IMG/VR virus record: IMGVR_UViG_3300028640_000004
Coordinates: 1 to 64,000 of that record
Source of the DNA: a virus
Taxonomy: Duplodnaviria > Caudoviricetes
Strand: one strand, 5' to 3'
Length of the DNA stretch: 64,000 nucleotides
In this document: positions 1-64,000 of the stretch, one piece after another
How the letters are laid out: each line of letters starts with the position of its first letter
Position numbering within the stretch: position 1 is the first letter of the stretch
Position numbers and translations under genes: made by a program
Notes under the pieces: model-generated
Told to the model about the DNA's origin: nothing
The model's database searches: none
The model's input: only the letters and a program-made list of their open reading frames with translations

Positions 1-1
1 A

Positions 2-202
2 ATGGCTTACTATCCTTCATTCGTTACTGAAATAGATGAAGATAATATAAAAGATTCTATAGTATTAATAAATGAGAATTTTAATACTATAGATGATTTA
101 TATTGGTGTGCTGATATAAATCAACTTAACTATACTAAAGAAAATTCAATGAAGATTTCTAAAGATGATATGCTTGGTAAACTTGTCATATTATCATTAT
201 GA
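2..202 (+). CDS. Small hypothetical protein, paralogue family A (YW...IS[KR]xxML, ends VILSL)
   Basis: ORF; similar to 199..465; ATGA overlap with next gene. Confidence 0.7.
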   Translation: MAYYPSFVTEIDEDNIKDSIVLINENFNTIDDLYWCADINQLNYTKENSMKISKDDMLGKLVILSL

Positions 203-465
203 TATATTATTATAAATTAAAAAGTTATAAAGATTTTTTAGACTTTAAATACTTTCTTGGTATTTCATATAAGAATAAAAGTTATTTTGATAGAGTAACT
301 ATATCAGAAGCAATGGAACATATTATCGTTTTAGATACTAGCTTTAAAGATGTCTATGGTATTTATTGGAAACATATAAATAATCTTTTATTCTTAAAAG
401 AGCAAGGAGGTAAAGCTATATCAAAAGAAGAAATGCTTAACAAAGCATTATTATTAATTATATAA
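199..465 (+). CDS. Small hypothetical protein, paralogue family A (ends LLLII)
   Basis: IYWKHINNL...AISKEEML resembles LYWCADINQL...KISKDDML of the previous ORF. Confidence 0.75.
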   Translation: MIYYYKLKSYKDFLDFKYFLGISYKNKSYFDRVTISEAMEHIIVLDTSFKDVYGIYWKHINNLLFLKEQGGKAISKEEMLNKALLLII

Positions 466-481
466 ACGAAGATATCTTCGT
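466..481. repeat. Dispersed palindrome copy 1: ACGAAGATATCTTCGT
   Basis: Perfect 16-bp palindrome immediately after a TAA stop. Confidence 0.9.
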
Positions 482-491
482 GTATAAACAT

Positions 492-875
492 ATGAAAAAA
501 TTTAATAAGAAAGAAATAGAAGCAATAGAAGGTTTGATATGTATGCTTGATGAATTAGATAACAAACCTAGAAGATTATATGAAGCTCTCATAAAATTTG
601 CTTTTGTATTCTATAAAGATCGTGACAATCTACCAACTATAGTTAGGAATCTAGAAAGAGCTAAGGATGAATGGTATATCAATCATCAACTTAGTCAGCT
701 CTGTTATGATATTCCTCATACATGTAAGCAACAGATAGATGAATCGATTGAGAAGTATTATAAATCATCTATCAAACATAGTGAAGAATATGACAAAGCC
801 TTTGAAGATGGTGTGAATACAGGAGCTAAGAGTTTAGCTAAAGAGTTATTAGAGAAGCTAATAGAAACATACTAA
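492..875 (+). CDS. Hypothetical protein (likely ATG start at 492 rather than GTG 480)
   Basis: ORF track; the GTG at 480 lies inside the palindrome. Confidence 0.7.
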   Translation: MKKFNKKEIEAIEGLICMLDELDNKPRRLYEALIKFAFVFYKDRDNLPTIVRNLERAKDEWYINHQLSQLCYDIPHTCKQQIDESIEKYYKSSIKHSEEYDKAFEDGVNTGAKSLAKELLEKLIETY

Positions 876-876
876 G

Positions 877-1014
877 ATGACTAATAAATTATTGTTAATC
901 GTAAGCATATTCTTTATGCTTATCAATATTACTATTAGGAATGAAACATTTCATATAAACATAGCTTCTATCATAGGTTTCATACTGTTCATACTATGGG
1001 TAAATATACAATAG
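877..1014 (+). CDS. Small membrane protein (45 aa, two hydrophobic segments)
   Basis: Read from sequence: MTNKLLLIVSIFFMLINITIRNETFHINIASIIGFILFILWVNIQ; starts 1 nt after previous stop. Confidence 0.5.
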   Translation: MTNKLLLIVSIFFMLINITIRNETFHINIASIIGFILFILWVNIQ

Positions 1015-1123
1015 ATGAGTATTTACTTAACTCTGAAATAAAAACCTCTTAGAATTGATTTTGTGGCGTTTGGTAACGATTTAATAACTAAGATTAAACA
1101 TTATAAAAAAGGAATATAAAGAT

Positions 1124-1375
1124 ATGATCTATGTAACTAAGATAAAAGACGATAATAGAAAACAAGTTATTAAGATCTTATCTAGATATTATTCTACTAT
1201 TAGTTCTAGTGCTATTAGAAGTATAGTTAATCGTAATTGGTATATCTATTTTAGATATAAGAATAATAAGATTGTAATTGCTACTTGTGAATTTTTGAAA
1301 TGTCTAGAGAAAGGCGACTATAGACCGTTATGTTTTAAATCTTTTAAGACTAAACTATTCTTATGTGAAATTTAA
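1124..1375 (+). CDS. Small hypothetical protein (ends FLCEI)
   Basis: ORF track. Confidence 0.65.
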   Translation: MIYVTKIKDDNRKQVIKILSRYYSTISSSAIRSIVNRNWYIYFRYKNNKIVIATCEFLKCLEKGDYRPLCFKSFKTKLFLCEI

Positions 1376-1382
1376 CTTCGTT

Positions 1383-1412
1383 CCTCCTCCCCCCTCTTCG
1401 TGAGGGAGGAGG
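1383..1412 (+). repeat. GC-rich bulged hairpin, copy 1 (core CCTCCCCCCTC-N5-GAGGGAGG)
   Basis: Same core recurs at 4879-4902; no U-tract follows. Confidence 0.7.
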
Positions 1413-1506
1413 CTCTCCGTTAATTAAATTAATTAAAATAATATGAATGGTTTTGTAGAGTTTTTATTAGCGATAGCATTATTAAAATTTATAATCTTTC
1501 ATTAAT

Positions 1507-1764
1507 ATGTTGATAGATTGTCCACAGTGTGGCGAAACATGGGAAAGAAACGCCATAAGTTATTGTCCTTATTGTGATTATAATGTTAATTATTATACTT
1601 ATATAGATAAGAACAATAATATTGTAATAAAAAGATATGAGAGCTTGGATAAGGTCGATATTACAAATAATAAGTCTGATTGGTGGGAACCATTCTATGC
1701 AGATAGTTTTATACAAGCTGAAGTATTAGCTAGAAGGTTAGCACGAGATCATTATAATGGATGA
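1507..1764 (+). CDS. Small Zn-ribbon protein
   Basis: CPQC...CPYC. Confidence 0.7.
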   Translation: MLIDCPQCGETWERNAISYCPYCDYNVNYYTYIDKNNNIVIKRYESLDKVDITNNKSDWWEPFYADSFIQAEVLARRLARDHYNG

Positions 1765-2290
1765 TGAAATATATCAGAAATATTTAATAGACTTAAGGAA
1801 TCAAGATAAGAAATTTGTAGAAGAAATGGGTGTAGAAGGTATCGAAGTAAGAAGAACTTATTTATTAGATACATTAAAACACACAAGATATTTAGTTAAT
1901 AGAGCTTATCTTAATGATTCTGAATTAAGAAAGAACAATAAACCTTTCTGGTTTAGGGAAGCTATTCTAAGTTTAAGATGCGTAAGAGAGAACGAGGCCA
2001 TAATAAAGCAGCTCGAATTACAATTACGCAAATTAGATCTTAAGAAAGACATAGTATCTATAGATGTAAGGACTATAAAAGAAACTCTTGATATAAATAC
2101 AATCGTCAAATTAGACGCAAGAGGTTTCATTGCTTGTCCTTTCCATGTAGATAAGACTCCTTCAATGAAATGGAATGAGAAGAAGAAATACTTCCATTGC
2201 TTTTCTTGTGGTTGGCATGGAGATGTAATAGCTTTCTTAATGAAGAGAGATAACCTTACATTTAAAGAAGTAATTAATATACTTAAATGA
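1757..2290 (+). CDS. CHC2 zinc-finger protein (DnaG-type Zn-binding domain without TOPRIM)
   Basis: CPFHVDKTPS...FHCFSCGWHGDVIAF...LTFKEVI. Confidence 0.85.
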   Translation: MDDEIYQKYLIDLRNQDKKFVEEMGVEGIEVRRTYLLDTLKHTRYLVNRAYLNDSELRKNNKPFWFREAILSLRCVRENEAIIKQLELQLRKLDLKKDIVSIDVRTIKETLDINTIVKLDARGFIACPFHVDKTPSMKWNEKKKYFHCFSCGWHGDVIAFLMKRDNLTFKEVINILK

Positions 2291-2610
2291 AAGTAACAAA
2301 GATATATTCGTTGGAAGAATGGAAATTTAAAGGACAATATCGTGATGATATGTTTCAGATCAAGATAACTAAATACTCACAAGGAGTAAAAGTACTTAGA
2401 GCATTTCGTAAACATAGAGTAAGTTGTATTTATAATATTGGTGATATAAGATATTATCTAGATCGTTATAAAAAGATTTATATCGTATATAATCTCAATA
2501 AAGATGAACGAATAAATTTTGATACTTCAGAGGCAAGTAGAATTAAGGTTATCTCTATAGAGAGGTTTCTTGAAAACTTAGGAGCGTGGCAACTACTTAA
2601 AAAGTTATAA
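2287..2610 (+). CDS. Hypothetical protein (ends LLKKL)
   Basis: ORF track, ATGA overlap. Confidence 0.7.
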   Translation: MKVTKIYSLEEWKFKGQYRDDMFQIKITKYSQGVKVLRAFRKHRVSCIYNIGDIRYYLDRYKKIYIVYNLNKDERINFDTSEASRIKVISIERFLENLGAWQLLKKL

Positions 2611-2626
2611 TTAATTGTAGACTAAA

Positions 2627-3628
2627 ATGCATTCAATAACTGGTAGATTAATAAATAATGCAACAGATCGTAAGATAACCTTTACGAATTATAAAATCTC
2701 AGATGAAGAGTTTGAAGAAGAGAATTTCGTAAAGATTACAATAATGAAGAAGGCTATGGAGGAAAATAATATTCCTCCTGAATTTATTGTATTATTAGGT
2801 AGTCCTGATAACTGGAAGTTAGAAATAGATAAAGATGAATTTGACGAAACTGAATCTAAGGTAATCAAAGATAGTAAGGCTTTTGAAAAAATAGTATTAC
2901 CTGAAGGTTATGAAGAAAAGATTATCGAAACAATATCCCAGATTAAATATCACGATAAGTTATTTAAAGAGTGGGGATTTGGTGAGACAATCAAGAAGGG
3001 TAAAGGTGTTAATATATTATTTACTGGTAAGTCTGGTACAGGTAAGACTTATTGCGGTGAATTGATTGCAGAATATTTAGGTTACAAGTGTGAGTTAGTT
3101 AGTTCAGCCACATTAGAAAGTAAATATGTTGGCGAGTCAGAAAAGAATCTTAATAACTTACTTAATTCTAATAGAAGTAAAGTAGTTGTCATAGATGAAG
3201 CTGATAGTTTCTTAAATAGTAGAGCTGATTCTCGTAATCAAACACACGAGAATAAACTTACTAATCAATTTCTTATTGAATTAGAAAGACATAACGGTAT
3301 AGTTATTCTTACTACTAATAAAGGTATATCATTAGACAAAGCTGTAGCTAGAAGGATTGATCTTATCCTAGAGTTTCCAGATCCAGATGAACAAGGAAGA
3401 ATAAAGATATGGCAAAGACATATCCCTAAGAAATTTCCTTGTGAAAAAATAGATTGGAATAAGATAGGAAAGTTCGAGATTAATGGTGGAAGAATAAAGA
3501 ATATTATTCTTTCAGCAGCTAGAAAAATGATAGCTAGAAATATAAAGAAACTTAATGAGAAGCTTCTGGTTGAATGTATTAATGATGACATTGATTCAGA
3601 AGATGCTCTTAAAAAAACATTTGCATGA
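2627..3628 (+). CDS. AAA+ ATPase (classical AAA clade)
   Basis: Walker A GKSGTGKT, SKYVGESEKN pore loop, Walker B VVIDEAD, SRH TTN...LDKAVARRI. Confidence 0.9.
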   Translation: MHSITGRLINNATDRKITFTNYKISDEEFEEENFVKITIMKKAMEENNIPPEFIVLLGSPDNWKLEIDKDEFDETESKVIKDSKAFEKIVLPEGYEEKIIETISQIKYHDKLFKEWGFGETIKKGKGVNILFTGKSGTGKTYCGELIAEYLGYKCELVSSATLESKYVGESEKNLNNLLNSNRSKVVVIDEADSFLNSRADSRNQTHENKLTNQFLIELERHNGIVILTTNKGISLDKAVARRIDLILEFPDPDEQGRIKIWQRHIPKKFPCEKIDWNKIGKFEINGGRIKNIILSAARKMIARNIKKLNEKLLVECINDDIDSEDALKKTFA

Positions 3629-3786
3629 CAGAACATGAAGTAAAAGTAATCATTGCTATGGAACAATATGGTGGAAGTTTTGTCAAAGCTTTAGCCTTAT
3701 GTTTTTATAGAGCAGATGAAAATAATTTTAAGAAACTTAAAGATGCATTCCCTGAATATTGGAAACAATATGAAGGTATGTTATAA
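3625..3786 (+). CDS. Small phage protein (53 aa, YGGSFVKALA...AD..N...L..AFPEYW)
   Basis: Read from sequence; ATGA overlap with the AAA gene; motif recalled from other phage small proteins. Confidence 0.65.
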   Translation: MTEHEVKVIIAMEQYGGSFVKALALCFYRADENNFKKLKDAFPEYWKQYEGML

Positions 3787-3793
3787 TTAATTT

Positions 3794-4162
3794 ATGGATT
3801 TCAGATTCTTAACACCCGATGAAATCAAACAACAAAGGGTTAACATAGATAAATGTATTAAAGATTTAGAACCTTTTGTTTGGCGTGAAGGTCTTGATGA
3901 TCCTGGTGATAGTAACTGTTATCTTGCTAGAGTTGAAGTGGTTGAAGCTCTATCAAGTTTAAGAAATGCTAAGCTATGGTTACAAGAAGCATTAACGCGT
4001 ATAGGTCAACATCTCCCAGATGAATATAGAGATGAGTACAAACCTACACAAGAAGAAGTAAAGGAATTATTAACGGTTAAGGAAGATAAACAGTTAGATT
4101 TAATAGATGCCATTAAAAATAAAGGTGGTATCAATTTTAAAAAAACATATGACAAAAATTAA
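3794..4162 (+). CDS. Helical-hairpin protein, possibly Acb2/Tad1-like
   Basis: EALSSLRNAKLWLQEAL pattern resembles the 'AxTxLxxAxMWL' hairpin families; weak. Confidence 0.55.
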   Translation: MDFRFLTPDEIKQQRVNIDKCIKDLEPFVWREGLDDPGDSNCYLARVEVVEALSSLRNAKLWLQEALTRIGQHLPDEYRDEYKPTQEEVKELLTVKEDKQLDLIDAIKNKGGINFKKTYDKN

Positions 4163-4511
4163 ATTAGGACAAGAAGTATTCATTGTAGATTTTAACAGAT
4201 TAAGTAAAGAAAGTGAAAAGGCTAAAGTAAAAGATATCATAAATAAGGGATATGTTGCCGGTATTACTACATTAGTAACTTCTATTAAAGATTTTGAAGG
4301 TGAGGTTACAGGCAAGATCTTTAAGCAAGCAAAGAATGGAGTAGAAAATGCTAAGAAAGAATCTTATTATGTAGTTACAGAAAAGAAGTATATGACTAAG
4401 GTAGACTCTGATGAAATTTTTTTATCGGAGTCTGATGCTAAGAAGTATGTAGTGCAAAACAATAAGAAAATCCTTAATGCGGTAGAGAAAATTATTAAAA
4501 ATTTTAAGTAA
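4149..4511 (+). CDS. Hypothetical protein (likely start MTKIKLGQ at 4149)
   Basis: ORF track 4107..4511; downstream ATG fits gene packing. Confidence 0.65.
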   Translation: MTKIKLGQEVFIVDFNRLSKESEKAKVKDIINKGYVAGITTLVTSIKDFEGEVTGKIFKQAKNGVENAKKESYYVVTEKKYMTKVDSDEIFLSESDAKKYVVQNNKKILNAVEKIIKNFK

Positions 4512-4518
4512 TATATAA

Positions 4519-4716
4519 ATGACAAAACAAGTATATGTAGTGTATCCATTAGAGGCAGCGATGAATGGATATGAAAACTATTCTAGTATCAAAGAGTTTG
4601 ATAATAAGTTCAAGGCTATTGAGTTTGCTTCAAAGAGAAAGAACTGTTGCATATATAAGTTTTTCATTAACAGGAATGTGTTACAAGAAGCTGATCTTAT
4701 TCTAGAATATGAATAG
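4519..4716 (+). CDS. Hypothetical protein
   Basis: ORF track. Confidence 0.6.
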   Translation: MTKQVYVVYPLEAAMNGYENYSSIKEFDNKFKAIEFASKRKNCCIYKFFINRNVLQEADLILEYE

Positions 4717-4912
4717 TCTACAGATTAAGACTGAAGATATTACTTATACGCTTACACAAGATAAGGATAAGTATGTCCTTAAGAAGAATAATGAGGAAAG
4801 TATCGTTGAAATATCTGAAGTCTTTGATCTTATGAATAAGATAGAAGAAGAAACTGGTAAGAAGTTTTCTATTGTCTCCCTCCCCCCTCTTTCCGAGGGA
4901 GGTCGACAATAA
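4709..4912 (+). CDS. Hypothetical protein
   Basis: ORF track; 3' end overlaps hairpin copy 2. Confidence 0.55.
   Translation: MNSLQIKTEDITYTLTQDKDKYVLKKNNEESIVEISEVFDLMNKIEEETGKKFSIVSLPPLSEGGRQ
4871..4910 (+). repeat. GC-rich bulged hairpin, copy 2 (ATTGTC..CCTCCCCCCTC-TTTCC-GAGGGAGG..GACAAT)
   Basis: Core identical to 1386-1409, extended by an ATTGTC/GACAAT outer stem. Confidence 0.7.
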
Positions 4913-4921
4913 ATAATCAAT

Positions 4922-5004
4922 TATCAGGGGGACCTTATGAGAGTAGACAATGGTTTGGTTGGCTTAGGCGAGTCAATCCTCATCGAGTAAGTAGCCCCCT
5001 GATA
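4922..5004 (+). ncRNA. Structured intergenic RNA (83-nt bulged rod)
   Basis: TATCAGGGGG/CCCCCTGATA closing stem; CTTA/TAAG, TGAG/CTCA and GGTTGGCTT/GAGTCAATC inner stems. Confidence 0.55.
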
Positions 5005-5024
5005 CTAAAATGTAATATTAAATA

Positions 5025-5273
5025 ATGACAAGAGAAGAATTAGATAAAGCTATCAGAGATTTAACAGAAGAAGATTTTCAAAAGATGGCTGAAAGAATCA
5101 AGGGAATGAAAGACGATTACAGAGAAGTGTTATCTCGTATGGGTCTTACTTATATAGCTAAGATAGCTCAAGAGCCACATGAAGAAGCTGTTAAGATTCA
5201 TTATATAATATCATTATTGGTATTAGAGAAGGTAGGATTAATTAATTTCAATGTAGATATAGACTGGAAATAG
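5025..5273 (+). CDS. Hypothetical protein
   Basis: ORF track. Confidence 0.65.
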   Translation: MTREELDKAIRDLTEEDFQKMAERIKGMKDDYREVLSRMGLTYIAKIAQEPHEEAVKIHYIISLLVLEKVGLINFNVDIDWK

Positions 5274-5274
5274 T

Positions 5275-5529
5275 ATGTTATATCGTATTAGTAAGATAGA
5301 TCTCTTTGAATTGTTAGACAATCTTCTTGCTAAAAAATTACCTGCATCAATACATGGTCGATGTAAATTAATTCATAGTAAGATAAGTGAGAGTGAAAGA
5401 GATAGTTTTAATATTTCACTTTCAACAAATTATGAAGGGTATCTAGATATAAGATTACATTCTCTTAGTAAAATATATTATTATGATTGGCCTGGTTATG
5501 AACAAGCTATGTTAATACATGACTTATAA
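5275..5529 (+). CDS. Paralogue family B member 1 (YRISKID...YDWPGY...LIHDL)
   Basis: Protein and DNA similarity to 5519..5782. Confidence 0.75.
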   Translation: MLYRISKIDLFELLDNLLAKKLPASIHGRCKLIHSKISESERDSFNISLSTNYEGYLDIRLHSLSKIYYYDWPGYEQAMLIHDL

Positions 5530-5782
5530 GATATCACGAGAAGATCTTATCTTCATGCTAAAGAAAGAAATAAAAAAAGGTAGATTGTTTAAAGGTAATA
5601 GATTTTATAACTTACTACCTAAAGATATACTTAGGATAGTTAATACTCCTAGATATATCAATGTAAATTATTTCTTTGTATCTATAGTTGAAGATAAAGT
5701 TAGAGTAAGTGAAGTAGAATCTATTATGAAATATTATGAATGGCCTGGTTATAAACAGGTTGTTTTGTTCAATGAACTTTAG
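5519..5782 (+). CDS. Paralogue family B member 2 (YKISRED...YEWPGY...LFNEL)
   Basis: Protein and DNA similarity to 5275..5529. Confidence 0.75.
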   Translation: MTYKISREDLIFMLKKEIKKGRLFKGNRFYNLLPKDILRIVNTPRYINVNYFFVSIVEDKVRVSEVESIMKYYEWPGYKQVVLFNEL

Positions 5783-6032
5783 AATATCTAATGCAGATTT
5801 CAATATAGTTTCTCATAGAATGAGTACCACTGTTTTTAACAGTATTCAAAAAAGAAACACTCCACAAGCTTTACTTAAGGTAATAGATATATGGCAGAAA
5901 AGAAATTTAGATTCATATACTATCAAGGTATATAAAGATAGTATATATGGATATCTTTATATACCGATAAAACAAGATGAAAGTTTACCTATAGTAGACT
6001 TAGGTGTATTGAATCTGATGTACGAATTATAG
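5772..6032 (+). CDS. Paralogue family B member 3 (FRISNAD...LMYEL); start likely 5772
   Basis: Same N-terminal pattern and same 11-nt overlap with upstream gene as member 2. Confidence 0.7.
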   Translation: MNFRISNADFNIVSHRMSTTVFNSIQKRNTPQALLKVIDIWQKRNLDSYTIKVYKDSIYGYLYIPIKQDESLPIVDLGVLNLMYEL

Positions 6033-6033
6033 T

Positions 6034-6369
6034 ATGGACAGGTTAGAAAAATATTTAGATAAGTTCCTTAATTATAGTGAACTTACTACAGAAATATTAT
6101 TTAGTTCTAATAAGAATGAAATATTATTCTTGATAGAACGATTAATAAAGAATAACGAAGTAAATAACATTACATTTTGTGAGAGAAAAAAGTATAAAGG
6201 ACTTGTTGGTAGTTCATTAAAAACATTTTGGATAGAATTCAATGTGTTATGTCCTAATTGTAAATACAGTCAAGAAATAGTGATGCCACTATCGTCATAT
6301 AAGTATGATGTATATACTTTCAAACATGAAAAATGTAATGCATGTAATAAATTAATTAAATTAAAATGA
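6034..6369 (+). CDS. Zn-ribbon protein
   Basis: CPNC...CNAC. Confidence 0.7.
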   Translation: MDRLEKYLDKFLNYSELTTEILFSSNKNEILFLIERLIKNNEVNNITFCERKKYKGLVGSSLKTFWIEFNVLCPNCKYSQEIVMPLSSYKYDVYTFKHEKCNACNKLIKLK

Positions 6370-7565
6370 GTAACGATACAATCAAATTAAATACTGTTAA
6401 CCTAACAACACTTAAGAAGATGATGGAAGTTTTCCATGATAACAGAGAGTCTTTATATCTATGGGGTAAGCCTAGTACTGCTAAGTCTAGTATCATTAGA
6501 CAGTTTGCTAAGAAGAAAGCTGAAGAATTAGGATTGAAATATTCAGAAGATGTATTCGGTCCTGGATATTTTACTTGTAGAATCATTACTCTTAGTCAGA
6601 TGGATAGTCCAGATTTAAGAGGTATGCCTGTTATATCTGTTGTTGGTGAACATGAAGTAACTAGATTTATACCAACAGAAGAATTGCCTAGGATTGAAGG
6701 TGCTAGAGGAATCTTATTCTTTGATGAACTGAACAATGGTGATGAGACAACTATTAAAGCTGCTTATCAAATTATTCTTGAAGGTGCTTATGGTAACTTA
6801 GCTTGTCTAAAGATTACAGATCCTAATGATCCTGACTTTGGTAAGGATGCTTTTTGGAGAGTAGCTGCAAGTAATACAGAAGATGATTACTGCAACACTA
6901 CTCCATTACCATTGGCATTACTTAGAAGATTCAGTCATGTAGAAGTATCACCATCATCTGATGAGATACTTAATTACTTCATTCAGACTGGACAAGATTC
7001 AAGAGTGATTGCTTATTTATCAGAACATACTACTGATTTCTTTCCATCAAAGTGGGGCGATCATCTATTGGTTGCTAAAGCAAATCCATTTCCATCACAA
7101 TGGGAAAGAGTTAGTAAGCTTATAAGTAAATTAAGCAACTCTGATAGTGACATATCTTTAATTGGTAATATAGTTACTAGTTGTGTCGGTGCTGGAATAA
7201 GTGGAAGTTTCGTAGCTTTTGTTAAGACAACTGGAAAGATTAATTGGAATATGATTTATACAGATACTAAGAAAGCTTTTCAATTGATCAATGGAGATAA
7301 GGATAGACTTAGTCTTACTTATGCAATTACTACTGAGATTACTATGAGATGGAAGAATAAGCATAAGTATACTATTGGTAAAAAATCTTATATGATTGAT
7401 GACAAATTAGTAGTAGATGTTATTAATGAATTATCACCTGAGATGAAGATTGCATTCTTAAGAATGTTAAAGACTTCAGATGAAAGAAAGTTTATGACAT
7501 CATTAAGCAATAGTAAAGAAGTTCAAGAAAGCTTAAGAGACTTATTAAAAATAATTAATCAATAA
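6366..7565 (+). CDS. MoxR-like AAA+ ATPase
   Basis: WGKPSTAKS Walker A variant, DLRGMP, ILFFDELN Walker B, VAASN, ALLRRF; adjacent to a VWA gene. Confidence 0.88.
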   Translation: MSNDTIKLNTVNLTTLKKMMEVFHDNRESLYLWGKPSTAKSSIIRQFAKKKAEELGLKYSEDVFGPGYFTCRIITLSQMDSPDLRGMPVISVVGEHEVTRFIPTEELPRIEGARGILFFDELNNGDETTIKAAYQIILEGAYGNLACLKITDPNDPDFGKDAFWRVAASNTEDDYCNTTPLPLALLRRFSHVEVSPSSDEILNYFIQTGQDSRVIAYLSEHTTDFFPSKWGDHLLVAKANPFPSQWERVSKLISKLSNSDSDISLIGNIVTSCVGAGISGSFVAFVKTTGKINWNMIYTDTKKAFQLINGDKDRLSLTYAITTEITMRWKNKHKYTIGKKSYMIDDKLVVDVINELSPEMKIAFLRMLKTSDERKFMTSLSNSKEVQESLRDLLKIINQ

Positions 7566-7566
7566 G

Positions 7567-8718
7567 ATGACACTACAAGAACGACTAACAAAAATCAAAA
7601 CTATACTGATGTTAAGGCAGCCATGGTTTGGACAGTTAGCTTCTTATCTCACATTCTCTGAATTGCCAGAAGATGAACCGATGCAGACTATGGCTGTAGA
7701 TATTAAAGGTAATATCTATTTCAGCAAGAAGTTTGTTGATGGACTTACAGACGAAGAATTAGGTGGTGTCATATGCCATGAGATTCTTCATCTAGCTTTT
7801 CAACATCTTACTAGGTTAGGATTTAAACATCCTAAGCTATTTAATATAGCTAGTGATTTGAAGATTAATGAAGAGATTATCTTCAACCAACAAGGGTTTA
7901 AATTACCTAAACAATGTTGTGTGGCTTATGGTAATAAGTTTAACTTTGGTAAAGCTGTTATTAATAATATAGATATGAAGACTTCTGAAGAGATCTATAA
8001 GGAGTTGCTTCAAAAGAACTTATCTGAAGAAGAGATAAATGCAATTGGATTAGATACATTTATTCCAATGCAAGGAAGTAATCCGAGCGATATTAATGCT
8101 GCTACTGATTGGGCTGAAAGAGTTAATGTTGCTAATGAGACATGTAAGAATCAAGGAAAATTACCAGCAGGAATTCTTAGAGAACTAAGTGAGTTAGCAA
8201 CACCACAACTTACATGGAATCAAATTATTACACAAAGACTTAAGTTAATTTCTACTAATAAGTCATGGAAGAAACCATGTAAGAGAATGTTGCCTTATTA
8301 CTTTGCCAGTAAGAATAAAGTAAGAGGTTTGACATGTGCTATATGTATAGATACTTCAGGCAGTATGAGTGATGATGACCTCAAACAAACATTGGGTGAG
8401 ATATGGGGATTAAGTCAGCAATTCAAATCTATCAAGATGTATATCATGTGTTGTGATACTAGTCTTACTGAACCATTTGTGATTGATACTAGGACTAAGA
8501 ATAAGTTAATGGGAATAAAACTTAAAGGTGGTGGAGGAACATCATTCAAACCTGTCTTTAATTGGATAGAAAAGAATAATATAAGACTTGATTGTTTGAT
8601 TTACTTCACTGATTTATATGGTGATTTTCCAGATAAGAAGCCTATGTATCCTACTTATTGGATCACCAGTACTAAGGATGTTAATATTCCATTCGGAAGA
8701 TTAGTTAATATGAAATAA
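7567..8718 (+). CDS. HEXXH metallopeptidase-like + VWA domain protein (DUF2201-like)
   Basis: CHEILHLAFQHLTR, FNIASDLKIN; MIDAS IDTSGSMS, GGGGTSFKPVF, IYFTDLYG. Confidence 0.9.
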   Translation: MTLQERLTKIKTILMLRQPWFGQLASYLTFSELPEDEPMQTMAVDIKGNIYFSKKFVDGLTDEELGGVICHEILHLAFQHLTRLGFKHPKLFNIASDLKINEEIIFNQQGFKLPKQCCVAYGNKFNFGKAVINNIDMKTSEEIYKELLQKNLSEEEINAIGLDTFIPMQGSNPSDINAATDWAERVNVANETCKNQGKLPAGILRELSELATPQLTWNQIITQRLKLISTNKSWKKPCKRMLPYYFASKNKVRGLTCAICIDTSGSMSDDDLKQTLGEIWGLSQQFKSIKMYIMCCDTSLTEPFVIDTRTKNKLMGIKLKGGGGTSFKPVFNWIEKNNIRLDCLIYFTDLYGDFPDKKPMYPTYWITSTKDVNIPFGRLVNMK

Positions 8719-8719
8719 T

Positions 8720-9352
8720 ATGGATGATACAATAAACAGTATAGAAAATTTATTACAGAAAGGTTTTTATTATCTTAGTGGATTTAAAAGTACCAATATA
8801 AAGATAAATAACAGTAATTCAAGATATGGTTCTTTAACTTATAATAGAAAACATAAGAATAAATCTATCTATTTTTCTGGATCTAGTTATCATATTCGGT
8901 TCTTTGAATTCTTTGGGGTTAATAATAAAAACTGTTTAATAAATAGATATCACTGCTTTGATCTTGATAAGATACTTACTCATAAACATGTTAATAAGGA
9001 ATTATGTTTAGAGTTATTTAATATTCTTAAAGAGTATTATAGTGTCTTACATGAGAAAGAATCATTAGCTGTAGATATTGATTATAATGTAGATCATCAT
9101 AGATCTGATGATTTGAAAAAATGTGAACTTATTATTTATAGAGAGAATGAAGTTATTGGATCAATAAATATTGGTGACTATATTGGTGATAAACAGGAAA
9201 GAAATTCTCAAGGATTGATTCTTACTAAATACGAAAAGGATATAATAGATAAGTTCATTAAAGCTTCTGATCAAATTCATTTACAGTTAGTAGATATAGA
9301 AACAAGGCTTAGAAAATTTGTACAATTAGATGAACTATTTGAAGCTATTTAA
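8720..9352 (+). CDS. Hypothetical protein (ends LFEAI)
   Basis: ORF track. Confidence 0.75.
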   Translation: MDDTINSIENLLQKGFYYLSGFKSTNIKINNSNSRYGSLTYNRKHKNKSIYFSGSSYHIRFFEFFGVNNKNCLINRYHCFDLDKILTHKHVNKELCLELFNILKEYYSVLHEKESLAVDIDYNVDHHRSDDLKKCELIIYRENEVIGSINIGDYIGDKQERNSQGLILTKYEKDIIDKFIKASDQIHLQLVDIETRLRKFVQLDELFEAI

Positions 9353-10124
9353 TAATTTTAAGAAGATAAAAGAATTAAAGACAGAGTATCTTAAAAGAAA
9401 GATAGAGATCTATAAAGATATAAAGAAAAATTATCCTACTTGCTTTAAAGATTTAACTGAACTCTCTGTCAATACAAGTGAAGAACTTATCTTTTTGTTA
9501 TCAACATTACCAAAGCTTAAGACCTCTAGATATGAAATATATAAGGACGGTAAGTATGGTGATAATGATATGACTTGGAGATATCCATATGAAGATTTTT
9601 ATTATCCTAATTGTTCATATGGAAGATTGAATGGACGAAATGGATTAAGTGGTATAGCAGTAGATGGTAATAAATTAGTATTACCTCAAAGATATTCGAA
9701 TGAAACTAGTGATATAAAGGTCGACTTATTATCGCTATCTAATATTGATATAGATAAAGCTAAGATGTTCATAGAGTTTGTTAGAAAGTTTGCTGAACTT
9801 AATAGGGTTAGATATTCTTATGGCGAATTATCTATTAATTTTGATGGAGAAGTGTTTATCAAAGATAGAGCGATTACTAATCTTATTACAATTGTAGATA
9901 AGAAAGAATATGGATTAGATTCTAAGAAGTACTTAGAAACTTTTAAACATTTATTAGAAGAGAATGATTCTTCTTATATATATCTTATTAAGAATTTTGA
10001 TATGGTAATAAAAGGATTAGAAGACGCTGAAGAAAAGAAGAAGAAAAATAAAAAAGATTTTGAAACATTATTTAAAGAGGTTAAAGATATTAATGATCCA
10101 TTAAGATTACTTAAAGATATATGA
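9330..10124 (+). CDS. Hypothetical protein, C-terminal coiled coil (ends LLKDI)
   Basis: ORF track. Confidence 0.75.
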   Translation: MNYLKLFNNFKKIKELKTEYLKRKIEIYKDIKKNYPTCFKDLTELSVNTSEELIFLLSTLPKLKTSRYEIYKDGKYGDNDMTWRYPYEDFYYPNCSYGRLNGRNGLSGIAVDGNKLVLPQRYSNETSDIKVDLLSLSNIDIDKAKMFIEFVRKFAELNRVRYSYGELSINFDGEVFIKDRAITNLITIVDKKEYGLDSKKYLETFKHLLEENDSSYIYLIKNFDMVIKGLEDAEEKKKKNKKDFETLFKEVKDINDPLRLLKDI

Positions 10125-10837
10125 GTACATTTAATGTAATAAAACAATTCGTTGAATTAGAAGAAGAGTTCAACAAGATAGATAAACATGCAGCTAAGCG
10201 TGAGTATTATGTAGATTTATCAAATAAAGTTATCTTACATGAAGGCCTTGTCAGTATAGCAAATAAGATAATTGAACAAAATTATAAGTTGTTCAATATA
10301 ATTACTAATCATTTAGAAAACTTATTAATATTAAGTAATAAGATAGATCCTGTTTGGTATATATATGAACATGGTAAAAAGAAATATACCATAAAACATG
10401 GATCGTTATATCCTTACAGGATGAGATCACCAATACCTTTAAAAGAAAATATATTTAATATTCAGAATATTAAAGTAACTAATTCAATACAGCAAGAGGT
10501 GGTTGATATGATAGCTAGCATATTAACACAAGATATTTATTATGATAAAAAATATATTAATAATAAATTCTATAAGATTAATGAGCTTCATTTAATATTC
10601 GATAGTTATAATATTCAACTACAAGATTCATTTAGATATAATAAGATGCTTTATTTTTCTGCAGTATATTTTCTTAAAGACTTATATGAGTACCACAAAC
10701 TATGGAATGAAAATAATGTAGTGGACACATTGAAAGAAGGTATTGCTATATTGAAACAAGATAATCTTTTATTGCAAGTATTAGCTGTTAAGTCTATACA
10801 AGATAATGAAAAATATAAATTAATTAATCAATTATGA
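10121..10837 (+). CDS. Hypothetical protein (ends LINQL)
   Basis: ORF track, ATGA overlap. Confidence 0.75.
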   Translation: MSTFNVIKQFVELEEEFNKIDKHAAKREYYVDLSNKVILHEGLVSIANKIIEQNYKLFNIITNHLENLLILSNKIDPVWYIYEHGKKKYTIKHGSLYPYRMRSPIPLKENIFNIQNIKVTNSIQQEVVDMIASILTQDIYYDKKYINNKFYKINELHLIFDSYNIQLQDSFRYNKMLYFSAVYFLKDLYEYHKLWNENNVVDTLKEGIAILKQDNLLLQVLAVKSIQDNEKYKLINQL

Positions 10838-11046
10838 GTAACGAAGTAAATACAATCATAAAAGAAAAAGCTAAAGAAATATTAATTGATACTGTTAGAG
10901 CTTTAATGGATGAGCCATATGGATGTTCAGTAGAAGAAATAGGAATGATATTGTCTGATGTTATTAATAAAGAAGAATTAATTAGAGGATTACATGCAGG
11001 AGAGACTCACGAAGGAGTACAAAGAGTGGAGAAAGAAGGTGCTTAA
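10834..11046 (+). CDS. Hypothetical protein
   Basis: ORF track. Confidence 0.55.
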   Translation: MSNEVNTIIKEKAKEILIDTVRALMDEPYGCSVEEIGMILSDVINKEELIRGLHAGETHEGVQRVEKEGA

Positions 11047-11299
11047 ACGTGATGGATATAGATGCCAACATTGTGGAGCTTGGAAGAAAGGTGCCAAGCT
11101 CCAAGTACATCATATCTTTAAGTGGCATAAGTATGAACACTTAAGGTATGATGTCCGTAATGGAATTGTATTATGTAAAACATGCCACGAATTATACGAT
11201 GAGAACGAGAGTATTATATGGCAAGTAAGATATAGGAAGTTAAAACAAAAGTATAATAAACTTAAAGAAAAATATAACCATGCCAAAGGTAATAGATAA
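10994..11299 (+). CDS. HNH endonuclease
   Basis: WRKKVLKRDGYRCQHCG...LQVHHI...NGIVLCKTCH. Confidence 0.9.
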   Translation: MQERLTKEYKEWRKKVLKRDGYRCQHCGAWKKGAKLQVHHIFKWHKYEHLRYDVRNGIVLCKTCHELYDENESIIWQVRYRKLKQKYNKLKEKYNHAKGNR

Positions 11300-11903
11300 T
11301 TTAGCTAGTAGTATTAAAGATCAGATCAATCAAGAATATAAAAGAGTTCATAAGAAGTTTGACTTCATTAAGAAACTTACTAAGGTTGATCATACTAATA
11401 ATGATAAGTTCTTTAGAGATGTCTTTGGATGTATATGTGACAAGGATAAAGAAGTTAATTGTACTATAACATCTCAAAGTGTTGATATGATTTTTAAGGA
11501 CGGTAAGTTCTTAGTCGACAATCAAGAAGTAAAGAATTTATTTGGAGCAAGTGTATATATTAAGAATAACATAGTCACATTAGATAGTTGTGATGTTGTT
11601 CTTGATTTGAATTTATTAGAATCAATTGCTTTTGATAAGCCTACATTTAAGAAGTGTCTTAAATTTATGGAAGAATATTCTGAGTTACTTAGATCATTAG
11701 ATATAATAAATGAGGCTAAGGAAACAGTAATAAGTTATCTTCAAAGTTTAAAGAAATTTCAATTGAATAATGAAATAGATATTAATTCAATTGACCCTAT
11801 TAAACTTAAGAAAGATATTACTAAGTTCAATAAAGATTATAATAAATTCGTAACTAAATTTAATACTTTTGCTTCTCCATATAACTTAATGATTGCATTA
11901 TAA
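11280..11903 (+). CDS. Hypothetical protein (ends LMIAL)
   Basis: ORF track. Confidence 0.75.
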   Translation: MPKVIDNLASSIKDQINQEYKRVHKKFDFIKKLTKVDHTNNDKFFRDVFGCICDKDKEVNCTITSQSVDMIFKDGKFLVDNQEVKNLFGASVYIKNNIVTLDSCDVVLDLNLLESIAFDKPTFKKCLKFMEEYSELLRSLDIINEAKETVISYLQSLKKFQLNNEIDINSIDPIKLKKDITKFNKDYNKFVTKFNTFASPYNLMIAL

Positions 11904-11904
11904 T

Positions 11905-12189
11905 ATGGAGTTAACTATACATAGTAACCTTTATATGTATATACCTTCTAGTTTTGTAATAAGTGAAGGCTTAGAGGAATTTTATTTCGCTAAGTTTTCA
12001 CTTAGAGAAGGTTATTTATATATAAACTTTAATAGAGGTGGAGAAAAAATACATAGAGATCATAACTCTAGAAAGATATATGTATATAATTTCTTTAAAA
12101 GATATAACATTAAATTACCTATGACATTTAAAGCAAAGGCGATTAAGTATGGTAAAAATAAATATAAGATATGGATCAATGTAAATTAG
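11905..12189 (+). CDS. Hypothetical protein (start likely MELTIH)
   Basis: ORF track 11893..12189. Confidence 0.6.
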   Translation: MELTIHSNLYMYIPSSFVISEGLEEFYFAKFSLREGYLYINFNRGGEKIHRDHNSRKIYVYNFFKRYNIKLPMTFKAKAIKYGKNKYKIWINVN

Positions 12190-12779
12190 AAAAATTCAAT
12201 AGAGGTGGTAGAATAAATTATTTATTTTCTTTACTTTCTATTAATAAAAGTTTTAGAAAAAAGATAGGTGGTGGTGTTTCTTTAAGTTCTAAGAATGGAT
12301 TAATTATTGGTAATAATAAATGGATTGTTTTAAATGAATTTAAAGGATTTATAAATCATAATTTATTTATTGTTGGACAATGGACAAATGGAAATACACC
12401 AATGATATATATAGATATCAATAGACTTAAAGATATTCCAAAGAGACGAGATGATATCTATGAAGCTGTAATTAATTTATTATTTCTTATTGAAAAAATT
12501 AATAGATTAATAGAAGAATTCAATACAACATGTAATGAAAATGATACTAAAATGTTTCATTACCATAAGCATTGTGATTTATTAAAGTTCTATTATAATA
12601 AAAATATATATGCTATTAATGATGATAAGAACTTATATAAAGATTTTAATAAACCAGATAAGAATGTATTAACATTATTATCTCAAGGACCAGCTAAAGA
12701 AATAGTCGACTTAGACAAGCAGATTAATAATTTACTAGACGAATCTATATCATCTTATTTATTATTAAGAGAATTATAA
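12171..12779 (+). CDS. Hypothetical protein (ends LLREL)
   Basis: ORF track. Confidence 0.7.
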   Translation: MDQCKLEKFNRGGRINYLFSLLSINKSFRKKIGGGVSLSSKNGLIIGNNKWIVLNEFKGFINHNLFIVGQWTNGNTPMIYIDINRLKDIPKRRDDIYEAVINLLFLIEKINRLIEEFNTTCNENDTKMFHYHKHCDLLKFYYNKNIYAINDDKNLYKDFNKPDKNVLTLLSQGPAKEIVDLDKQINNLLDESISSYLLLREL

Positions 12780-12827
12780 ATCATGAAATAAATAGAAATA
12801 ATAGATGGAACTTTTAGAAGTTCTGTT

Positions 12828-13196
12828 ATGATTTTTCTTAATTACTCACATAAAGAACTTAATGACTATTTAAAGAAGATAGGATTCACCACTGTAAAGC
12901 CATTAGAAAATGCTGCTGGATTATTCTTCTTATCAAAAAGAAAGGCAGATAATCTTATGGCTTGTGGTATCATAATATATAAATATGATAATGATATAAA
13001 ATCAAATGGTATACTTGTACATGAACTTAGTCATTTAGTCAGATACATTACATATGGAAAAGGTATGGATAATAAAGATATTACATCTGATGAGGTCTTT
13101 GCATATCTTATGGAGTTTTATTATACACAAGCTATAGAAAAAATTAACGATGAACAACAAAGAAAAAATAGAAAAGATAGAAAAAAAGATCAATAA
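12828..13196 (+). CDS. Small HEXXH zincin-like protein
   Basis: LVHELSHLV...DEVFAYL. Confidence 0.7.
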   Translation: MIFLNYSHKELNDYLKKIGFTTVKPLENAAGLFFLSKRKADNLMACGIIIYKYDNDIKSNGILVHELSHLVRYITYGKGMDNKDITSDEVFAYLMEFYYTQAIEKINDEQQRKNRKDRKKDQ

Positions 13197-13593
13197 GTTA
13201 AGAGGACAAATATTTGATATAGAGAAAGAAGAAGTTACTCAAGTAATTGTACCTAAGTTAAAAAGTTTTATTGGAATGTGTTATAGGTGTGGAAATTCTG
13301 AACTTACTCTATATAAAATACTTGATGTAGTAATAGATAAGGATGTTAATAGACCTACATTTATTACAGAAAGAATATGTATTGGTGACGATACTCGTGA
13401 AACTTCCATAAGATTAACAGCTGAACCTATATTTGTTAACCATCATTATTGGAATAGAGCTATTCCTTTGTATGAAGCATATGAAGTGAAGGCTAGCAAA
13501 TATAATAATTTAAGAAAGGTCGTATTAGAAGAACTTAAAACATTTAAATTCTTAAAGAATTACTTAATCAATGGACAAGAGTGTGTTGAATAA
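13150..13593 (+). CDS. Hypothetical protein
   Basis: ORF track. Confidence 0.65.
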   Translation: MNNKEKIEKIEKKINKLRGQIFDIEKEEVTQVIVPKLKSFIGMCYRCGNSELTLYKILDVVIDKDVNRPTFITERICIGDDTRETSIRLTAEPIFVNHHYWNRAIPLYEAYEVKASKYNNLRKVVLEELKTFKFLKNYLINGQECVE

Positions 13594-13786
13594 ACAAGAA
13601 GGTGGAGATCACTACAAGAAGATGGTGATACAGCCTATTGAATTTATAATCAAGAATGGGTTAGGATTTATAGAAGGTAACATAATTAAGTATGTTTGTA
13701 GGTATAAAGATAAGAATGGTCTAGAAGACTTAAAGAAAGCTAGACATTATCTTGATATGCTTATTGAAAGTAATAATAAAGAATAA
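13571..13786 (+). CDS. DUF3310-like protein (T7 gp1.7-related)
   Basis: QEGGDHY...IQPIEFI...GFIEGNIIKYVCRYKDKNGLEDLKKARHYL. Confidence 0.85.
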   Translation: MDKSVLNKQEGGDHYKKMVIQPIEFIIKNGLGFIEGNIIKYVCRYKDKNGLEDLKKARHYLDMLIESNNKE

Positions 13787-13802
13787 ACGAAGATGTCTTC
13801 GT
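13787..13802. repeat. Dispersed palindrome copy 2: ACGAAGATGTCTTCGT
   Basis: Immediately after TAA; one central variant. Confidence 0.85.
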
Positions 13803-13812
13803 ATTTAAACTT

Positions 13813-14208
13813 ATGGTATATAAAATAAAAACAAACAAAAGAGAGATCTTATTAAGTGAAGATGAAAGATTCTTATCTGTTGTTGAAGAGAAAGAAGATG
13901 AAACTCATGCACAGATAAGAGAAACATTAAGTGAATACTTTGAAGCTTTAATCAAGAGAAAAGAATTTACTTTTGAGTTAAACAATAAGTCTATATCTTT
14001 ATATTATAAAAACATAACTGGTAGTACTAGGTTTGATGTTAGTGAACCAAAGCTTATATGTTCATTTAACTACTCATGTTATGTTAGTTTAGTTGATTGT
14101 AAGGAGAAGCTTGATAAGATTCGTTTTATTAAACACATAACTAACCATATGTTATGGAGATTAATAGAAAGAAATCAAGATGCTAATATAATTAAATATA
14201 ATAAATAA
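13813..14208 (+). CDS. Hypothetical protein
   Basis: ORF track. Confidence 0.65.
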   Translation: MVYKIKTNKREILLSEDERFLSVVEEKEDETHAQIRETLSEYFEALIKRKEFTFELNNKSISLYYKNITGSTRFDVSEPKLICSFNYSCYVSLVDCKEKLDKIRFIKHITNHMLWRLIERNQDANIIKYNK

Positions 14209-14212
14209 ACAA

Positions 14213-14623
14213 ATGAATTTTTTAACTAAAATATTAATAGGTATACTAGTATTATTTGGTTTTATGTTTTTAACAGGATTAATAATTTTATCAATTAATC
14301 CTAATAAAGATACAACGACTAATCAAAAAATAGAAACACCTAAGATTGAAGAGAAGAGTGAAGTAAGAGTAAGTACCCCTAAAGAATCTTTACCAATTAA
14401 TATGGATGAAGATCTTGTTATAGTATTTAAGGAAGGCTATATGGATGGATGTACTAAGTCAGGAAATACTAGTTATGATCAATGTTTATATACCTATAAG
14501 TATATATACAATGTACTAGGATCTAGTGGCATATTAGCTGAGTCTGCATATTATAATAAATATGGAAGAGTGTCTGATAATATGACAAATATAACATACC
14601 TAGCTGTTCTAAGCTGTATATAA
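14213..14623 (+). CDS. Membrane-anchored extracytoplasmic protein
   Basis: N-terminal TM helix, low-complexity linker, YMDGC...QC domain. Confidence 0.7.
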   Translation: MNFLTKILIGILVLFGFMFLTGLIILSINPNKDTTTNQKIETPKIEEKSEVRVSTPKESLPINMDEDLVIVFKEGYMDGCTKSGNTSYDQCLYTYKYIYNVLGSSGILAESAYYNKYGRVSDNMTNITYLAVLSCI

Positions 14624-14811
14624 CCATGAATAACAAAGGATTTCTAGATGCATTACTAATATTCAATGGGTTACTTTGGTTATTCGTAGGTGTATATACA
14701 TCTAATTGGTATTATATTGCTGGTAGTTTTATATGTATGTATATGGAGAAAGATCATTATTATATTGGTTATAAAAAACTATGAACATATCAATTTTAAT
14801 TATGAAAGAAT

Positions 14812-14982
14812 ATGAAGTATACATTTAAAAGATTAGAATCAGGATGGAATGATTCTGAATTCGAAAACAAATTAAAAGAACTATCTGATAAGATGGCAGA
14901 AGAAGGCTGGTCTTATTATGATATTAAGATCACATCTAATGGAAATAATTCCTTGATGATATTTAGTAGAGATGAAGTATAA
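14812..14982 (+). CDS. Small protein, DUF4177-like (MKYTFK...MAEEGW...MIFSR)
   Basis: Read from sequence; below ORF-track cutoff. Confidence 0.55.
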   Translation: MKYTFKRLESGWNDSEFENKLKELSDKMAEEGWSYYDIKITSNGNNSLMIFSRDEV

Positions 14983-15127
14983 AATATTTTATGTAAAGCA
15001 TGCCTATGATATTATAGAAGCTGATTCAGAAGAGCAGGCTATTGCAATGTTTTGGAATGAAGAGCGTGATGCAGTTGAAGAAGGCGAGACTAAGATAACT
15101 GAAGTACAGAAACAAGATGAAGTATAA
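14972..15127 (+). CDS. Small acidic protein (IEADSEEQA, DpnD/PcfM-like)
   Basis: Read from sequence. Confidence 0.55.
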   Translation: MKYKIFYVKHAYDIIEADSEEQAIAMFWNEERDAVEEGETKITEVQKQDEV

Positions 15128-15296
15128 AGTTATTACAGTAGCTAAAGTAGTTACTGCATACATAGTGGAAGCTGAATCTAAAGAAGAAGCTGAAGAAAAG
15201 TTTGATGATCTCGATTGGGTATCTCACGAAGAGTTATTAGATCATGAAATGGATTCAGAAGAAGAGATAATAGAAATTATAGAGGACGGTGAATAG
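15117..15296 (+). CDS. Small acidic protein (VEAESKEEA, DpnD/PcfM-like)
   Basis: Read from sequence; paralogue of previous ORF. Confidence 0.55.
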   Translation: MKYKVITVAKVVTAYIVEAESKEEAEEKFDDLDWVSHEELLDHEMDSEEEIIEIIEDGE

Positions 15297-15309
15297 CCGT
15301 CCTTTTTTT
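15283..15309 (+). terminator. Intrinsic terminator closing the early block
   Basis: AGGACGG-TGAATAG-CCGTCCT followed by T-run. Confidence 0.85.
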
Positions 15310-15320
15310 GTTGCTTTGCT

Positions 15321-15350
15321 TTGACAGAAATGTTTACTTATAGTTATAAT
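15321..15350 (+). promoter_or_regulatory. Sigma70-type promoter of the packaging operon (leaderless, ATG 6 nt after -10)
   Basis: TTGACA-N18-TATAAT-ATAAGT-ATG. Confidence 0.8.
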
Positions 15351-15356
15351 ATAAGT

Positions 15357-15587
15357 ATGAATAAAGTAAAAGTAATTCAACCTACTGTTGAACAAGAAAA
15401 AACAATTAATAAGAATAACTATAGTAAATTTTCTATAGGATTATTCATAGGGTTTCTGTGCTTTATTATCTTGTCTTCGATGTTGCCAGTTAATAGTTGG
15501 CTTAAGTTTATTATCATAATCTGTGGTGTAATAGTAATTGAAGATATTCATCATACTTTGAAACGGCTATGGCTGACCTCAATATAA
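15357..15587 (+). CDS. Small two-TM membrane protein (true start 15357; the ORF-track TTG is the -35 box)
   Basis: Two hydrophobic segments. Confidence 0.65.
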   Translation: MNKVKVIQPTVEQEKTINKNNYSKFSIGLFIGFLCFIILSSMLPVNSWLKFIIIICGVIVIEDIHHTLKRLWLTSI

Positions 15588-16105
15588 AACCTAAAGTAAC
15601 AGAATCTATATGGTTCAATGATAGTCCTCATAGAAAAATAGTATTCGATCTTACCTTAGAAGGTAAGACAGTTGAGGAAATAGCTAAAGCCGCAGGGGTT
15701 AAAGAGCATGTGGTGATTTATACTATGAATCATGCTCATTTCATCAATAAACTTAATAGGCATCTACAGGTAATGTATAATAAGTTATGCGTAGATAAGG
15801 TTAGAGTTCAGAAAGATCTTATAGATCTTTTATTTGGTACACTTACTAAGAAACTTCCAGTAAAAGATAGGCTTAATATGACAGATGATAAGATAGTTAA
15901 AGAACTTGTAGCTCTTACTAAGACAGATACTAATCCTGTTAGAATTAATAAGATCCAACAGAATAATACCTTTAATAATCATGGCAATGTAGGTACTGAT
16001 AGAGAAAAGAATCCTGTTAAACAAGAAGAAGAAGAACTTAATTTATTAAAGAGCTTCGGTATAATTAAAGAAGCTGAGATAATTGAGGAAGATGATACCG
16101 AATAA
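15569..16105 (+). CDS. Terminase small subunit (putative)
   Basis: N-terminal HTH (GKTVEEIAKAAGV), directly upstream of TerL. Confidence 0.6.
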   Translation: MADLNIKPKVTESIWFNDSPHRKIVFDLTLEGKTVEEIAKAAGVKEHVVIYTMNHAHFINKLNRHLQVMYNKLCVDKVRVQKDLIDLLFGTLTKKLPVKDRLNMTDDKIVKELVALTKTDTNPVRINKIQQNNTFNNHGNVGTDREKNPVKQEEEELNLLKSFGIIKEAEIIEEDDTE

Positions 16106-17738
16106 TGAAATCTTACAATTTATAAAGGAGAATAAATTAAAGACTAATAAGAGTGACAAGATAGAATTCTATGAACATAGGTTTCTATTAGATATCTTAC
16201 GAGATAATAATAAAAATATCGTTGTACAGAAATGTGTACAAGCTGGGGTCACTTTTACTGTAGTCCTTAAGATATTACACCTTGGTAATAAAGAAAACCT
16301 TAGCATCTTATATGTTCTTCCTAGTGGAAAAGATGCTAGGGATTTTGCCGTATCTAAATTTGATCCTGTAGTAGAACAATCTAAGCTTAGGGATACTGTT
16401 ACTAAAACAGAACTTGGTAAGACAAATGTCTGGAGCTCAGCTCTAAAGAAAATAGGCGGTTCATACTATTTCTTTAGAGGTGCGCAATCAGAATCAGGTG
16501 CACAATCTATTGATGGAGATATAGTCGTCAATGACGAGTATGACTTCCAACCCGCAGCATCTAGGAAAATGTTCCAAGAGCGTCTTGAGGGTTCTAAATC
16601 TAAGGGTATTAACTATTGTATTGGATATCCTATATCTGAAGCTAATGGAATACATGACATGTTTCTAGCTTCAGATAGGAAAGAGTGGTTTGTTACATGT
16701 AAAGCATGCGGTAAAAGACAGGTACTTACCTGGCCTAATAATATAGATAGGGAAAAAGAATGTTATTGCTGTGCCGATTGTCATGCAGAAATTTCTGATG
16801 AGGATAGGATTAATGGAGTATGGATACCTACTAACTCTAATGGTAATGGAGCAAGTGGGTATCATATCTCTAAGATGATGTTATCTTGGGTAACTGCTAC
16901 TGCTCTTATTAAGAAGTTCAGGACAGATCCGGCTAAGCATTTCTATAATTATACTCTCGGTCTTCCTTATTCTGATAGTACTTCCTCTATTAACAAGAAG
17001 ACCTTCGATAGTCTTAAGATTAGGTTTACTGACTATGTCAGGACCTATAAGAAAAACTCCTATAAGATAATAGGAATCGATCAAGGAAATAGATTCCATT
17101 ATTGTGAAGGTGTTGTTTCCCCTAAAGGATGTGTTATAACTAACATAAAGATCATAGATGAAGAGTCCGATCTATTTAAAGCCATAGAAGAATATAATCC
17201 AGATAAGGTAGTAATGGATATGGCTCCTAATAGATGGACAGCTTTAAGGATTCAAGAGAAGTTTGGATCAGATAAAGTATGGCTTGCTAATATCAGGACA
17301 TGGCAACTATCTAAACTTACTAAAGCTAAGATGAAGTACTATGAATTAAAGAGATCTTTAGGCTTAGTAAACATAGAGAGAAATGAAAGCGTGCAGCATA
17401 TGATAGACGCGCTTAATGATAAAGATATAGTATTCCTTAACGATATTGTAACATTAGAAGATGTTTATATTCATTTAAGGAACATGGTTCCTGCTAATGA
17501 AGTAAGAAATGGTGTTGTTAGAAAGGTGTTTAAGAAGACTGGAGTAGGAGATGATTATGGGTTCGCCATTAATATGATGTATGTTGCATCTAAGTTGATG
17601 ATTCCTAATCCAGAAGACTTTTTAGCACAGCTAGAGAATAAAGAACAACAGAAAGATATACCAAAGAGCTTAGAGAAAGCGATAGATAGAATGCTTAATG
17701 GTTATTGTGATCCTATAATTGTAATTAAACCAAAATAA
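16092..17738 (+). CDS. terL: Terminase large subunit, lambda GpA-like (start 16083 TTG or 16092 ATG)
   Basis: QKCVQAGVT Walker A, VVNDEYD Walker B, CKACG/CADC Zn motifs, IIGIDQG nuclease, DDYGFA. Confidence 0.9.
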   Translation: MIPNNEILQFIKENKLKTNKSDKIEFYEHRFLLDILRDNNKNIVVQKCVQAGVTFTVVLKILHLGNKENLSILYVLPSGKDARDFAVSKFDPVVEQSKLRDTVTKTELGKTNVWSSALKKIGGSYYFFRGAQSESGAQSIDGDIVVNDEYDFQPAASRKMFQERLEGSKSKGINYCIGYPISEANGIHDMFLASDRKEWFVTCKACGKRQVLTWPNNIDREKECYCCADCHAEISDEDRINGVWIPTNSNGNGASGYHISKMMLSWVTATALIKKFRTDPAKHFYNYTLGLPYSDSTSSINKKTFDSLKIRFTDYVRTYKKNSYKIIGIDQGNRFHYCEGVVSPKGCVITNIKIIDEESDLFKAIEEYNPDKVVMDMAPNRWTALRIQEKFGSDKVWLANIRTWQLSKLTKAKMKYYELKRSLGLVNIERNESVQHMIDALNDKDIVFLNDIVTLEDVYIHLRNMVPANEVRNGVVRKVFKKTGVGDDYGFAINMMYVASKLMIPNPEDFLAQLENKEQQKDIPKSLEKAIDRMLNGYCDPIIVIKPK

Positions 17739-20227
17739 TGAATGAACAAAGCTTATTTAAGAGCGCATTAGAAGCACAAGCTAGACATATTAAATTTCTT
17801 CAAGCTACAGAGGGGAATGTGTCTACTTATTACTTCGGAAAGAAGGTGAATATGCATGCCAATTCATCTACTTTATTTCCAAGGATCAACTTAGTTGATA
17901 CTATAATGATGAACAAGCCCAATCCATACAATCCTATGCAATTCTTATTGAATGCATTCGTTGATGAGATTGTTGAATCACAATGGAGCATAGACATAGA
18001 GTCTAGTCTTAATGGGCAAGAACTTCTTACTGATATGTGGGAGAAGAAACTGGAACATATTCATAAGAAAAGTAAGAGACGAGTTAACTTAAGACGATTA
18101 ATCCTTGAGATGTTCTTTCATGGATATTTTGGTTTGTATTTCGATGGAAATAAATGGTATCCATTGACAGCTTATGATATTATTCCAGGTGATTCTTCTA
18201 TTCCTACATATGAAGATCAGCCTTTTATAGTAAGGCTTACTAAAGTACCTAAGAAATATATTGTTGATTCTCTTAATTATAATAAAGATTGTGATAGTTT
18301 CTTAGGAGCAATAGAAGATCTAGATAACGTGGTTATCTATGATATATGGTGTAAAGCATTAGATCTTAATGTTGCTTATTTACAGAATGGAAAGATGTTA
18401 TATAAACAGAAGTTTCCTTCTCCTAAAAGATATCCTTTCTTTGGAGCTATAGATACTGAATTACTTAATTCATTTTATACTGTGCCAGTAACTCTTGTTC
18501 TTACAGAGCTGCTTGATAAGTTTCAAAAGTCAGTAGGTGCTATTGATAAGAATGCTAAGTCTATAGCTAATCCTTTATTGGTTTATGACATCGACTCTGG
18601 TATTGATATCAACCAGGTAGTAGAAAGAATGCAACAAGATTATAAGCAGATCATAGTAGGAAAGAATCGTGAGGGAGAGATCGGATATAAGGCTCCTGGT
18701 CAAATACCTCAGTACGCTGTTAATATGCCAGAGATTTTTCAATCTCAAATGATGAGACATCTCGGAATAAATGATGCTTTCTTAGGTAATCCTATGGCTG
18801 GTGTTAGGGAAAGAGGAGCTTTGACTAACCTTATCAAGGCTTCATTCAGAAAACTTGAAGCTAAGGTAATCTTAATAGAAGAGGCTTTTACTGATATGGA
18901 TAACTATATCCTTGATTACTATGATGCTCATCAGAATAAGTTCAAGGAACAATTCGGATTAAGAAGCCCTACTGAATTCTTTGTAGGAAGTAAGCTTACT
19001 GCTGAGGATTACTTAGTAGAATTTTCTAATAAGGATACTAGTGAAGAAAAGAATATGACTCTTAATAAGTTTAGAGCCGGTCTTATCTCGCAATCAGAAG
19101 CTCTTAAAGCTTTGGGACATAAGCAACCTGGAAAGATTATGAAAGAACAGGAAGAAGAGTCTCTTAATAGAGAACTTATCAAGGCTAAGACACAGATGGA
19201 GATTAGGAAATTACTACAGAAAGATACTATTACCTTAGTATTTGAGAAGCTTAAGGGTAGATTACAATATAAGTTCTGGACTACTCCTATAGAAGGTAAT
19301 AAGGTTCTTGTTAAGGTAAATGAAACTGATAAAGAGTTAACGGCTAAACTTTTGTTAGATATGAATGACAGAGTCTTAATAGAAGTAACAAAGGATAAAG
19401 AAGAGAGCCCATTAGATCAGGATTCTATGGAAGTAACTCCAACTCCTATGCCGTTACAGGAAGTACAACCAGAAGCTCAACCTGGTATGCAACCACAACC
19501 AGAAGCACAGCCACAACCAGAGGCTCAACCTCAACCAGAAGCTCAAGGACCTAGTAAGGAACAGATACTTATGGCAATATCAGAAGGACAGCTCAGTGAA
19601 GAGCAGGTATTAGAGCTTATTAATAGCGGTATTGTTACACAAGAAGAGGTGGCAGCTGTGATACAAGCAGCTCAACAACAAGCACAACCAACAGAAGAAG
19701 ACATGCAGAGAGGATTATCTAGTCAGATGGGTGGTGGTAGATTCGCTAGTAAAGCATCTGAATTAGCAGGTGAGAAGGGAGCTGCTCCATTCGAAAGAGA
19801 AACTAAGCCAGATGTAGATGAGCTTATAGCAGCTACACAGAAGAACAGGACTAAGGTACAGCCCACTAAAGAGATGATGAGTCTTCCTGCTCTGTACTTT
19901 AATGAGCCTATTGCTAAGAATCTTGCAGATGGAAAGCAGGTTGTCTTCTTAAAGCCAAAGAAGATGCCTGAATTATTAGAAGAACAATACTTATTAGCTG
20001 GTAAGAAGGTTTATGGAATTGTAACAGTACGTGAAATAGTTGATGATTTTGATTTCGTTAATGACTTTAAATATCATCAGATGAGTGATGCATCTAGACA
20101 GAAGAACTGGGGAGATGCTCCATTGTTCATGTATATCTTTGACTTTCAGGAGTTTAATAGACCAGTAGATTATACACCAGAGCCTGGTGCTAAGAATATA
20201 ATCAACATAAAGAATCCAAAGATATGA
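17738..20227 (+). CDS. Portal protein with Q/P/E-rich linker and C-terminal ASCH/PUA-like domain
   Basis: Position after TerL; N-terminal ~490 aa portal-like; QPEAQP repeats; LYFNEPIAKNLADGKQ...VYGIV...FNRPVDY tail. Confidence 0.75.
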   Translation: MNEQSLFKSALEAQARHIKFLQATEGNVSTYYFGKKVNMHANSSTLFPRINLVDTIMMNKPNPYNPMQFLLNAFVDEIVESQWSIDIESSLNGQELLTDMWEKKLEHIHKKSKRRVNLRRLILEMFFHGYFGLYFDGNKWYPLTAYDIIPGDSSIPTYEDQPFIVRLTKVPKKYIVDSLNYNKDCDSFLGAIEDLDNVVIYDIWCKALDLNVAYLQNGKMLYKQKFPSPKRYPFFGAIDTELLNSFYTVPVTLVLTELLDKFQKSVGAIDKNAKSIANPLLVYDIDSGIDINQVVERMQQDYKQIIVGKNREGEIGYKAPGQIPQYAVNMPEIFQSQMMRHLGINDAFLGNPMAGVRERGALTNLIKASFRKLEAKVILIEEAFTDMDNYILDYYDAHQNKFKEQFGLRSPTEFFVGSKLTAEDYLVEFSNKDTSEEKNMTLNKFRAGLISQSEALKALGHKQPGKIMKEQEEESLNRELIKAKTQMEIRKLLQKDTITLVFEKLKGRLQYKFWTTPIEGNKVLVKVNETDKELTAKLLLDMNDRVLIEVTKDKEESPLDQDSMEVTPTPMPLQEVQPEAQPGMQPQPEAQPQPEAQPQPEAQGPSKEQILMAISEGQLSEEQVLELINSGIVTQEEVAAVIQAAQQQAQPTEEDMQRGLSSQMGGGRFASKASELAGEKGAAPFERETKPDVDELIAATQKNRTKVQPTKEMMSLPALYFNEPIAKNLADGKQVVFLKPKKMPELLEEQYLLAGKKVYGIVTVREIVDDFDFVNDFKYHQMSDASRQKNWGDAPLFMYIFDFQEFNRPVDYTPEPGAKNIINIKNPKI
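19460..19546 (+). repeat. Coding tandem repeat (QPEAQP)n in the portal linker
   Basis: caaccagaagc(t/a)ca repeats, about 18-nt period. Confidence 0.8.
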
Positions 20228-21732
20228 GCAATATACTAGAAGATTTAAAGAATGCTATTAATAATCTTATTAATAATAAGCAGGCAGTAAATACACAACT
20301 ACCAACACAGCCATATGCCAACATAGGAATAAAGGCAAATATGGAAAAATATAACAATAAGTCTGTTGGTAGTAGTGCTTCTGGAGGTGGTGGAAATAGT
20401 TTGGGAAATACTACTCCAGCTAAAATGCCCTATTTTAAGAATCCATACATCAGTAATGTTACTTATCCAACAAATACACAAAAAGTTATTACACCTACTC
20501 TAAGTCAAGAACAGGTAGTGAATCCAATAACTCCATATAACCCAACTAGTAGTGGTGTTCCTAAGCCAGAAGAGCAAAGTCCTATTAAAGAAGAAGCGAA
20601 GGTATCTTCGTCTGATAAGGCTGTAGATGTTCCGGTAAAAAAGGAATATAAATTACTGAAGACTGATACTGAGAAGAGTAATCTTTATAGATGGGCTAAT
20701 AGTATAGGTATTAAAGACCCGATGGCTTTAGATTCTGGTTATGATATAGAGAAGGCTTATGTAGATTTCCTTGCAGGTAAAGATGTGAAAGACCTTAGTA
20801 GTTATAAAGAGGTTATAAGTACTAACAAACAAGCTACTCAAGGCAATGTTAATCCATTACAAGTCGCAGCTAATAATTACAAGCTTCCTAATATCTCTGA
20901 TATAAATCATTCTATTCTTAATAAGCTGAATCTTACCACAATCAAAGGATTAACTCCTGAAAAGATTATAGAGACAGAGAATAATCTTAAGAATACATGG
21001 GGTTCTATTCCTGGCTTAGTTCAACATATTCAAAAGGAGTATATAGATAAAGGAAAGAAGCCGCCATCTGCTTTATTTACTGAGATATATAATAACTATA
21101 ACGATAAGATTAAGAACGATAGTTACTTTACAGCATATGATAAAGTAACTAAGATGTTAAATCTTACACCTACTATTCCTAAGCCAGCTACGACTAATAT
21201 AACTAATATTACAATAGAAGATCCTCTTCTTAAGAGAGTAAAGGCTGGAGAGGGTAAGATTACTACGACTAGTATCCCTCTGATTGATTATAAAAATATA
21301 GAATCTTTAAAGAATTTACCTCAGACGGATATATCAGCCTTAGAGAATATTATTAAGACGCAGTATGGTTCTCTTAAAGCTTATGCAGATGAGCTTAAGA
21401 AATCAACTGATAAGCTTACTGATTATCAGATATGGATAAGAGATAATCTAGGAAGTAAACCAGAAGAGACTAAGACTGAAGAAGAAACTAAGGAAGAAGA
21501 AGAGGTTGTTAAAGAAGAAGAAGTTATTAAGAAGCTAGAGAATCTTAATCAATTAGATGATCCAGCTCTTAAGGCTTATTCGATAAGTAAACTAAGAGAT
21601 CTTTCAGCTAAGTATCTTAGTCAGTATGGATCATTTGAAGCTATGGCTAAGAAGTTAATAGGACAAGAACTTAGTGATCCAGTAAGAAGAGCTGTATATA
21701 ACTATTATTACCCGGTTAAATTAAAAAAATAA
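20224..21732 (+). CDS. Putative virion/internal protein (low-complexity N-terminus)
   Basis: Between portal and scaffold; no motif recognised. Confidence 0.55.
   Translation: MSNILEDLKNAINNLINNKQAVNTQLPTQPYANIGIKANMEKYNNKSVGSSASGGGGNSLGNTTPAKMPYFKNPYISNVTYPTNTQKVITPTLSQEQVVNPITPYNPTSSGVPKPEEQSPIKEEAKVSSSDKAVDVPVKKEYKLLKTDTEKSNLYRWANSIGIKDPMALDSGYDIEKAYVDFLAGKDVKDLSSYKEVISTNKQATQGNVNPLQVAANNYKLPNISDINHSILNKLNLTTIKGLTPEKIIETENNLKNTWGSIPGLVQHIQKEYIDKGKKPPSALFTEIYNNYNDKIKNDSYFTAYDKVTKMLNLTPTIPKPATTNITNITIEDPLLKRVKAGEGKITTTSIPLIDYKNIESLKNLPQTDISALENIIKTQYGSLKAYADELKKSTDKLTDYQIWIRDNLGSKPEETKTEEETKEEEEVVKEEEVIKKLENLNQLDDPALKAYSISKLRDLSAKYLSQYGSFEAMAKKLIGQELSDPVRRAVYNYYYPVKLKK
20597..20610. repeat. 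Dispersed palindrome copy 3: CGAAGGTATCTTCG (inside CDS)
   Basis: Arms intact, central variant. Confidence 0.75.
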
Positions 21733-21733
21733 T

Positions 21734-21958
21734 ATGTTTAAAAAATATACAAAAGAAGAGCAAGCCAAGAATTATGCTAAGGCATCTAAGGAAAAAGGTA
21801 AGAATAAACTTGGATCAGGTAATAGATTTAAGAAGTTATCTGCCGAACTATCCAAGAAAGGAGTCAAGAAACCAGGTGCACTTGCTGCTTGGATAGGACG
21901 TAATAAGTATGGCAGTAAGAATATGGCTAAGCTATCTTCTAAAGGTAAAGGAGCGTAG
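21734..21958 (+). CDS. Small basic protein (possible DNA-condensing head protein)
   Basis: Lys-rich; GNRFKKL...PGALAAWIGRNKYG. Confidence 0.6.
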   Translation: MFKKYTKEEQAKNYAKASKEKGKNKLGSGNRFKKLSAELSKKGVKKPGALAAWIGRNKYGSKNMAKLSSKGKGA

Positions 21959-21964
21959 TGTTAT

Positions 21965-21994
21965 TTGACAGAAAATATTAGTTATAAATATAAT
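21965..21994 (+). promoter_or_regulatory. Sigma70-type promoter for scaffold/capsid
   Basis: TTGACA-N18-TATAAT; flanks TTTGACAGAAA and TATAATATAAGTAT identical to the 15321 promoter. Confidence 0.8.
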
Positions 21995-22007
21995 ATAAGT
22001 ATAAATT

Positions 22008-22802
22008 ATGCCAGATAAAAACTTTGAAGACTTGGATGAGTTTGAGCAGATAGAGTTTCTTAAGACTCAACTCGATCAAGAAAAAAAAGCAAACGGAGAT
22101 AATTCTTCAGTAATCGAAAGTCTTAATACTAGGATAATCGAACTAGAAGAACAAAATAACATAATAAATAAAACACTTGAGGAGCAATTAAAAGCTGCCC
22201 AAGCTAACAACAATATGCCAGAAGAATCAAAACCAAATGATGTTAAAGATCCAGTAATTAATCCAGAAGTGACTCCACCTGCTAATCCTACTCCTACTCC
22301 GGAGCCAGTAAAGCCAGTGGATACTACTCCTGATCCAGTTGCAGAACCAAAGCCAGTTGATCCAGGAATTAATCCTGAAGTAATTAAGTCTTTGGAAGAA
22401 AGAATTGTAGCTATGGAACAAGAGAAGGCAATGGAAAGATTTAATTCAGATTTGGATAGAGTGATGAAGGAGTATCCTAATGCAGTTAAGGAAAAGATTC
22501 TAGTAGAGATGGCAAATAATCAAGGCAAAGCTATTGATGATATTGCTAAAGAGTCTCATGAAGCAGAGACAGCTAGGATTGAAAAACTGAAAGAGGATTT
22601 ATTAAAAGAAAAGGAAGCTGAGATCACGGAGCGAGTTAAGAAAGAACTTGAGGGCGGCAATGTCCTACCTCAGTCTCCAGGATCAGTACCTGTTGACCCT
22701 GCCGAAACTAGTAAAGCGTCTACGTTAACACGTGGACAACAACTAAGTAACGAATGGGCAGCTGCGGTTAAGAAGGCTAAATCAAGCATTTCTGAGTCGT
22801 AG
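22008..22802 (+). CDS. Capsid scaffolding protein (putative)
   Basis: Acidic coiled coils, Pro-rich linker, directly upstream of MCP. Confidence 0.7.
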   Translation: MPDKNFEDLDEFEQIEFLKTQLDQEKKANGDNSSVIESLNTRIIELEEQNNIINKTLEEQLKAAQANNNMPEESKPNDVKDPVINPEVTPPANPTPTPEPVKPVDTTPDPVAEPKPVDPGINPEVIKSLEERIVAMEQEKAMERFNSDLDRVMKEYPNAVKEKILVEMANNQGKAIDDIAKESHEAETARIEKLKEDLLKEKEAEITERVKKELEGGNVLPQSPGSVPVDPAETSKASTLTRGQQLSNEWAAAVKKAKSSISES

Positions 22803-22843
22803 TATTGTTATAGATAGTTAATAACAAGTAAATATAAATATAC

Positions 22844-24097
22844 ATGATAGAGCAACTTAACGTTGTTACTAGGGAAAATTTCATGCCCTTGGTAACTAAT
22901 CAGGTTTTTCAAGGATCTCCTATACTAGAAAAGATCTTTGGCATTTCTCAAGAAGGTGACTTCGGAATGGCGACTCCATCTTTGGATGGTAGAGCAATTA
23001 TCGAAACCCTTGAGATCGGATCAGTAAATGAAGAGGCTGCAACTCCTTATGCAACTGGAACAGTATCCGCAACTAAGGGATCAACTACTGTTACTGGTGC
23101 TGGTGGCGCAAGCTTTACAGCAGGTATGGCTAATAGAGGATCTATTTCCATTACCGATGGTGCAGTTTACAAGATTAAGAGCGTGACTGATGCAACTCAT
23201 CTTGAATTGGAAATTCCATTTGCACAAACAACCGTTAGTGGAAAGGCATTCCAAATCGATTACTTTCAAACAGTAACCGGAACATCTGGGTCTTATGGAA
23301 GAACAGATACTTTTGTTGCTGGAGATGAGGACACATTGGCAGGTGCTTCTTACACTTGGAAGATGTACCAAGCAAGTGTGAAGATACACAACATCGACAT
23401 TAAGCAGAATTCAGGAAAGTCTAGGGTCATAGATCTAGCTGCTCAGAGGCTTATGTCTGGAACTAAGCAACTTAAGAGGAACTTAGTATCAGATTTCTAT
23501 AGCTCTCAAGTAGATGGTGGCAATGGAATGATCGGATTAAGAGGAATCTGTGCTAGCTCTGGAATTGTCGGTACTATCGACAAACAGACTTATGCATGGT
23601 GGCAAGGGTATAGGGACGTAGCAGCTAGTACATCTAGAGATCTTTCATGGGATCTATTGAACTCAGCTTACTACGGAACCAAGACCTATGGTAACGGTGA
23701 TCCTGCTAGCCTGATTGTTACTAGTGATGGAGTAATCCAAAACTATGAGAACAACTTGACTAAGACTGTGGTTACTGGAACCGCTGGCAATAGGTACGAG
23801 AGTATTATTGCTACTAGGGCTCTTGATGAAAAGACAGTAGATGCAGGTTTGACTGGATTCAAGTTTAAAGGAATCGAAATGATCTCTGATCCATTAATTC
23901 CAACACTTGATAAGGCATTCTTCATCAACTTGAATTACATTTTCTGGAGAGTGTTACAAGCATTCCAATCAACAGGATGGCAAGACCTTAAGACTTCTCA
24001 AAACAAGGATTGGTGTCAGTTGACTATCAATGGCTACGGCGCATTGACAACTAACTGCTGCTCTAAGTTCGGAGTCATCGAGGATTTGAATCAGTAA
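22844..24097 (+). CDS. Major capsid protein (HK97 fold) with ~75-aa inserted beta-domain
   Basis: VTRENFMPLVTNQVF..SPIL, GSY..TDT...ASYTWKMYQASV, GMIGL, GTID..TYAWW, GFKFKGIEMISD. Confidence 0.85.
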   Translation: MIEQLNVVTRENFMPLVTNQVFQGSPILEKIFGISQEGDFGMATPSLDGRAIIETLEIGSVNEEAATPYATGTVSATKGSTTVTGAGGASFTAGMANRGSISITDGAVYKIKSVTDATHLELEIPFAQTTVSGKAFQIDYFQTVTGTSGSYGRTDTFVAGDEDTLAGASYTWKMYQASVKIHNIDIKQNSGKSRVIDLAAQRLMSGTKQLKRNLVSDFYSSQVDGGNGMIGLRGICASSGIVGTIDKQTYAWWQGYRDVAASTSRDLSWDLLNSAYYGTKTYGNGDPASLIVTSDGVIQNYENNLTKTVVTGTAGNRYESIIATRALDEKTVDAGLTGFKFKGIEMISDPLIPTLDKAFFINLNYIFWRVLQAFQSTGWQDLKTSQNKDWCQLTINGYGALTTNCCSKFGVIEDLNQ

Positions 24098-24105
24098 GAT
24101 TCAAT

Positions 24106-24153
24106 AAGTAAGCAGGTTGCATTATGGAGAGGTTCGAATCCTCTCCTTACTTC
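24106..24153 (+). ncRNA. tRNA-like mini-element (acceptor + T arm, no anticodon arm)
   Basis: AAGTAA/TTACTT stem stacked on GGAGAGG-TTCGAAT-CCTCTCC; short GCA-GGT-TGC hairpin as connector. Confidence 0.6.
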
Positions 24154-24154
24154 T

Positions 24155-24568
24155 ATGAAAATATATATTTACCCATTAAAGGGCTATGTAGCAGAGTTAT
24201 TATTATCTAGGTCAGTAGAGATAGCAGATGAAGGCGATTCATGTGATGTTTTATTCTATACAGGTAGTAGTATAAATGATCTTAGACGGCTTGTTAAAGA
24301 AACAAAATGTTCTTGTGTGGTATGTAATAATATAGAGCCGACTGTTTATGAGAATTTCTTCTGGATATATCATAAGCATATCGACTTGAATTCTCTTTTA
24401 AGTCCTGGTATCATAAGTACAAACAGTGATATTTTAGCTCAAGAACTTTATAGAATTCTTAGCATTCAGGCGGATATAGATTATAAACAAAAACCTGAAA
24501 AGGTTAAGTTCAATGGCAATCTATCTGATACATGGATTAAGATCAAGAAGATTATGCTATGGGCTTAA
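24155..24568 (+). CDS. Hypothetical protein
   Basis: ORF track. Confidence 0.65.
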   Translation: MKIYIYPLKGYVAELLLSRSVEIADEGDSCDVLFYTGSSINDLRRLVKETKCSCVVCNNIEPTVYENFFWIYHKHIDLNSLLSPGIISTNSDILAQELYRILSIQADIDYKQKPEKVKFNGNLSDTWIKIKKIMLWA

Positions 24569-24583
24569 TGTAATATAATATAG

Positions 24584-27500
24584 ATGGAAGTAAAGAAACA
24601 TATAGTTAAGGCAGGCGAAAACCTAGATTCAGTAGCAAAACAGTATAATCTTAAGACTGGTGATCTAGCTAGATGGAATGCCATACTAGATAATAACTCT
24701 ATCAAAGAGGGACAAGAGTTGAATTTAGCATGGACCAGTGAGCTACCATTACAGATTAAGGTTGGTAAAGATAATAAACTAGAAGCTTATGCCAAGCAAT
24801 TTAATGTTTCTGTAGATAGGTTGAAGAAAATAAATAATCTAGATACTGATGATGTTTCAGCTGGAACTATATTAACCATCTATAATCCCGCTCGTAATGA
24901 ATGGCTTGAAGCTAAGCCAGATGATACTCTAGATACTATAGCTAAGAGATATGATATTACTAAAGAGAGATTAATAGAACTTAATCCTAGATTTACATGG
25001 AAAGAACTTAAAGCGGGTGATTACGTCATGCTGCCTAGGGAAGGTATATATCAATATAAAGAACCAGAAGTTCCTAAGATAGAGAAGGCAAAAACGAAGA
25101 TACCTTCGCTTCCTAGTTATTCTATTCCTAAGACTACTAAGACAGAAGAATTAATATATCCTAAGTATAAAGAGACTAAGGAGTTTATGCCGTTTAAAAC
25201 TCAACAACCAATAGATACGGCAACATCTGTTGCCTTAGGTTGGATTCCTCTTTTGGGTGATAGATTAAAAGATTTTAACACTCAGAAGTTTCTTGAAGAT
25301 ATAACTAATGAACTCAAGGAAAAGACTGATACTTACTTATCTAATTATAAAAAAGCAGTTAAGGCTGGAGATAAACAAGAGCAATATAGACAGACTCAGA
25401 TATATAAGAACACAGTAAAAGAATATGAACGACTTACTGGTATAACTCCAAAGACTACAGATTTTGAAAAAGTTTTAAAAGATTTAAGAGATCCAGTAAA
25501 AGTTGCACGTAATAAGCAAACCTGGAATGCTGCAAGTGAATATGAACAAGGAGAATTAATAACTAAGACTGAAGTTCCATTACCAGAAGGTGGAACTATG
25601 CATGTTGTTCCAGCTAAAGATCTTGGTATTACAGACGAAGTATCAGCTTTTCAATATGAAAAGGATGCTGTTAATGAATATAATTCCTATATGCAAGAAG
25701 GAATTGATTCTGGATATATAGATAAGGAAGGAAAACAAACATCTCAAATATTAAGTTTACTTGAAAGGTTATCGTTAAAGAGCCAAACAGCCTCTACTCT
25801 TAGTCAAGTAATGCCAGCTCTTAATAGTGATATAACTACATTCTATAAAGACTTCTCTAATATCTTCGAATCTACAGATAATAATGTTAGGATAGAAAGA
25901 CAAAAGAGGTTCTTGAATAAATATAAAGACTTGTCAGTTGTAAGGGATATGTATCCACAATTCTTGGAATACAATAATCTCTTTTTAGAAAGTAATAATC
26001 TTGAGAAGAAGATAACTGATATAAGTTCAGAGCTCCAAAGCATTAAGAATTATAGAGAGATTATGACTATTCTCTCTAGTCCCAATATTACAGCAGAAGA
26101 TATAAGAGATGTTGACATAAAGCAATCTGATCTTATTAGAGTTGGTAATCTTATGGATTCCTTATCTAATTATAAGACCAAGTTAATGGCTATAACAGAT
26201 AGGACTGTTACTATGAGTTCAGATTTTGAGAACTCTCTCAATAACTTTCAGGGTATCATATCTAATTATGAAGATCAGAACAATCTTAAGAGGTTATTTA
26301 TAGAAGGCGCATCTACTGAAAGTTCTTTAGCTAGAAACATAAAGACATTAGCATTAGCTAAGTTAGATGCCGGAATAATGAGAGGTGATTCATATCAAGA
26401 TAATCAAGATATAGTTAATTACAATAATTATCTTAGATGGTCTGATAATGTTACTAAATCACAGATTAAGTTATTACAAGCTAATTACTTAGCTAATGGA
26501 TTTAGACGCATAAGTGAGATGAAGTTCGAAGAAAGAGAACAAAAGAAACTTGCTGGTTCATGGATAATGAATTGGTTTGATCCAGAGTATTCTGAATTCA
26601 ATCCCCTAGAAAAAGCACTTACATTATTAGGAACTTCTATAAACAATCTTACTAATAGTGATAAGGCTCATGAAAAAGCAGTTGGATATACTGCTATAGG
26701 ATTATTAGAAGGACTTAATTGGGCAAGTAGTGTTGTTGTAGCTGGAGTTAAGGTTCCTGCAGTATATTATGATATAGTTTCTAATTTTGGACTCGATAAG
26801 ACTACTAATGCATTGAGAGAATTAGTAGGAGATATAACTCCAGAGACAAGGATTGCTTTAGACAAAGCTTCTGATATAGCAATTGAGAATCATATAAGAT
26901 CTCAGTTTAATATAAAAAGTGCGTCTGATTTATGGAATCCATTAGGAGTTGCCTCTCAGTTATATACTGGTAATGTATTAAAGACTCCAGATGGAGTAAA
27001 GTATAAAGAGGTTTTACTTAATAAAGATGTAAATTTATTTGCTTTATTCTCTGAAAAAACAAGTGAGATGACTCGTTACTTGCAGTTAGAGGCTATGAAT
27101 CCTGATAAGGATTTGTCTAACTTAAAGAGTGGAGATGTGATTAAGATGCCTGAAACAGAAGAAGGTTACTTCTTGCCTGGACAAAGATGGGCCCAGGGTT
27201 TACTTGACCCAATTACATATCTTGAGTGGCAAATAAGAAATCCTGTAGGATTAGAATTAAGCAATCAACTCTTTGAGAATATACTTGATCCATTAAACTT
27301 TATAACTCCCGCGGGATTATTTGGTAAATTAGGTAGAGGAGTTGAAGGTATAACAATAACTCCCTATTCTTTTACTAGGAATACTATACTAGATCTTAAT
27401 AAGAAGATGCTAGTAGACTTCGAGACTAACTCATTCTTTAGGAATAAACTTAAGTGGTATAAAGATAGCTTTACTAGATGGAATGCTAAGGTAGAAGCTT

Positions 27501-30500
27501 GGGCTTTAGATAAGTTTCCAGAAATAGATAAGGCAAAAGGTGTTCTCTCTGATATAGAAAGAAAGAATGTAGCAGCTAGAGATGCCTTTATAAAAAAATA
27601 TAGTAAGCCAGATAGTATGGTTACTCTTCATAAGACTAAGGATTTCTTTGATCTTATGTTCGGAGAGAAGGGTTTCTTGACTAAATCAAGATCATTAAAG
27701 TTTAGAGATGAGTTTAAGATTAATGAACTTGCCATAGGTAAGAGTAGGAATAATTTCTTATTTAACCTAATAAACAACGATAAGAACAATGTAACTAGAG
27801 TTAATTCACGTGTCTTTAATGAAGTAAAAGACGGTTCTTATATTATAGTAATTACAAAAGATGGAGTTAGACATGTTGGTGAAGTTATTAATGTAACTCC
27901 TACTGAGAAAGTTGTTAAAGTTAAGGATACTATTACAAAGGAAGAGGTTGATGGTAATGGTATTATTAAATTAGCACAAGATACTGATGATGGACGAACT
28001 ATTAAAGAACTAAAATCTGAAGATATAGTATCTATAGACGAAGTTATCAAGGATGAGCTTGATGATATAGATTTTATCTGGAAAGATTCTAATGTAGATA
28101 AGACAACTAAAGCATTTAAAGCAAAACAAACTTGGAATTGGTTAGTAAATAAAGGAGATAGGATTAAGGATTGGTTTACTTTAGGTGTGTCATTAGAAAA
28201 GATGCCGTTCTGGATGAGAGGTACTATAAACGACTTTATAGATAAAGCTGGGTTTTCTGCTATTCAAAAAGCATTTTTAAAGTCAGAGGAATTATATTCT
28301 TACTTCGGTAAGTTATACGACGATATTAATTATGAACCCTTAAAAAGAAAAGAGTGGAGTATTAAAGATAATGAATATAAAACTCTTGACTGGAATCAAT
28401 ACCTAGATGAGAAAGGTGAAGTACAACTTAAAACCAGTGTAACTAAAGAAGAAGTTATTAAGAACAAGATTAAATCATTAATCGTATCGCCACATACAGC
28501 TACTGATGCAGACTGGGATGCACTTAAGAAGTTTGATATATATCCAGCCGACTTAAAGGATGCGATTAATAAGTTATTCATTAGAATTGCTAGAGGGGAT
28601 GATGTATCCAAGCTTATTATAGAGCGAAATGATATTCTGTCTGAGCTTGTAGGTATAATAGATCCTAATACCGTACACGAAAAAGCCTTAAGGAATGCTG
28701 GGATGTTTTCTATTGAGAAGGAGAAGTTATTAAAGCATCTACCTAATGATTTAAAAGAGAAAGTAATTAATTGCTCTGAAGAATATCATAAACTTATAGC
28801 TAATAGGGAGTTTGATGAAATTACAAAGAATTATGCAGTAGCAGAATTAATAAGTAGAGGTTATTCTACTGAGATAATTAATGAGGCTGAAAAAGTAATA
28901 CACCTTTATGATAAGTTTATTCATCAGATGCGTGAGAAGGCCTTATCTATTAAGGATGTTATTACTATTCATATATCTAATGCTATAGATATAAGACTCG
29001 ATGATACTGTAAAGGAACTTAACCTGGAGCTTATAGACGAGAAGGTTATTCCTAGACATCTACAAGTTGTAATAGACGATAAGGTTGTTATGGAATTTGA
29101 ACCCGGAACACAAAAGACTGAGATAATAGAATATCTTGGAAGACTTAACTTTAATCAAAAGAAAGGTACTGTTAATAGTGAAGAAATATTAGATGGTAAC
29201 GATACTGTTGATCTATTAAGAAAACTTTATAAGGAAAAAATAAACTCTAAGGGTTCTTCTGATATAGCAAGTTTATTCGAGGAGTTTAGGTTATTATCAG
29301 AGAACGAAAAGATTGTTGGAGATGAACTATTAGATAGGTTCATAGCTTATATAGAAACATACAGAAGTTTACTATCATCTGACATCAATAACTTTAGTGA
29401 GCTATTGGCTATTTCTAATAAGTTAATAGAGTCTCAAAAAACAAATGCTAAGAACGACTTTAGGAACAGGGTATTAAATAAGCTTAATAACACAACTAAA
29501 GGAGGGGCTGGTGTATTTGGTGATATTAAAAATATCGATGAGAATCTAGCTAAGGACCTATATAGAGTAACAGAGCTTGACGATATAGGATTAGAACATC
29601 TAACAAACTCTCTTATTAAGAAGTTTAATAACAAGAAGTATCTTAAAGTTAAAGAACACAATAAGATACTTGTTCTTGATATAGAAACTACAGGACTTGA
29701 TGTAGGTAAAGATAGGATGTTAAGTATTGGCTGGAGCATCATAGATAAGGATGGAAACATTATAAAGGATTCAACTAAGTCATATCTTATAAAGCCTGAT
29801 GAAGATACTAGAGAGATCGTAACTTCAGGAGCAGCTGATGCTGCTTTAGCAAAAAATGGATTAAGTTTAGATAAGTTAGACGTTGAAGGCAATCCTGATT
29901 TATCTACAGTTTTAAAAGAACTTAATAACGATATTAAAGATTGTGAAGCCGTTATGGGTCACAATTTAAAAGAGTTTGATCTTCAAGTACTTAGGAACGA
30001 ATACTCAAAGGCAGAAATGAAGAATAACTTTGAGAATAAAGATGTCTTAGATACTTTACATATAATCAATCCAGCTAAAGCTAAAGGAAAGAAAAGTCTT
30101 GAAGAACTTTACCGTGCTTATATTAGAGATGACTATGTAGAGACACATGATTCTAAGCAAGATGTATTAGATCTTATTGATCTGTATAAGAGAGCTAAAG
30201 AAACTGGTGATCTATCTAAGTCTGTTACGTCTGAGGTATCTAATACTATTAGAAATAACGTTAGTAAACTTAGTCTAGTAGTAAGAAGCCTTGATATAGA
30301 AGGCGGTCTTCCTGTTGGAAACATTGGACACTATGCAGCTACTACTTCTAAGAAGAATATAGAAGAGATAAGAAAAGTTAAGGCTGATAATCTATTCACA
30401 CAAGTACAAGAATTCTTATCTCAAGATATAGTTAGCGTTGTTAAAGAGCTTAACAGAAGTAGAAAGATGATGTCTGATATCTTTAATAAGCAAAAGCATT

Positions 30501-33500
30501 ATAAGAAGAGAGATAGTCTTAAGAACTTTCCTAATTCAGATGTATCGCTTAAGGACTTAATGTACGAGAAGACATCTATAATTAGGGAAAAGAAAGCTGA
30601 ATTAGATGAGCTTAACGAAGGACTTAAGGTTGCTAAACCTAACGACAAAGAAGCTTTAGGACTTAAGATAAAACAACTTAAGGAAGAATTAAACAAACTA
30701 TTAGATGAAAGAGTTGAAAGCAAACTCTTTAAAGAATCTGATGGTATTGTTTCTGTTCCTATGAATTATGGAACTACTGCTGAAGAGGTAGCTAAACTTA
30801 AAGAGTTATACGATCAAGGAAATAGATTTATAGTATTAGTTCCATATGCATTTAGAAGATTTCAAGGAGTTAGAATACCTGCCATAGATGCACTTAATAC
30901 AATTGGGGCAGTAGAAGAGTTTAGTATGTCTAAGAAAGGCGGTAAGGCATATGACTTTTATGTAGCTGATATAAAGAACAACTTACTTATGCCAGGTGAC
31001 TATGCTGAACTAGATAAAGTATTAGCTAGTATGGCAGAAGCAGACATAAAGAAGTTAGATCTTCTAACTAAAGCATATGTATTGGCTAGGCCTAGTAAAA
31101 GAACAGCTCTTATAAAAATATATAGAGCATATTTTGAAGACTTAAAAGCATTAAGAGCTAGAGGCGTGCTTGATACTAGTGACAATAAACTTAAAGCATA
31201 CAATAAGATTATTGGAAAATTAGAGAATGATGCAGAAGATTTCTTTGGTGTTAATGCTGACGAGATAGTTGGAGAGCATAGGTTATTACAGAACCTAGAA
31301 GATGCAGACGAAATGATTATGCGTATTACAGATAAGGATAATATAAATAAGGATTCATATGCTTTAGATTTAAAGAAACTAGCTATGCTTCAGGATATAG
31401 AAGAAGTCTTTAATATAAATGAACTATATAGTCTTAGCGATATCTTAGAAGTTAAAAATAAAACAGATGTTCATAGCGCATTAACATTACTGAATGAGGT
31501 AGTTACTTCAAACGATGAGGCAAAACTAGAAATGTTACATAACAATCTTCTTGAGTTCCTTAAGCCTGAAAGTATGGAGGTTGATCAAGTAAAGGATATT
31601 AGCTTTAAGGTATGGTACAATAGACACGGTAAAAAACTATTTAAGGATGAAGTAACCTTTGAAGATCTAAATAAGGAAAAGAACTTAAAGAAATTAGATA
31701 AAGCTAGAGATAATTATGCTAAGTTCAGAGACCTTAATATTCCTAAACCTAAAGAAGTATGGTTTGAGTTTATGAAGGAAAACAATAAAGCCTTCAATAA
31801 CCAGTTTGGAAGCAAGAGCATTAAAGATCCTGAAGTAAATGAAGCTTATCTTGATTACATAAAAGGTGACCCTAGTGGGGTAGGTAAGGCTTATGAGAAA
31901 AGTTCTGAACTTACGGTTGGAGCTGAAGAAGTAGGCCCTCAATACAATGAAGATGGAATTGAAAAAGGACGTGGTCAATTAGAAGAAGCTTATCTTATTA
32001 AAAGAATTAAGGAGATTTTAGATACCACCAAGGAAACAACTAGCTTAGATGTATTGGGAGATATAGGAATTAAGATAGGACATAAGACATCTAAAAGAAT
32101 TAGTAAAGATGGCTTTCTTGGTAGGGAGCACAAGGTTGATCTTGCTGCTGTCTATGACAATAGAGTAAATTCAATAAGTGAATTATCTTTAGTTGCAAAG
32201 AAACCTCTTGAAGATATTCAATTCAAGTCTACTTTAGAAGGTGGTCAGATTTATAATTCTGTATATGGAAAAGATAAGACGGATAATGTTATTTACATAG
32301 TTCCTACTATAAAAGATAAGATTACTGAGGTCGGAGAATTAAAACCAAGACAAGACTTTAAAGAAGGTGACCTTGTTATAGTTAATGAGACTAGAGAGAA
32401 ATTAATACCAGAGAAAGTTGATTGGGAGGATTATGAGTTTGATAATGAAGAAATAAAACTAGAGGTTATTAGAACTGGAAGAATGTCTTATACTGAACTT
32501 AATGATGTTTATTATAAGATTCCATATACAGATGCTATTAAGCTTAATACTATAGATAAACTCAAAGAAAGGTTAAGTAATATATATAACAAAATATCTT
32601 CTGGAAAAAAGCCATTACCATTAGATTTTAAGTTTATAAAAACAGGAACAAAGGCAGAAATGGATTATGTTAATAGCGTTATTACAGACATTAAGAAGTT
32701 GTATTATTCTGATATATACGTAAAAGGAAAATCTGACAAAGAAATACAAGAAGGACTTTCTAATATTTCTAAGAACGTTAATCAAAAGATTAATGACTGG
32801 TCTTATATGAAGAAAGATATTCTTAAAAAGAATAAGAAGAATCTTCTTAAATTAACTGATCCTAACATTGAAAAGAAAAAGGAAGTTATTGATAACGAAA
32901 TAAATGAATCATTATCAAAAGAAAGAAATAAGGATGATTTATATAATCTATACAAAGTAGATAAACAAGGAAACTTAGAACATCTTAACAAGGCTACAAT
33001 TAAAGACATTAATTCATTAGTAAAAGAAAATATTGATGAAACAAAGTCTTATCAGGTTATAGACAGTCTCTATGACGAGAGAAGTAAGCCTGAAAATATC
33101 TTTGGTGATGCTCCTGTAATAGAAACTATTAAGCCTCCTAAGTGGGATTATAAGAGTGATATTATTACAGATGAGTTGCCTATTACTAATGAGTTATCTT
33201 TCCTTAAGATTACTGATAAAGGAAACGAATTAATTACTATACAAGGAAGAGATAAGATCTTCTTTAAGAATACCGTGGAATCTGATAGAGCTGCTGGTAA
33301 TAACAGAGGTTTTGGAAAACCTAAGATAGAGAATACTTCGTATAGATTTGAAACTGTTAAAAGTCCTGATGGTTCAAAAGAAGTACATGTTGAGAAGTAT
33401 ATAATTATAGATGTTATATCTGAGACACGAGAAAAGGAATTGATTGCAAGTATTAATAAACTTAAAAAAAGGCCGAAGAGTAATAAGAAAGAGATAAGTA

Positions 33501-36500
33501 GATTAGAGCGTGATCTTAAAGCTGAATTAGAATGGCGGGATGCGATCAGAGAAAAGGTTGATGGGTTAACTATACCTACGTATGAAGTTGATTCATTATC
33601 AGATGTAAGCATAAACGACATTGATACTATTAAGGGAATAAGAGGACACTTCTTCAATAGAGAAAAAGGAGTTACCTTTAGTAATAACAAGAAGTTTAAT
33701 TCATCATTCTTTAATCGCAACATTTTAACTGAGGTTGAATCACAGACAATAAGGGGAATAAATAAGACATATAAAGTAATTCAAGATACTCTTAGGGCTA
33801 AGAGAACTCCTGGTTATGCCGGTATATTCCCTAAGGCTGATCCTGCTTTTACAGATGTGCTTGGTATGGAAGATAGTATTAAGAAACTTACTAGTTCCAT
33901 CTTAAAGTATGAACAGAAAGTTAATCTAGAAGATGTGCTAGTTGGTTTGATGTTTGAAGAAAAGAACTTTGTTAAACCTTGGAAAGATAAAGAGGTATTG
34001 GTACTGGTTAACAAAGAACAAAGAGGAATTACAAAAGAGTTTAGAGATGCAGTTGATGAACTTGAAGGTACCGATACAGTGTTTATATTTCCTACAGGAG
34101 AGCTATCTAATATAGAGATAGCAATGCAGGAGTATATTGTAAACAAAGGACTTAAAGTAGAGAGGCGAGCTATAGAAGATAGACCAATTATAAAACCGAA
34201 AGAAGAACCTATTGAAGGAACTCCAGATGTAATAAAGCAACAAGATGAAGTACTTGCCAGGGCTAGTTATGTTCTATATATGGGTAATCCTTATAAGGAT
34301 TTACAGTCTATATCAGAAGTATCTAAAGTACTTAAAGATGCAAGAGAAGCTGGTACTATAGTCTACTCTACCAATAAAGCAAAGAAAGAACAGCTTAAAG
34401 CTATCAAGGCTTTCTTTGGAGATCCAGAGACAACTAGAGCAGCCTATAAGATGCCAAGCCTTCCATTAAGATTAGAGCTTAAGGAAGGAATGAGATCTGT
34501 AGAAGAGGCTACTAGAAAGATTATTCTTGCTTCGATGAGAAGAGAATTTAGGGAGGAGTGGTATAAATGGAAGCAAGCTGCAATAGATCAATATAGAGAA
34601 GAGTTGGTAAACAGGTTTAGACAGACCGGAGCTTTCTCTGATAATAAAAGGAATCTTGCTATAGCCGAACAGATAGTAGAACTCAAAGTCAAAGAGCTTG
34701 AGAAACAACTTAAGGGTATTGAAGATAATATACTTAAATGGAAAGGGTCTCAACCTATAACAGATAAGATACTTATCAAGACAAAGAAAAATATCTTACA
34801 AAATTTATATAAGGATATAGCTAGAGAGAAGAAAGATATATCTGCATTTAATGGTTATCTTAAGACTGGTGTACTTCCATCGAAGAAATATGGACTTGTA
34901 AGAGATTCTATTCTATTAATGAGAAAGGCATTGGGTATACCAGGACATCTACAGAAAGCATTTATTACTTTCGTCTTAGTATTAAGACCGGCTTGGTATA
35001 TAAACAATGCTAACGAAGATCACTTCAAACAGTTCATTATAGAAAAAGATCTTAAATCATTAGCTAAATCTTACTCATTGACAGTTAAGCTATATGCTAA
35101 GTTCGGTAAGTTAATAACTAAGAACGCCTTAAAGGATACTGCAAATCTTAAGAAAATATTAGCAGATGATCTTAAGAAACAGTATAAGCTAGGCTTAATA
35201 AGCAAGGAACAATTCAAGCTTATGACAAAGCAACTTGAAGGTGATTCCTTTGATGCATTACAAATATTAAGAGCAGAGACGGGGAAAGAAGCTAAAGATG
35301 TTGCTGACTTAATAGATAAGCAGAAAGATTTTATAGTCATTAATGGTGTTACAATTACTAGGAGTGATATAGAATATATGCTTAACTCTGGTGTTATGGA
35401 AACATTTACCAGTGCATCTGAAGCTAAGTTAAAAAAGAACATTGCTTCTGATCAAAGAAGTGGATTTGGAAATGTGATAGCTAAAGCTAGTGAGTATCAG
35501 GATAATCTTAAGTTCTTTGCTAGTGAAACAGAAAGAATGAGAAGAGGAGTCGTATTACTTAGGATATTACAGAAACAAACACAAGATATGGTTGCTGGCG
35601 CAGTCTTTGATCCTACTACAGGAAGATCTATTATTAAAGATTTCTTCTTTGATTATAGAGATCTTAATAGGGCAGGAATGTTATTCAGAAAGATATTTCC
35701 ATTCTTTAGTTATAGTTACTTCTCAGTAGTATTGTACCTTAAACTGCTTTATAAATATGAGGGGATCAGAGCCTTTAATGCTGGTGTTGCTTTACTTGAG
35801 GTATGGGAAGCTAATACACAAGAACTCTCAGATGAATATAAGGATAGATGGGCTATGCAGTTAGGTGGTAAAACTTACTTAGTTAAGATTCCTTTATCTG
35901 CTTTCGAAGTAGTTAAGTTATTCCAAGATCCAGTAGGAGCTATAGAGAAGTCTGTTGAGAATCCATTTAAGAGTCTGATGGGATTATCATTCGGTCCATT
36001 CGTTGGAACTGCCGTTGAAGAGATAACAGGTAAAGATTACTTTACTCCGAGTAGGATACAATTAAGAAAACTTGGATGGTCTCATGATGAGATAGAGGAA
36101 GAGATTAAGAAATATAATAAAGAGAAGAAGGATGAATCTTTAATTGATAAGAGTTGGAACTTAATGAGTTCTATAGTTCCACAAGCTTCGTTAATTAATG
36201 ACCTGTTCTTTAGAGCTGATGTAGGATATGAGCAAACAGGCAATCCTTTAAAGAGTAAGAAGTTTAGAGAACTTACTAAGTTCTTCGGTATAAATATCAT
36301 GACACTTACAGACGTAGATAAGCTTAGGAATAAGATATATTCTATGCCACCTTCTGTAAGGAACTTCTACTTAGATAAAATAAAGAAAGAAGATCCTGAA
36401 TTATATGATGAGTTCAATAGGCAATCTAGAATTGGATTCGAATTAAATCTTTATAATGAAGGTAAATCACCTAATGAGATTAGAGCGGCTGTTATGAAGA

Positions 36501-39403
36501 GAGATGTACAGACTAAGTACTATGAAAAAGAAGCAGAGAAGAATGGCTCTGGTGATGAATGGTTAAGAACTAACAGTCAAGCTAGGGATATAATGGAAGA
36601 GGTTTGGAAAAGTTCACCTACTAATACTCGTAAGGAGTTCAAAGAAAAAGAACGACAGGCTAAGGAAACTCAGAGAATGATTACTGAGATTATCGAAGAG
36701 ACCTTACCCAGTAATATAACTGAAAAGAATCTAAGGAAGTATCAGGCATTAGGCGCTGAGTATACTGAACCTATTAATAAGGAAGAGTTGATTAGAGATG
36801 TTACTAATAAAGGATTAGATGTCGATCAGATAAATAATTTAATAACTTATAAGTGGAAAGATAAAGGAGTTTCTCTTATTAGGAAAGACTTATTAGAACA
36901 TAAGAAGCAAGAACTTGAACAATACAGAAGCTTAAGTCTTAGTGAAAAGGAAGCATTGAGCTCTGAAGACAAGTCTTACTATACTACTAAAGCTGTCATA
37001 GATAAGTATTTACCTAAGGAAGGTGACTCAGAAGAAGAGCAAAAGAAAGCATTTGAGAAATACAGAGAGGCTTTTAATAAATACTTTACTCCTGAACAGA
37101 AAGAAAGATATCTAGCATCATTACCAGAAGCCCAGAGGATTCTTAGAGAAGCTAATGAAGCTTATATAAATGCATGGGGTGAACTTCTGAGTGGAGAAGG
37201 TAATGGAGCTGATTACTATGATGTATTCAATGCAATGCCACAATGGTTTAAAGCATTCTATTTTTCAGCACATCCAGATGCTGCAATATATTATCCTTTA
37301 GCTTCAGAAAGACAGAAGAGATTCAATGAGATATACGAGAAGGAGTCTCAGGGGTTTAATATGTCTAAGGAAAGAAAGGCTTTGAATGATTGGTTCTGGT
37401 CTAATTCAGCTCAAGTAAAAGCATGGGAAAGGGATAAGCCTGATAAGATCAAATACTTAAGAATGCAAGAGAAGTTTATGGATTCTGTTGATCCTGATAA
37501 ATATTATTCTTCTCTACTTAAGACTGATCCATGGTACTTGAATGAATACTTTAAGAAGAATCCTGATGCTAAAAAGTTTGCATACATCCTAGCTACATTA
37601 GAAGAATATATGGAAGATAGTGATGATGAGAAGTACTCTAAGCTATTAGAAGAGTTTGCTAATAGTGAAGCTGGTAAGTTATACGCAGAGAATCATCCTA
37701 TTGCCGGAGGACATAATAAGCTTGAGTATAGATTGATGTGGAATAACCTGATTAAGAACTCTCAACCAGGAGAGTACTATCAAGGATTCTATAATCAACC
37801 AGATTGGTTCAAGAGATATTGGTTCAATGGTAACCCAGAGGCTGAAAAGTATTATGGATTCAGGGCTGAACTAGCGAAGAAAGAAGGCGCTGCTTATGAT
37901 GAATACTTATGGGCTGATTATAATAAAGAAGCAAGAGAAGCTTGGTTCAATCATAAACCTGAAGATAGAGACTATTATACTAACTTTAAAAAAACTCTAA
38001 GTACATTCAGGAACACTAACAACATGTTCGGGTATTATGATTTCATACTCAATCCTAAGAATTCTAAGTATCTAGTTAGATGGTCTAATAATGACCCTAA
38101 GAAAATTAAAGCGGCTCAATATTCCAAACAGTACTATGCACTACCTGCTAAGACATGGGAAGATCAAAAGGCTAGAATAGCTTGGATAGATAATAATAAA
38201 TTCTTAAGGGAATGGTGGGATAAAGATAAGACTCCAGAAGAAATAGAGTTATCTAAGAAGGCAGATATCTATAGAAGAATGAAGTATGATATTGAATCAA
38301 TAGGATCTGGTTCTGATTACTATATGAAGTGGAGAGAATTATCTGCTAAGAGAGAGCAATATCTTAAGAACAATCCAGACCTTAATGAATACCTCAATAA
38401 GTCGTATGAAGATAATAACTTAGAGCCGACTAATATCCAGAAGAAGTTAGCTATCTATAATAAGATTAAGGATGATGATAAGAAGCGGGAATATCTTAAG
38501 GAGAACAAGGATCTATCGGATTACTTCTTAGATGGAGTTCCTGAGGGTATTAGACAGATAAGAAAATTACAAGAGAAGTACTTTGCTATAACACAGGATA
38601 AGTATTCTAATGCAGATGATTACTACGTAGCAAGAAATAGATTCCTTAGTAAGCATAGAGAATTACAGGAGTATTGGGATGCTATGTCACTACCCCCTTC
38701 CGCATTCATACATAAGGAGAAGTTTGATGAATGGCAGAAGAAGCTTAATAAAGTACTGAGGTATTATGACGGTGTTACTTCTGATAGTCTTAATGATTCT
38801 ATGAGGTTATCTATCCAGAGAATCAATTCGTACATGGGGGTAGAGAATTCTCCAGAGGCTGAGTGGTTCTGTAACAAAGTGTACAATGCAGCTATGAGTA
38901 AGTGGATAGATTTAATGGGATCTAATAAGTCTATAGGCATGTTCTTCTTTAGACAATTGCCTTCATGGATTAGAGCAAGATACTTTGAAAAGAATCCTAA
39001 CTCTAAGATGTTAAAAGGATACTCATTAGGAGATTGGTTTGCTACTGGTATTTCTAAATACAACAGTAGTAATCCAGGAGTTAAGTGGGCCTTAGAACAA
39101 CAGAAGAAATATGGAGCTGGAGGTATTCCATTCTCTATAAAGAAACAAGTAGAGAGGTATCTTAAGGGAGCTGGTATATGGGAAGACAGGAGCGGGTGGG
39201 ATTCTGCTAAGTGGAATAAATGGCAGATTTCTAGAGCCGCATATCTTAATGGATTAAAGGAAAAGGATATAGAGAATAATCCATTGATAAGAAAGGAGTT
39301 ATATAGGGCGATCACAGGAACGATAAGGCCTATTAACCCTAAGGTGTATAATAAGAAAGTAAGGTGGGAGCAAGTAGTAGACGTGTCTTTGACACGTCTA
39401 TGA
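24584..39403 (+). CDS. Giant (4939 aa) polyvalent/internal virion protein: 3-4 LysM, DEDDh 3'-5' exonuclease, degenerate SLOG-like domain, C-terminal aromatic helical repeats
   Basis: HIVKAGENLDSVAKQY...IKEGQEL (LysM x3); VLDIETTG/GHNLKEFD/THDSKQD; FFFDYRDL...RKIFPFFSY; PxWF..Y...NPDA repeats. Confidence 0.85.
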   Translation: MEVKKHIVKAGENLDSVAKQYNLKTGDLARWNAILDNNSIKEGQELNLAWTSELPLQIKVGKDNKLEAYAKQFNVSVDRLKKINNLDTDDVSAGTILTIYNPARNEWLEAKPDDTLDTIAKRYDITKERLIELNPRFTWKELKAGDYVMLPREGIYQYKEPEVPKIEKAKTKIPSLPSYSIPKTTKTEELIYPKYKETKEFMPFKTQQPIDTATSVALGWIPLLGDRLKDFNTQKFLEDITNELKEKTDTYLSNYKKAVKAGDKQEQYRQTQIYKNTVKEYERLTGITPKTTDFEKVLKDLRDPVKVARNKQTWNAASEYEQGELITKTEVPLPEGGTMHVVPAKDLGITDEVSAFQYEKDAVNEYNSYMQEGIDSGYIDKEGKQTSQILSLLERLSLKSQTASTLSQVMPALNSDITTFYKDFSNIFESTDNNVRIERQKRFLNKYKDLSVVRDMYPQFLEYNNLFLESNNLEKKITDISSELQSIKNYREIMTILSSPNITAEDIRDVDIKQSDLIRVGNLMDSLSNYKTKLMAITDRTVTMSSDFENSLNNFQGIISNYEDQNNLKRLFIEGASTESSLARNIKTLALAKLDAGIMRGDSYQDNQDIVNYNNYLRWSDNVTKSQIKLLQANYLANGFRRISEMKFEEREQKKLAGSWIMNWFDPEYSEFNPLEKALTLLGTSINNLTNSDKAHEKAVGYTAIGLLEGLNWASSVVVAGVKVPAVYYDIVSNFGLDKTTNALRELVGDITPETRIALDKASDIAIENHIRSQFNIKSASDLWNPLGVASQLYTGNVLKTPDGVKYKEVLLNKDVNLFALFSEKTSEMTRYLQLEAMNPDKDLSNLKSGDVIKMPETEEGYFLPGQRWAQGLLDPITYLEWQIRNPVGLELSNQLFENILDPLNFITPAGLFGKLGRGVEGITITPYSFTRNTILDLNKKMLVDFETNSFFRNKLKWYKDSFTRWNAKVEAWALDKFPEIDKAKGVLSDIERKNVAARDAFIKKYSKPDSMVTLHKTKDFFDLMFGEKGFLTKSRSLKFRDEFKINELAIGKSRNNFLFNLINNDKNNVTRVNSRVFNEVKDGSYIIVITKDGVRHVGEVINVTPTEKVVKVKDTITKEEVDGNGIIKLAQDTDDGRTIKELKSEDIVSIDEVIKDELDDIDFIWKDSNVDKTTKAFKAKQTWNWLVNKGDRIKDWFTLGVSLEKMPFWMRGTINDFIDKAGFSAIQKAFLKSEELYSYFGKLYDDINYEPLKRKEWSIKDNEYKTLDWNQYLDEKGEVQLKTSVTKEEVIKNKIKSLIVSPHTATDADWDALKKFDIYPADLKDAINKLFIRIARGDDVSKLIIERNDILSELVGIIDPNTVHEKALRNAGMFSIEKEKLLKHLPNDLKEKVINCSEEYHKLIANREFDEITKNYAVAELISRGYSTEIINEAEKVIHLYDKFIHQMREKALSIKDVITIHISNAIDIRLDDTVKELNLELIDEKVIPRHLQVVIDDKVVMEFEPGTQKTEIIEYLGRLNFNQKKGTVNSEEILDGNDTVDLLRKLYKEKINSKGSSDIASLFEEFRLLSENEKIVGDELLDRFIAYIETYRSLLSSDINNFSELLAISNKLIESQKTNAKNDFRNRVLNKLNNTTKGGAGVFGDIKNIDENLAKDLYRVTELDDIGLEHLTNSLIKKFNNKKYLKVKEHNKILVLDIETTGLDVGKDRMLSIGWSIIDKDGNIIKDSTKSYLIKPDEDTREIVTSGAADAALAKNGLSLDKLDVEGNPDLSTVLKELNNDIKDCEAVMGHNLKEFDLQVLRNEYSKAEMKNNFENKDVLDTLHIINPAKAKGKKSLEELYRAYIRDDYVETHDSKQDVLDLIDLYKRAKETGDLSKSVTSEVSNTIRNNVSKLSLVVRSLDIEGGLPVGNIGHYAATTSKKNIEEIRKVKADNLFTQVQEFLSQDIVSVVKELNRSRKMMSDIFNKQKHYKKRDSLKNFPNSDVSLKDLMYEKTSIIREKKAELDELNEGLKVAKPNDKEALGLKIKQLKEELNKLLDERVESKLFKESDGIVSVPMNYGTTAEEVAKLKELYDQGNRFIVLVPYAFRRFQGVRIPAIDALNTIGAVEEFSMSKKGGKAYDFYVADIKNNLLMPGDYAELDKVLASMAEADIKKLDLLTKAYVLARPSKRTALIKIYRAYFEDLKALRARGVLDTSDNKLKAYNKIIGKLENDAEDFFGVNADEIVGEHRLLQNLEDADEMIMRITDKDNINKDSYALDLKKLAMLQDIEEVFNINELYSLSDILEVKNKTDVHSALTLLNEVVTSNDEAKLEMLHNNLLEFLKPESMEVDQVKDISFKVWYNRHGKKLFKDEVTFEDLNKEKNLKKLDKARDNYAKFRDLNIPKPKEVWFEFMKENNKAFNNQFGSKSIKDPEVNEAYLDYIKGDPSGVGKAYEKSSELTVGAEEVGPQYNEDGIEKGRGQLEEAYLIKRIKEILDTTKETTSLDVLGDIGIKIGHKTSKRISKDGFLGREHKVDLAAVYDNRVNSISELSLVAKKPLEDIQFKSTLEGGQIYNSVYGKDKTDNVIYIVPTIKDKITEVGELKPRQDFKEGDLVIVNETREKLIPEKVDWEDYEFDNEEIKLEVIRTGRMSYTELNDVYYKIPYTDAIKLNTIDKLKERLSNIYNKISSGKKPLPLDFKFIKTGTKAEMDYVNSVITDIKKLYYSDIYVKGKSDKEIQEGLSNISKNVNQKINDWSYMKKDILKKNKKNLLKLTDPNIEKKKEVIDNEINESLSKERNKDDLYNLYKVDKQGNLEHLNKATIKDINSLVKENIDETKSYQVIDSLYDERSKPENIFGDAPVIETIKPPKWDYKSDIITDELPITNELSFLKITDKGNELITIQGRDKIFFKNTVESDRAAGNNRGFGKPKIENTSYRFETVKSPDGSKEVHVEKYIIIDVISETREKELIASINKLKKRPKSNKKEISRLERDLKAELEWRDAIREKVDGLTIPTYEVDSLSDVSINDIDTIKGIRGHFFNREKGVTFSNNKKFNSSFFNRNILTEVESQTIRGINKTYKVIQDTLRAKRTPGYAGIFPKADPAFTDVLGMEDSIKKLTSSILKYEQKVNLEDVLVGLMFEEKNFVKPWKDKEVLVLVNKEQRGITKEFRDAVDELEGTDTVFIFPTGELSNIEIAMQEYIVNKGLKVERRAIEDRPIIKPKEEPIEGTPDVIKQQDEVLARASYVLYMGNPYKDLQSISEVSKVLKDAREAGTIVYSTNKAKKEQLKAIKAFFGDPETTRAAYKMPSLPLRLELKEGMRSVEEATRKIILASMRREFREEWYKWKQAAIDQYREELVNRFRQTGAFSDNKRNLAIAEQIVELKVKELEKQLKGIEDNILKWKGSQPITDKILIKTKKNILQNLYKDIAREKKDISAFNGYLKTGVLPSKKYGLVRDSILLMRKALGIPGHLQKAFITFVLVLRPAWYINNANEDHFKQFIIEKDLKSLAKSYSLTVKLYAKFGKLITKNALKDTANLKKILADDLKKQYKLGLISKEQFKLMTKQLEGDSFDALQILRAETGKEAKDVADLIDKQKDFIVINGVTITRSDIEYMLNSGVMETFTSASEAKLKKNIASDQRSGFGNVIAKASEYQDNLKFFASETERMRRGVVLLRILQKQTQDMVAGAVFDPTTGRSIIKDFFFDYRDLNRAGMLFRKIFPFFSYSYFSVVLYLKLLYKYEGIRAFNAGVALLEVWEANTQELSDEYKDRWAMQLGGKTYLVKIPLSAFEVVKLFQDPVGAIEKSVENPFKSLMGLSFGPFVGTAVEEITGKDYFTPSRIQLRKLGWSHDEIEEEIKKYNKEKKDESLIDKSWNLMSSIVPQASLINDLFFRADVGYEQTGNPLKSKKFRELTKFFGINIMTLTDVDKLRNKIYSMPPSVRNFYLDKIKKEDPELYDEFNRQSRIGFELNLYNEGKSPNEIRAAVMKRDVQTKYYEKEAEKNGSGDEWLRTNSQARDIMEEVWKSSPTNTRKEFKEKERQAKETQRMITEIIEETLPSNITEKNLRKYQALGAEYTEPINKEELIRDVTNKGLDVDQINNLITYKWKDKGVSLIRKDLLEHKKQELEQYRSLSLSEKEALSSEDKSYYTTKAVIDKYLPKEGDSEEEQKKAFEKYREAFNKYFTPEQKERYLASLPEAQRILREANEAYINAWGELLSGEGNGADYYDVFNAMPQWFKAFYFSAHPDAAIYYPLASERQKRFNEIYEKESQGFNMSKERKALNDWFWSNSAQVKAWERDKPDKIKYLRMQEKFMDSVDPDKYYSSLLKTDPWYLNEYFKKNPDAKKFAYILATLEEYMEDSDDEKYSKLLEEFANSEAGKLYAENHPIAGGHNKLEYRLMWNNLIKNSQPGEYYQGFYNQPDWFKRYWFNGNPEAEKYYGFRAELAKKEGAAYDEYLWADYNKEAREAWFNHKPEDRDYYTNFKKTLSTFRNTNNMFGYYDFILNPKNSKYLVRWSNNDPKKIKAAQYSKQYYALPAKTWEDQKARIAWIDNNKFLREWWDKDKTPEEIELSKKADIYRRMKYDIESIGSGSDYYMKWRELSAKREQYLKNNPDLNEYLNKSYEDNNLEPTNIQKKLAIYNKIKDDDKKREYLKENKDLSDYFLDGVPEGIRQIRKLQEKYFAITQDKYSNADDYYVARNRFLSKHRELQEYWDAMSLPPSAFIHKEKFDEWQKKLNKVLRYYDGVTSDSLNDSMRLSIQRINSYMGVENSPEAEWFCNKVYNAAMSKWIDLMGSNKSIGMFFFRQLPSWIRARYFEKNPNSKMLKGYSLGDWFATGISKYNSSNPGVKWALEQQKKYGAGGIPFSIKKQVERYLKGAGIWEDRSGWDSAKWNKWQISRAAYLNGLKEKDIENNPLIRKELYRAITGTIRPINPKVYNKKVRWEQVVDVSLTRL
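25095..25108. repeat. Dispersed palindrome copy 4: CGAAGATACCTTCG (inside CDS)
   Basis: Reverse complement of copy 3. Confidence 0.75.
39378..39400. promoter_or_regulatory. Perfect 10-bp inverted repeat overlapping a -35 box (operator or hairpin)
   Basis: TAGACGTGTC-TTT-GACACGTCTA. Confidence 0.6.
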
Positions 39404-39417
39404 TACCCCGCTATAAT
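39389..39417 (+). promoter_or_regulatory. Sigma70 consensus promoter for tail adaptor genes (near-leaderless)
   Basis: TTGACA-N17-TATAAT, ATG 8 nt downstream. Confidence 0.8.
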
Positions 39418-39425
39418 AAAAACAA

Positions 39426-40076
39426 ATGAACATAGAGAAATTCATAAAACTATGTGGAGCATCTCTTAAGGATTCTACATTCATAGTTGTAAAACAAATT
39501 GAATGGTTAGAGATATTAAACACACAAATCAGTGAGTTGTTTCCTGATATCGCAATCTTACATAACTCAACTATCTCATTAGCTACTATGGATCCGGCTC
39601 TAATGTATATAGATATGTCAGAGTTAAATGAAGATCTTACAGAGAAGTATCCTAATCTAATAGGTATTAAGAATCTCTACTTAGTAAGATCAGATGATTC
39701 TAAAGTACCTTTCAGTAATTGGAGTTTTGATTCTGATATCAAACTGCTCAAACTAAACGTATCGTCTAGAGATGATGAAGAGATAGCTAGTATTGATGAT
39801 TCAATACAAGTAGTCTGGTATGGTGAAATGGAACTTAAGACTACGTATGATCAAGATATAGAGCTTAACAATGCTCAGACTCAATTACTTAAGAAGGCTT
39901 GTTTAAAGGAAATGATAAGCCGTGTCTTATTAGATAAGACAAAGCTTGATAGATATAAGACCTTAGTAGGTTCAGCGAATGAGTATGTTCTTATCGCACT
40001 ACAGAAGACGCTTAATGATGAAGTAGAATTCTCAAAGAGAAAGAGAAATAACACACTTCCTGTTAGGTCATTCTAA
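39426..40076 (+). CDS. Head-tail adaptor (putative)
   Basis: Size, helix-beta-helix pattern and position before nozzle-like gene. Confidence 0.5.
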   Translation: MNIEKFIKLCGASLKDSTFIVVKQIEWLEILNTQISELFPDIAILHNSTISLATMDPALMYIDMSELNEDLTEKYPNLIGIKNLYLVRSDDSKVPFSNWSFDSDIKLLKLNVSSRDDEEIASIDDSIQVVWYGEMELKTTYDQDIELNNAQTQLLKKACLKEMISRVLLDKTKLDRYKTLVGSANEYVLIALQKTLNDEVEFSKRKRNNTLPVRSF

Positions 40077-40078
40077 CA

Positions 40079-40092
40079 CGAAGATATCTTCG
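40079..40092. repeat. Dispersed palindrome copy 5: CGAAGATATCTTCG
   Basis: Fills most of the 19-nt gap between stop 40076 and ATG 40096. Confidence 0.9.
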
Positions 40093-40095
40093 CTT

Positions 40096-42723
40096 ATGCA
40101 AATAGAAAATAGATTCCATATACAATTAGACTATAAGGGATATATGATAGAGCCAAAGACCGCTAGAGTTCTACCAGCACCTCTTATGGGAAGTAAGTTC
40201 AGTACGGGTAGGACTAGCTATTCTGATTTTGATTTCTGGCAATCAGATGCAATGACTAATTTTTCTAGAGGAATCAATCAGAAGTTCTTATCAGATACTA
40301 ATGCTTATTGGTTCTCTAATGGTATAGATGTTTCTTATCCAGGAGAATTCAAATTAGAGAAAGATATAGTAACTGAAACAAGTAGTGTTCTTACTAGTGC
40401 TCATGGACAAGTTACTGCTACTTATAGATCTAGTGATAGGATTTATGTAGGAACTTCTAAAGGATATGTATTCTATAGACTTACTAATGCTAGTGAATGG
40501 GTCTTAATAAGTAGTATTACACATGATGATCATCCTGTTACATGTTTCTTTGAAGTAGTAGATAGCAATGCTGCTGACTATCAAAAAGTATTATATGTAT
40601 GTAAGGGGGATTATAAGGGATGGATACTCATTGATGGAACATGGGAGCAGGTTGGTCCAATAATACAATGGGCCCCTAGTCTTAGTAGAGTAGAAGGAGT
40701 TCCAGTAGCAGTATCTGGATTACTACATAATAGGAAGATTGCACAGTCTATAATACTTAACTCTAGTGAAAAGGCTAGAAGGATTTCTGTTCTATATAAA
40801 ACAGTAGGGGGATTTAATGGAAGAGTGATATTAAGGTTCCATTATTCAGATATGACAACTGGAGGAATTGCTCCTAGTTCTATAATAAAGGAATATCAAA
40901 TAACATTACCAACAGCTACCGATTGGACATGGTATCATTATAATATTACTAATGATGATGACCGTGTAGTTCTTAGTAGGTGTGATAAATACTTCCTTGA
41001 GATAGAGGCGCTTGATGGTAATGATACTGTATATCCAGAGTTTGCATGCTCTGTCGGTAGAGATTCTACTTATGATGGAGATGTATTAATAGAGATGGAA
41101 AATGGTGCAACGGAGTATAGCTTTGCAGCAAGAGGACAACAATTAGCTTTTAAGATCTGGTCAGATCTTCCAGATAAGGTTTACTATGTAAGCTCACAAG
41201 GTCATTATGCATTTGGTTATGTTGATAACGGTATTAAGACTACTAGTAACGGAGTCTTATGGTCACCTGATTCCACTAGGGGATTATGGACATTACCAGC
41301 TCAGCAAGGTAGACCACTGGCAATGGGAAGAACGGCAGGTGGAACCATCATTGGTGGAGAAAGTTCTCTTTGGAAATATGTAGGAAGTACCAGTGCTATG
41401 AGTCTATGGGACTTCCCTGATTATATCAATGCAAATAATTTCAAGGGATTCTGTGAATGGAACAATAAGATTATCTTCTCTGTAGAGAATCAAGGCATCT
41501 ATATGACAGATGGTACTGGTACTATTCATACCAATATGCAGGCTGACAGAGAGGCTTTTCAATTCGAAAGCTGTGCCGGTATCACAACGTGTGGATGGCA
41601 GGCATTTGCTTTAGTAAAGAGAAAGAATGACAGTGAGTGGTACTTAGCTAAGAGTACTGCGCTATATGATCAGTTCTTTACATACTGGTGGATAGTAAAA
41701 GGATTTGGTAATAAGATACCAGTAGGAATAATCTCACTAAATATTAACGATGTAATTATATTCCATTCAGACGGAACAATACAGAAGTATTCTTATAGTG
41801 GACCATATCAAGACTCTGGATATATAGAGACATCTTTAATAGATGCTGGATTAGTTAAGCTAGATAAACTATATAAGAATATAGAGGCGATCTTTGAAGA
41901 GTTTGAAGAGGGGACTAAGTGCAAGTTATCTATAAGAAATTCCTTAGAAGGAACTTATATAGACTCTAATGAATTTGATGGAGGCTCTACAGAATCTGCT
42001 TTATTCAGATTACCAAATCCTACTAGTGGAAATAGATTACAGATCAAGACAACTATATACTCTAATAGTATTAATACTAGAACTCCAGTATGTACTGATA
42101 TTGTATGGACATACATACTACAGAGAAGTATTAATGAGCGCAATGTATTGAAGAGTGTGAATATGTCTATCATATGTGAGAATTCATTAGAAGATAATTT
42201 AGGAGACGTAGAGTTTGAAACAGATCCAGATGCAAGAACTAGAGCCGGACTAGTTAAAGATTTATGGGATACTGTAGAAAAGAGAGAGACTCTTAACTAC
42301 ATAGGATTTGAGAACGTATCAACTCCGGCATTTCATATATCTTATGCTGGCACTCATATCTATACTATAAAGATAGATAGAACAAATTATCTATTTAGTA
42401 TATATGAAGGTAGTACATTGAAGTATTCATATAATTACCAAGGAGCTACTGCTGCAAACTTAATAGCAGAACTTAATGAGAAGATCATAACAGGTGATAC
42501 AGAAAAATTATATTGCACTTTAGTTGATCCAATAACCGAAACTGATTCTATAGAAGGATTAGAGCCGGTCATTGATTACTATATAAAGCAAGATACTTAT
42601 CTTAATCTAGGTACAGATGTTAAGGCTGTCATTATAACTAATAGCAGTCCTAACCAGATAAAGATGGCTTTAGATGGTAGAGGAAGTGATAGGGTTATGT
42701 TAAGTCTTAGAGAAGCTGACTAA
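40096..42723 (+). CDS. Tail nozzle/tubular-B-like beta-propeller protein (putative)
   Basis: Beta-rich, IYVGTSKG blades, SGYIETSLID...KLYKNI; position. Confidence 0.6.
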   Translation: MQIENRFHIQLDYKGYMIEPKTARVLPAPLMGSKFSTGRTSYSDFDFWQSDAMTNFSRGINQKFLSDTNAYWFSNGIDVSYPGEFKLEKDIVTETSSVLTSAHGQVTATYRSSDRIYVGTSKGYVFYRLTNASEWVLISSITHDDHPVTCFFEVVDSNAADYQKVLYVCKGDYKGWILIDGTWEQVGPIIQWAPSLSRVEGVPVAVSGLLHNRKIAQSIILNSSEKARRISVLYKTVGGFNGRVILRFHYSDMTTGGIAPSSIIKEYQITLPTATDWTWYHYNITNDDDRVVLSRCDKYFLEIEALDGNDTVYPEFACSVGRDSTYDGDVLIEMENGATEYSFAARGQQLAFKIWSDLPDKVYYVSSQGHYAFGYVDNGIKTTSNGVLWSPDSTRGLWTLPAQQGRPLAMGRTAGGTIIGGESSLWKYVGSTSAMSLWDFPDYINANNFKGFCEWNNKIIFSVENQGIYMTDGTGTIHTNMQADREAFQFESCAGITTCGWQAFALVKRKNDSEWYLAKSTALYDQFFTYWWIVKGFGNKIPVGIISLNINDVIIFHSDGTIQKYSYSGPYQDSGYIETSLIDAGLVKLDKLYKNIEAIFEEFEEGTKCKLSIRNSLEGTYIDSNEFDGGSTESALFRLPNPTSGNRLQIKTTIYSNSINTRTPVCTDIVWTYILQRSINERNVLKSVNMSIICENSLEDNLGDVEFETDPDARTRAGLVKDLWDTVEKRETLNYIGFENVSTPAFHISYAGTHIYTIKIDRTNYLFSIYEGSTLKYSYNYQGATAANLIAELNEKIITGDTEKLYCTLVDPITETDSIEGLEPVIDYYIKQDTYLNLGTDVKAVIITNSSPNQIKMALDGRGSDRVMLSLREAD

Positions 42724-42726
42724 TCC

Positions 42727-42819
42727 TTTGGAGCTTAGTGGGGCGGAGTACCACTCTTAATCTCTATATAAAGAACTTATATACAGGAAAGCAATCGGGT
42801 TCGACTCCCGACTCCAAGC
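42727..42819 (+). ncRNA. tRNA-like element with non-canonical central arm
   Basis: Acceptor TTTGGAG/CTCCAAG; D-like AGTGG-GGCGGAGTA-CCACT; TATATAA-AGAAC-TTATATA arm; T arm TCGGG-TTCGACT-CCCGA; no CCA. Confidence 0.65.
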
Positions 42820-43566
42820 ATGGCAAAAAGAAAGACATCAGAACAGGTACTGGTAGAGAATATATTAGACGGTAGAGAGGTAGAAGTCTTAAGTAGTAAG
42901 ATGATTAGAAAGACTAAGTATACCCAAGAAGCTTATGACATGAGTGTTGGGATACCAGGAACTGTACCAGAAAAGATTATTTATAACTACTTAACTGCTT
43001 CAGAAGTAGAGTTTTTCTTTCAGTATAATTATGCAGATAATAGAGTAACCGCATTACCAGAAGGTATGTGGATAGCAGACTTTTATTTACCGGCATATAA
43101 TATATATATAGAAGTATATGGAAATTATTGGCATTCAATAGATGAAACAGTTGATAAGGATTATCAGAAGAAGGCATTCTGGAATGCTATGGGACTAGAG
43201 GTTATTGATTCTTCTAGAGCAGAAGATCTAGTCCCATCAAAGACAGCACAAGTAGGTAAGGTTGTTATATGGTGGGAGAAAGATATCTATGCAGATGTGA
43301 GCGGTTTATTTGCTAGAGATTTACCAGAGATATCTGTTAGAAAGATTCCTGGTAAAGCTCATGAAGTAGGTTTTGATGCGATAGCAGAGATGGAAAAACG
43401 AGAACTTAATAGCAAGATACTTAAGCTTAGGAAGAGTAAGGCTCAGATTAAACCATTGAGACTAGAAGTTAAGAAGCTTAAGAAGAAGGCGATTAGTGCT
43501 AATTTCTTTGAAAGGAATATAGAGTTAATTAACACTACAAGAAAGATAAAAAGAAATGATTACTAA
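42820..43566 (+). CDS. PD-(D/E)XK endonuclease-like protein (Vsr/DUF559-like)
   Basis: EKIIYNYL...FQY...IADFYLP...YIEVYGNYWH...WWEKDI. Confidence 0.75.
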   Translation: MAKRKTSEQVLVENILDGREVEVLSSKMIRKTKYTQEAYDMSVGIPGTVPEKIIYNYLTASEVEFFFQYNYADNRVTALPEGMWIADFYLPAYNIYIEVYGNYWHSIDETVDKDYQKKAFWNAMGLEVIDSSRAEDLVPSKTAQVGKVVIWWEKDIYADVSGLFARDLPEISVRKIPGKAHEVGFDAIAEMEKRELNSKILKLRKSKAQIKPLRLEVKKLKKKAISANFFERNIELINTTRKIKRNDY

Positions 43567-43577
43567 ATACAAAAGAT

Positions 43578-45470
43578 ATGAGCAGTAAATCATATAGATC
43601 ATTAGAAGAACTAAACAAGATAGCGGCTATAGGAGTAGTCGAAGATTCTGGTGTAGATTCTTCTAGTAAATACATAAAAGTATTTCCAGGTAAGGTTGAA
43701 TATTCTACAGTCAACGCTCTTTGTGATGGACAAGCAGGACAAAGCTCTGGGAGTAAAAGTACTACTAATGATAATGTTATTAGTATAGCTAATATAGGAA
43801 GCGGCTATGTAGCTGGTAACTTTAGAATAGGAGAGCTTATTAACTTAAGCGGGCCTGGTGGAATGATTACATTTGGTATTCCATCTAGTGGTATAGTTGG
43901 TAGTCAACCTTATATGGTGATGGATAGATATGGTTTATATGGTGGAATTGGAGATAGTGACGATCGTTGGTTCTATGTAAACTATAGCGGAGAATCTGTT
44001 ACAGCTAATGGAAAGGTTATATCAGGTGGAGATCTATTTATAGGAAGTGCGTTATCTTATTTATTCTGGGATCATTCAAAAAGTAAGTTAACTCTCTATG
44101 GAGATTTTGATATAGCTGGTAATATCACTTCGGTAAATTGGAATCCAGACTGGTTAACCGACCCTCCAATGACAGGATATAAATTAGACTGGACTAGTGG
44201 CAATGCTTATTTTGCAGGAGCAGTAGTATCCGGTAGCTCTACAATAGGAGGGAGATTAGCTACTACAGTTGGGGGAGCTATAAATGTAGATGGAAACTTT
44301 ACTAATGACGTCATTAATACATCATTAAATACACAGTCTAGATATATTCTTAAGCTATTTGATGTTAAGAATACTACACAAACATTATCTGGATTTAGGT
44401 CTGGTACACTAGAGTGGAACTCTAGTGGAGAAATAATAAGTGGATATGGAGTAGCCATGACTCCATTTGGGTTGGTTGGTGGAGTTACAGTTGGAGGAAT
44501 TCCAAAGACAACTTTTAGTATTAGTGCATTAAATGGTGATGCTACTTTTGGTGGAATTCTTGTAGCTGCTTCTGGAACATTTGGAACTATTACAGCAGGA
44601 AGTCTTGGTGGTAGTCTTACTGTTGGAAATAGACTAGCTACTACCATAGGAGGAGCCATTGATGCTGATGGGAAGTTTATAAATGACATTGATATACCAG
44701 GAAAACTTAAAACTTCTACTGGTGAAATATTAAAAGTGTTTGATGTTAAAGCAACAACACAAGCGCTTTCTGGATTTAGAGCTGGAGATCTTGTATGGAA
44801 TAGTTCTGGGGTAAGAACTAGCGGTAAAGGAATTGCCATGACACCATATGGAATCATTGGACATGATGGAACAAATCCAACATTCTCGATAAATATAGAT
44901 GGCACGGCAACGTTTGCCGGAACATTATCTGCTGGTATTTCTATATCCTCTCCAATAATTACCGGAGGAAAGATGATATTAAATAATGAAACAGAAAAAT
45001 TCATACAACTAAGAAGGTGGAATGGAAGTAGTTGGTATGATGTTGTAGGATTTAATTATGCTTATGCGGCAGCAGGTGGAACATTTTCTATAGATACAGA
45101 TAGTGGAGGTCTATCTATAACTGATAGTGCTGGTCCATATGGCCCGGCCGGAAGTTTTTCTGCTGGAGCATGTAGCCTTAATATGAGGTCAAATATATTA
45201 ACACTTACATCTAACGTTTTGATACATGCAGAAGCACCAATTACTCAGACTAAATTACTAATACCTTATACTGATAACTCTTATAATCTAGGAAGCCCTT
45301 CATATAGATGGAGCACTTTATACACAGGTCATATACAATTTTCATCATACTCAACTAATCCTTCTGGGGCTATAGGTAAGATGTGGCATTTTGATAATGG
45401 ATCAGTACAACAATTTAGAGGATGTCCATGGAATACTAGTATTTATTCGTTTGATATGACAGCAATATAA
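43578..45470 (+). CDS. Tail fibre/spike-like protein with an internal ~105-aa duplication
   Basis: Gly-rich beta pattern; RLATT.GGAI..DG.F..D...ILK.FDVK.TTQ.LSGFR.G.L.WNSSG twice; PYTDNSYNLGSPSYRW. Confidence 0.7.
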   Translation: MSSKSYRSLEELNKIAAIGVVEDSGVDSSSKYIKVFPGKVEYSTVNALCDGQAGQSSGSKSTTNDNVISIANIGSGYVAGNFRIGELINLSGPGGMITFGIPSSGIVGSQPYMVMDRYGLYGGIGDSDDRWFYVNYSGESVTANGKVISGGDLFIGSALSYLFWDHSKSKLTLYGDFDIAGNITSVNWNPDWLTDPPMTGYKLDWTSGNAYFAGAVVSGSSTIGGRLATTVGGAINVDGNFTNDVINTSLNTQSRYILKLFDVKNTTQTLSGFRSGTLEWNSSGEIISGYGVAMTPFGLVGGVTVGGIPKTTFSISALNGDATFGGILVAASGTFGTITAGSLGGSLTVGNRLATTIGGAIDADGKFINDIDIPGKLKTSTGEILKVFDVKATTQALSGFRAGDLVWNSSGVRTSGKGIAMTPYGIIGHDGTNPTFSINIDGTATFAGTLSAGISISSPIITGGKMILNNETEKFIQLRRWNGSSWYDVVGFNYAYAAAGGTFSIDTDSGGLSITDSAGPYGPAGSFSAGACSLNMRSNILTLTSNVLIHAEAPITQTKLLIPYTDNSYNLGSPSYRWSTLYTGHIQFSSYSTNPSGAIGKMWHFDNGSVQQFRGCPWNTSIYSFDMTAI

Positions 45471-45486
45471 TAAATATATAAATAAT

Positions 45487-45819
45487 ATGAAAGACTACAA
45501 AGACACATCGTTACCATTAGAAGAAAGAAAACAATTATTTAAGATAGCGCAAAACAAAATGATGAATCCGTTTAGTTCTTTTGATCCAAATGACTTTGAA
45601 CCATTAGCTACTCCAGACGAAAGAGCTTTATGTTCTAGGAAAAGAAAAGAAATTCCAGACATACTTCCTACTTATGGATTAAAACCTAAGGAAGTATTAG
45701 AAGGACAAATGATTGGAATGTATGAATCTAAACAAGACTTATACTTACTCATAGCTGCAGTAAACAATAAGCTATTAAAAAGAATAAAAAAACTAGAAGC
45801 TCTGTTAAAATCTAAGTAA
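45487..45819 (+). CDS. Hypothetical protein
   Basis: ORF track. Confidence 0.65.
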   Translation: MKDYKDTSLPLEERKQLFKIAQNKMMNPFSSFDPNDFEPLATPDERALCSRKRKEIPDILPTYGLKPKEVLEGQMIGMYESKQDLYLLIAAVNNKLLKRIKKLEALLKSK

Positions 45820-45820
45820 C

Positions 45821-45849
45821 TTTACAAGTACCCACTCGTAAGATATAAT
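45821..45849 (+). promoter_or_regulatory. Sigma70-type promoter upstream of the endolysin region
   Basis: TTTACA-N17-TATAAT. Confidence 0.7.
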
Positions 45850-45879
45850 TAACGTAATAATTAATAATAAAAAATAAAT

Positions 45880-46179
45880 ATGATCATAAATATCAAAGAA
45901 GAATTAAGGACAATATCAGGTGAAGTTTATTCAGATAAAGGTAATAAGCCTCTAACGTTTAAAGATGTTCTAATTAATTGTTGTGAGATGTATAGACCAG
46001 AACCTGGTGTAACTGGTATGATAATTAAAGTGTATGCACTAGGAACTAAGACTTTCCAAGGAAAAGATAAGGTAGATTATACTGATGAAGAAGTAGAATT
46101 AATTAAGAAAGTCTGTGAGGCTAACCCTATGTATGTTACAGGTGTTCTTGGTGCCATGATTACCATAGTAAATAAATAA
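45880..46179 (+). CDS. Hypothetical protein
   Basis: ORF track. Confidence 0.65.
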   Translation: MIINIKEELRTISGEVYSDKGNKPLTFKDVLINCCEMYRPEPGVTGMIIKVYALGTKTFQGKDKVDYTDEEVELIKKVCEANPMYVTGVLGAMITIVNK

Positions 46180-46180
46180 T

Positions 46181-47236
46181 ATGTTTAACATATTTGCAAC
46201 AAAAAGTCCGACAATAGGTGCCAATATCTCTACAAGAGATAGGGAACTTGATTACTCTGTAAAGGAAATTAAGATAGCTAGTGGTATGATACTACCTAAG
46301 ACTGAAGAAGAGTGGCGGAAGTATCCTATTAGAAATCAATTAAGTACAAGTAGTTGTGTCGCTCATTCAGTAGCTAAGTCTTTAGGAGTTAATAATTACA
46401 TAGAAGAAGGTAAGTACCTTGATCTATCTCCTAGATTTATTTATGCAAATAGATCCAATAAACCAGGATTAGGTATGATTGCAGAGAACTCTGCTAAGAT
46501 AGTTAATACATTAGGTTGTCCTTTAGAGGTTCAAGTACCCTTTATTAACAGTGAAGATGAGATGAATCACATAGATGACGTGACTGAGTATGATAAACAG
46601 ACAGCTCTTATTGCAAAATCTAAAGGCGTGATACACTTTAATGTAAGAGATATAGATACGATAGCAAATTATATAGAATCAACTGGAAGATGTGTTAATG
46701 TCTTTGTCCAATTCCATTATAACGAATGGACTGATGTCCCAGTATTAAAGAGTGGATTACCAATGAATTGTAGGCATTGTATACCGTTAACTAATGGGAT
46801 ACTATATAATAAAGATATAGCCACAACAGCAGAAGATAGTTGGGGGCCAGCATATGGAAGGGGAGGAAGAAGGATTCTTACTAGAGAGTGGTTTGAATCA
46901 GGCAGAGTATATGAGGCATATGCTTTTGAAGATGTGCAAAACAACTGGAGAGATGTCGACTTATCTTCAGTCATAAAACCTAAATATAAGTTTAATAACG
47001 TCATGAAGTTAGGAGAAAGAAGTGATGACGTTCTTAACTTACAAAAATGTCTTAAGTCTGTTGGATTTTTTCCAGAGACTCAAGAACCAACTGGATACTA
47101 TGGAGGTATTACAGCTAATGCAGTTTTACAATTCGCTCTTAAACATTTACCAGAGCACAAACAAGAAGTACTCTTGGTAAATGGTAAGAGTGTCGGAAGG
47201 AAAACATTAAGTAAGTTAAATGAAATTTTTAATTAA
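46181..47236 (+). CDS. Endolysin: papain-like cysteine peptidase + peptidoglycan-binding domain
   Basis: IRNQLSTSSCVAHS, LSPRFIY, RHCI, EDSWG; C-terminal DVLNLQKCL...TGYYGGITANAV. Confidence 0.8.
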   Translation: MFNIFATKSPTIGANISTRDRELDYSVKEIKIASGMILPKTEEEWRKYPIRNQLSTSSCVAHSVAKSLGVNNYIEEGKYLDLSPRFIYANRSNKPGLGMIAENSAKIVNTLGCPLEVQVPFINSEDEMNHIDDVTEYDKQTALIAKSKGVIHFNVRDIDTIANYIESTGRCVNVFVQFHYNEWTDVPVLKSGLPMNCRHCIPLTNGILYNKDIATTAEDSWGPAYGRGGRRILTREWFESGRVYEAYAFEDVQNNWRDVDLSSVIKPKYKFNNVMKLGERSDDVLNLQKCLKSVGFFPETQEPTGYYGGITANAVLQFALKHLPEHKQEVLLVNGKSVGRKTLSKLNEIFN

Positions 47237-47238
47237 AA

Positions 47239-47880
47239 ATGATACCAAACAAAGCAACCGGAGCTGGTAACAATAATGCTACTATGGTCTATAAGGCTGT
47301 ATTTAGCGAAGCGTTATCATCAGCTCCTAGACTAGAGGCTTGGGATAATAGTGAAACCTTTCCAGTAGTACCTGCTATTGGAGTAACTACTAATAAGGAG
47401 ATATTTACCGGTACTGCAGGTAACGGAAATAAGCCAATGTTAGCTGGGTACATAGGTGGAAAGTCTGGATCAGCTGTATTACCTGGTGCTAGTTGGCATC
47501 CAAGCAGTGCTACTGCAGGATATGCTAATCCTAACCTTTTAAAAGGACAGACAAATTATGTTAGAGCGGCAGTGACTCCAGACGCAGATGAAGATATTGT
47601 ATTCAATATTTCTTCACGAGTTCCGGCAGATGCTACTGTTCCTAGTGTTAGTAGCATGAATGCAATTATACAAATCAGATATAATTACATTGATGCTGAA
47701 CCAACGGTAAGCCTTTACTTTAATGAGGGCACTGAAGGATCTCCTTCATGGACAGCTATTACACCGGGAACACACGGAGTTCGTTTCTGTAATGCTGGTA
47801 CAGTATCAGGAGGTCCATATAAATTAACACTTGCAGAATCTGGAACAGTAGATGCTGCTGAGCAATGGATAACTGAATAA
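47239..47880 (+). CDS. Putative structural protein
   Basis: G/A/T/P-rich beta protein in virion block. Confidence 0.55.
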   Translation: MIPNKATGAGNNNATMVYKAVFSEALSSAPRLEAWDNSETFPVVPAIGVTTNKEIFTGTAGNGNKPMLAGYIGGKSGSAVLPGASWHPSSATAGYANPNLLKGQTNYVRAAVTPDADEDIVFNISSRVPADATVPSVSSMNAIIQIRYNYIDAEPTVSLYFNEGTEGSPSWTAITPGTHGVRFCNAGTVSGGPYKLTLAESGTVDAAEQWITE

Positions 47881-47888
47881 AACAAACT

Positions 47889-48260
47889 ATGAAAATACGA
47901 TGTACAACATGTGGAGCAGCTCATCTTGTTGGAGGTATTGATGCTACAGCTCCTAATGCAGTAACAGCTACAGTAACAGCTATTACAGGAGATGCTTTAT
48001 CAAGAGTGGCAGCTGCTGATGTAGATGGAGATGTGGTAAGGTTAACTGCTAAACAGTTCGGTGATTATGCTAATGTAATACCAACAAGTACTACGTGTGA
48101 GAATGCATCATTTACCACTACCTACTTAGCTGGAGGTGTTAATGGTACTCCTGGTTTCAATGATCAGATACTGTCAGATGATACTTATATGTATATCTCT
48201 ACAGATAAAAGTACCGTTACTACGAGTAACTGGATAAAGAAAGAATTAGAAGAGCTTTAA
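47889..48260 (+). CDS. Putative structural/decoration protein
   Basis: VVRLTAK..G...N...LAGGVNGT. Confidence 0.5.
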   Translation: MKIRCTTCGAAHLVGGIDATAPNAVTATVTAITGDALSRVAAADVDGDVVRLTAKQFGDYANVIPTSTTCENASFTTTYLAGGVNGTPGFNDQILSDDTYMYISTDKSTVTTSNWIKKELEEL

Positions 48261-48273
48261 TAAATAAAGAAAT

Positions 48274-48651
48274 ATGAAGATAACCTGTAAACAATGTGGT
48301 ATTGTGCTTACTGTAGATGCACAAGATGCAGAATTACATCCAGGACTTTGCGATGTATGTATCAATACAGTACCTGCCACAGTAGAGTTCGTTCAAGATA
48401 ATCAACCTAATATAGAAACACAAATGGAACCACAAGAAACACAGGAGCCTATTGCTCCAGAAGAAGTAGTAGAATCTATAGAAGAAGAAGTGATTGCAGA
48501 AGAGGCTGAAGCTCTTATGGAAGAGATCGCATTACCTCAATCTGCTGGTGAGGTATTAGAAGTTCCAGAAGAACAAAAAGAAGAACAGCCAGAAGAAGTT
48601 CCTGTCACAGAAGAAGTTCCAGTTGTGGAACCTACTCCAGTACAGGAATAA
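48274..48651 (+). CDS. Zn-ribbon + highly acidic disordered tail protein
   Basis: CKQC...CDVC followed by E/P/V-rich tail. Confidence 0.65.
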   Translation: MKITCKQCGIVLTVDAQDAELHPGLCDVCINTVPATVEFVQDNQPNIETQMEPQETQEPIAPEEVVESIEEEVIAEEAEALMEEIALPQSAGEVLEVPEEQKEEQPEEVPVTEEVPVVEPTPVQE

Positions 48652-48691
48652 GAACTACTAAATAATCCAATTAATAATAACAATAAAGATT

Positions 48692-49105
48692 ATGTTCATA
48701 GTTCAAACATCAACAGGAGAAACTTACACTGAAAAGAATGGGTTTTATTGGAATCATATTCCAAAGGAGGCGAAGATATCTTCGCTTTCCTTAACCCATC
48801 CTTTCAAAATTACGTTCCAATCTACACCAGAACCAGTATCAATCATTCCTAAGTTCGTGCTTAAAGGATATGATGAGTACTATTTCTCTAATGAGCAGAC
48901 TGTTTCATTAATGTCTTGTAATGGTAAGCTTACACAAAGAGCTAAAACTCTTACAGCAAAGATAGTAGCAGGAATAAAAGGAGATATAGTATCAGAGTTC
49001 AGAATGGATAAGAGTGGAAATATAGTAAGCCGAGTCTTTAACAAAAGAGAGTTAGAAGACGGAAGCTTTGATCTAAGCTCGATAAGGAAAGGTTTGACTG
49101 CTTAG
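48692..49105 (+). CDS. Hypothetical protein
   Basis: ORF track. Confidence 0.65.
   Translation: MFIVQTSTGETYTEKNGFYWNHIPKEAKISSLSLTHPFKITFQSTPEPVSIIPKFVLKGYDEYYFSNEQTVSLMSCNGKLTQRAKTLTAKIVAGIKGDIVSEFRMDKSGNIVSRVFNKRELEDGSFDLSSIRKGLTA
48770..48785. repeat. Dispersed palindrome copy 6: GCGAAGATATCTTCGC (inside CDS)
   Basis: Perfect 16-bp palindrome. Confidence 0.85.
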
Positions 49106-49122
49106 TCTTATTGAGCTAATAT
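49094..49122 (+). promoter_or_regulatory. Sigma70-type promoter upstream of a structured leader
   Basis: TTGACT-N17-TAATAT. Confidence 0.6.
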
Positions 49123-49128
49123 AAAGAT

Positions 49129-49222
49129 AAGAACAGCCGTGAGGTTGCCACAGTACTAATAGGAAACTCCTATTTGCTATGGCATAAGAGCTACCTATTA
49201 GATAATTAATGGGTAGTTTTTT
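49129..49222 (+). ncRNA. Structured leader/sRNA ending in an intrinsic terminator
   Basis: CAGCC-GTGA-GGTTG; TGCCA..AATAGGA-AAC-TCCTATT..TGGCA; GCTACCTATTA/TAATGGGTAGT + T-run. Confidence 0.6.
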
Positions 49223-49231
49223 ATTATTTAA

Positions 49232-50173
49232 ATGACATACGATCCAATTAAGAATAATGTAATCGTTTCTGTCAGCGGTTTATACAATGCAAGTGCAGTA
49301 ACAATCACATTAGTCTCTGGAGAAAGAGCAAAACTCTTAGATCCGGCTACCCATGGAGAGTATAACCTTGGGTGGTTTAACATAACAGATTATGCTAGCC
49401 CTCATGAAGATCCTTATGTTGAGTATGTAAGAGTTAAATCATTCTCTGCCACACCAGATGTTATAACTATTCAGAGACCTAGTATATCTAACAACTATAA
49501 TGATGAGGGCACCGAGAATGTTCCAACTACTAAGAATATTACAGGTAAAGAATATGCTATGGGCATGTTCGTTACAAAGAAAATACTACAAGATATCATA
49601 GATGATAAGGCCGATCTTGTAAGTCCATCATTTACAACACCTGATTTAGGAGTAGCTACAGCTGATAGTATTAATGGAGTAGATATAAATAGTTCCATTA
49701 GTGGCTTCGATATAGAAAAAGCTGGGGAAAGCAAGCTATCTGTAATAGAAGGTGAGGTGATTATACAAGGAGGCGGATCATTTACTTATGAGTTTCCAGA
49801 GAAAAATGGAACAGTAGCAATGCTAGATGATATAGGGGGTACAGGAATATCTTGGGAAGTAACAGGAACACCTACTAAACAGATGGTTATTAACAAGGGA
49901 TATATACCAACTAGTTCTAGCCAAGTAGTATTCACTCTACCAGAACTAGCATCGGTTGGGAGTGTATTAAGAGTATCTGGTTTTGGAGAAGGTGGTTGGA
50001 AAATATTACAACATAATGCCGTTGAAGTATTCATAGGGGATACTAGTACAACAGAAGGAACTTCAGGGTCCCTAGAATCTACACATAAAAGGGATAGTGT
50101 GGAGCTAGTATGTGTAGTAGAAGATTTAAAATGGAATGTGGTGAGTTCCATTGGTAACATAAAGATAAACTAA
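49232..50173 (+). CDS. Tail fibre anchor-like protein with C-terminal GGWK...SSIGNI domain
   Basis: N-terminal EYVRVK...ITIQR; C-terminal domain shared with 50243 and 56088. Confidence 0.65.
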   Translation: MTYDPIKNNVIVSVSGLYNASAVTITLVSGERAKLLDPATHGEYNLGWFNITDYASPHEDPYVEYVRVKSFSATPDVITIQRPSISNNYNDEGTENVPTTKNITGKEYAMGMFVTKKILQDIIDDKADLVSPSFTTPDLGVATADSINGVDINSSISGFDIEKAGESKLSVIEGEVIIQGGGSFTYEFPEKNGTVAMLDDIGGTGISWEVTGTPTKQMVINKGYIPTSSSQVVFTLPELASVGSVLRVSGFGEGGWKILQHNAVEVFIGDTSTTEGTSGSLESTHKRDSVELVCVVEDLKWNVVSSIGNIKIN

Positions 50174-50242
50174 TATGCCAACAATAACAGGAGTTACATC
50201 GATAACAATAATAATTCCAGAAGAATAATTAATTAAATTAAT

Positions 50243-51859
50243 ATGGTAAAAACAAGAAACAATTCAGTAAACCTTGAGGTAAAGAATAATGCCGATGGGT
50301 TTGAATTAGGTGGTGGTAGTACTAAACGAGTACTTGGAGTTACTGGTGGTAATGTTACTATTACAGGAGGCGGTGCATATACATACACATTCCCCTCTGC
50401 TAGTGGAACACTTGCTCTTACCACAGACATACCAACATTATCTAGTAAGTTCATAGTACAAGGAACGACAGATGCCAATCTTCCTAATGCACAGTTCTTA
50501 GGAGCTCTTACAACAGGCTTAGTTAAGAACACAACTACTACCGGAGTGTTAAGTATTGCAGTAGCTGGTACTGATTATGTTGCACCTAATGCAGCAATAA
50601 CAGGAGCAACTAAGACTAAGGTTACTTATGATGCAAAAGGATTAGTAACAAGTGGAGCAGACGCTACTACTGCTGATATAGCAGATAGTGCAAACAAGAG
50701 ATATTGTACAGATGCACAAAAGGCAGTGATAGATAATACTAGTGGAACCAACTCAGGAGATGAAACAACTTCTACTATTAAGACTAAGTTAGGTGCTGCT
50801 GATACTGATAGTGATGGTTACCTTACTAGTACAGACTGGAATACTTTCAACGGAAAGCAGGCAGCTCTTGGATTTACTCCAGAGAATTCAGCTAATAAGA
50901 ATCAGGCTAGTGGATATGTTGGTCTTGAAGCTGATGGAAAGATTAGTTCTAGTTACTTACCAGCTATAGCTATTACAGATACATTTGTAGTAGCCAGTCA
51001 AGCAGCTATGCTTGCACTATCTGCAGCAGATAAAGGAGATATCGCTGTAAGAACTGATGAGAATAAGACTTATATCTTAACAGCATTACCTTATTCTACA
51101 TTAGCTAATTGGCAATTACTCTTATCTCCAACAGATACAGTCACTAGTGTCTTTGGAAGAACAGGGGCTGTTACAGCTACTAGTGGAGATTATACAGCAG
51201 ATCAGATTACAGAGACTGCAACCAGAGTGTTCTTAACTCCAGCACAAAAGACAGTTGCTACACAAGCAGCTTCTGGAAGTCAGAATGGATATTTATCTAG
51301 TACAGATTGGACAACCTTTAATAGTAAACAAGCTGCTTTATCTATAGCTTCTGCTGCTGATCTAAGAACAGGAACAGATAACGCTAAGTTAGTTACTTGT
51401 AAGACTATTAAAGATTCCCTTAATGTACCTAATGTAGCTCCAGGAGCAGCAGGAAATGTAATGACATCTGATGGAACCAACTGGACAAGCAGCGCTCCTT
51501 CTAATAGTACAGATGATATTACTACTGATTCAACTCTTACAGCTAGGGATAGTATTACATTAGTTAGAGCGAACAAAGCTTCTACACTTTTGACTATAAC
51601 GCTACCATCAGCCAGTGGTTTGACAGTAGGTAAATCAATCTATAAAATAGTAGGTATAGGAACAGGCGGATGGAAGATCGCACAGAACGCAGCTGATACT
51701 ATTATCTTTGGAGATACAAGCACTACCAAAGGGACAGGTGGATATATCTCAAGTACAGATAACAGGGATTGTGTAGAGCTTGCGCTAGTATATAAGAACG
51801 GAACTAGTGATTATCATTGGCAAGTAATAAGTTCAGTAGGTAACATAACAATGGCATAG
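50243..51859 (+). CDS. Tail fibre protein
   Basis: TKVTYDAKGLVTSG, GYLTSTDWNTFN (x2), VTSVFGRTGAVTA; C-terminal GGWKIAQ...SSVGNIT. Confidence 0.8.
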   Translation: MVKTRNNSVNLEVKNNADGFELGGGSTKRVLGVTGGNVTITGGGAYTYTFPSASGTLALTTDIPTLSSKFIVQGTTDANLPNAQFLGALTTGLVKNTTTTGVLSIAVAGTDYVAPNAAITGATKTKVTYDAKGLVTSGADATTADIADSANKRYCTDAQKAVIDNTSGTNSGDETTSTIKTKLGAADTDSDGYLTSTDWNTFNGKQAALGFTPENSANKNQASGYVGLEADGKISSSYLPAIAITDTFVVASQAAMLALSAADKGDIAVRTDENKTYILTALPYSTLANWQLLLSPTDTVTSVFGRTGAVTATSGDYTADQITETATRVFLTPAQKTVATQAASGSQNGYLSSTDWTTFNSKQAALSIASAADLRTGTDNAKLVTCKTIKDSLNVPNVAPGAAGNVMTSDGTNWTSSAPSNSTDDITTDSTLTARDSITLVRANKASTLLTITLPSASGLTVGKSIYKIVGIGTGGWKIAQNAADTIIFGDTSTTKGTGGYISSTDNRDCVELALVYKNGTSDYHWQVISSVGNITMA

Positions 51860-51861
51860 TC

Positions 51862-52287
51862 ATGGTAAAACAAAATAGCATAAATAAAGCAAGTGAAGAA
51901 CTAGAGATTGATAACAGTCAGTGGCTTAAGTCCACTGACTCTAGTGGCACTGGAGAGATCAATGTAATCAGAGTTAACTCAGATGATGAGATTGATATAG
52001 GAGCCAAACTTAACATTGGAGAAATAGAGGCTTATCCAGACTCTGGACTTGTTGTGCTATGTGATTTACCTGTTACCTCTAACTCTCCAGATGGTACTGA
52101 GATGTCTTGGACTATAAAGGTCGGAGCAACGAACATATTAAAAATCTATGCTGAATCTAATGGAGCTGGCGGAGTTGATACTTTCAAAGTAAGACTGCTT
52201 AATAAAGCAGTTCTTACTATGGAAGATAGTGCAGGTACAACTCATACATACACATCAGATACAGATGGTAGTTTAATAGTATCATAA
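51862..52287 (+). CDS. Fibre-associated protein (N-terminus MVKQNSIN)
   Basis: ORF track; shared N-terminal motif. Confidence 0.6.
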   Translation: MVKQNSINKASEELEIDNSQWLKSTDSSGTGEINVIRVNSDDEIDIGAKLNIGEIEAYPDSGLVVLCDLPVTSNSPDGTEMSWTIKVGATNILKIYAESNGAGGVDTFKVRLLNKAVLTMEDSAGTTHTYTSDTDGSLIVS

Positions 52288-52288
52288 G

Positions 52289-55200
52289 ATGGCAAATAGA
52301 TATTGGAGAGGTGGATCAGGAAACATAAATGATACAGCACATTGGGCAGAAACAGACGGAGGTGCTGGAGGTTTTTCTGTACCAACTCGTTCTGATAATG
52401 CATTCTTCACAAGCCTTTCTCATACTACAGACTATACAGTTACTATTAATGCGGCATTCGAATGCTTAGATTTTAATATGGACGGGCCAGCTAGTGGAAA
52501 AGTAACTTGGGCTGGTACATCTACAATGGGAGTATATGGAAATCTAAATCTTACAGGTGGATCCTCTAAGATTACACGAACATATTCAGGAACTCTTTCT
52601 ATGAAGGCTACTTCTGGTACTAAGAACATTACTACTAATGGAGCTACCTTAAGAAACTTTACTATGAATGGATCAGGAGGGACTTTTCAATTGCAAGATG
52701 ATCTATGGATAGATGCTAACGCAGCAACCTTTACATTGTCTAGATCAGCTGGAACATTTAATGCAAATGGAAAAGTTGTTTATATAAGGAATTGTTATGC
52801 TGGAACAATCTCAGGATTCACTGGAACATCTACAAATAGATTCTATGATCTAGATATCTTAGGACTTGCTTCTCAACAAACTAGGATATCTATGGGAGAT
52901 AGACAAGGAATGAATATAGCTAATAAGCTTACAGCTAAAGGACAAGCTCCTGGAAGTACTTATGATAATAGCAGGTTACTTATTCATACATCTAAAATCG
53001 GAACAATCTCTGGTCCATATACATTAAATGCTGCAATAGTAGAGGCAGAGTATTTAGATATTGGAGGATTTAAAGTAGGAGGCGGAGCTGATTGGGATCT
53101 ATCTGATATTCCTGGAGGATGTGGAGATGTTGGTGGCAATGTAGGGATTACATTTACAACAGGAGTCACTAGGACATGGACTAATGCCGATGGTGGATCA
53201 TGGAATAAATTATCTAATTGGAATACAGGAGTGCCATTACCTCAAGACAATTGTAATATGGGAATTGCTTATAATGCAGGTGCAGTAATAACTACAGAAA
53301 AAACAGTAATGGGAAAGAATATAGATTTTTCTGGAGCAACTGGTAATCCAACACTTACAATGGGTAATTGTAATTACGGTTCTAACAATATTATATGTGG
53401 GAACCTTACCCTTATAGAGGGAATGACATTTAACCATTCTAAAAGGAGGTTAATATTTCTAGGAACAGATCCTATATATATTACTAGTGCAGGCAAAAGG
53501 TTCTATCATATTGGTGGTAATCAGAATACCATACACCTACAAGACGCTTTATATGCAGAAGGAAGTACATATATGGGGTGTGGATTTGATTCACATGGAT
53601 ATCAGATCAATGCTTTATCATGGAGATCAGATAATGGACAGCTCTCTTCTGCCATGAGTAACAATACATGGAATTTTAGAGATAGTAAGATCTATGTTAT
53701 AGGTGTTAATAATAGTGATGCTTATTATAATCTACATGTAAATACTGTAGCATCTGAAGACGCTTACTTAGAAATATCAGGACCACATGAAGGTGCTTAT
53801 TATAGATGTTTATTTCGTAGTTATGGAACATCATTCAAAGGAAAGATCTTTATAAATACATTGAATCCAACTATATTTTCATGGGCTACAACTAGTGGAT
53901 ATAAATATGATTCATTTATAAATGAGGTTAAGGTGAAGGCAGGAGGTACATTGGGATTATGCGAAGGAAAGACCGCTACTATAAATAACATAATCTCTTT
54001 GGGGACGGCAACTAATCCAGTAAAACTAAGAAGCTCTACAGACGGGACTACAGCCAGTATGACATGTGGTAACCTTATCAATACACAACACTTAGATATA
54101 AAAGACATAACATGCCTTACTCCTAATAAGATGTATGTTGGTAAAGATTCTGTTAATAGTGGTAATATTAGTGGCTTTACTTTTGGAAGCGCTGCTTTTG
54201 TTAAAACAAATAGTTTACAGAAAGGACTTATAAATAATTGGTATTTAGATTCTATCAATGAATCAAAGGATGTGACTCAATCAGGTAATAACGGAATAAA
54301 AACAGATATAACTTATACAACTGATAGATCTGGAAAAATAAATAATGCATACAGCTTCAATGGATCAACAAGCAATATAGAATTAACAAACACTGGCTTA
54401 ATGGCCTCTGTCGCAAAATCGGTATCTTGTTGGATTAAAATAGATAGTGATTGCAGTGCCTTTGGAAGAATATTTAATCACAACATAACTGGAAGTCAAT
54501 GGGTTTTTACACTTGCAGGTCTTAGTGGGGGTTTATATAGAATAGGCGGTACTCCAGATAACAACTCTCATTATGGGGGAACTACTAATTACATTTTAGA
54601 TATTGACATTTGGTATCATGTTGTTATGACTTTCGATGAATCTACATATAAATTATATGTAGATGGGGTGGAATATACTCCATCTACAGTAACTGGTTCT
54701 TTTGGTTTTTCAGATACAGGAAAAGTATATATTGGAAGAGGAAGTATTTATCCATTTAAAGGGTCAATAAGTGATGTAAAAATTTACAACAGAGCTTTAA
54801 GTCTTAATGAGATATTATTCTTATATCAATCAAATAAACCTAATATATGTCTAAACTCTCTCAATAAAGGATTAGAAACATTTTTAAAATTAGATAAGAA
54901 TTTAAAAGATTCTAGTGCATATGAAAATGATGCGACTCAATATCTTACAAGTAATTTCCTTCCAAATGGAAAAGGTTTATTATTTAATGATTCGTATATT
55001 ACTACAAGTAAATTCTTTATAGGTTCTAAAAAGAAATTTAGTTTATCTTTCTGGGCGAAACCTTTTATAAAAAGAGCATTATTCTCATGTGAAGCAAGTA
55101 ATTCTTTTAGGATAGATATTTGGGGAGATGCTTTTAACAGCAATATAGTTTCTCAGAATGGTACAGTTTATTATTATTATGGCATGCCAATACCACTAAA

Positions 55201-56086
55201 TGTAATGTCTTTAATAACTATTACTGTAGATAATGAGGTTGTTAAGTATTACATAGATAATGTTCTTAAAAGAACAACAACTATGGATAGTGTTATAGCT
55301 GATTCAATCAGTTCATATAAGATAGCCTTAGGTAGAAGCGTAGCAGGAACAGGACATTTTAACGGAGTAATGAAGAATGCGAGATTATTTAATAGAGCAA
55401 TAACACAAGAAGAAGTCAATTTAATATATAACACCGAGAAGAATTCTTATGAAAACGGTTTAATGGGTTTATATAAATTAGATAACATTACTGGTGCAAA
55501 TGATTTAAGTGAGTTTGGCTTAAATGGAGAAACAGTTGGAACCACATTAACAACAGATAAAGATGGCAACGCAGATAAGGCTTACGCCTTTAATGGTACA
55601 AGTGATTATATAAGAGTTCTTTATAATGCAGCTCAAGCCCCTAGAGAAGGACTTACGGTAGGCGCTTGGATGTATAGACCAGTTTGGACAGAGTCTACAA
55701 CAAGATCAATCATATCTAAAACAGAAGGAGGAGGTTATTTAATACAGTGTGTAAGTGGATATTTAAGAGGGTTTATTTACGCAAATGGAGGATATAGAAA
55801 CCCCCAAGTAGCATTAAGTACATTATCAGCAGGATGGCATTCTATATACTTAACATACGACAAAAGATATGCAAGACTGTGGGTTGATGGAGTTAATGTA
55901 AATACAGTTGATTTAGGAGCAACTTATCCTATTGCATATTCATCAGCAAATGCTTTAGCTATAGGATGTGAAGCAACTGGAGGAGCGACTCCAAGTGGAC
56001 AATACTTTGACGGTTCTATATATGATGTTAGAATATATAATAGAGCCCTAACGGAAACAGAATTATTAGCAATATATAATCAATAA
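52289..56086 (+). CDS. Large adhesin/receptor-binding protein: beta-solenoid + three LamG/ConA-like domains
   Basis: ANRYWRGGSGN...; three WYHV..T....KLYVDG...F.G.I.DVKIYNRALS-type domains. Confidence 0.85.
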   Translation: MANRYWRGGSGNINDTAHWAETDGGAGGFSVPTRSDNAFFTSLSHTTDYTVTINAAFECLDFNMDGPASGKVTWAGTSTMGVYGNLNLTGGSSKITRTYSGTLSMKATSGTKNITTNGATLRNFTMNGSGGTFQLQDDLWIDANAATFTLSRSAGTFNANGKVVYIRNCYAGTISGFTGTSTNRFYDLDILGLASQQTRISMGDRQGMNIANKLTAKGQAPGSTYDNSRLLIHTSKIGTISGPYTLNAAIVEAEYLDIGGFKVGGGADWDLSDIPGGCGDVGGNVGITFTTGVTRTWTNADGGSWNKLSNWNTGVPLPQDNCNMGIAYNAGAVITTEKTVMGKNIDFSGATGNPTLTMGNCNYGSNNIICGNLTLIEGMTFNHSKRRLIFLGTDPIYITSAGKRFYHIGGNQNTIHLQDALYAEGSTYMGCGFDSHGYQINALSWRSDNGQLSSAMSNNTWNFRDSKIYVIGVNNSDAYYNLHVNTVASEDAYLEISGPHEGAYYRCLFRSYGTSFKGKIFINTLNPTIFSWATTSGYKYDSFINEVKVKAGGTLGLCEGKTATINNIISLGTATNPVKLRSSTDGTTASMTCGNLINTQHLDIKDITCLTPNKMYVGKDSVNSGNISGFTFGSAAFVKTNSLQKGLINNWYLDSINESKDVTQSGNNGIKTDITYTTDRSGKINNAYSFNGSTSNIELTNTGLMASVAKSVSCWIKIDSDCSAFGRIFNHNITGSQWVFTLAGLSGGLYRIGGTPDNNSHYGGTTNYILDIDIWYHVVMTFDESTYKLYVDGVEYTPSTVTGSFGFSDTGKVYIGRGSIYPFKGSISDVKIYNRALSLNEILFLYQSNKPNICLNSLNKGLETFLKLDKNLKDSSAYENDATQYLTSNFLPNGKGLLFNDSYITTSKFFIGSKKKFSLSFWAKPFIKRALFSCEASNSFRIDIWGDAFNSNIVSQNGTVYYYYGMPIPLNVMSLITITVDNEVVKYYIDNVLKRTTTMDSVIADSISSYKIALGRSVAGTGHFNGVMKNARLFNRAITQEEVNLIYNTEKNSYENGLMGLYKLDNITGANDLSEFGLNGETVGTTLTTDKDGNADKAYAFNGTSDYIRVLYNAAQAPREGLTVGAWMYRPVWTESTTRSIISKTEGGGYLIQCVSGYLRGFIYANGGYRNPQVALSTLSAGWHSIYLTYDKRYARLWVDGVNVNTVDLGATYPIAYSSANALAIGCEATGGATPSGQYFDGSIYDVRIYNRALTETELLAIYNQ

Positions 56087-56087
56087 T

Positions 56088-57176
56088 ATGAGTGATAAAC
56101 TAAGAGTATCAAAGTCAGGAACAGGTGCACCTACATCTGTTACTCCTAATTTCATTGGACAGTTCTATCTCAATGAAACTAATGGAGATGTATACAAAGC
56201 ATTCGGAACTAGTTCCGGTAATTGGTATAAGATACCGGTACTAGATGCTTCTGGAAATATATCAGCTACTAATCTATCTGGTACAAATACAGGAGATCAA
56301 ACAAATGTAAGTGGATCCTCTGGATCCTGTACTGGTAATGCAGCTACTGCTACTAAGTTAGCAGCCACAAAGAATATTAACGGAGTGGCATTTGATGGAA
56401 GTGCTGATATAACAATACCTACCGGAACACTACCAGTTACATCCATTAATACTAGTACATCGGCTGCGGTTAATAATGCTTATGTAATCACAGGTGGTAC
56501 AACAGTTGTTACATTACCAGCAGTATGTGCAGTAGGAGACAAGGTTATTGTGATCAATCAAGCTAATGCAAATCCAACAGCAGCTAAAGTAGTTCCAGCT
56601 TCAGGAGATACAATAGCAAGAGTAACTTATGGGTTTGCTAACGTTGACTCAACTGGATATATTGGACTAATGAGATATGCATCTATAGAGCTAACATGTA
56701 TAGTTGCTAATAGCGAATGGACAATAACAGGAGGTGGAAGTTCTTACAGCGTAAAACCAACTAGTACCTCTTCGATAGAGACTAGTGATATAACTAGAGG
56801 AATTGGATACAACGCAGTTAAACCTTTAATATTAGCAGTAGATACAACACTAGACAGTAGCAATACTTCTAGTAGCGGTATTACAGTTATTAAAGCAAAT
56901 AAAGAAACGTTATTGGTCTTAACATTATCAGAATCAGGATCTGAAGCAGGACAGATAATTAAAGTAGTTGGAGTTGGAGCAGGTGGTTGGAAGATCGCGC
57001 AACCTGCTGCTGATTGTCAGATCTTCTTTGGAAGTAAAGCAACTACACCAGGTACTGGAGGATATCTTCAAAGTACAGAAGCTCATAATTGCATAGAACT
57101 ATATTGCAATGCATGCAATGGGATATCGTCCCAGTGGACAGTTATTAGTTCAGTTGGTAATATAACTATAGTATAA
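56088..57176 (+). CDS. Tail fibre protein with two GGWK/TLP-type domains
   Basis: GNAATATKLA...INGVAFDGSADITI; C-terminal SSVGNIT. Confidence 0.75.
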   Translation: MSDKLRVSKSGTGAPTSVTPNFIGQFYLNETNGDVYKAFGTSSGNWYKIPVLDASGNISATNLSGTNTGDQTNVSGSSGSCTGNAATATKLAATKNINGVAFDGSADITIPTGTLPVTSINTSTSAAVNNAYVITGGTTVVTLPAVCAVGDKVIVINQANANPTAAKVVPASGDTIARVTYGFANVDSTGYIGLMRYASIELTCIVANSEWTITGGGSSYSVKPTSTSSIETSDITRGIGYNAVKPLILAVDTTLDSSNTSSSGITVIKANKETLLVLTLSESGSEAGQIIKVVGVGAGGWKIAQPAADCQIFFGSKATTPGTGGYLQSTEAHNCIELYCNACNGISSQWTVISSVGNITIV

Positions 57177-57180
57177 ACAT

Positions 57181-57546
57181 ATGGCAAAACAAAATTCCGT
57201 AGACACAGACATAGATGTTATTGTTACCAAGAGTACTACTACAACTACTAGTGCGGCAGCTCCTGCACCAGTAGGAAGTAGTATGAGTAACGATTACTTC
57301 CTTACAGCATTAGCAGAGGGCGCTACGTTCGCTGCTCCTTCTGGTACATTAGTTAATGGGAACAAGCTTTTAATAAGAATAAAAGATAACGGAACAGCCA
57401 GAGCGTTAGCCTGGAATGCTGTCTACAGGTCGGTAGGCGCAGTTCTACCAACTACAACCGTCATTAATAAGACACTATATGTAGGCTTTGTTTACAATAG
57501 TGCCGCATCTAAATGGGATTGTATTGGAGTAAATCAAGAAGTATAA
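57181..57546 (+). CDS. Fibre tip/adaptor protein (N-terminus MAKQNSVD)
   Basis: LLIRIKDNGTARALAWN...LPTTTV..KTLYVGFVYN....KWD. Confidence 0.7.
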   Translation: MAKQNSVDTDIDVIVTKSTTTTTSAAAPAPVGSSMSNDYFLTALAEGATFAAPSGTLVNGNKLLIRIKDNGTARALAWNAVYRSVGAVLPTTTVINKTLYVGFVYNSAASKWDCIGVNQEV

Positions 57547-57550
57547 ATAT

Positions 57551-58768
57551 ATGGCAATAGATTGGAAACAAAAAGCGTCTAATATTAGATGGACCAGTGT
57601 ATGTAGTTCTTCAACTGGACAAATAATATACGCATCATCAGCATTAGATAATTTATATAAATCAACTGATTATGGAGAAAGTTTTTCTAAATTAACAAAC
57701 TCACCACAATACGGAAGTGCATGTACCTGTAGTAGTGATGGTTCTAAAGTTATAGCTTATGATAATTCTGGAGGATATTATTTATATATATCAACAGATG
57801 GTGGAAGTTCTTGGACAAGTAAAGGTAGTTTAAATCAGTTCGCTAATACTTGTGCTATAAAAACTAGTAACAATTTTCAATATATAGTATTAGTTGTTAA
57901 TAATGGATATATATGGATATCTACTGATTATGGAGACACCTGGACACAAAAAGGAGAATCAAGAGGTTGGAGAGGTTGCACAGTATCTGATGATGGTAGC
58001 AAGATGATAGCAGTAGAAGCGGGAGGGAGGATATGGGCATCTACAGACTATGGCTCAACATGGTCACAAAAAAGTTCTGGAAATGGTCCACTAACTGCTA
58101 TTTGCGGGAATAGTGATTTGTCTAAATGTTACATTTGTAAGTATGGAGGAAAGATTTTTACAACAACAGACCTAGGAGTTAACCTTTCTGAAATATCTTC
58201 ATCTTCAACAGCTAATTATCTTACAATTAGCTGTGATTCTGATAGCAGAAAAATACTAGCAGGATTAGGGGATAATGGTGTTATTGTATCAGAGGATGAA
58301 GGATCCTCATGGACAGCTTATAATACCTACGGAAAATGTTATGTAAGTGTTTCTAATAATGAAGAAGTTTTAATACTAGCACAAGACAGTAGTAATGGAT
58401 ATGTTTACATATCAAGAGAATCCACTCCAGTAGCACCAACAGTAACTACTCAAGACTGTACTAGTATAGGATCTACAGGAGCTACAGGTAACGGAAACAT
58501 TACAGCAACAGGAGGAGCGGATTGTACTAGAAGAGGATTCTGTTATATGACAGGAACATCAGGTGATCCTACCACTGCTAATAGCGTGGCTTATGATGAT
58601 GGTACATTTGGTACAGGCGCATATACTAAGGCTATTACTGGATTATCAGCCAGTACCGGATATAGAGTTAGGGCTTATGCTGTTAATACTGAAGGAACTT
58701 CTTATGGAACAACAGTACAACTAACGACAGCAGCACCAGCAGCAGGATTAATAATGATGTTCGAATAA
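57551..58768 (+). CDS. Asp-box (BNR) beta-propeller + FN3-like domain protein
   Basis: Repeated S-T-D-x-G-x-T/S-W; YRVRAYAVN..GTSYG. Confidence 0.8.
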   Translation: MAIDWKQKASNIRWTSVCSSSTGQIIYASSALDNLYKSTDYGESFSKLTNSPQYGSACTCSSDGSKVIAYDNSGGYYLYISTDGGSSWTSKGSLNQFANTCAIKTSNNFQYIVLVVNNGYIWISTDYGDTWTQKGESRGWRGCTVSDDGSKMIAVEAGGRIWASTDYGSTWSQKSSGNGPLTAICGNSDLSKCYICKYGGKIFTTTDLGVNLSEISSSSTANYLTISCDSDSRKILAGLGDNGVIVSEDEGSSWTAYNTYGKCYVSVSNNEEVLILAQDSSNGYVYISRESTPVAPTVTTQDCTSIGSTGATGNGNITATGGADCTRRGFCYMTGTSGDPTTANSVAYDDGTFGTGAYTKAITGLSASTGYRVRAYAVNTEGTSYGTTVQLTTAAPAAGLIMMFE

Positions 58769-58775
58769 TATAACA

Positions 58776-58796
58776 GAGGGGCTTTATAGCCCCTTT
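58776..58796 (+). terminator. Hairpin, possible weak terminator or stabiliser
   Basis: GAGGGGCT-TTAT-AGCCCCTT with short T-tract. Confidence 0.45.
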
Positions 58797-58802
58797 ATAT
58801 CT

Positions 58803-60242
58803 ATGGCAAATAACATACTTATTAAAGATACAATTTATATAGCCGGTGATATAGTTAGAAGTTCTACCGGCAAGATGTATGCCGTTTATGCTAGAGACTT
58901 AAATGGTTTTTCTCAGATATATTATGCAACATCTTTAGATGATGGACTTACTTGGACAGAGACCGGGCGTCTTAGTAATGTTAATAACTACAACCACCAT
59001 GATCCTAGAATGACTATAGACCCTAGTGATAATTGGCATGTTACTTGGGCTGGTCAATATTCAACAAATTACACTACAGATCAAATAATATACACAAGAT
59101 CTGATGGTATCGTTAATGTAACATATGAATCAACAGCTCAAGCTAATCCAAGAATAGTATCAGACTCTCAAGGGAACCTAAGCTTCTTGTGGGAGGGGCC
59201 ATCTGGTGGGAGTCAGACCATATGGTTTAGACAACTTTTAGTGTCCGGAGGATGGCAAACAGCACAGAACATAGCATCAGTCTATGGTTATAATGATCAT
59301 GTTGGAGATCTTTGTGTGGGGCCCGATGACAGTATTCATGCTGTGTGGTCTGGAGTAATGTATGGTTATGCCCCATATCATGCTATTCATTATAGAAAGT
59401 ATAGTAATTCAACCTGGGGACAAACTCAATATTGTAAAGTTGATTATACAGATTGCATCTCTCCTTCTATTGTAGTAGATTTTAATTCAATTGCTCATAT
59501 AGTTTTTGCAGCATCTAATGAATTAAAGTACTTCTATTATCCAGGCCCTCCAAACATAACAGCATTAGGTAGTGTTGGAACACTTGATCCCACTACCATT
59601 ACTCCAGACATTTCTTTATATAGGAACGGAGATCTTATAGTTTCATGGTCAGATGATGCTAGTCAGAATATCTGTTATAGGAAATATACAGGATCTTGGG
59701 AAAGCAAACAAACTATAGATGTTTCTAGTTTATCTACTGGAGCGCAAAAAGGTCCTGTGTTCTTATGTGGTAGTATCGTTCCATATATCAATGGTCATTA
59801 TACAAATCTTGTAACAGGCGGGGTTGGATTAGCTATTAGTCTATGGAAAACAACTAGTGGTAAGTCAGCTGTATTTCATGAGAATGCTTTGACTTGGGAC
59901 TCTATTCCAGTTATCCCAACAGTAACAACTGGAAGCCTAGGAACTAAGACGTCTTATTCCTTTAATATCACAGGAGAAGTAACTAAGGATGGTAACTCTA
60001 CAATTATAAGTAGAGGATTTTGCATGATAGAAGGTGACATTGAAACCCCTACAATATATGATAAAATAGATCTTAATAGTGGTGTACCTGGTGTTGGAGC
60101 TTTCTCAAACAATGTTAGTGGAGTTAAAGCTAATACTAGTTACCGAGTTAGGGCGTTTGCTATCAATGACATTGGAGTTGGCTATGGAGAAACCATAACA
60201 ATTACAACTAATAATATAAAAGGATTACTAATAAAATTCTAA
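58803..60242 (+). CDS. Beta-propeller + FN3-like domain protein
   Basis: SLDDGLTW, repeated P.I..D....H..W blades; YRVRAFAIN..GVGYG. Confidence 0.75.
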   Translation: MANNILIKDTIYIAGDIVRSSTGKMYAVYARDLNGFSQIYYATSLDDGLTWTETGRLSNVNNYNHHDPRMTIDPSDNWHVTWAGQYSTNYTTDQIIYTRSDGIVNVTYESTAQANPRIVSDSQGNLSFLWEGPSGGSQTIWFRQLLVSGGWQTAQNIASVYGYNDHVGDLCVGPDDSIHAVWSGVMYGYAPYHAIHYRKYSNSTWGQTQYCKVDYTDCISPSIVVDFNSIAHIVFAASNELKYFYYPGPPNITALGSVGTLDPTTITPDISLYRNGDLIVSWSDDASQNICYRKYTGSWESKQTIDVSSLSTGAQKGPVFLCGSIVPYINGHYTNLVTGGVGLAISLWKTTSGKSAVFHENALTWDSIPVIPTVTTGSLGTKTSYSFNITGEVTKDGNSTIISRGFCMIEGDIETPTIYDKIDLNSGVPGVGAFSNNVSGVKANTSYRVRAFAINDIGVGYGETITITTNNIKGLLIKF

Positions 60243-60246
60243 ATAA

Positions 60247-60507
60247 ATGGAACAACTAGATGTCATAGTAAACATCATCTCCAATTTTGGGTTCCCTATC
60301 TTTTTGTCTTGTTGGTTGCTTATCAAAACCGAAAGCTCTCTTGTTAGGATAGCAAGTAATGTAAAGGAAATGCAGGATATATTAGCTTCATGTAAAGATA
60401 GCTCAACAAGAGTTGAATCTAAAATAGAGAATATGGAGAACATGTTAAGTAGATTAGAAACCAAAATAGAAATATCAAATGCAAGATCTAATAATAGAAA
60501 TAATTAA
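60247..60507 (+). CDS. YvrJ/holin-like membrane protein
   Basis: IISNFGFPIFLSCWLL + coiled coil. Confidence 0.6.
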   Translation: MEQLDVIVNIISNFGFPIFLSCWLLIKTESSLVRIASNVKEMQDILASCKDSSTRVESKIENMENMLSRLETKIEISNARSNNRNN

Positions 60508-60808
60508 AAGCGAGCAGTCCATAAGAGTATTGGGCTTAATAACTACGTCAGGTATATTTATTAGTCCATTCTTTTATAATGGAGACTATAGCAAGCCAAT
60601 AAGAGCGGTTGTTATTTCGTTAACTGCATTTATATGCGCCGCATTATTGTTTAATGATAACACAATAGCAGGACTATACCCTACTATTAAACTAGCACTA
60701 GTGCTAATATTCCTCATAGTGGGATTATATATGGGGGTGTTTATATATAACGTGACACATGGTTATTGTAAGTGTCACTGGTTAAAAACTTTATTTAGTA
60801 AACTATGA
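60479..60808 (+). CDS. Three-TM membrane protein
   Basis: Hydrophobic segments. Confidence 0.6.
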   Translation: MQDLIIEIIKSEQSIRVLGLITTSGIFISPFFYNGDYSKPIRAVVISLTAFICAALLFNDNTIAGLYPTIKLALVLIFLIVGLYMGVFIYNVTHGYCKCHWLKTLFSKL

Positions 60809-61740
60809 TAGGAAATAGCCTCATAGGATCAATGATAATAGGTAGCTCTTATGCTAATACTTTAAAGTATTATGAAGCAATAGCTACCACACACTTATTG
60901 GAAGCTGTGAGGAACAGAGGCCTGTCTTTGAGTTCGTTCTTAGAAGGAACATTAAAAGAAGTATTAGCTACTAACACCATCCTAGAGGCCACAGACATGG
61001 GGGTCTTTGCTACTTATACAGGCCTAGAAGGAGTCGACATGGAAGTAATTGGAGTAACAACAGAGTTAGATTATGAAAAGATAGCAGGACAAATAGCAGC
61101 ATTAACAGATGCTTATAGGGATTATGATATTGATATACTAGGACTTAAGAGTTCTTTGGAAAAAGATATAGCACATAGACTAGCTTTCTTATCTACACTA
61201 GAAACTGCTGATCTAGTTAATATAGCAGCAGACACTTTAATAGAAGCAGTTAAGACTAAGGGATTTGTTACATGCGCGCGATTAGAGAAGACTAATGCAG
61301 TAAGAAGATTCTCTATACAGACACTATTAGAAACAAAAGACGAAAGACTATTAGGACTATCTACCGAATTAGATTACTTAGTAATAGAAACATTAGCTGC
61401 TAATGTAATACTAGAAGCAGATAGGAGAAGACTTATCGGATTAATAACTGCCTTGGAAAAGATAGATGGCCAAGTATTAGGACTGAACATCTTAACAGAA
61501 GCTACAGGAAAGGTTACATTAGCTATAGAAAGCATATTAGAGGGAACAAGCACAAAGACATTTGGGTTATATACTAAGATAACTGGAGATGAGATATTCC
61601 CATTCGGTATGACCATAGAACTTAATAGGGGAATATTTGGATACTTCGATATACAACCTATGGATATAGAACACCTTGATCATCCGTTTGATTCTGACAC
61701 GTTATCATCACCAATGTCTTTAGATGCTGATTCGTTTTAA
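60805..61740 (+). CDS. Structural protein with ~14-aa repeats (hydrophobic-x-x-T-x-L-E)
   Basis: GLSLSSFLEGTLKE / VLATNTILEATDMG / VFATYTGLEGVDME. Confidence 0.65.
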   Translation: MIGNSLIGSMIIGSSYANTLKYYEAIATTHLLEAVRNRGLSLSSFLEGTLKEVLATNTILEATDMGVFATYTGLEGVDMEVIGVTTELDYEKIAGQIAALTDAYRDYDIDILGLKSSLEKDIAHRLAFLSTLETADLVNIAADTLIEAVKTKGFVTCARLEKTNAVRRFSIQTLLETKDERLLGLSTELDYLVIETLAANVILEADRRRLIGLITALEKIDGQVLGLNILTEATGKVTLAIESILEGTSTKTFGLYTKITGDEIFPFGMTIELNRGIFGYFDIQPMDIEHLDHPFDSDTLSSPMSLDADSF

Positions 61741-61767
61741 TTTTAAAAAATAAATAAAAATAAAGAT

Positions 61768-62070
61768 ATGTTACATACAACGAAATCAATGCAACTTGGT
61801 AATACTACATACTTAGAATGTACATTCTATAGTATGAATGGACTACCAACTGATCCGAGCGGGACACCTACTTATACGATATATAAAGAATCTGGAGTAG
61901 TAGCTACTTCTGGTAACCTAGTAAAAAGAAGAGATGGGCAATGGGGAACGTATTATACCCCTTCCGAGATAGGAGAATATAGTATAGAATATAGAGGAGA
62001 AGTAGAATCAAAGGTCGCAATAATTAAGAGTAATTTCAAAGTGGTCTCAGACATGAGAGCACGATCATAA
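61768..62070 (+). CDS. Ig-like small structural protein
   Basis: LECTFY..NG.PTDP...GQWGTYYTP...GEYSIEY. Confidence 0.6.
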   Translation: MLHTTKSMQLGNTTYLECTFYSMNGLPTDPSGTPTYTIYKESGVVATSGNLVKRRDGQWGTYYTPSEIGEYSIEYRGEVESKVAIIKSNFKVVSDMRARS

Positions 62071-62072
62071 AC

Positions 62073-62336
62073 ATGATTGAATTAATAGATATACTTAATA
62101 TAGCTGTCGTTGGAAGTGCAGTCTCTCTCTTTATAGAATACATAAAGAATAAGACTGGCAACAATCCTTTCTACATAAAGCTATTCACAATAATCTTATC
62201 TATTATATTAGGAGCAGTATATTACTTTTACTCTGGTACTGAACTCTTTATAAGTATCATAGGAGTATTAAGCGCAGCTTCTACTATATGGGCATTGATT
62301 ATTAAAGGATCCGGCTTGTTTGAAGGTGCTGAATAA
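62073..62336 (+). CDS. Holin-like membrane protein
   Basis: Three TM segments; VSLFIEYIK motif. Confidence 0.65.
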   Translation: MIELIDILNIAVVGSAVSLFIEYIKNKTGNNPFYIKLFTIILSIILGAVYYFYSGTELFISIIGVLSAASTIWALIIKGSGLFEGAE

Positions 62337-62337
62337 A

Positions 62338-62351
62338 CGAAGATATCTTCG
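62338..62351. repeat. Dispersed palindrome copy 7: CGAAGATATCTTCG
   Basis: 1 nt after TAA; context GAATAAACGAAG identical to copy 2. Confidence 0.9.
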
Positions 62352-62451
62352 CTTTTGTGCATAACTCTATTTACAAATACAAGTAAATATATTATACATA
62401 CTACTAAGGTTCGATACTGATCTCATTGAATCAAGGTATAAAGAAGCGCTC

Positions 62452-62489
62452 ACCTCCCTGTATCCAATTTGGTAGGGAGGTTTTTGTTT
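62452..62489 (+). terminator. Intrinsic terminator ending the virion block
   Basis: ACCTCCCT...AGGGAGGT followed by TTTTGTTT. Confidence 0.75.
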
Positions 62490-62545
62490 ATATAATAAGT
62501 ATATATTAGTATAGATTAGTATAGATTATACCTATTCATGGGTAC

Positions 62546-62574
62546 TTGACTTATATATATAACAGTGATAATAT
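62546..62574 (+). promoter_or_regulatory. Sigma70-type promoter, extended -10, leaderless
   Basis: TTGACT-N17-TAATAT with TG at -15/-14; ATG 6 nt after -10. Confidence 0.65.
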
Positions 62575-62580
62575 AGGTAT

Positions 62581-62910
62581 ATGAAAGTTGCAGATACTAT
62601 AGTTTCATTTAAATGGCTTAGATCGAATGACAATGGCTTAGTAATGATAGATTCATTCTATAAGGCCGGACTCAGACCGACTAAGATGTATATAGGTGAG
62701 GCTATACAAGTAGGTCGAGAAGTTAGAATAATTAGACCAGGAACCAAGTTCTTTGTAGGAGAGTATGATATAAAGAACTTTGAGAATAAGTGGGAAGAAG
62801 ACAAGATTTATTTCATAGAAGAGAAGGATATTGCCATAGTCTTATTAGAAGACTTCAAAAAAGAGATCAGGATAATACCTTCAGAGGAATGGAATAATGT
62901 AAAGAATTAA
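62581..62910 (+). CDS. GroES/Cpn10-like co-chaperonin
   Basis: MKVADTIVSFK...GLVM...GEAIQVGREVRIIRPGTKFFVGEY...IYFIEEKDIAIVL follows the GroES pattern. Confidence 0.6.
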   Translation: MKVADTIVSFKWLRSNDNGLVMIDSFYKAGLRPTKMYIGEAIQVGREVRIIRPGTKFFVGEYDIKNFENKWEEDKIYFIEEKDIAIVLLEDFKKEIRIIPSEEWNNVKN

Positions 62911-62912
62911 TT

Positions 62913-63155
62913 ATGGATAATAATACAGATGCGTTTAAGGCTTTAGTGTTAGTAGGAAAAGCCTTTGCACCTTTAACAGAAGATGAGAAGAACATTCTGT
63001 TAAAGCGATATGGATTCCTTGGCGATAAGATAACTCTTGAAGCAATAGGTAAAGAGCTTGATGTTACCAAGGAGAGGGTTAGACAGAAACAAGAAAGAGC
63101 AATAGATAAATTTAATATTGCATATAATGCACTTACTAAGAACAACGAAGTATAA
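62913..63155 (+). CDS. Sigma-70 region 4-like HTH protein
   Basis: LTEDEKNILLKRYG...TLEAIGKELDVTKERVRQKQERAIDK. Confidence 0.85.
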   Translation: MDNNTDAFKALVLVGKAFAPLTEDEKNILLKRYGFLGDKITLEAIGKELDVTKERVRQKQERAIDKFNIAYNALTKNNEV

Positions 63156-63930
63156 TACAGTTGATGAAGCCCTATTAGATCACTTCAAGTCAGAACAAGA
63201 AAAGCAAAGGCTTATTAGAAAAGATAGAAAGCCTGAGGATACTTACTGGAGTCCATCATCTATGGGGTTATGTAAGAGGTCTCATTACTTTAAAAGAATG
63301 AGCTATGCAGAAAATGATAGAGAAGATAGAGATAACTTTGTAACAGAGCTTGGCAATATGACACATGAGTATGTGGCAAAAGCTTGCTCAGAGTGTGGGA
63401 TACTAATATGTTCTGAGAAGACTATAGTAGATGAAGAGACCAAATTAAGAGGAAGATTCGATAACTTAGTTCGTTTAGCCAGGGGCATCGCGATGGTCGA
63501 TGTTAAATCGCAAAGGCCAGAGGCATTCTTTAAACGAGCTAAGGACACAGATAAAGTAAAGCCACACCAAAAAGTACAGTTAGCTTGTTATGATTATCTA
63601 GCTAATAAGTTTCTACCACACATTTTTCCAGAGTTAGTTAATCCAGAAACTGGGAAGGTAGTAGATTACTCTGTCATATATTATGTTGATAGAGGAGGCG
63701 GATGTCGTGATGAGATACCTTTAAAGTTTAGTGACGGCTTTATAAAGAAGAATGTATTAGGAGAGTTAGAGGTGCTTAACAATCACTTCAATAATAAAAC
63801 AATTCCACCTGCTGAAGCTTGGGGTACATGGCAATGTAAGTACTGTAATTACAAAGATACATGTGCATCTCTAAGAAATAAGCAAAAGGAATTAACTAAG
63901 GCATCGTCTTTAAAGACAAAGCCAAAATAA
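63127..63930 (+). CDS. Cas4-like PD-(D/E)XK exonuclease (start 63118 or 63127)
   Basis: SPSSMGLCKR, GNMTHE, RGRFDNL...VDVKS, QLACY, CKYCNYKDTC. Confidence 0.85.
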   Translation: MHLLRTTKYNTVDEALLDHFKSEQEKQRLIRKDRKPEDTYWSPSSMGLCKRSHYFKRMSYAENDREDRDNFVTELGNMTHEYVAKACSECGILICSEKTIVDEETKLRGRFDNLVRLARGIAMVDVKSQRPEAFFKRAKDTDKVKPHQKVQLACYDYLANKFLPHIFPELVNPETGKVVDYSVIYYVDRGGGCRDEIPLKFSDGFIKKNVLGELEVLNNHFNNKTIPPAEAWGTWQCKYCNYKDTCASLRNKQKELTKASSLKTKPK

Positions 63931-63938
63931 AAACACAC

Positions 63939-64000
63939 ATGAAATTAAACGAATACGAACCAAAAGAATCACTAGGTTACTTTAAACCACAACCAGGAGC
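63939..64000 (+). CDS. Partial ORF running off the window
   Basis: MKLNEYEPKESLGYFKPQPG... Confidence 0.5.
   Translation, partial: MKLNEYEPKESLGYFKPQPG

Follow-up and report, generated by a model that had tools for sequence, protein, structure and literature searches.

It is established that RNase P (on the 5′ side) and RNase Z (on the 3′ side) read the acceptor/T top half and the elbow of a tRNA, and synthetic acceptor/T minihelices suffice as minimal substrates for RNase P, for the CCA enzyme and for some synthetases. In animal mitochondria, the excision of tRNAs sets both ends of the mRNAs, with 0–3 nt before the AUG, a form of punctuation known as the Ojala-Montoya-Attardi model. Plant mitochondria contain t-elements, non-decoding tRNA-like folds in transcripts that were found by the motif GGTTCRANYCC; their edges are the 3′ or 5′ ends of mRNAs, for which RNase P and RNase Z were held responsible, and non-templated C or CA is present on the pieces released (Forner et al. 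2007, PMC1920247). At MALAT1 (mascRNA) and MEN-beta, the upstream RNA receives its 3′ end from RNase P, while RNase Z and CCA addition release the small RNA (PMC8457004, PMC11693755). A t-element of Haloferax volcanii is cut by tRNase Z to create the 5′ end of 5S rRNA (Hölzle et al. 2008, as cited in PMC4326828), and t-elements are described in the citing article as substrates of both RNase P and tRNase Z. For the secG-leuU co-transcript of E. coli, separation depends on RNase P (PMC2241853). No phage case of such a tRNA-like punctuation element was found in the searchable literature.

The DNA analysed here (the window) comprises the first 64 kb of an uncultured-virus record, which measures 92,199 bp and has a G+C content of 33%. 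A tRNA-like element is located directly behind a gene whose product matches phrog_9953 (major head protein, E 6.9e-24) and has homologues named phage major capsid protein (Table 1). The sequence-only reading spoke of a downstream giant gene; the giant gene does lie downstream, behind the next ORF, a gene of 137 aa. No Pfam or PHROG family was matched by this ORF. Its product is predicted by AlphaFold (pLDDT 85) as a small, generic Rossmann-like alpha/beta domain, for which no specific structure was matched. The giant ORF has three matched LysM stretches, the best one N-terminal, and a DEDD-type exonuclease (RNase_T) domain at residues 1696–1868, and its orthologues in relatives measure 4752–4977 aa. 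Elsewhere, a palindrome CGAAG-RTRY-CTTCG is present at 467–480, 13788–13801, 40079–40092 and other positions, just 5′ of several start codons (e.g. ATG 492, 13813 and 40096).

Table 1. Features of the capsid gene junction and of other tRNA-like loci in the same genome.
Feature	Position	Strand	Basis or remark
Major capsid protein gene, 417 aa	22844–24097	+	ORF list; stop TAA 24095–24097
Spacer from stop codon to element, 8 nt	24098–24105	+	Sequence
Acceptor-like stem, 5′ strand AAGTAA	24106–24111	+	Pairs with 24147–24152; double changes in 5 of 6 pairs among relatives
Insert, 14 nt, GCAGGTTGCATTAT	24112–24125	+	In place of D arm, anticodon arm and variable region; MFE fold
T-like stem, 5′ strand GGAGAGG	24126–24132	+	7 bp with 24140–24146; 5 of 7 pairs covary
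T-loop TTCGAAT	24133–24139	+	TTCRAWT in all relatives
T-like stem, 3′ strand CCTCTCC	24140–24146	+	MFE fold, covariation, RNAalifold
Acceptor-like stem, 3′ strand TTACTT	24147–24152	+	MFE fold, covariation, RNAalifold
Discriminator-like C and one T, without CCA	24153–24154	+	Sequence; directly before ATG 24155
137-aa ORF	24155–24568	+	Alignment of 8 orthologues; start MK(I/V)..YP conserved
Giant ORF, 4939 aa	24584–39403	+	Co-oriented, downstream of 137-aa ORF; LysM and DEDD-type exonuclease
Second tRNA-like element, 93 nt	42727–42819	+	Discriminator C directly before ATG 42820 (248-aa ORF)
79-aa hydrophobic, membrane-type ORF	complement 70667–70906 (L050 1249–1488)	-	After tRNA-Pro
tRNA-Pro, beyond the window	complement 70908–70979	-	Followed by CT, then ATG of 79-aa ORF
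Phage tmRNA	complement 71368–71687	-	Tag ending in AA

At 24106–24152, 6 and 7 bp of an acceptor-like and a T-like stem form 13 stacked pairs, giving a 48-base RNA shaped as the top half of a tRNA. MFE folding of 24106–24154 returned precisely this fold (−14.4 kcal/mol, z −2.34), and 3 of 200 shuffles reached one as good. The insert consists of a mini-hairpin, GCA-GGT-TGC (24112–24120), and a linker ATTAT, and the GG-bearing mini-hairpin may complete the tRNA elbow. The T-loop with its flanks, GGTTCGAATCC at 24131–24141, matches the plant motif GGTTCRANYCC, with GGTTCAATTCC or GGTTCAAATCC as the equivalents in relatives. The element thereby has the architecture of a t-element, namely a T-arm with this motif and an acceptor-like stem stacked on it. 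Its existence at 24106–24152 is confirmed, as is each descriptive point made from the letters alone: a coaxial acceptor/T helix of about 47 nt and 13 bp with a TTCGAAT loop, a small GG-containing hairpin in place of the D arm, the absence of both anticodon arm and CCA, and a location from 8 nt past the capsid stop codon to 2 nt short of ATG 24155. A further hairpin, TTGAATC/GATTCAA, described at the stop codon, exists in the window as well, but relatives do not conserve it.

Relatives with capsid homologues at 70–89% identity were obtained from metagenome assemblies of digesters, sludge and wastewater. No relatives were detected by blastn in the phage and IMG/VR collections, and peptide-pattern scans and the exact T-arm pattern found none in these collections either. 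All relatives at 70–89% capsid identity keep the order of capsid gene, a gap of 54–76 nt, a gene of 134–137 aa and the giant gene, and the same element is found in every one of them, its sequence occurring in nine distinct versions. Covariation in related phages had been suggested as a check, and it was found: pairing is intact in 117 of 117 cells (9 distinct orthologous sequences × 13 pairs) and 10 of the 13 pairs show double compensatory changes. The covariation score was 0.596, against 0.288±0.035 in shuffles, none of 500 of which reached the observed value. Sliding the partner strand by 1–3 columns reduced pairing to 54–68%, and RNAalifold, unaided, returned the same 13 pairs. The acceptor-like stem occurs as AAGTAA/TTACTT, AGGTAA/TTACTT, GAGTAA/TTACTC, GCATAG/CTATGC, GAATAA/TTATTC or GAGCAA/TTGCTC. 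The T-like stem reads GGAGAGG, GGGAGGG, AGGAGGG, GAGAGGG or GAAGAGG, each time with its exact complement. One G-U pair, in L002 (AGGTAA/TTACTT), fits an RNA of the forward strand. The structure is under selection.

The stack is 13 bp in all nine types. Five of the seven positions of the loop TTCRAWT are invariant, and in the insert G7, GGT and one T (T17) are invariant in the nine sequences. The T-loop, the invariant GGT and the constant 13 bp are tRNA-specific features, none of which is needed by a plain hairpin. The mini-hairpin is less secure, since its stem covaries in L032 and L033 (GTT-GGT-AAC) but shrinks to 1–2 bp in L005, L006 and L007. The spacer behind the capsid stop codon measures 6–10 nt in relatives, with no conservation of its sequence, and the helix lies 1–3 nt from the ATG in eight of the nine types, the gap being CT in five types, CAT in one and T in one. 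In L005 an AT-rich insertion brings this gap to 24 nt, so abutment on the ATG is not obligatory. With a covariance model of the element (R1), a single copy was found in the 92-kb genome (65.6 bits) and relatives scored 61–71 bits; the next match, at 64491–64531 (13 bits), is an ordinary terminator.

ARAGORN predicted no tRNA gene in the window and none at the matching site in nine relatives, in agreement with the expectation of the sequence-only reading that a tRNA finder would fail here or call a pseudogene. Rfam gave no tRNA-type match, neither at E≤10 nor at the gathering score. The element is not a canonical tRNA gene, its two helix halves being separated by only 14 nt. In phages, tRNA genes are common and the 3′ halves of tRNAs often serve for integration, and five tRNAs are present in this genome, which would suit a decaying tRNA pseudogene or a tRNA-derived attachment-site core. 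An intact tRNA at the junction in a relative, the observation that was to speak for simple decay, was looked for and was not found. Both strands of both stems covary, which excludes decay and a DNA-level att core: an attP core would comprise the 3′ part only, conserved as DNA with no selection on pairing, and here each stem retains its 5′ strand, in covariation with the 3′ strand. The length stays at 47–49 nt across 70–89% capsid identity, and an origin of this kind is extremely improbable. The tRNA-like domain of a tmRNA does not agree with the element either, as pair 3 is G-C (six sequences) or A-U (three sequences) and never G-U, and CCA is absent. A histidine-like identity, with a 13-bp stack and a G:C first pair, was also considered and rejected; the first pair in the window is A-U.

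More distant relatives have another structure at this junction. In L030 and L024 (47–48% capsid identity), the 137-aa gene is kept downstream and a terminator, a hairpin with a T-run, is situated between the two genes. Because relatives at 47–48% identity have a terminator there, the tRNA-like element replaced a terminator in the ancestor of the clade. At 43–44% capsid identity, the capsid gene likewise ends with a terminator. A scan of a contig collection yielded one 2.5-kb contig, in which capsid identity is 43% and the terminator is a plain one; it is labelled uncultured archaeon, which says nothing about the host. At the place of the element, L030 (2450–2592) and L024 (2143–2247) contain two hairpins, CATGTC..GACATG followed by a G+C-rich stem with the T-run.

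This position raises the question whether the element remains on the capsid mRNA, either as a weak intrinsic terminator or attenuator or as a 3′ cap against 3′ exonucleases, without excision by RNase P. Such a cap would follow termination or a single 3′ cut, and the downstream 5′ end would play no role. The element sits exactly where the distant relatives have their hairpin and T-run, and like a Rho-independent terminator after a capsid gene it has the position seen in relatives at 43–50% capsid identity, a G+C-rich hairpin and lower downstream RNA. A loose terminator consensus is also passed by the T-arm GGAGAGG-TTCGAAT-CCTCTCC followed by TTACTTCT (5 T of 8), and the scan flags it as terminator-like. 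However, the tails of the element (TTACTTCT, TTACTCCT, CTATGCTT and TTGCTCTA) have 4–5 T in 8, against 6–8 in real terminators of the phage and its relatives. This T-poor tail is paired with the upstream strand, with covariation, while the loop is invariant and tRNA-like and a conserved insert of 14 nt is present. In a terminator there would be no call for TTCRAWT and GGT to be invariant, nor for the ‘T-tract’ to form a covarying helix with a strand upstream of it. A good acceptor/T mimic is moreover expected to be a substrate of RNase P, an enzyme nearly universal in bacteria, which counts against a cap that stays in place.

Metatranscriptome data bear on both possibilities. Among the runs listed (20 rows in all), 16 that are recorded as RNA contained part of the commonest relative. 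Four runs (X1–X4) were mapped as contigs on L019, in which the element spans 2762–2809 and the ATG is at 2811. In X4, an activated-sludge metatranscriptome, a contig of 991 nt with a depth of 28 ends at 2761 without a loose end; in X3, also an activated-sludge metatranscriptome, a contig with a depth of 27 ends at 2759 and continues with 29 unrelated letters. The stop in X4 is exactly at the predicted RNase P site and that in X3 is 2 nt short of it. Depth depends on the gene in both runs, with 2762–3093 uncovered, including the start of the 134-aa gene, and a depth of 0–2.6 over the downstream genes. X3 and X4 are filed under different study codes and may belong to one campaign. In X1 and X2, contigs cross the element at a flat depth of about 8–11 over all genes, and these runs are uninformative on processing since a flat depth is DNA-like. 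Beyond the element, depth is at least 10-fold lower than in the abundant capsid RNA contig that ends there. These contigs give a weak hint, both of an RNA boundary at the 5′ edge of the element and of this drop in RNA, whether the element is excised or capped. The drop in RNA depth of at least 10-fold across the element would also be expected of termination or a cap, and a folded 3′ cap closed to random primers would stop contigs at the 5′ edge as well. Weighing the poor tails and the tRNA-specific constraint, we judge it unlikely that the element stays on the capsid mRNA.

In all four runs mapped on L019, 69 nt at 1701–1771 (capsid residues ~67–90) were found to be swapped for 66 other letters. 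Capsid residues 67–140 match tail-fibre PHROGs. This variant and this match in the same part of the protein suggest that the capsid has a hypervariable insertion at its surface.

We favour, with a probability of roughly 0.55, that the element is a t-element-like RNase P/RNase Z punctuation mark in the late structural transcript. A processing signal that splits off the capsid mRNA had already been proposed from the sequence; the T-arm motif of t-elements, two further junctions of a tRNA or tRNA-like unit with an ATG (see below) and the contig stops on L019 lend it indirect support, although a contig end would fit an uncut 3′ cap, too. As proposed, the RNA of 24106–24152 would fold as an acceptor/T stack with its T-loop and be excised by host tRNA-maturation enzymes that read the top half. 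RNase P is predicted to cut at 24105|24106, which would leave the capsid mRNA with a 3′ end 8 nt past its stop codon. On the 3′ side, no CCA is present to block RNase Z, so an RNase Z-type cut is possible; it is predicted after C24153 (or 24152), the enzyme being assumed to be present in the host. As the stack is 13 bp and not the canonical 12, the exact cut sites are uncertain. The downstream message would be freed with a 5′ phosphate and 0–2 nt before AUG 24155, a near-leaderless 5′ end that would call for leaderless translation. In this clade, which has no ordinary terminator at the junction, the level of capsid mRNA could in this way be uncoupled from that of the 137-aa and giant genes. 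Excision would also remove a stable helix that otherwise lies over the ribosome landing site of a gene without a Shine-Dalgarno (SD) sequence. It counts against the proposal that the RNase P cut would leave an unstructured tail of 8 nt on the capsid mRNA, the stop-codon hairpin of the window not being conserved. Support is better for the RNase P cut than for the part played by RNase Z and for leaderless translation, and the identity of the acting enzymes, the 3′ cut and leaderless translation are presumed here.

The translation starts of the phage are relevant to this proposal. No SD motif was found before any of the ~70 gene starts in the window, and the upstream regions are AT-rich. The T-stem sequence GGAGAGG was considered as a hidden ribosome-binding site and ruled out, since the ~70 starts have no SD-like motif at the right distance; its SD-like look is irrelevant in a phage that does not use SD sequences. 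A perfect sigma-70 consensus promoter (TTGACA-18-TATAAT) is located at 21965–21994, 13 nt before ATG 22008. With a sigma-70 consensus and no SD, the host seems to use standard promoters but SD-independent initiation. A leaderless promoter spacing was rejected as a general rule, as the −10 boxes show no clear peak at 6–8 nt; single cases fit, e.g. 71788. The tRNA-shaped unit abuts a start codon that has no other ribosome-binding signal, L005 being the exception.

That arrangement could also make the element a translational brake, in which the 13-bp helix buries positions −2 to −15 of the 137-aa start and the likeness to a tRNA is incidental ancestry. The helix abuts the ATG in eight of nine types, and a stable helix should block initiation in a phage that relies on unstructured, AT-rich upstream regions. 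A brake leaves the invariant T-loop and the invariant GGT unexplained, however, L005 retains the element at 24 nt from the ATG, and an SD-like GGAGAGG offers nothing to sequester where SD sequences are not used. We regard a brake as very unlikely.

Punctuation by excision finds some parallels in two other junctions of the same genome. The second tRNA-like element, at 42727–42819, is a cloverleaf: its acceptor stem measures 7 bp, the ‘anticodon’ hairpin has a loop of just 5 nt, a D-like arm is present, and the loop of the T-arm reads TTCGACT. At the orthologous site in L036 (3895–4000), the acceptor stem is wholly different (GGCTGGT/ACTAGCC), while the loop TTCGACT and the C before the ATG are kept; the downstream protein in L036 is 42% identical to that of the 248-aa ORF at 42820. 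The other junction is that of the tRNA-Pro with the 79-aa ORF. No homologues of this ORF were found, so that this junction rests on the ORF alone. The tRNA-Pro belongs to a region at 70.9–75.6 kb with five tRNA genes (Pro, a Trp-like one with a long extra arm, Asn, Phe and Gln) and the phage tmRNA. None of the five tRNAs encodes CCA and neither does the tmRNA, and the host must therefore trim their 3′ trailers and add CCA. The discriminator is followed by CA in four of the six (Asn, tmRNA, Phe and Gln).

What becomes of an excised piece is a further matter. The 48-nt minihelix might be a putative stable, CCA-tailed RNA acting in trans, which would titrate or mislead a host factor that reads the acceptor/T half, such as a defence toxin modifying tRNA 3′ ends, a tRNA sensor, EF-Tu, the CCA enzyme or SmpB; its place after the capsid gene would then just ensure high late expression. 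This presupposes the same processing by RNase P and RNase Z and would thus add to punctuation rather than replace it. The conserved insert (G7, GGT and T17) exceeds what a bare cleavage signal needs, other non-canonical tRNA-like RNAs and a tmRNA are present in the genome, and mascRNA shows that a by-product of processing can persist. No aminoacylation identity is obvious, as G3:U70 is absent and a G-1:C73 pair is not conserved, the window having A-U as its first pair. Nor can anticodon nucleases be the target of an RNA without an anticodon loop; a decoy for these enzymes, which had been put forward as an alternative, is unlikely, there being no loop to cut. A function in trans seems quite improbable to us. 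The fullest version, in which the clade runs mitochondrion-like punctuation in a bacterial host with the smallest natural substrate of RNase P and RNase Z so far seen, a 48-nt top half with a GG strut, and also keeps the minihelix as a persisting, CCA-tailed decoy for host factors or defence toxins, is likewise a highly speculative extension and improbable.

Several differences separate the element from the systems described above. Like the plant t-elements it is a non-decoding tRNA-like fold inside a longer transcript and has the same T-arm motif. Those are organellar, imperfect cloverleaves of ~70 nt and mostly far from the start codon (cox1 −241), whereas the phage element is a 48-nt top half with a 6+7 bp stack at 1–3 nt from the start, its processing being a prediction. 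As in animal mitochondria, a tRNA-shaped unit is placed between two coding regions and its excision would define both mRNA ends. The mitochondrial units are real decoding tRNAs and leaderless translation is established there, while the phage unit cannot decode and leaderless translation is assumed. With mascRNA it shares a tRNA-like fold downstream of an abundant RNA; mascRNA derives from a eukaryotic nuclear lncRNA, is a cloverleaf with an equivalent of the anticodon arm and has a triple helix upstream, and no such stabiliser was seen in the phage. The t-element of Haloferax is a prokaryotic tRNA-like element 5′ of the next RNA as well, but it is archaeal and belongs to an rRNA operon, the downstream product being no mRNA. 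In secG-leuU, a bacterial mRNA is likewise joined to a downstream tRNA-shaped unit, which is a genuine tRNA at the end of the operon, followed by a terminator and not by a further gene. The tRNA-like domain of tmRNA and the minihelices have in common with the element an acceptor stem on a T-arm, a reduced analogue of the D-loop and no anticodon arm; the phage element differs in having no G3:U70, no CCA and no mRNA-like domain, and it is natural, not synthetic. It is set apart from all the named precedents by its occurrence in a phage of bacteria, by its 48-nt top half with a 6+7 stack, by its abutment on a start codon and by its having replaced a terminator.

If tRNA-processing enzymes cut at this site, the element would represent a natural minihelix used as operon punctuation in a virus of bacteria, and the acceptor/T top half alone would suffice in vivo. 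Phages would then be able to swap a terminator for a processing site and so set the ratio of capsid to downstream protein, and near-leaderless messages would be made through RNA cutting outside organelles. T-elements and mascRNA are described as already serving as RNA-excision parts in archaea and human cells (PMC4326828, PMC8457004). For bacteria, the phage element is a candidate part, compact and portable, with which RNA could be excised without a scar.

Follow-up and report, generated by a model that had tools for sequence, protein, structure and literature searches.

An uncultured phage carries, between a virion-module gene and the gene that follows it, a 93-base stretch that looks like a tRNA and whose last base touches the A of the next start codon. 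Is this element a tRNA, the remains of one or a structured RNA of another kind, and could its removal from a longer transcript set the 5′ end of the downstream message? The window (the whole stretch of DNA analysed, 64 kb) is the first part of a 92.2-kb uncultured phage contig from IMG/VR, with 33% G+C and an estimated completeness of 69%. No cultured relative was found: the large terminase shares no more than 26% identity with those of known phages, and a DNA search gave no match. A pattern scan of viral contigs returned no MCP relatives. A homologue on a contig that was binned with a WOR-3 MAG is too slight a hint to assign a host. The A-rich leaders without Shine-Dalgarno (SD) motifs are like those of Bacteroidota, but the consensus TTGACA/TATAAT promoters are not. 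The element and its neighbours, all on the + strand, are:

40096–42723, + strand: 875-aa ORF of the virion module, upstream of the element, with a TAA stop at 42721–42723
42727–42733, + strand: acceptor stem, 5′ strand UUUGGAG, pairing with CUCCAAG at 42812–42818 and co-varying across relatives
42734–42736, + strand: 3-nt linker CUU (family consensus GCU, its U invariant)
42737–42755, + strand: D arm, with stem AGUGG (42737–42741)/CCACU (42751–42755) and loop GGCGGAGUA
42756–42794, + strand: central arm replacing the anticodon arm, with the hairpin UAUAUAA-AGAAC-UUAUAUA at 42765–42783 and its flanks
42795–42811, + strand: T arm UCGGG / UUCGACU / CCCGA
42812–42819, + strand: acceptor stem, 3′ strand CUCCAAG, and discriminator C42819, CCA being absent after it
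42820–43566, + strand: putative Vsr-like (PD-(D/E)XK superfamily) nuclease gene, 248 aa, its ATG right after the discriminator
43578–45470, + strand: tail-spike-like ORF, 630 aa (phrog_1171; weak PF12219 match below cut-off)

The 875-aa ORF matched no family in Pfam or PHROG searches, and its C-terminus (...GRGSDR..SLREA, then stop) is kept among relatives.

The element spans 42727–42819 (+ strand), and its arms agree base for base with those read into it by a preliminary description of this DNA, which had proposed a 7-bp acceptor, a GG-bearing D-like arm and a 5-bp T arm. The other parts of that description also hold: the central AT-rich stem lacks U33 and a purine at position 37, CCA is absent, the acceptor starts at 42727, 3 nt past the TAA at 42721–42723, and C42819 abuts ATG 42820 exactly. 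The first of the seven acceptor pairs is U-G, the D-arm loop reads GGCGGAGTA at the DNA level, and the central arm holds no 7-nt anticodon loop and no U33/R37 context. The acceptor/T-arm stack, the T-loop UUCRANU and the D-loop GG are all present, the stack amounting to 12 bp (7+5 bp in the window, 8+4 in many relatives). Moreover, GGTTCGACTCC at 42798–42808 conforms to GGTTCRANYCC, the T-arm motif of plant-mitochondrial t-elements.

As a single sequence the element is unconvincing. ARAGORN made no call at 42727–42819 under default and intron settings and no tmRNA call there in tmRNA mode. Rfam gave no tRNA match in the window at gathering score, and its tRNA model found nothing at E ≤ 10 within 42600–42950 and nothing at E ≤ 1 in 11 relatives. 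No family in Rfam 15 matched the element. The best Rfam score came from the tRNA-Sec model (RF01852) in a single relative, L029, at 26.1 bits against a cut-off of 47; the Tymo_tRNA-like model reached 13.8 bits, below its threshold of 40, and Y RNA models gave no hits in the window or the relatives. In topology the element is a plain cloverleaf, unlike the permuted YrlA type or the pseudoknotted tymovirus type. Furthermore, its folding z-score is only −0.83, making it no more stable than shuffled sequence, and the frequency of the T-loop word equals the chance expectation.

Comparison across relatives shows that the element is a real structured RNA family, far beyond chance. Relatives were gathered with the downstream protein (6 viral-contig, 29 metagenome and 1 MAG loci, with 7 more added by protein look-ups), and a tRNA-like element was found between the same two genes in ~28 related uncultured phage contigs, whose downstream gene product has 220–250 aa. 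In a plain MAFFT alignment of 18 elements (A4), which was not fitted to the structure, 77.7% of the cells of the cloverleaf pair, compared with 58% for shuffled and 38–47% for slid controls; double changes occur in 19 of 22 pairs, and the covariation score is 0.548 against 0.11–0.20 for the slid controls. When 26 sequences were aligned to the model (A11), 81.8% of cells were paired, with double changes in 20 of 22 pairs. In the D arm of the latter alignment, pairing holds in ~90% of cells and double changes occur at every pair, and in the T arm the two loop-adjacent G-C pairs are invariant in 26/26 sequences. G-U pairs are found on the + strand only. RNAalifold independently gives the acceptor, D and T helices, favouring an 8-bp acceptor and a 4-bp T stem in many members, so that the total stack stays at 12 bp. 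Invariant or nearly invariant residues comprise the linker U, the D-loop GG (GYGGNGU, the loop consensus of a D arm whose stem is 5–6 bp in the family) and the T-arm GG-UUCRANU-CC; some members have weak T stems of 3–4 pairs only.

A covariance model built on 18 relatives with the window copy left out (R2) matches exactly 42727–42819, at 42.7 bits and E 2e-11, and the next best site in the 92-kb genome scores 15.9 bits. Additional members were found by models not built from them (L021, L028, L031, L062 and L069–L074), and true tRNAs score at most 19 bits with the family models. The element is present once per complete relative, and the whole genomes G000–G003 hold one copy or none. A D-arm motif scan of viral contigs for the family in other contexts yielded two chance hits lacking a T arm. 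The preliminary description had suggested that a covariance comparison might find the elbow conserved and the central arm variable, and so it does: the elbow is kept, and the sequence and loop of the central arm differ between clades. These alignments support selection on the tRNA-like top half and elbow, with a central arm that is not an anticodon arm.

That central arm is an extended hairpin of ~35–46 nt in all members. Its base helix of 3–4 bp co-varies in most of them (UGC/GCA, UAC/GUA, UGA/UCA, CGC/GCG), and beyond it lie an internal loop that is A-rich on both strands, a distal helix of 5–9 bp and a terminal loop. The terminal loops, of 4–10 nt, are unrelated between clades (the window has AGAAC, others UAGUAAUAU), and in no member is there a 7-nt loop with U33 and R37. 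A loop motif, YCUACAYR, nevertheless persists in many members across deep branches on a stem that varies; no conserved complement to it was found within ±800 nt. In the closest relative, L062, whose nuclease is 66% and whose element is ~90% identical to those of the window, two pairs of the central hairpin have changed on both sides in a compensatory way (U-A to C-G and A-U to G-C) around the same loop, which argues that the odd central arm is kept as a helix.

It is highly improbable that the element decodes as a genuine tRNA whose anticodon arm is unusual or holds an intron, or that it is a decaying tRNA pseudogene. For a tRNA speak the relaxed ARAGORN settings, which propose tRNA-Tyr(ata) with a 17-nt intron or a tRNA of undetermined anticodon, and the sub-threshold 26-bit match of L029 to tRNA-Sec; the ARAGORN calls are inconsistent with each other, and the tRNA-Sec match lacks an anticodon loop and has a stack of 12 bp rather than 13. 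An intron reading fares no better, since what remains after joining the sides of the internal loop, or after taking out the distal hairpin, are A-rich strings that offer no U33/R37 context. Decoding is further contradicted by the lack in every member of a 7-nt loop carrying U33 and R37, by terminal loops so unlike in length and sequence between clades, and by the failure of the Rfam tRNA model at the lenient E-values given above. As to decay, co-variation over ~28 lineages together with the compensatory changes rules it out, and on this comparative evidence tRNA and pseudogene are both effectively excluded.

The gap between discriminator and ATG is 0 nt in 10 contigs, 1–2 nt in 9 and 6–10 nt in 9, with no case of 3–5 nt, and the abutting state occurs at no fewer than five separate places (≥5) on the nuclease protein tree. 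Judged by protein conservation, ATG 42820 is the real start: the N-terminus MARLKTRQYKxLxxLEDER is kept from Met1, four of the five changes in codons 1–10 between the window and L062 are synonymous, and in the window nuclease no further in-frame Met occurs until about residue 32. In L062 (9971–10705) the public call starts at a downstream ATG (10001), losing ten conserved codons from the element-abutting ATG; for annotation, this means that gene callers may misplace starts beside such elements.

The element always lies directly upstream of the same Vsr-like nuclease gene and never in a tRNA cluster. In L003 an HU gene (PF00216) is inserted upstream of it, indicating that the element stayed with the nuclease and not with the virion gene. 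In every member the upstream stop lies within 0–10 nt of the element, with an overlap in L028 and L030. The element has disappeared from several lineages that retain the nuclease; the junction is then a plain A/T-rich leader (L016), a TAATG stop/start overlap (L061) or, in the G003 group, occupied by a DUF5679 gene. Going by these losses, the element is dispensable. The tight spacing on both sides could in part be gene packing alone. The DUF5679 gene encodes a 53-aa zinc-ribbon protein in L007 (2729–2887), and the same junction is seen in L005, L006 and L033–L035. L031 was considered as a case of a second kind of ORF abutting the element: at 739–989 an apparently frameshifted HNH endonuclease ORF (PF01844) sits a few codons inside the nuclease ORF, immediately past the element. 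This inserted ORF inherits the nuclease ATG and is thus not independent evidence.

Evidence on the downstream gene is weak but concordant in pointing to a Vsr-like PD-(D/E)XK nuclease. The window protein matches PHROG 559 and 3339, and had no match in Pfam or in a PDB sequence search. Its AlphaFold model is of moderate quality (pLDDT 68.9), and with this moderate-quality model Foldseek ranks Vsr (1cw0; probability 0.92, E 0.04) best and also retrieves the homing endonuclease I-Bth0305I (3r3p; probability 0.90, TM 0.70 by target). Residues D87, E98, H105 and D114 are invariant among 19 homologues. A distant homologue matches Pfam PF03852 and PF04480 (Vsr/DUF559), and JGI calls one homologue Vsr. 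The earlier reading of this gene as a nuclease is consistent with PHROG and the nearest folds, which specify the Vsr-like kind.

Transcription, translation and tRNA processing in this phage bear on the mechanism. A promoter-like site lies upstream:

39389–39417, + strand: promoter-like site of the sigma-70 type, a perfect TTGACA-17-TATAAT ending 8 nt before ATG 39426

A second perfect TTGACA/TATAAT site (21965–21994) ends 13 nt before ATG 22008, and a site with 10/12 matches (3759–3787) ends 6 nt before ATG 3794. Promoters ending 6, 8 and 13 nt before ATGs imply leaders of ~0, 1–2 and ~6 nt, which are the lengths of the two spacer classes seen between element and ATG, and primary transcripts with leaders of ~0–6 nt are likely. 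No terminator-like site was found on the + strand between 39000 and 47500, a span that covers the stretch from the 39389 promoter to 45819, and the element thus probably lies within an operon. This operon likely starts at the 39389 promoter, on which reading its genes would be co-transcribed, and the 630-aa tail-spike-like ORF presumably shares a processed mRNA with the nuclease gene.

The genes of the window are SD-less in style, as had been proposed: an SD-like motif precedes 4 of 63 genes, less than the background of 24%, and leaders are A/U-rich. In G+C content from −20 to −1, the starts at 42820 (0.60) and 24155 (0.45) are the top two of 63 genes, the median being 0.15. In a generic partition-function calculation of start accessibility, 42820 did not stand out among the genes; G+C content alone set it apart. 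As for tRNA maturation, none of the 40 tRNAs called by ARAGORN in four related genomes has an encoded CCA. CCA-less tRNA precursors are RNase Z substrates in studied bacteria, and with CCA-less phage tRNAs the host must be able to mature such precursors. Genes for RNase Z or a CCA-adding enzyme were not found on these contigs, which are incomplete.

We put the chance at about one half (~0.5) that the element is cut out by the RNase P and RNase Z of the host, which would leave the nuclease/tail-spike mRNA leaderless or with a short leader. The element would be a dedicated non-decoding tRNA mimic inside a polycistronic late transcript, probably from the 39389 promoter, that keeps the features read by tRNA end-processing enzymes, namely the 12-bp stack, UUCRANU, the D-loop GG, by which the elbow is closed, and a discriminator without CCA. 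Host RNase P would cut at 42726/42727 and host RNase Z after C42819, freeing an RNA of ~93 nt and a nuclease/tail-spike mRNA whose 5′-monophosphate end is the A of AUG 42820; SD-independent ribosomes would then translate this leaderless message. Cut in the same way, the transcripts of sister lineages would retain an A/U-rich leader of 1–2 nt or 6–10 nt. It is the combination of a selected tRNA top half, a 0–2 nt gap, CCA-less tRNAs, SD-less genes and near-ATG promoters that leads to the view that excision would give leaderless mRNA; the transcription unit, both cleavages and leaderless translation are what we infer from these sequences. The idea of a leaderless mRNA made by an RNase Z-type cut, put forward in the preliminary description, remains the best reading where the gap is 0–2 nt (19 of 28 members), but for nine members the product would carry a leader of 6–10 nt. 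Several findings weigh against excision: the loss of the element from some lineages, a start accessibility that is not exceptional, the weak T stems of several members, a central arm for which a bare signal has no need, and a tight spacing that gene packing might partly explain.

That description had gone further and proposed tRNA punctuation as a scheme for late phage mRNA, on the strength of this element, the SD-less, leaderless style and another element, at 24106:

24106–24153, + strand: minihelix of acceptor and T arm, downstream of the capsid gene; C24153 as discriminator, one U, and then ATG 24155

Its acceptor is AAGUAAG (24106–24112)/CUUACUU (24146–24152) and its T stem GAGAGG/CCUCUC, with the loop UUCGAAU and no central arm. 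The minihelix is nearly invariant in three close relatives, in which the flanking coding sequence varies, and absent from three distant relatives, which have ordinary terminators after the capsid gene. We also considered general punctuation by true tRNAs: in four genomes, an ATG begins within 2 nt after 5 of the 40, where ~2 would be expected, an excess that is not significant and leaves the case unconvincing. The data support one conserved, gene-specific device and, as a second, the lineage-specific minihelix; as a general rule the scheme is too broad, given a family found once per genome, a 24106 minihelix confined to close relatives and a weak tRNA-ATG excess. Among the tRNAs, a tRNA-Pro is followed after 1 nt by the ATG of a 79-codon membrane-protein-like ORF (genome 70670–70979, − strand) and a tRNA-Asn after 2 nt by that of a basic 70-codon ORF (genome 71078–71362, − strand); both loci lie at L038 ~6670–7362. 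The two putative ORFs have no homologue in G001–G003 and no Pfam family.

Excision need not be the purpose of the fold. It might instead stay uncut and act in cis as a translational gate, masking the nuclease AUG until ribosomes ending the upstream ORF melt the acceptor and expose it, so that a potentially harmful nuclease would be made at a low level, its synthesis coupled to that of the upstream protein. Such coupling would suit an upstream stop that is 0–10 nt from the element in every member and overlaps it in L028 and L030, the direct TAATG coupling of the genes in L061, which has no element, and a G+C-rich leader among the A/U-rich leaders of this genome; phage homing-endonuclease genes are, moreover, known to be held down by RNA structures in the start region (PMC2988022). 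Any hairpin would suffice as a gate, however, which leaves the T-loop, the D-loop GG, the 12-bp stack and the co-variation of the cloverleaf unexplained, as it does the absence of 3–5 nt spacers, and we consider both the gate and the restraint on nuclease synthesis that would follow from it distinctly unlikely.

The central arm raises a different point. At ~40 nt, with its length kept and with compensatory changes, it is superfluous for a bare processing signal, as the 24106 minihelix without it illustrates, and its retention beyond processing needs indicates some further role for the RNA. One unlikely but tenable reading is that the excised RNA is the product, a stable trans-acting tRNA mimic whose closeness to the ATG is a by-product of gene packing; as a decoy or sponge it might occupy a host factor that binds tRNA or a defence nuclease, or it might act as a partner to the nuclease encoded beside it. 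This is compatible with cleavage and differs from the excision reading only in what is selected. It would account for a central-arm length held at ~35–46 nt, the compensatory changes between close relatives, the persistence of YCUACAYR over deep branches on a varying stem and the A-rich strands of the internal loop. Against it stand a central-arm sequence and loop that are wholly different between clades, the lack of a complementary target nearby, the repeated loss of the element from lineages in which the nuclease stays, and its constant attachment to the nuclease start, never to a tRNA cluster. The two roles could also be joined: the excised RNA of 93–98 nt, stable and tRNA-shaped, would be active in its own right besides marking the cuts, and its long central arm, with a loop conserved within clades (such as YCUACAYR), would bind a partner; we regard this as rather improbable. 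That partner might be the adjacent Vsr-like nuclease, giving an RNA-assisted or RNA-restrained enzyme, or alternatively a host tRNA-binding defence or processing factor that is titrated late in infection.

In the literature searched, no report was found of tRNA-mimic excision yielding a leaderless mRNA in phages or bacteria, and several described systems share parts of the proposed arrangement. Animal mitochondrial transcripts are reportedly punctuated by tRNAs (Ojala, Montoya and Attardi, 1981): there, as proposed here, tRNA-shaped units are cut from polycistronic RNA to leave mRNAs that start at the AUG or right beside it and are translated without leaders. The mitochondrial units are functional tRNAs used genome-wide, whereas the phage has one non-decoding mimic and a lineage-specific minihelix, and its true tRNAs are not clearly so used (5/40 vs ~2). 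MALAT1 mascRNA and the TMER units of murine gammaherpesvirus 68 are tRNA-like folds with degenerate anticodon arms and RNase P and/or RNase Z signals. They resemble the phage element as tRNA-like cleavage signals separating two RNA products, and differ in being eukaryotic and nuclear, with non-coding RNAs or microRNA precursors as products rather than a leaderless bacterial-type mRNA. Canonical tRNA and tRNA-Sec (RF00005, RF01852) have in common with the element a cloverleaf with a T-loop and a D-loop GG, and the 8-bp acceptor, 4-bp T stem and 6-bp D stem of many members are reminiscent of tRNA-Sec; the element, in contrast, has no anticodon loop, has a 3-nt linker between acceptor and D arm, and scores far below the gathering thresholds.

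Of the systems described, the t-elements of plant mitochondria come closest. They were found with the motif GGTTCRANYCC and are taken to guide RNase P and RNase Z to the cuts that form 3′ and 5′ ends of mRNAs (PMC1920247). Like the phage element, they are non-canonical cloverleaves or acceptor/T-arm mimics with the same T-arm motif, lie inside longer transcripts beside protein genes and need no anticodon function (Forner et al. 2007, PMC1920247). Several of the plant RNA ends have been mapped experimentally; plant mRNAs mostly keep long leaders, whereas the phage cut would fall ≤2 nt from the AUG; and the phage element occupies one fixed position before one gene family, in a bacteriophage. Within phages, I-TevI, segB and mobE offer a parallel of another kind, in which simple hairpins sequester the SD site and late promoters inside the hairpin relieve the block (PMC2988022). 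These, too, are structured RNAs directly upstream of a phage endonuclease ORF that exert post-transcriptional control, and RNase processing of such transcripts has been described (PMC2988022), but their hairpins have no tRNA-like features.

If the cleavage is real, the element would be the bacteriophage equivalent of plant t-elements and of tRNA punctuation in mitochondria, in which a dedicated tRNA mimic lets host tRNA enzymes cut an operon transcript into a leaderless mRNA. It would provide a route to leaderless mRNAs with no promoter at the gene, and would explain how SD-less phage translation can start at internal genes with structured upstream sequence. Additionally, a family of ~28 members with a covariance model and clear boundaries offers a test set for the in vivo substrate range of bacterial RNase P and RNase Z.

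Several observations elsewhere on the genome and in its relatives complete the description. A giant 4939-aa ORF occupies 24584–39403 of the window, and its homologue has Pfam hits to LysM (weak) and RNase_T; in the region beyond the window lies a GroEL-like ORF of 530 aa (L038 7965–9557). Beside the tRNA cluster, ARAGORN calls a tmRNA (genome 71368–71687, − strand), and a perfect T arm, ACAGG TTCGAAT CCTGT, is found at 74447 (region ~74421–74524), outside the called tRNAs. The homologue of the capsid gene is split in two relatives, at G001:C1 ~62999–65456 and G002:C1 ~90256–92687 (L040, L041, L043, L044), where segments matching residues 2–64 and 174–414 of the window protein lie ~1.5 kb apart, which suggests an intron or endonuclease insertion in the capsid gene of G001 and G002.
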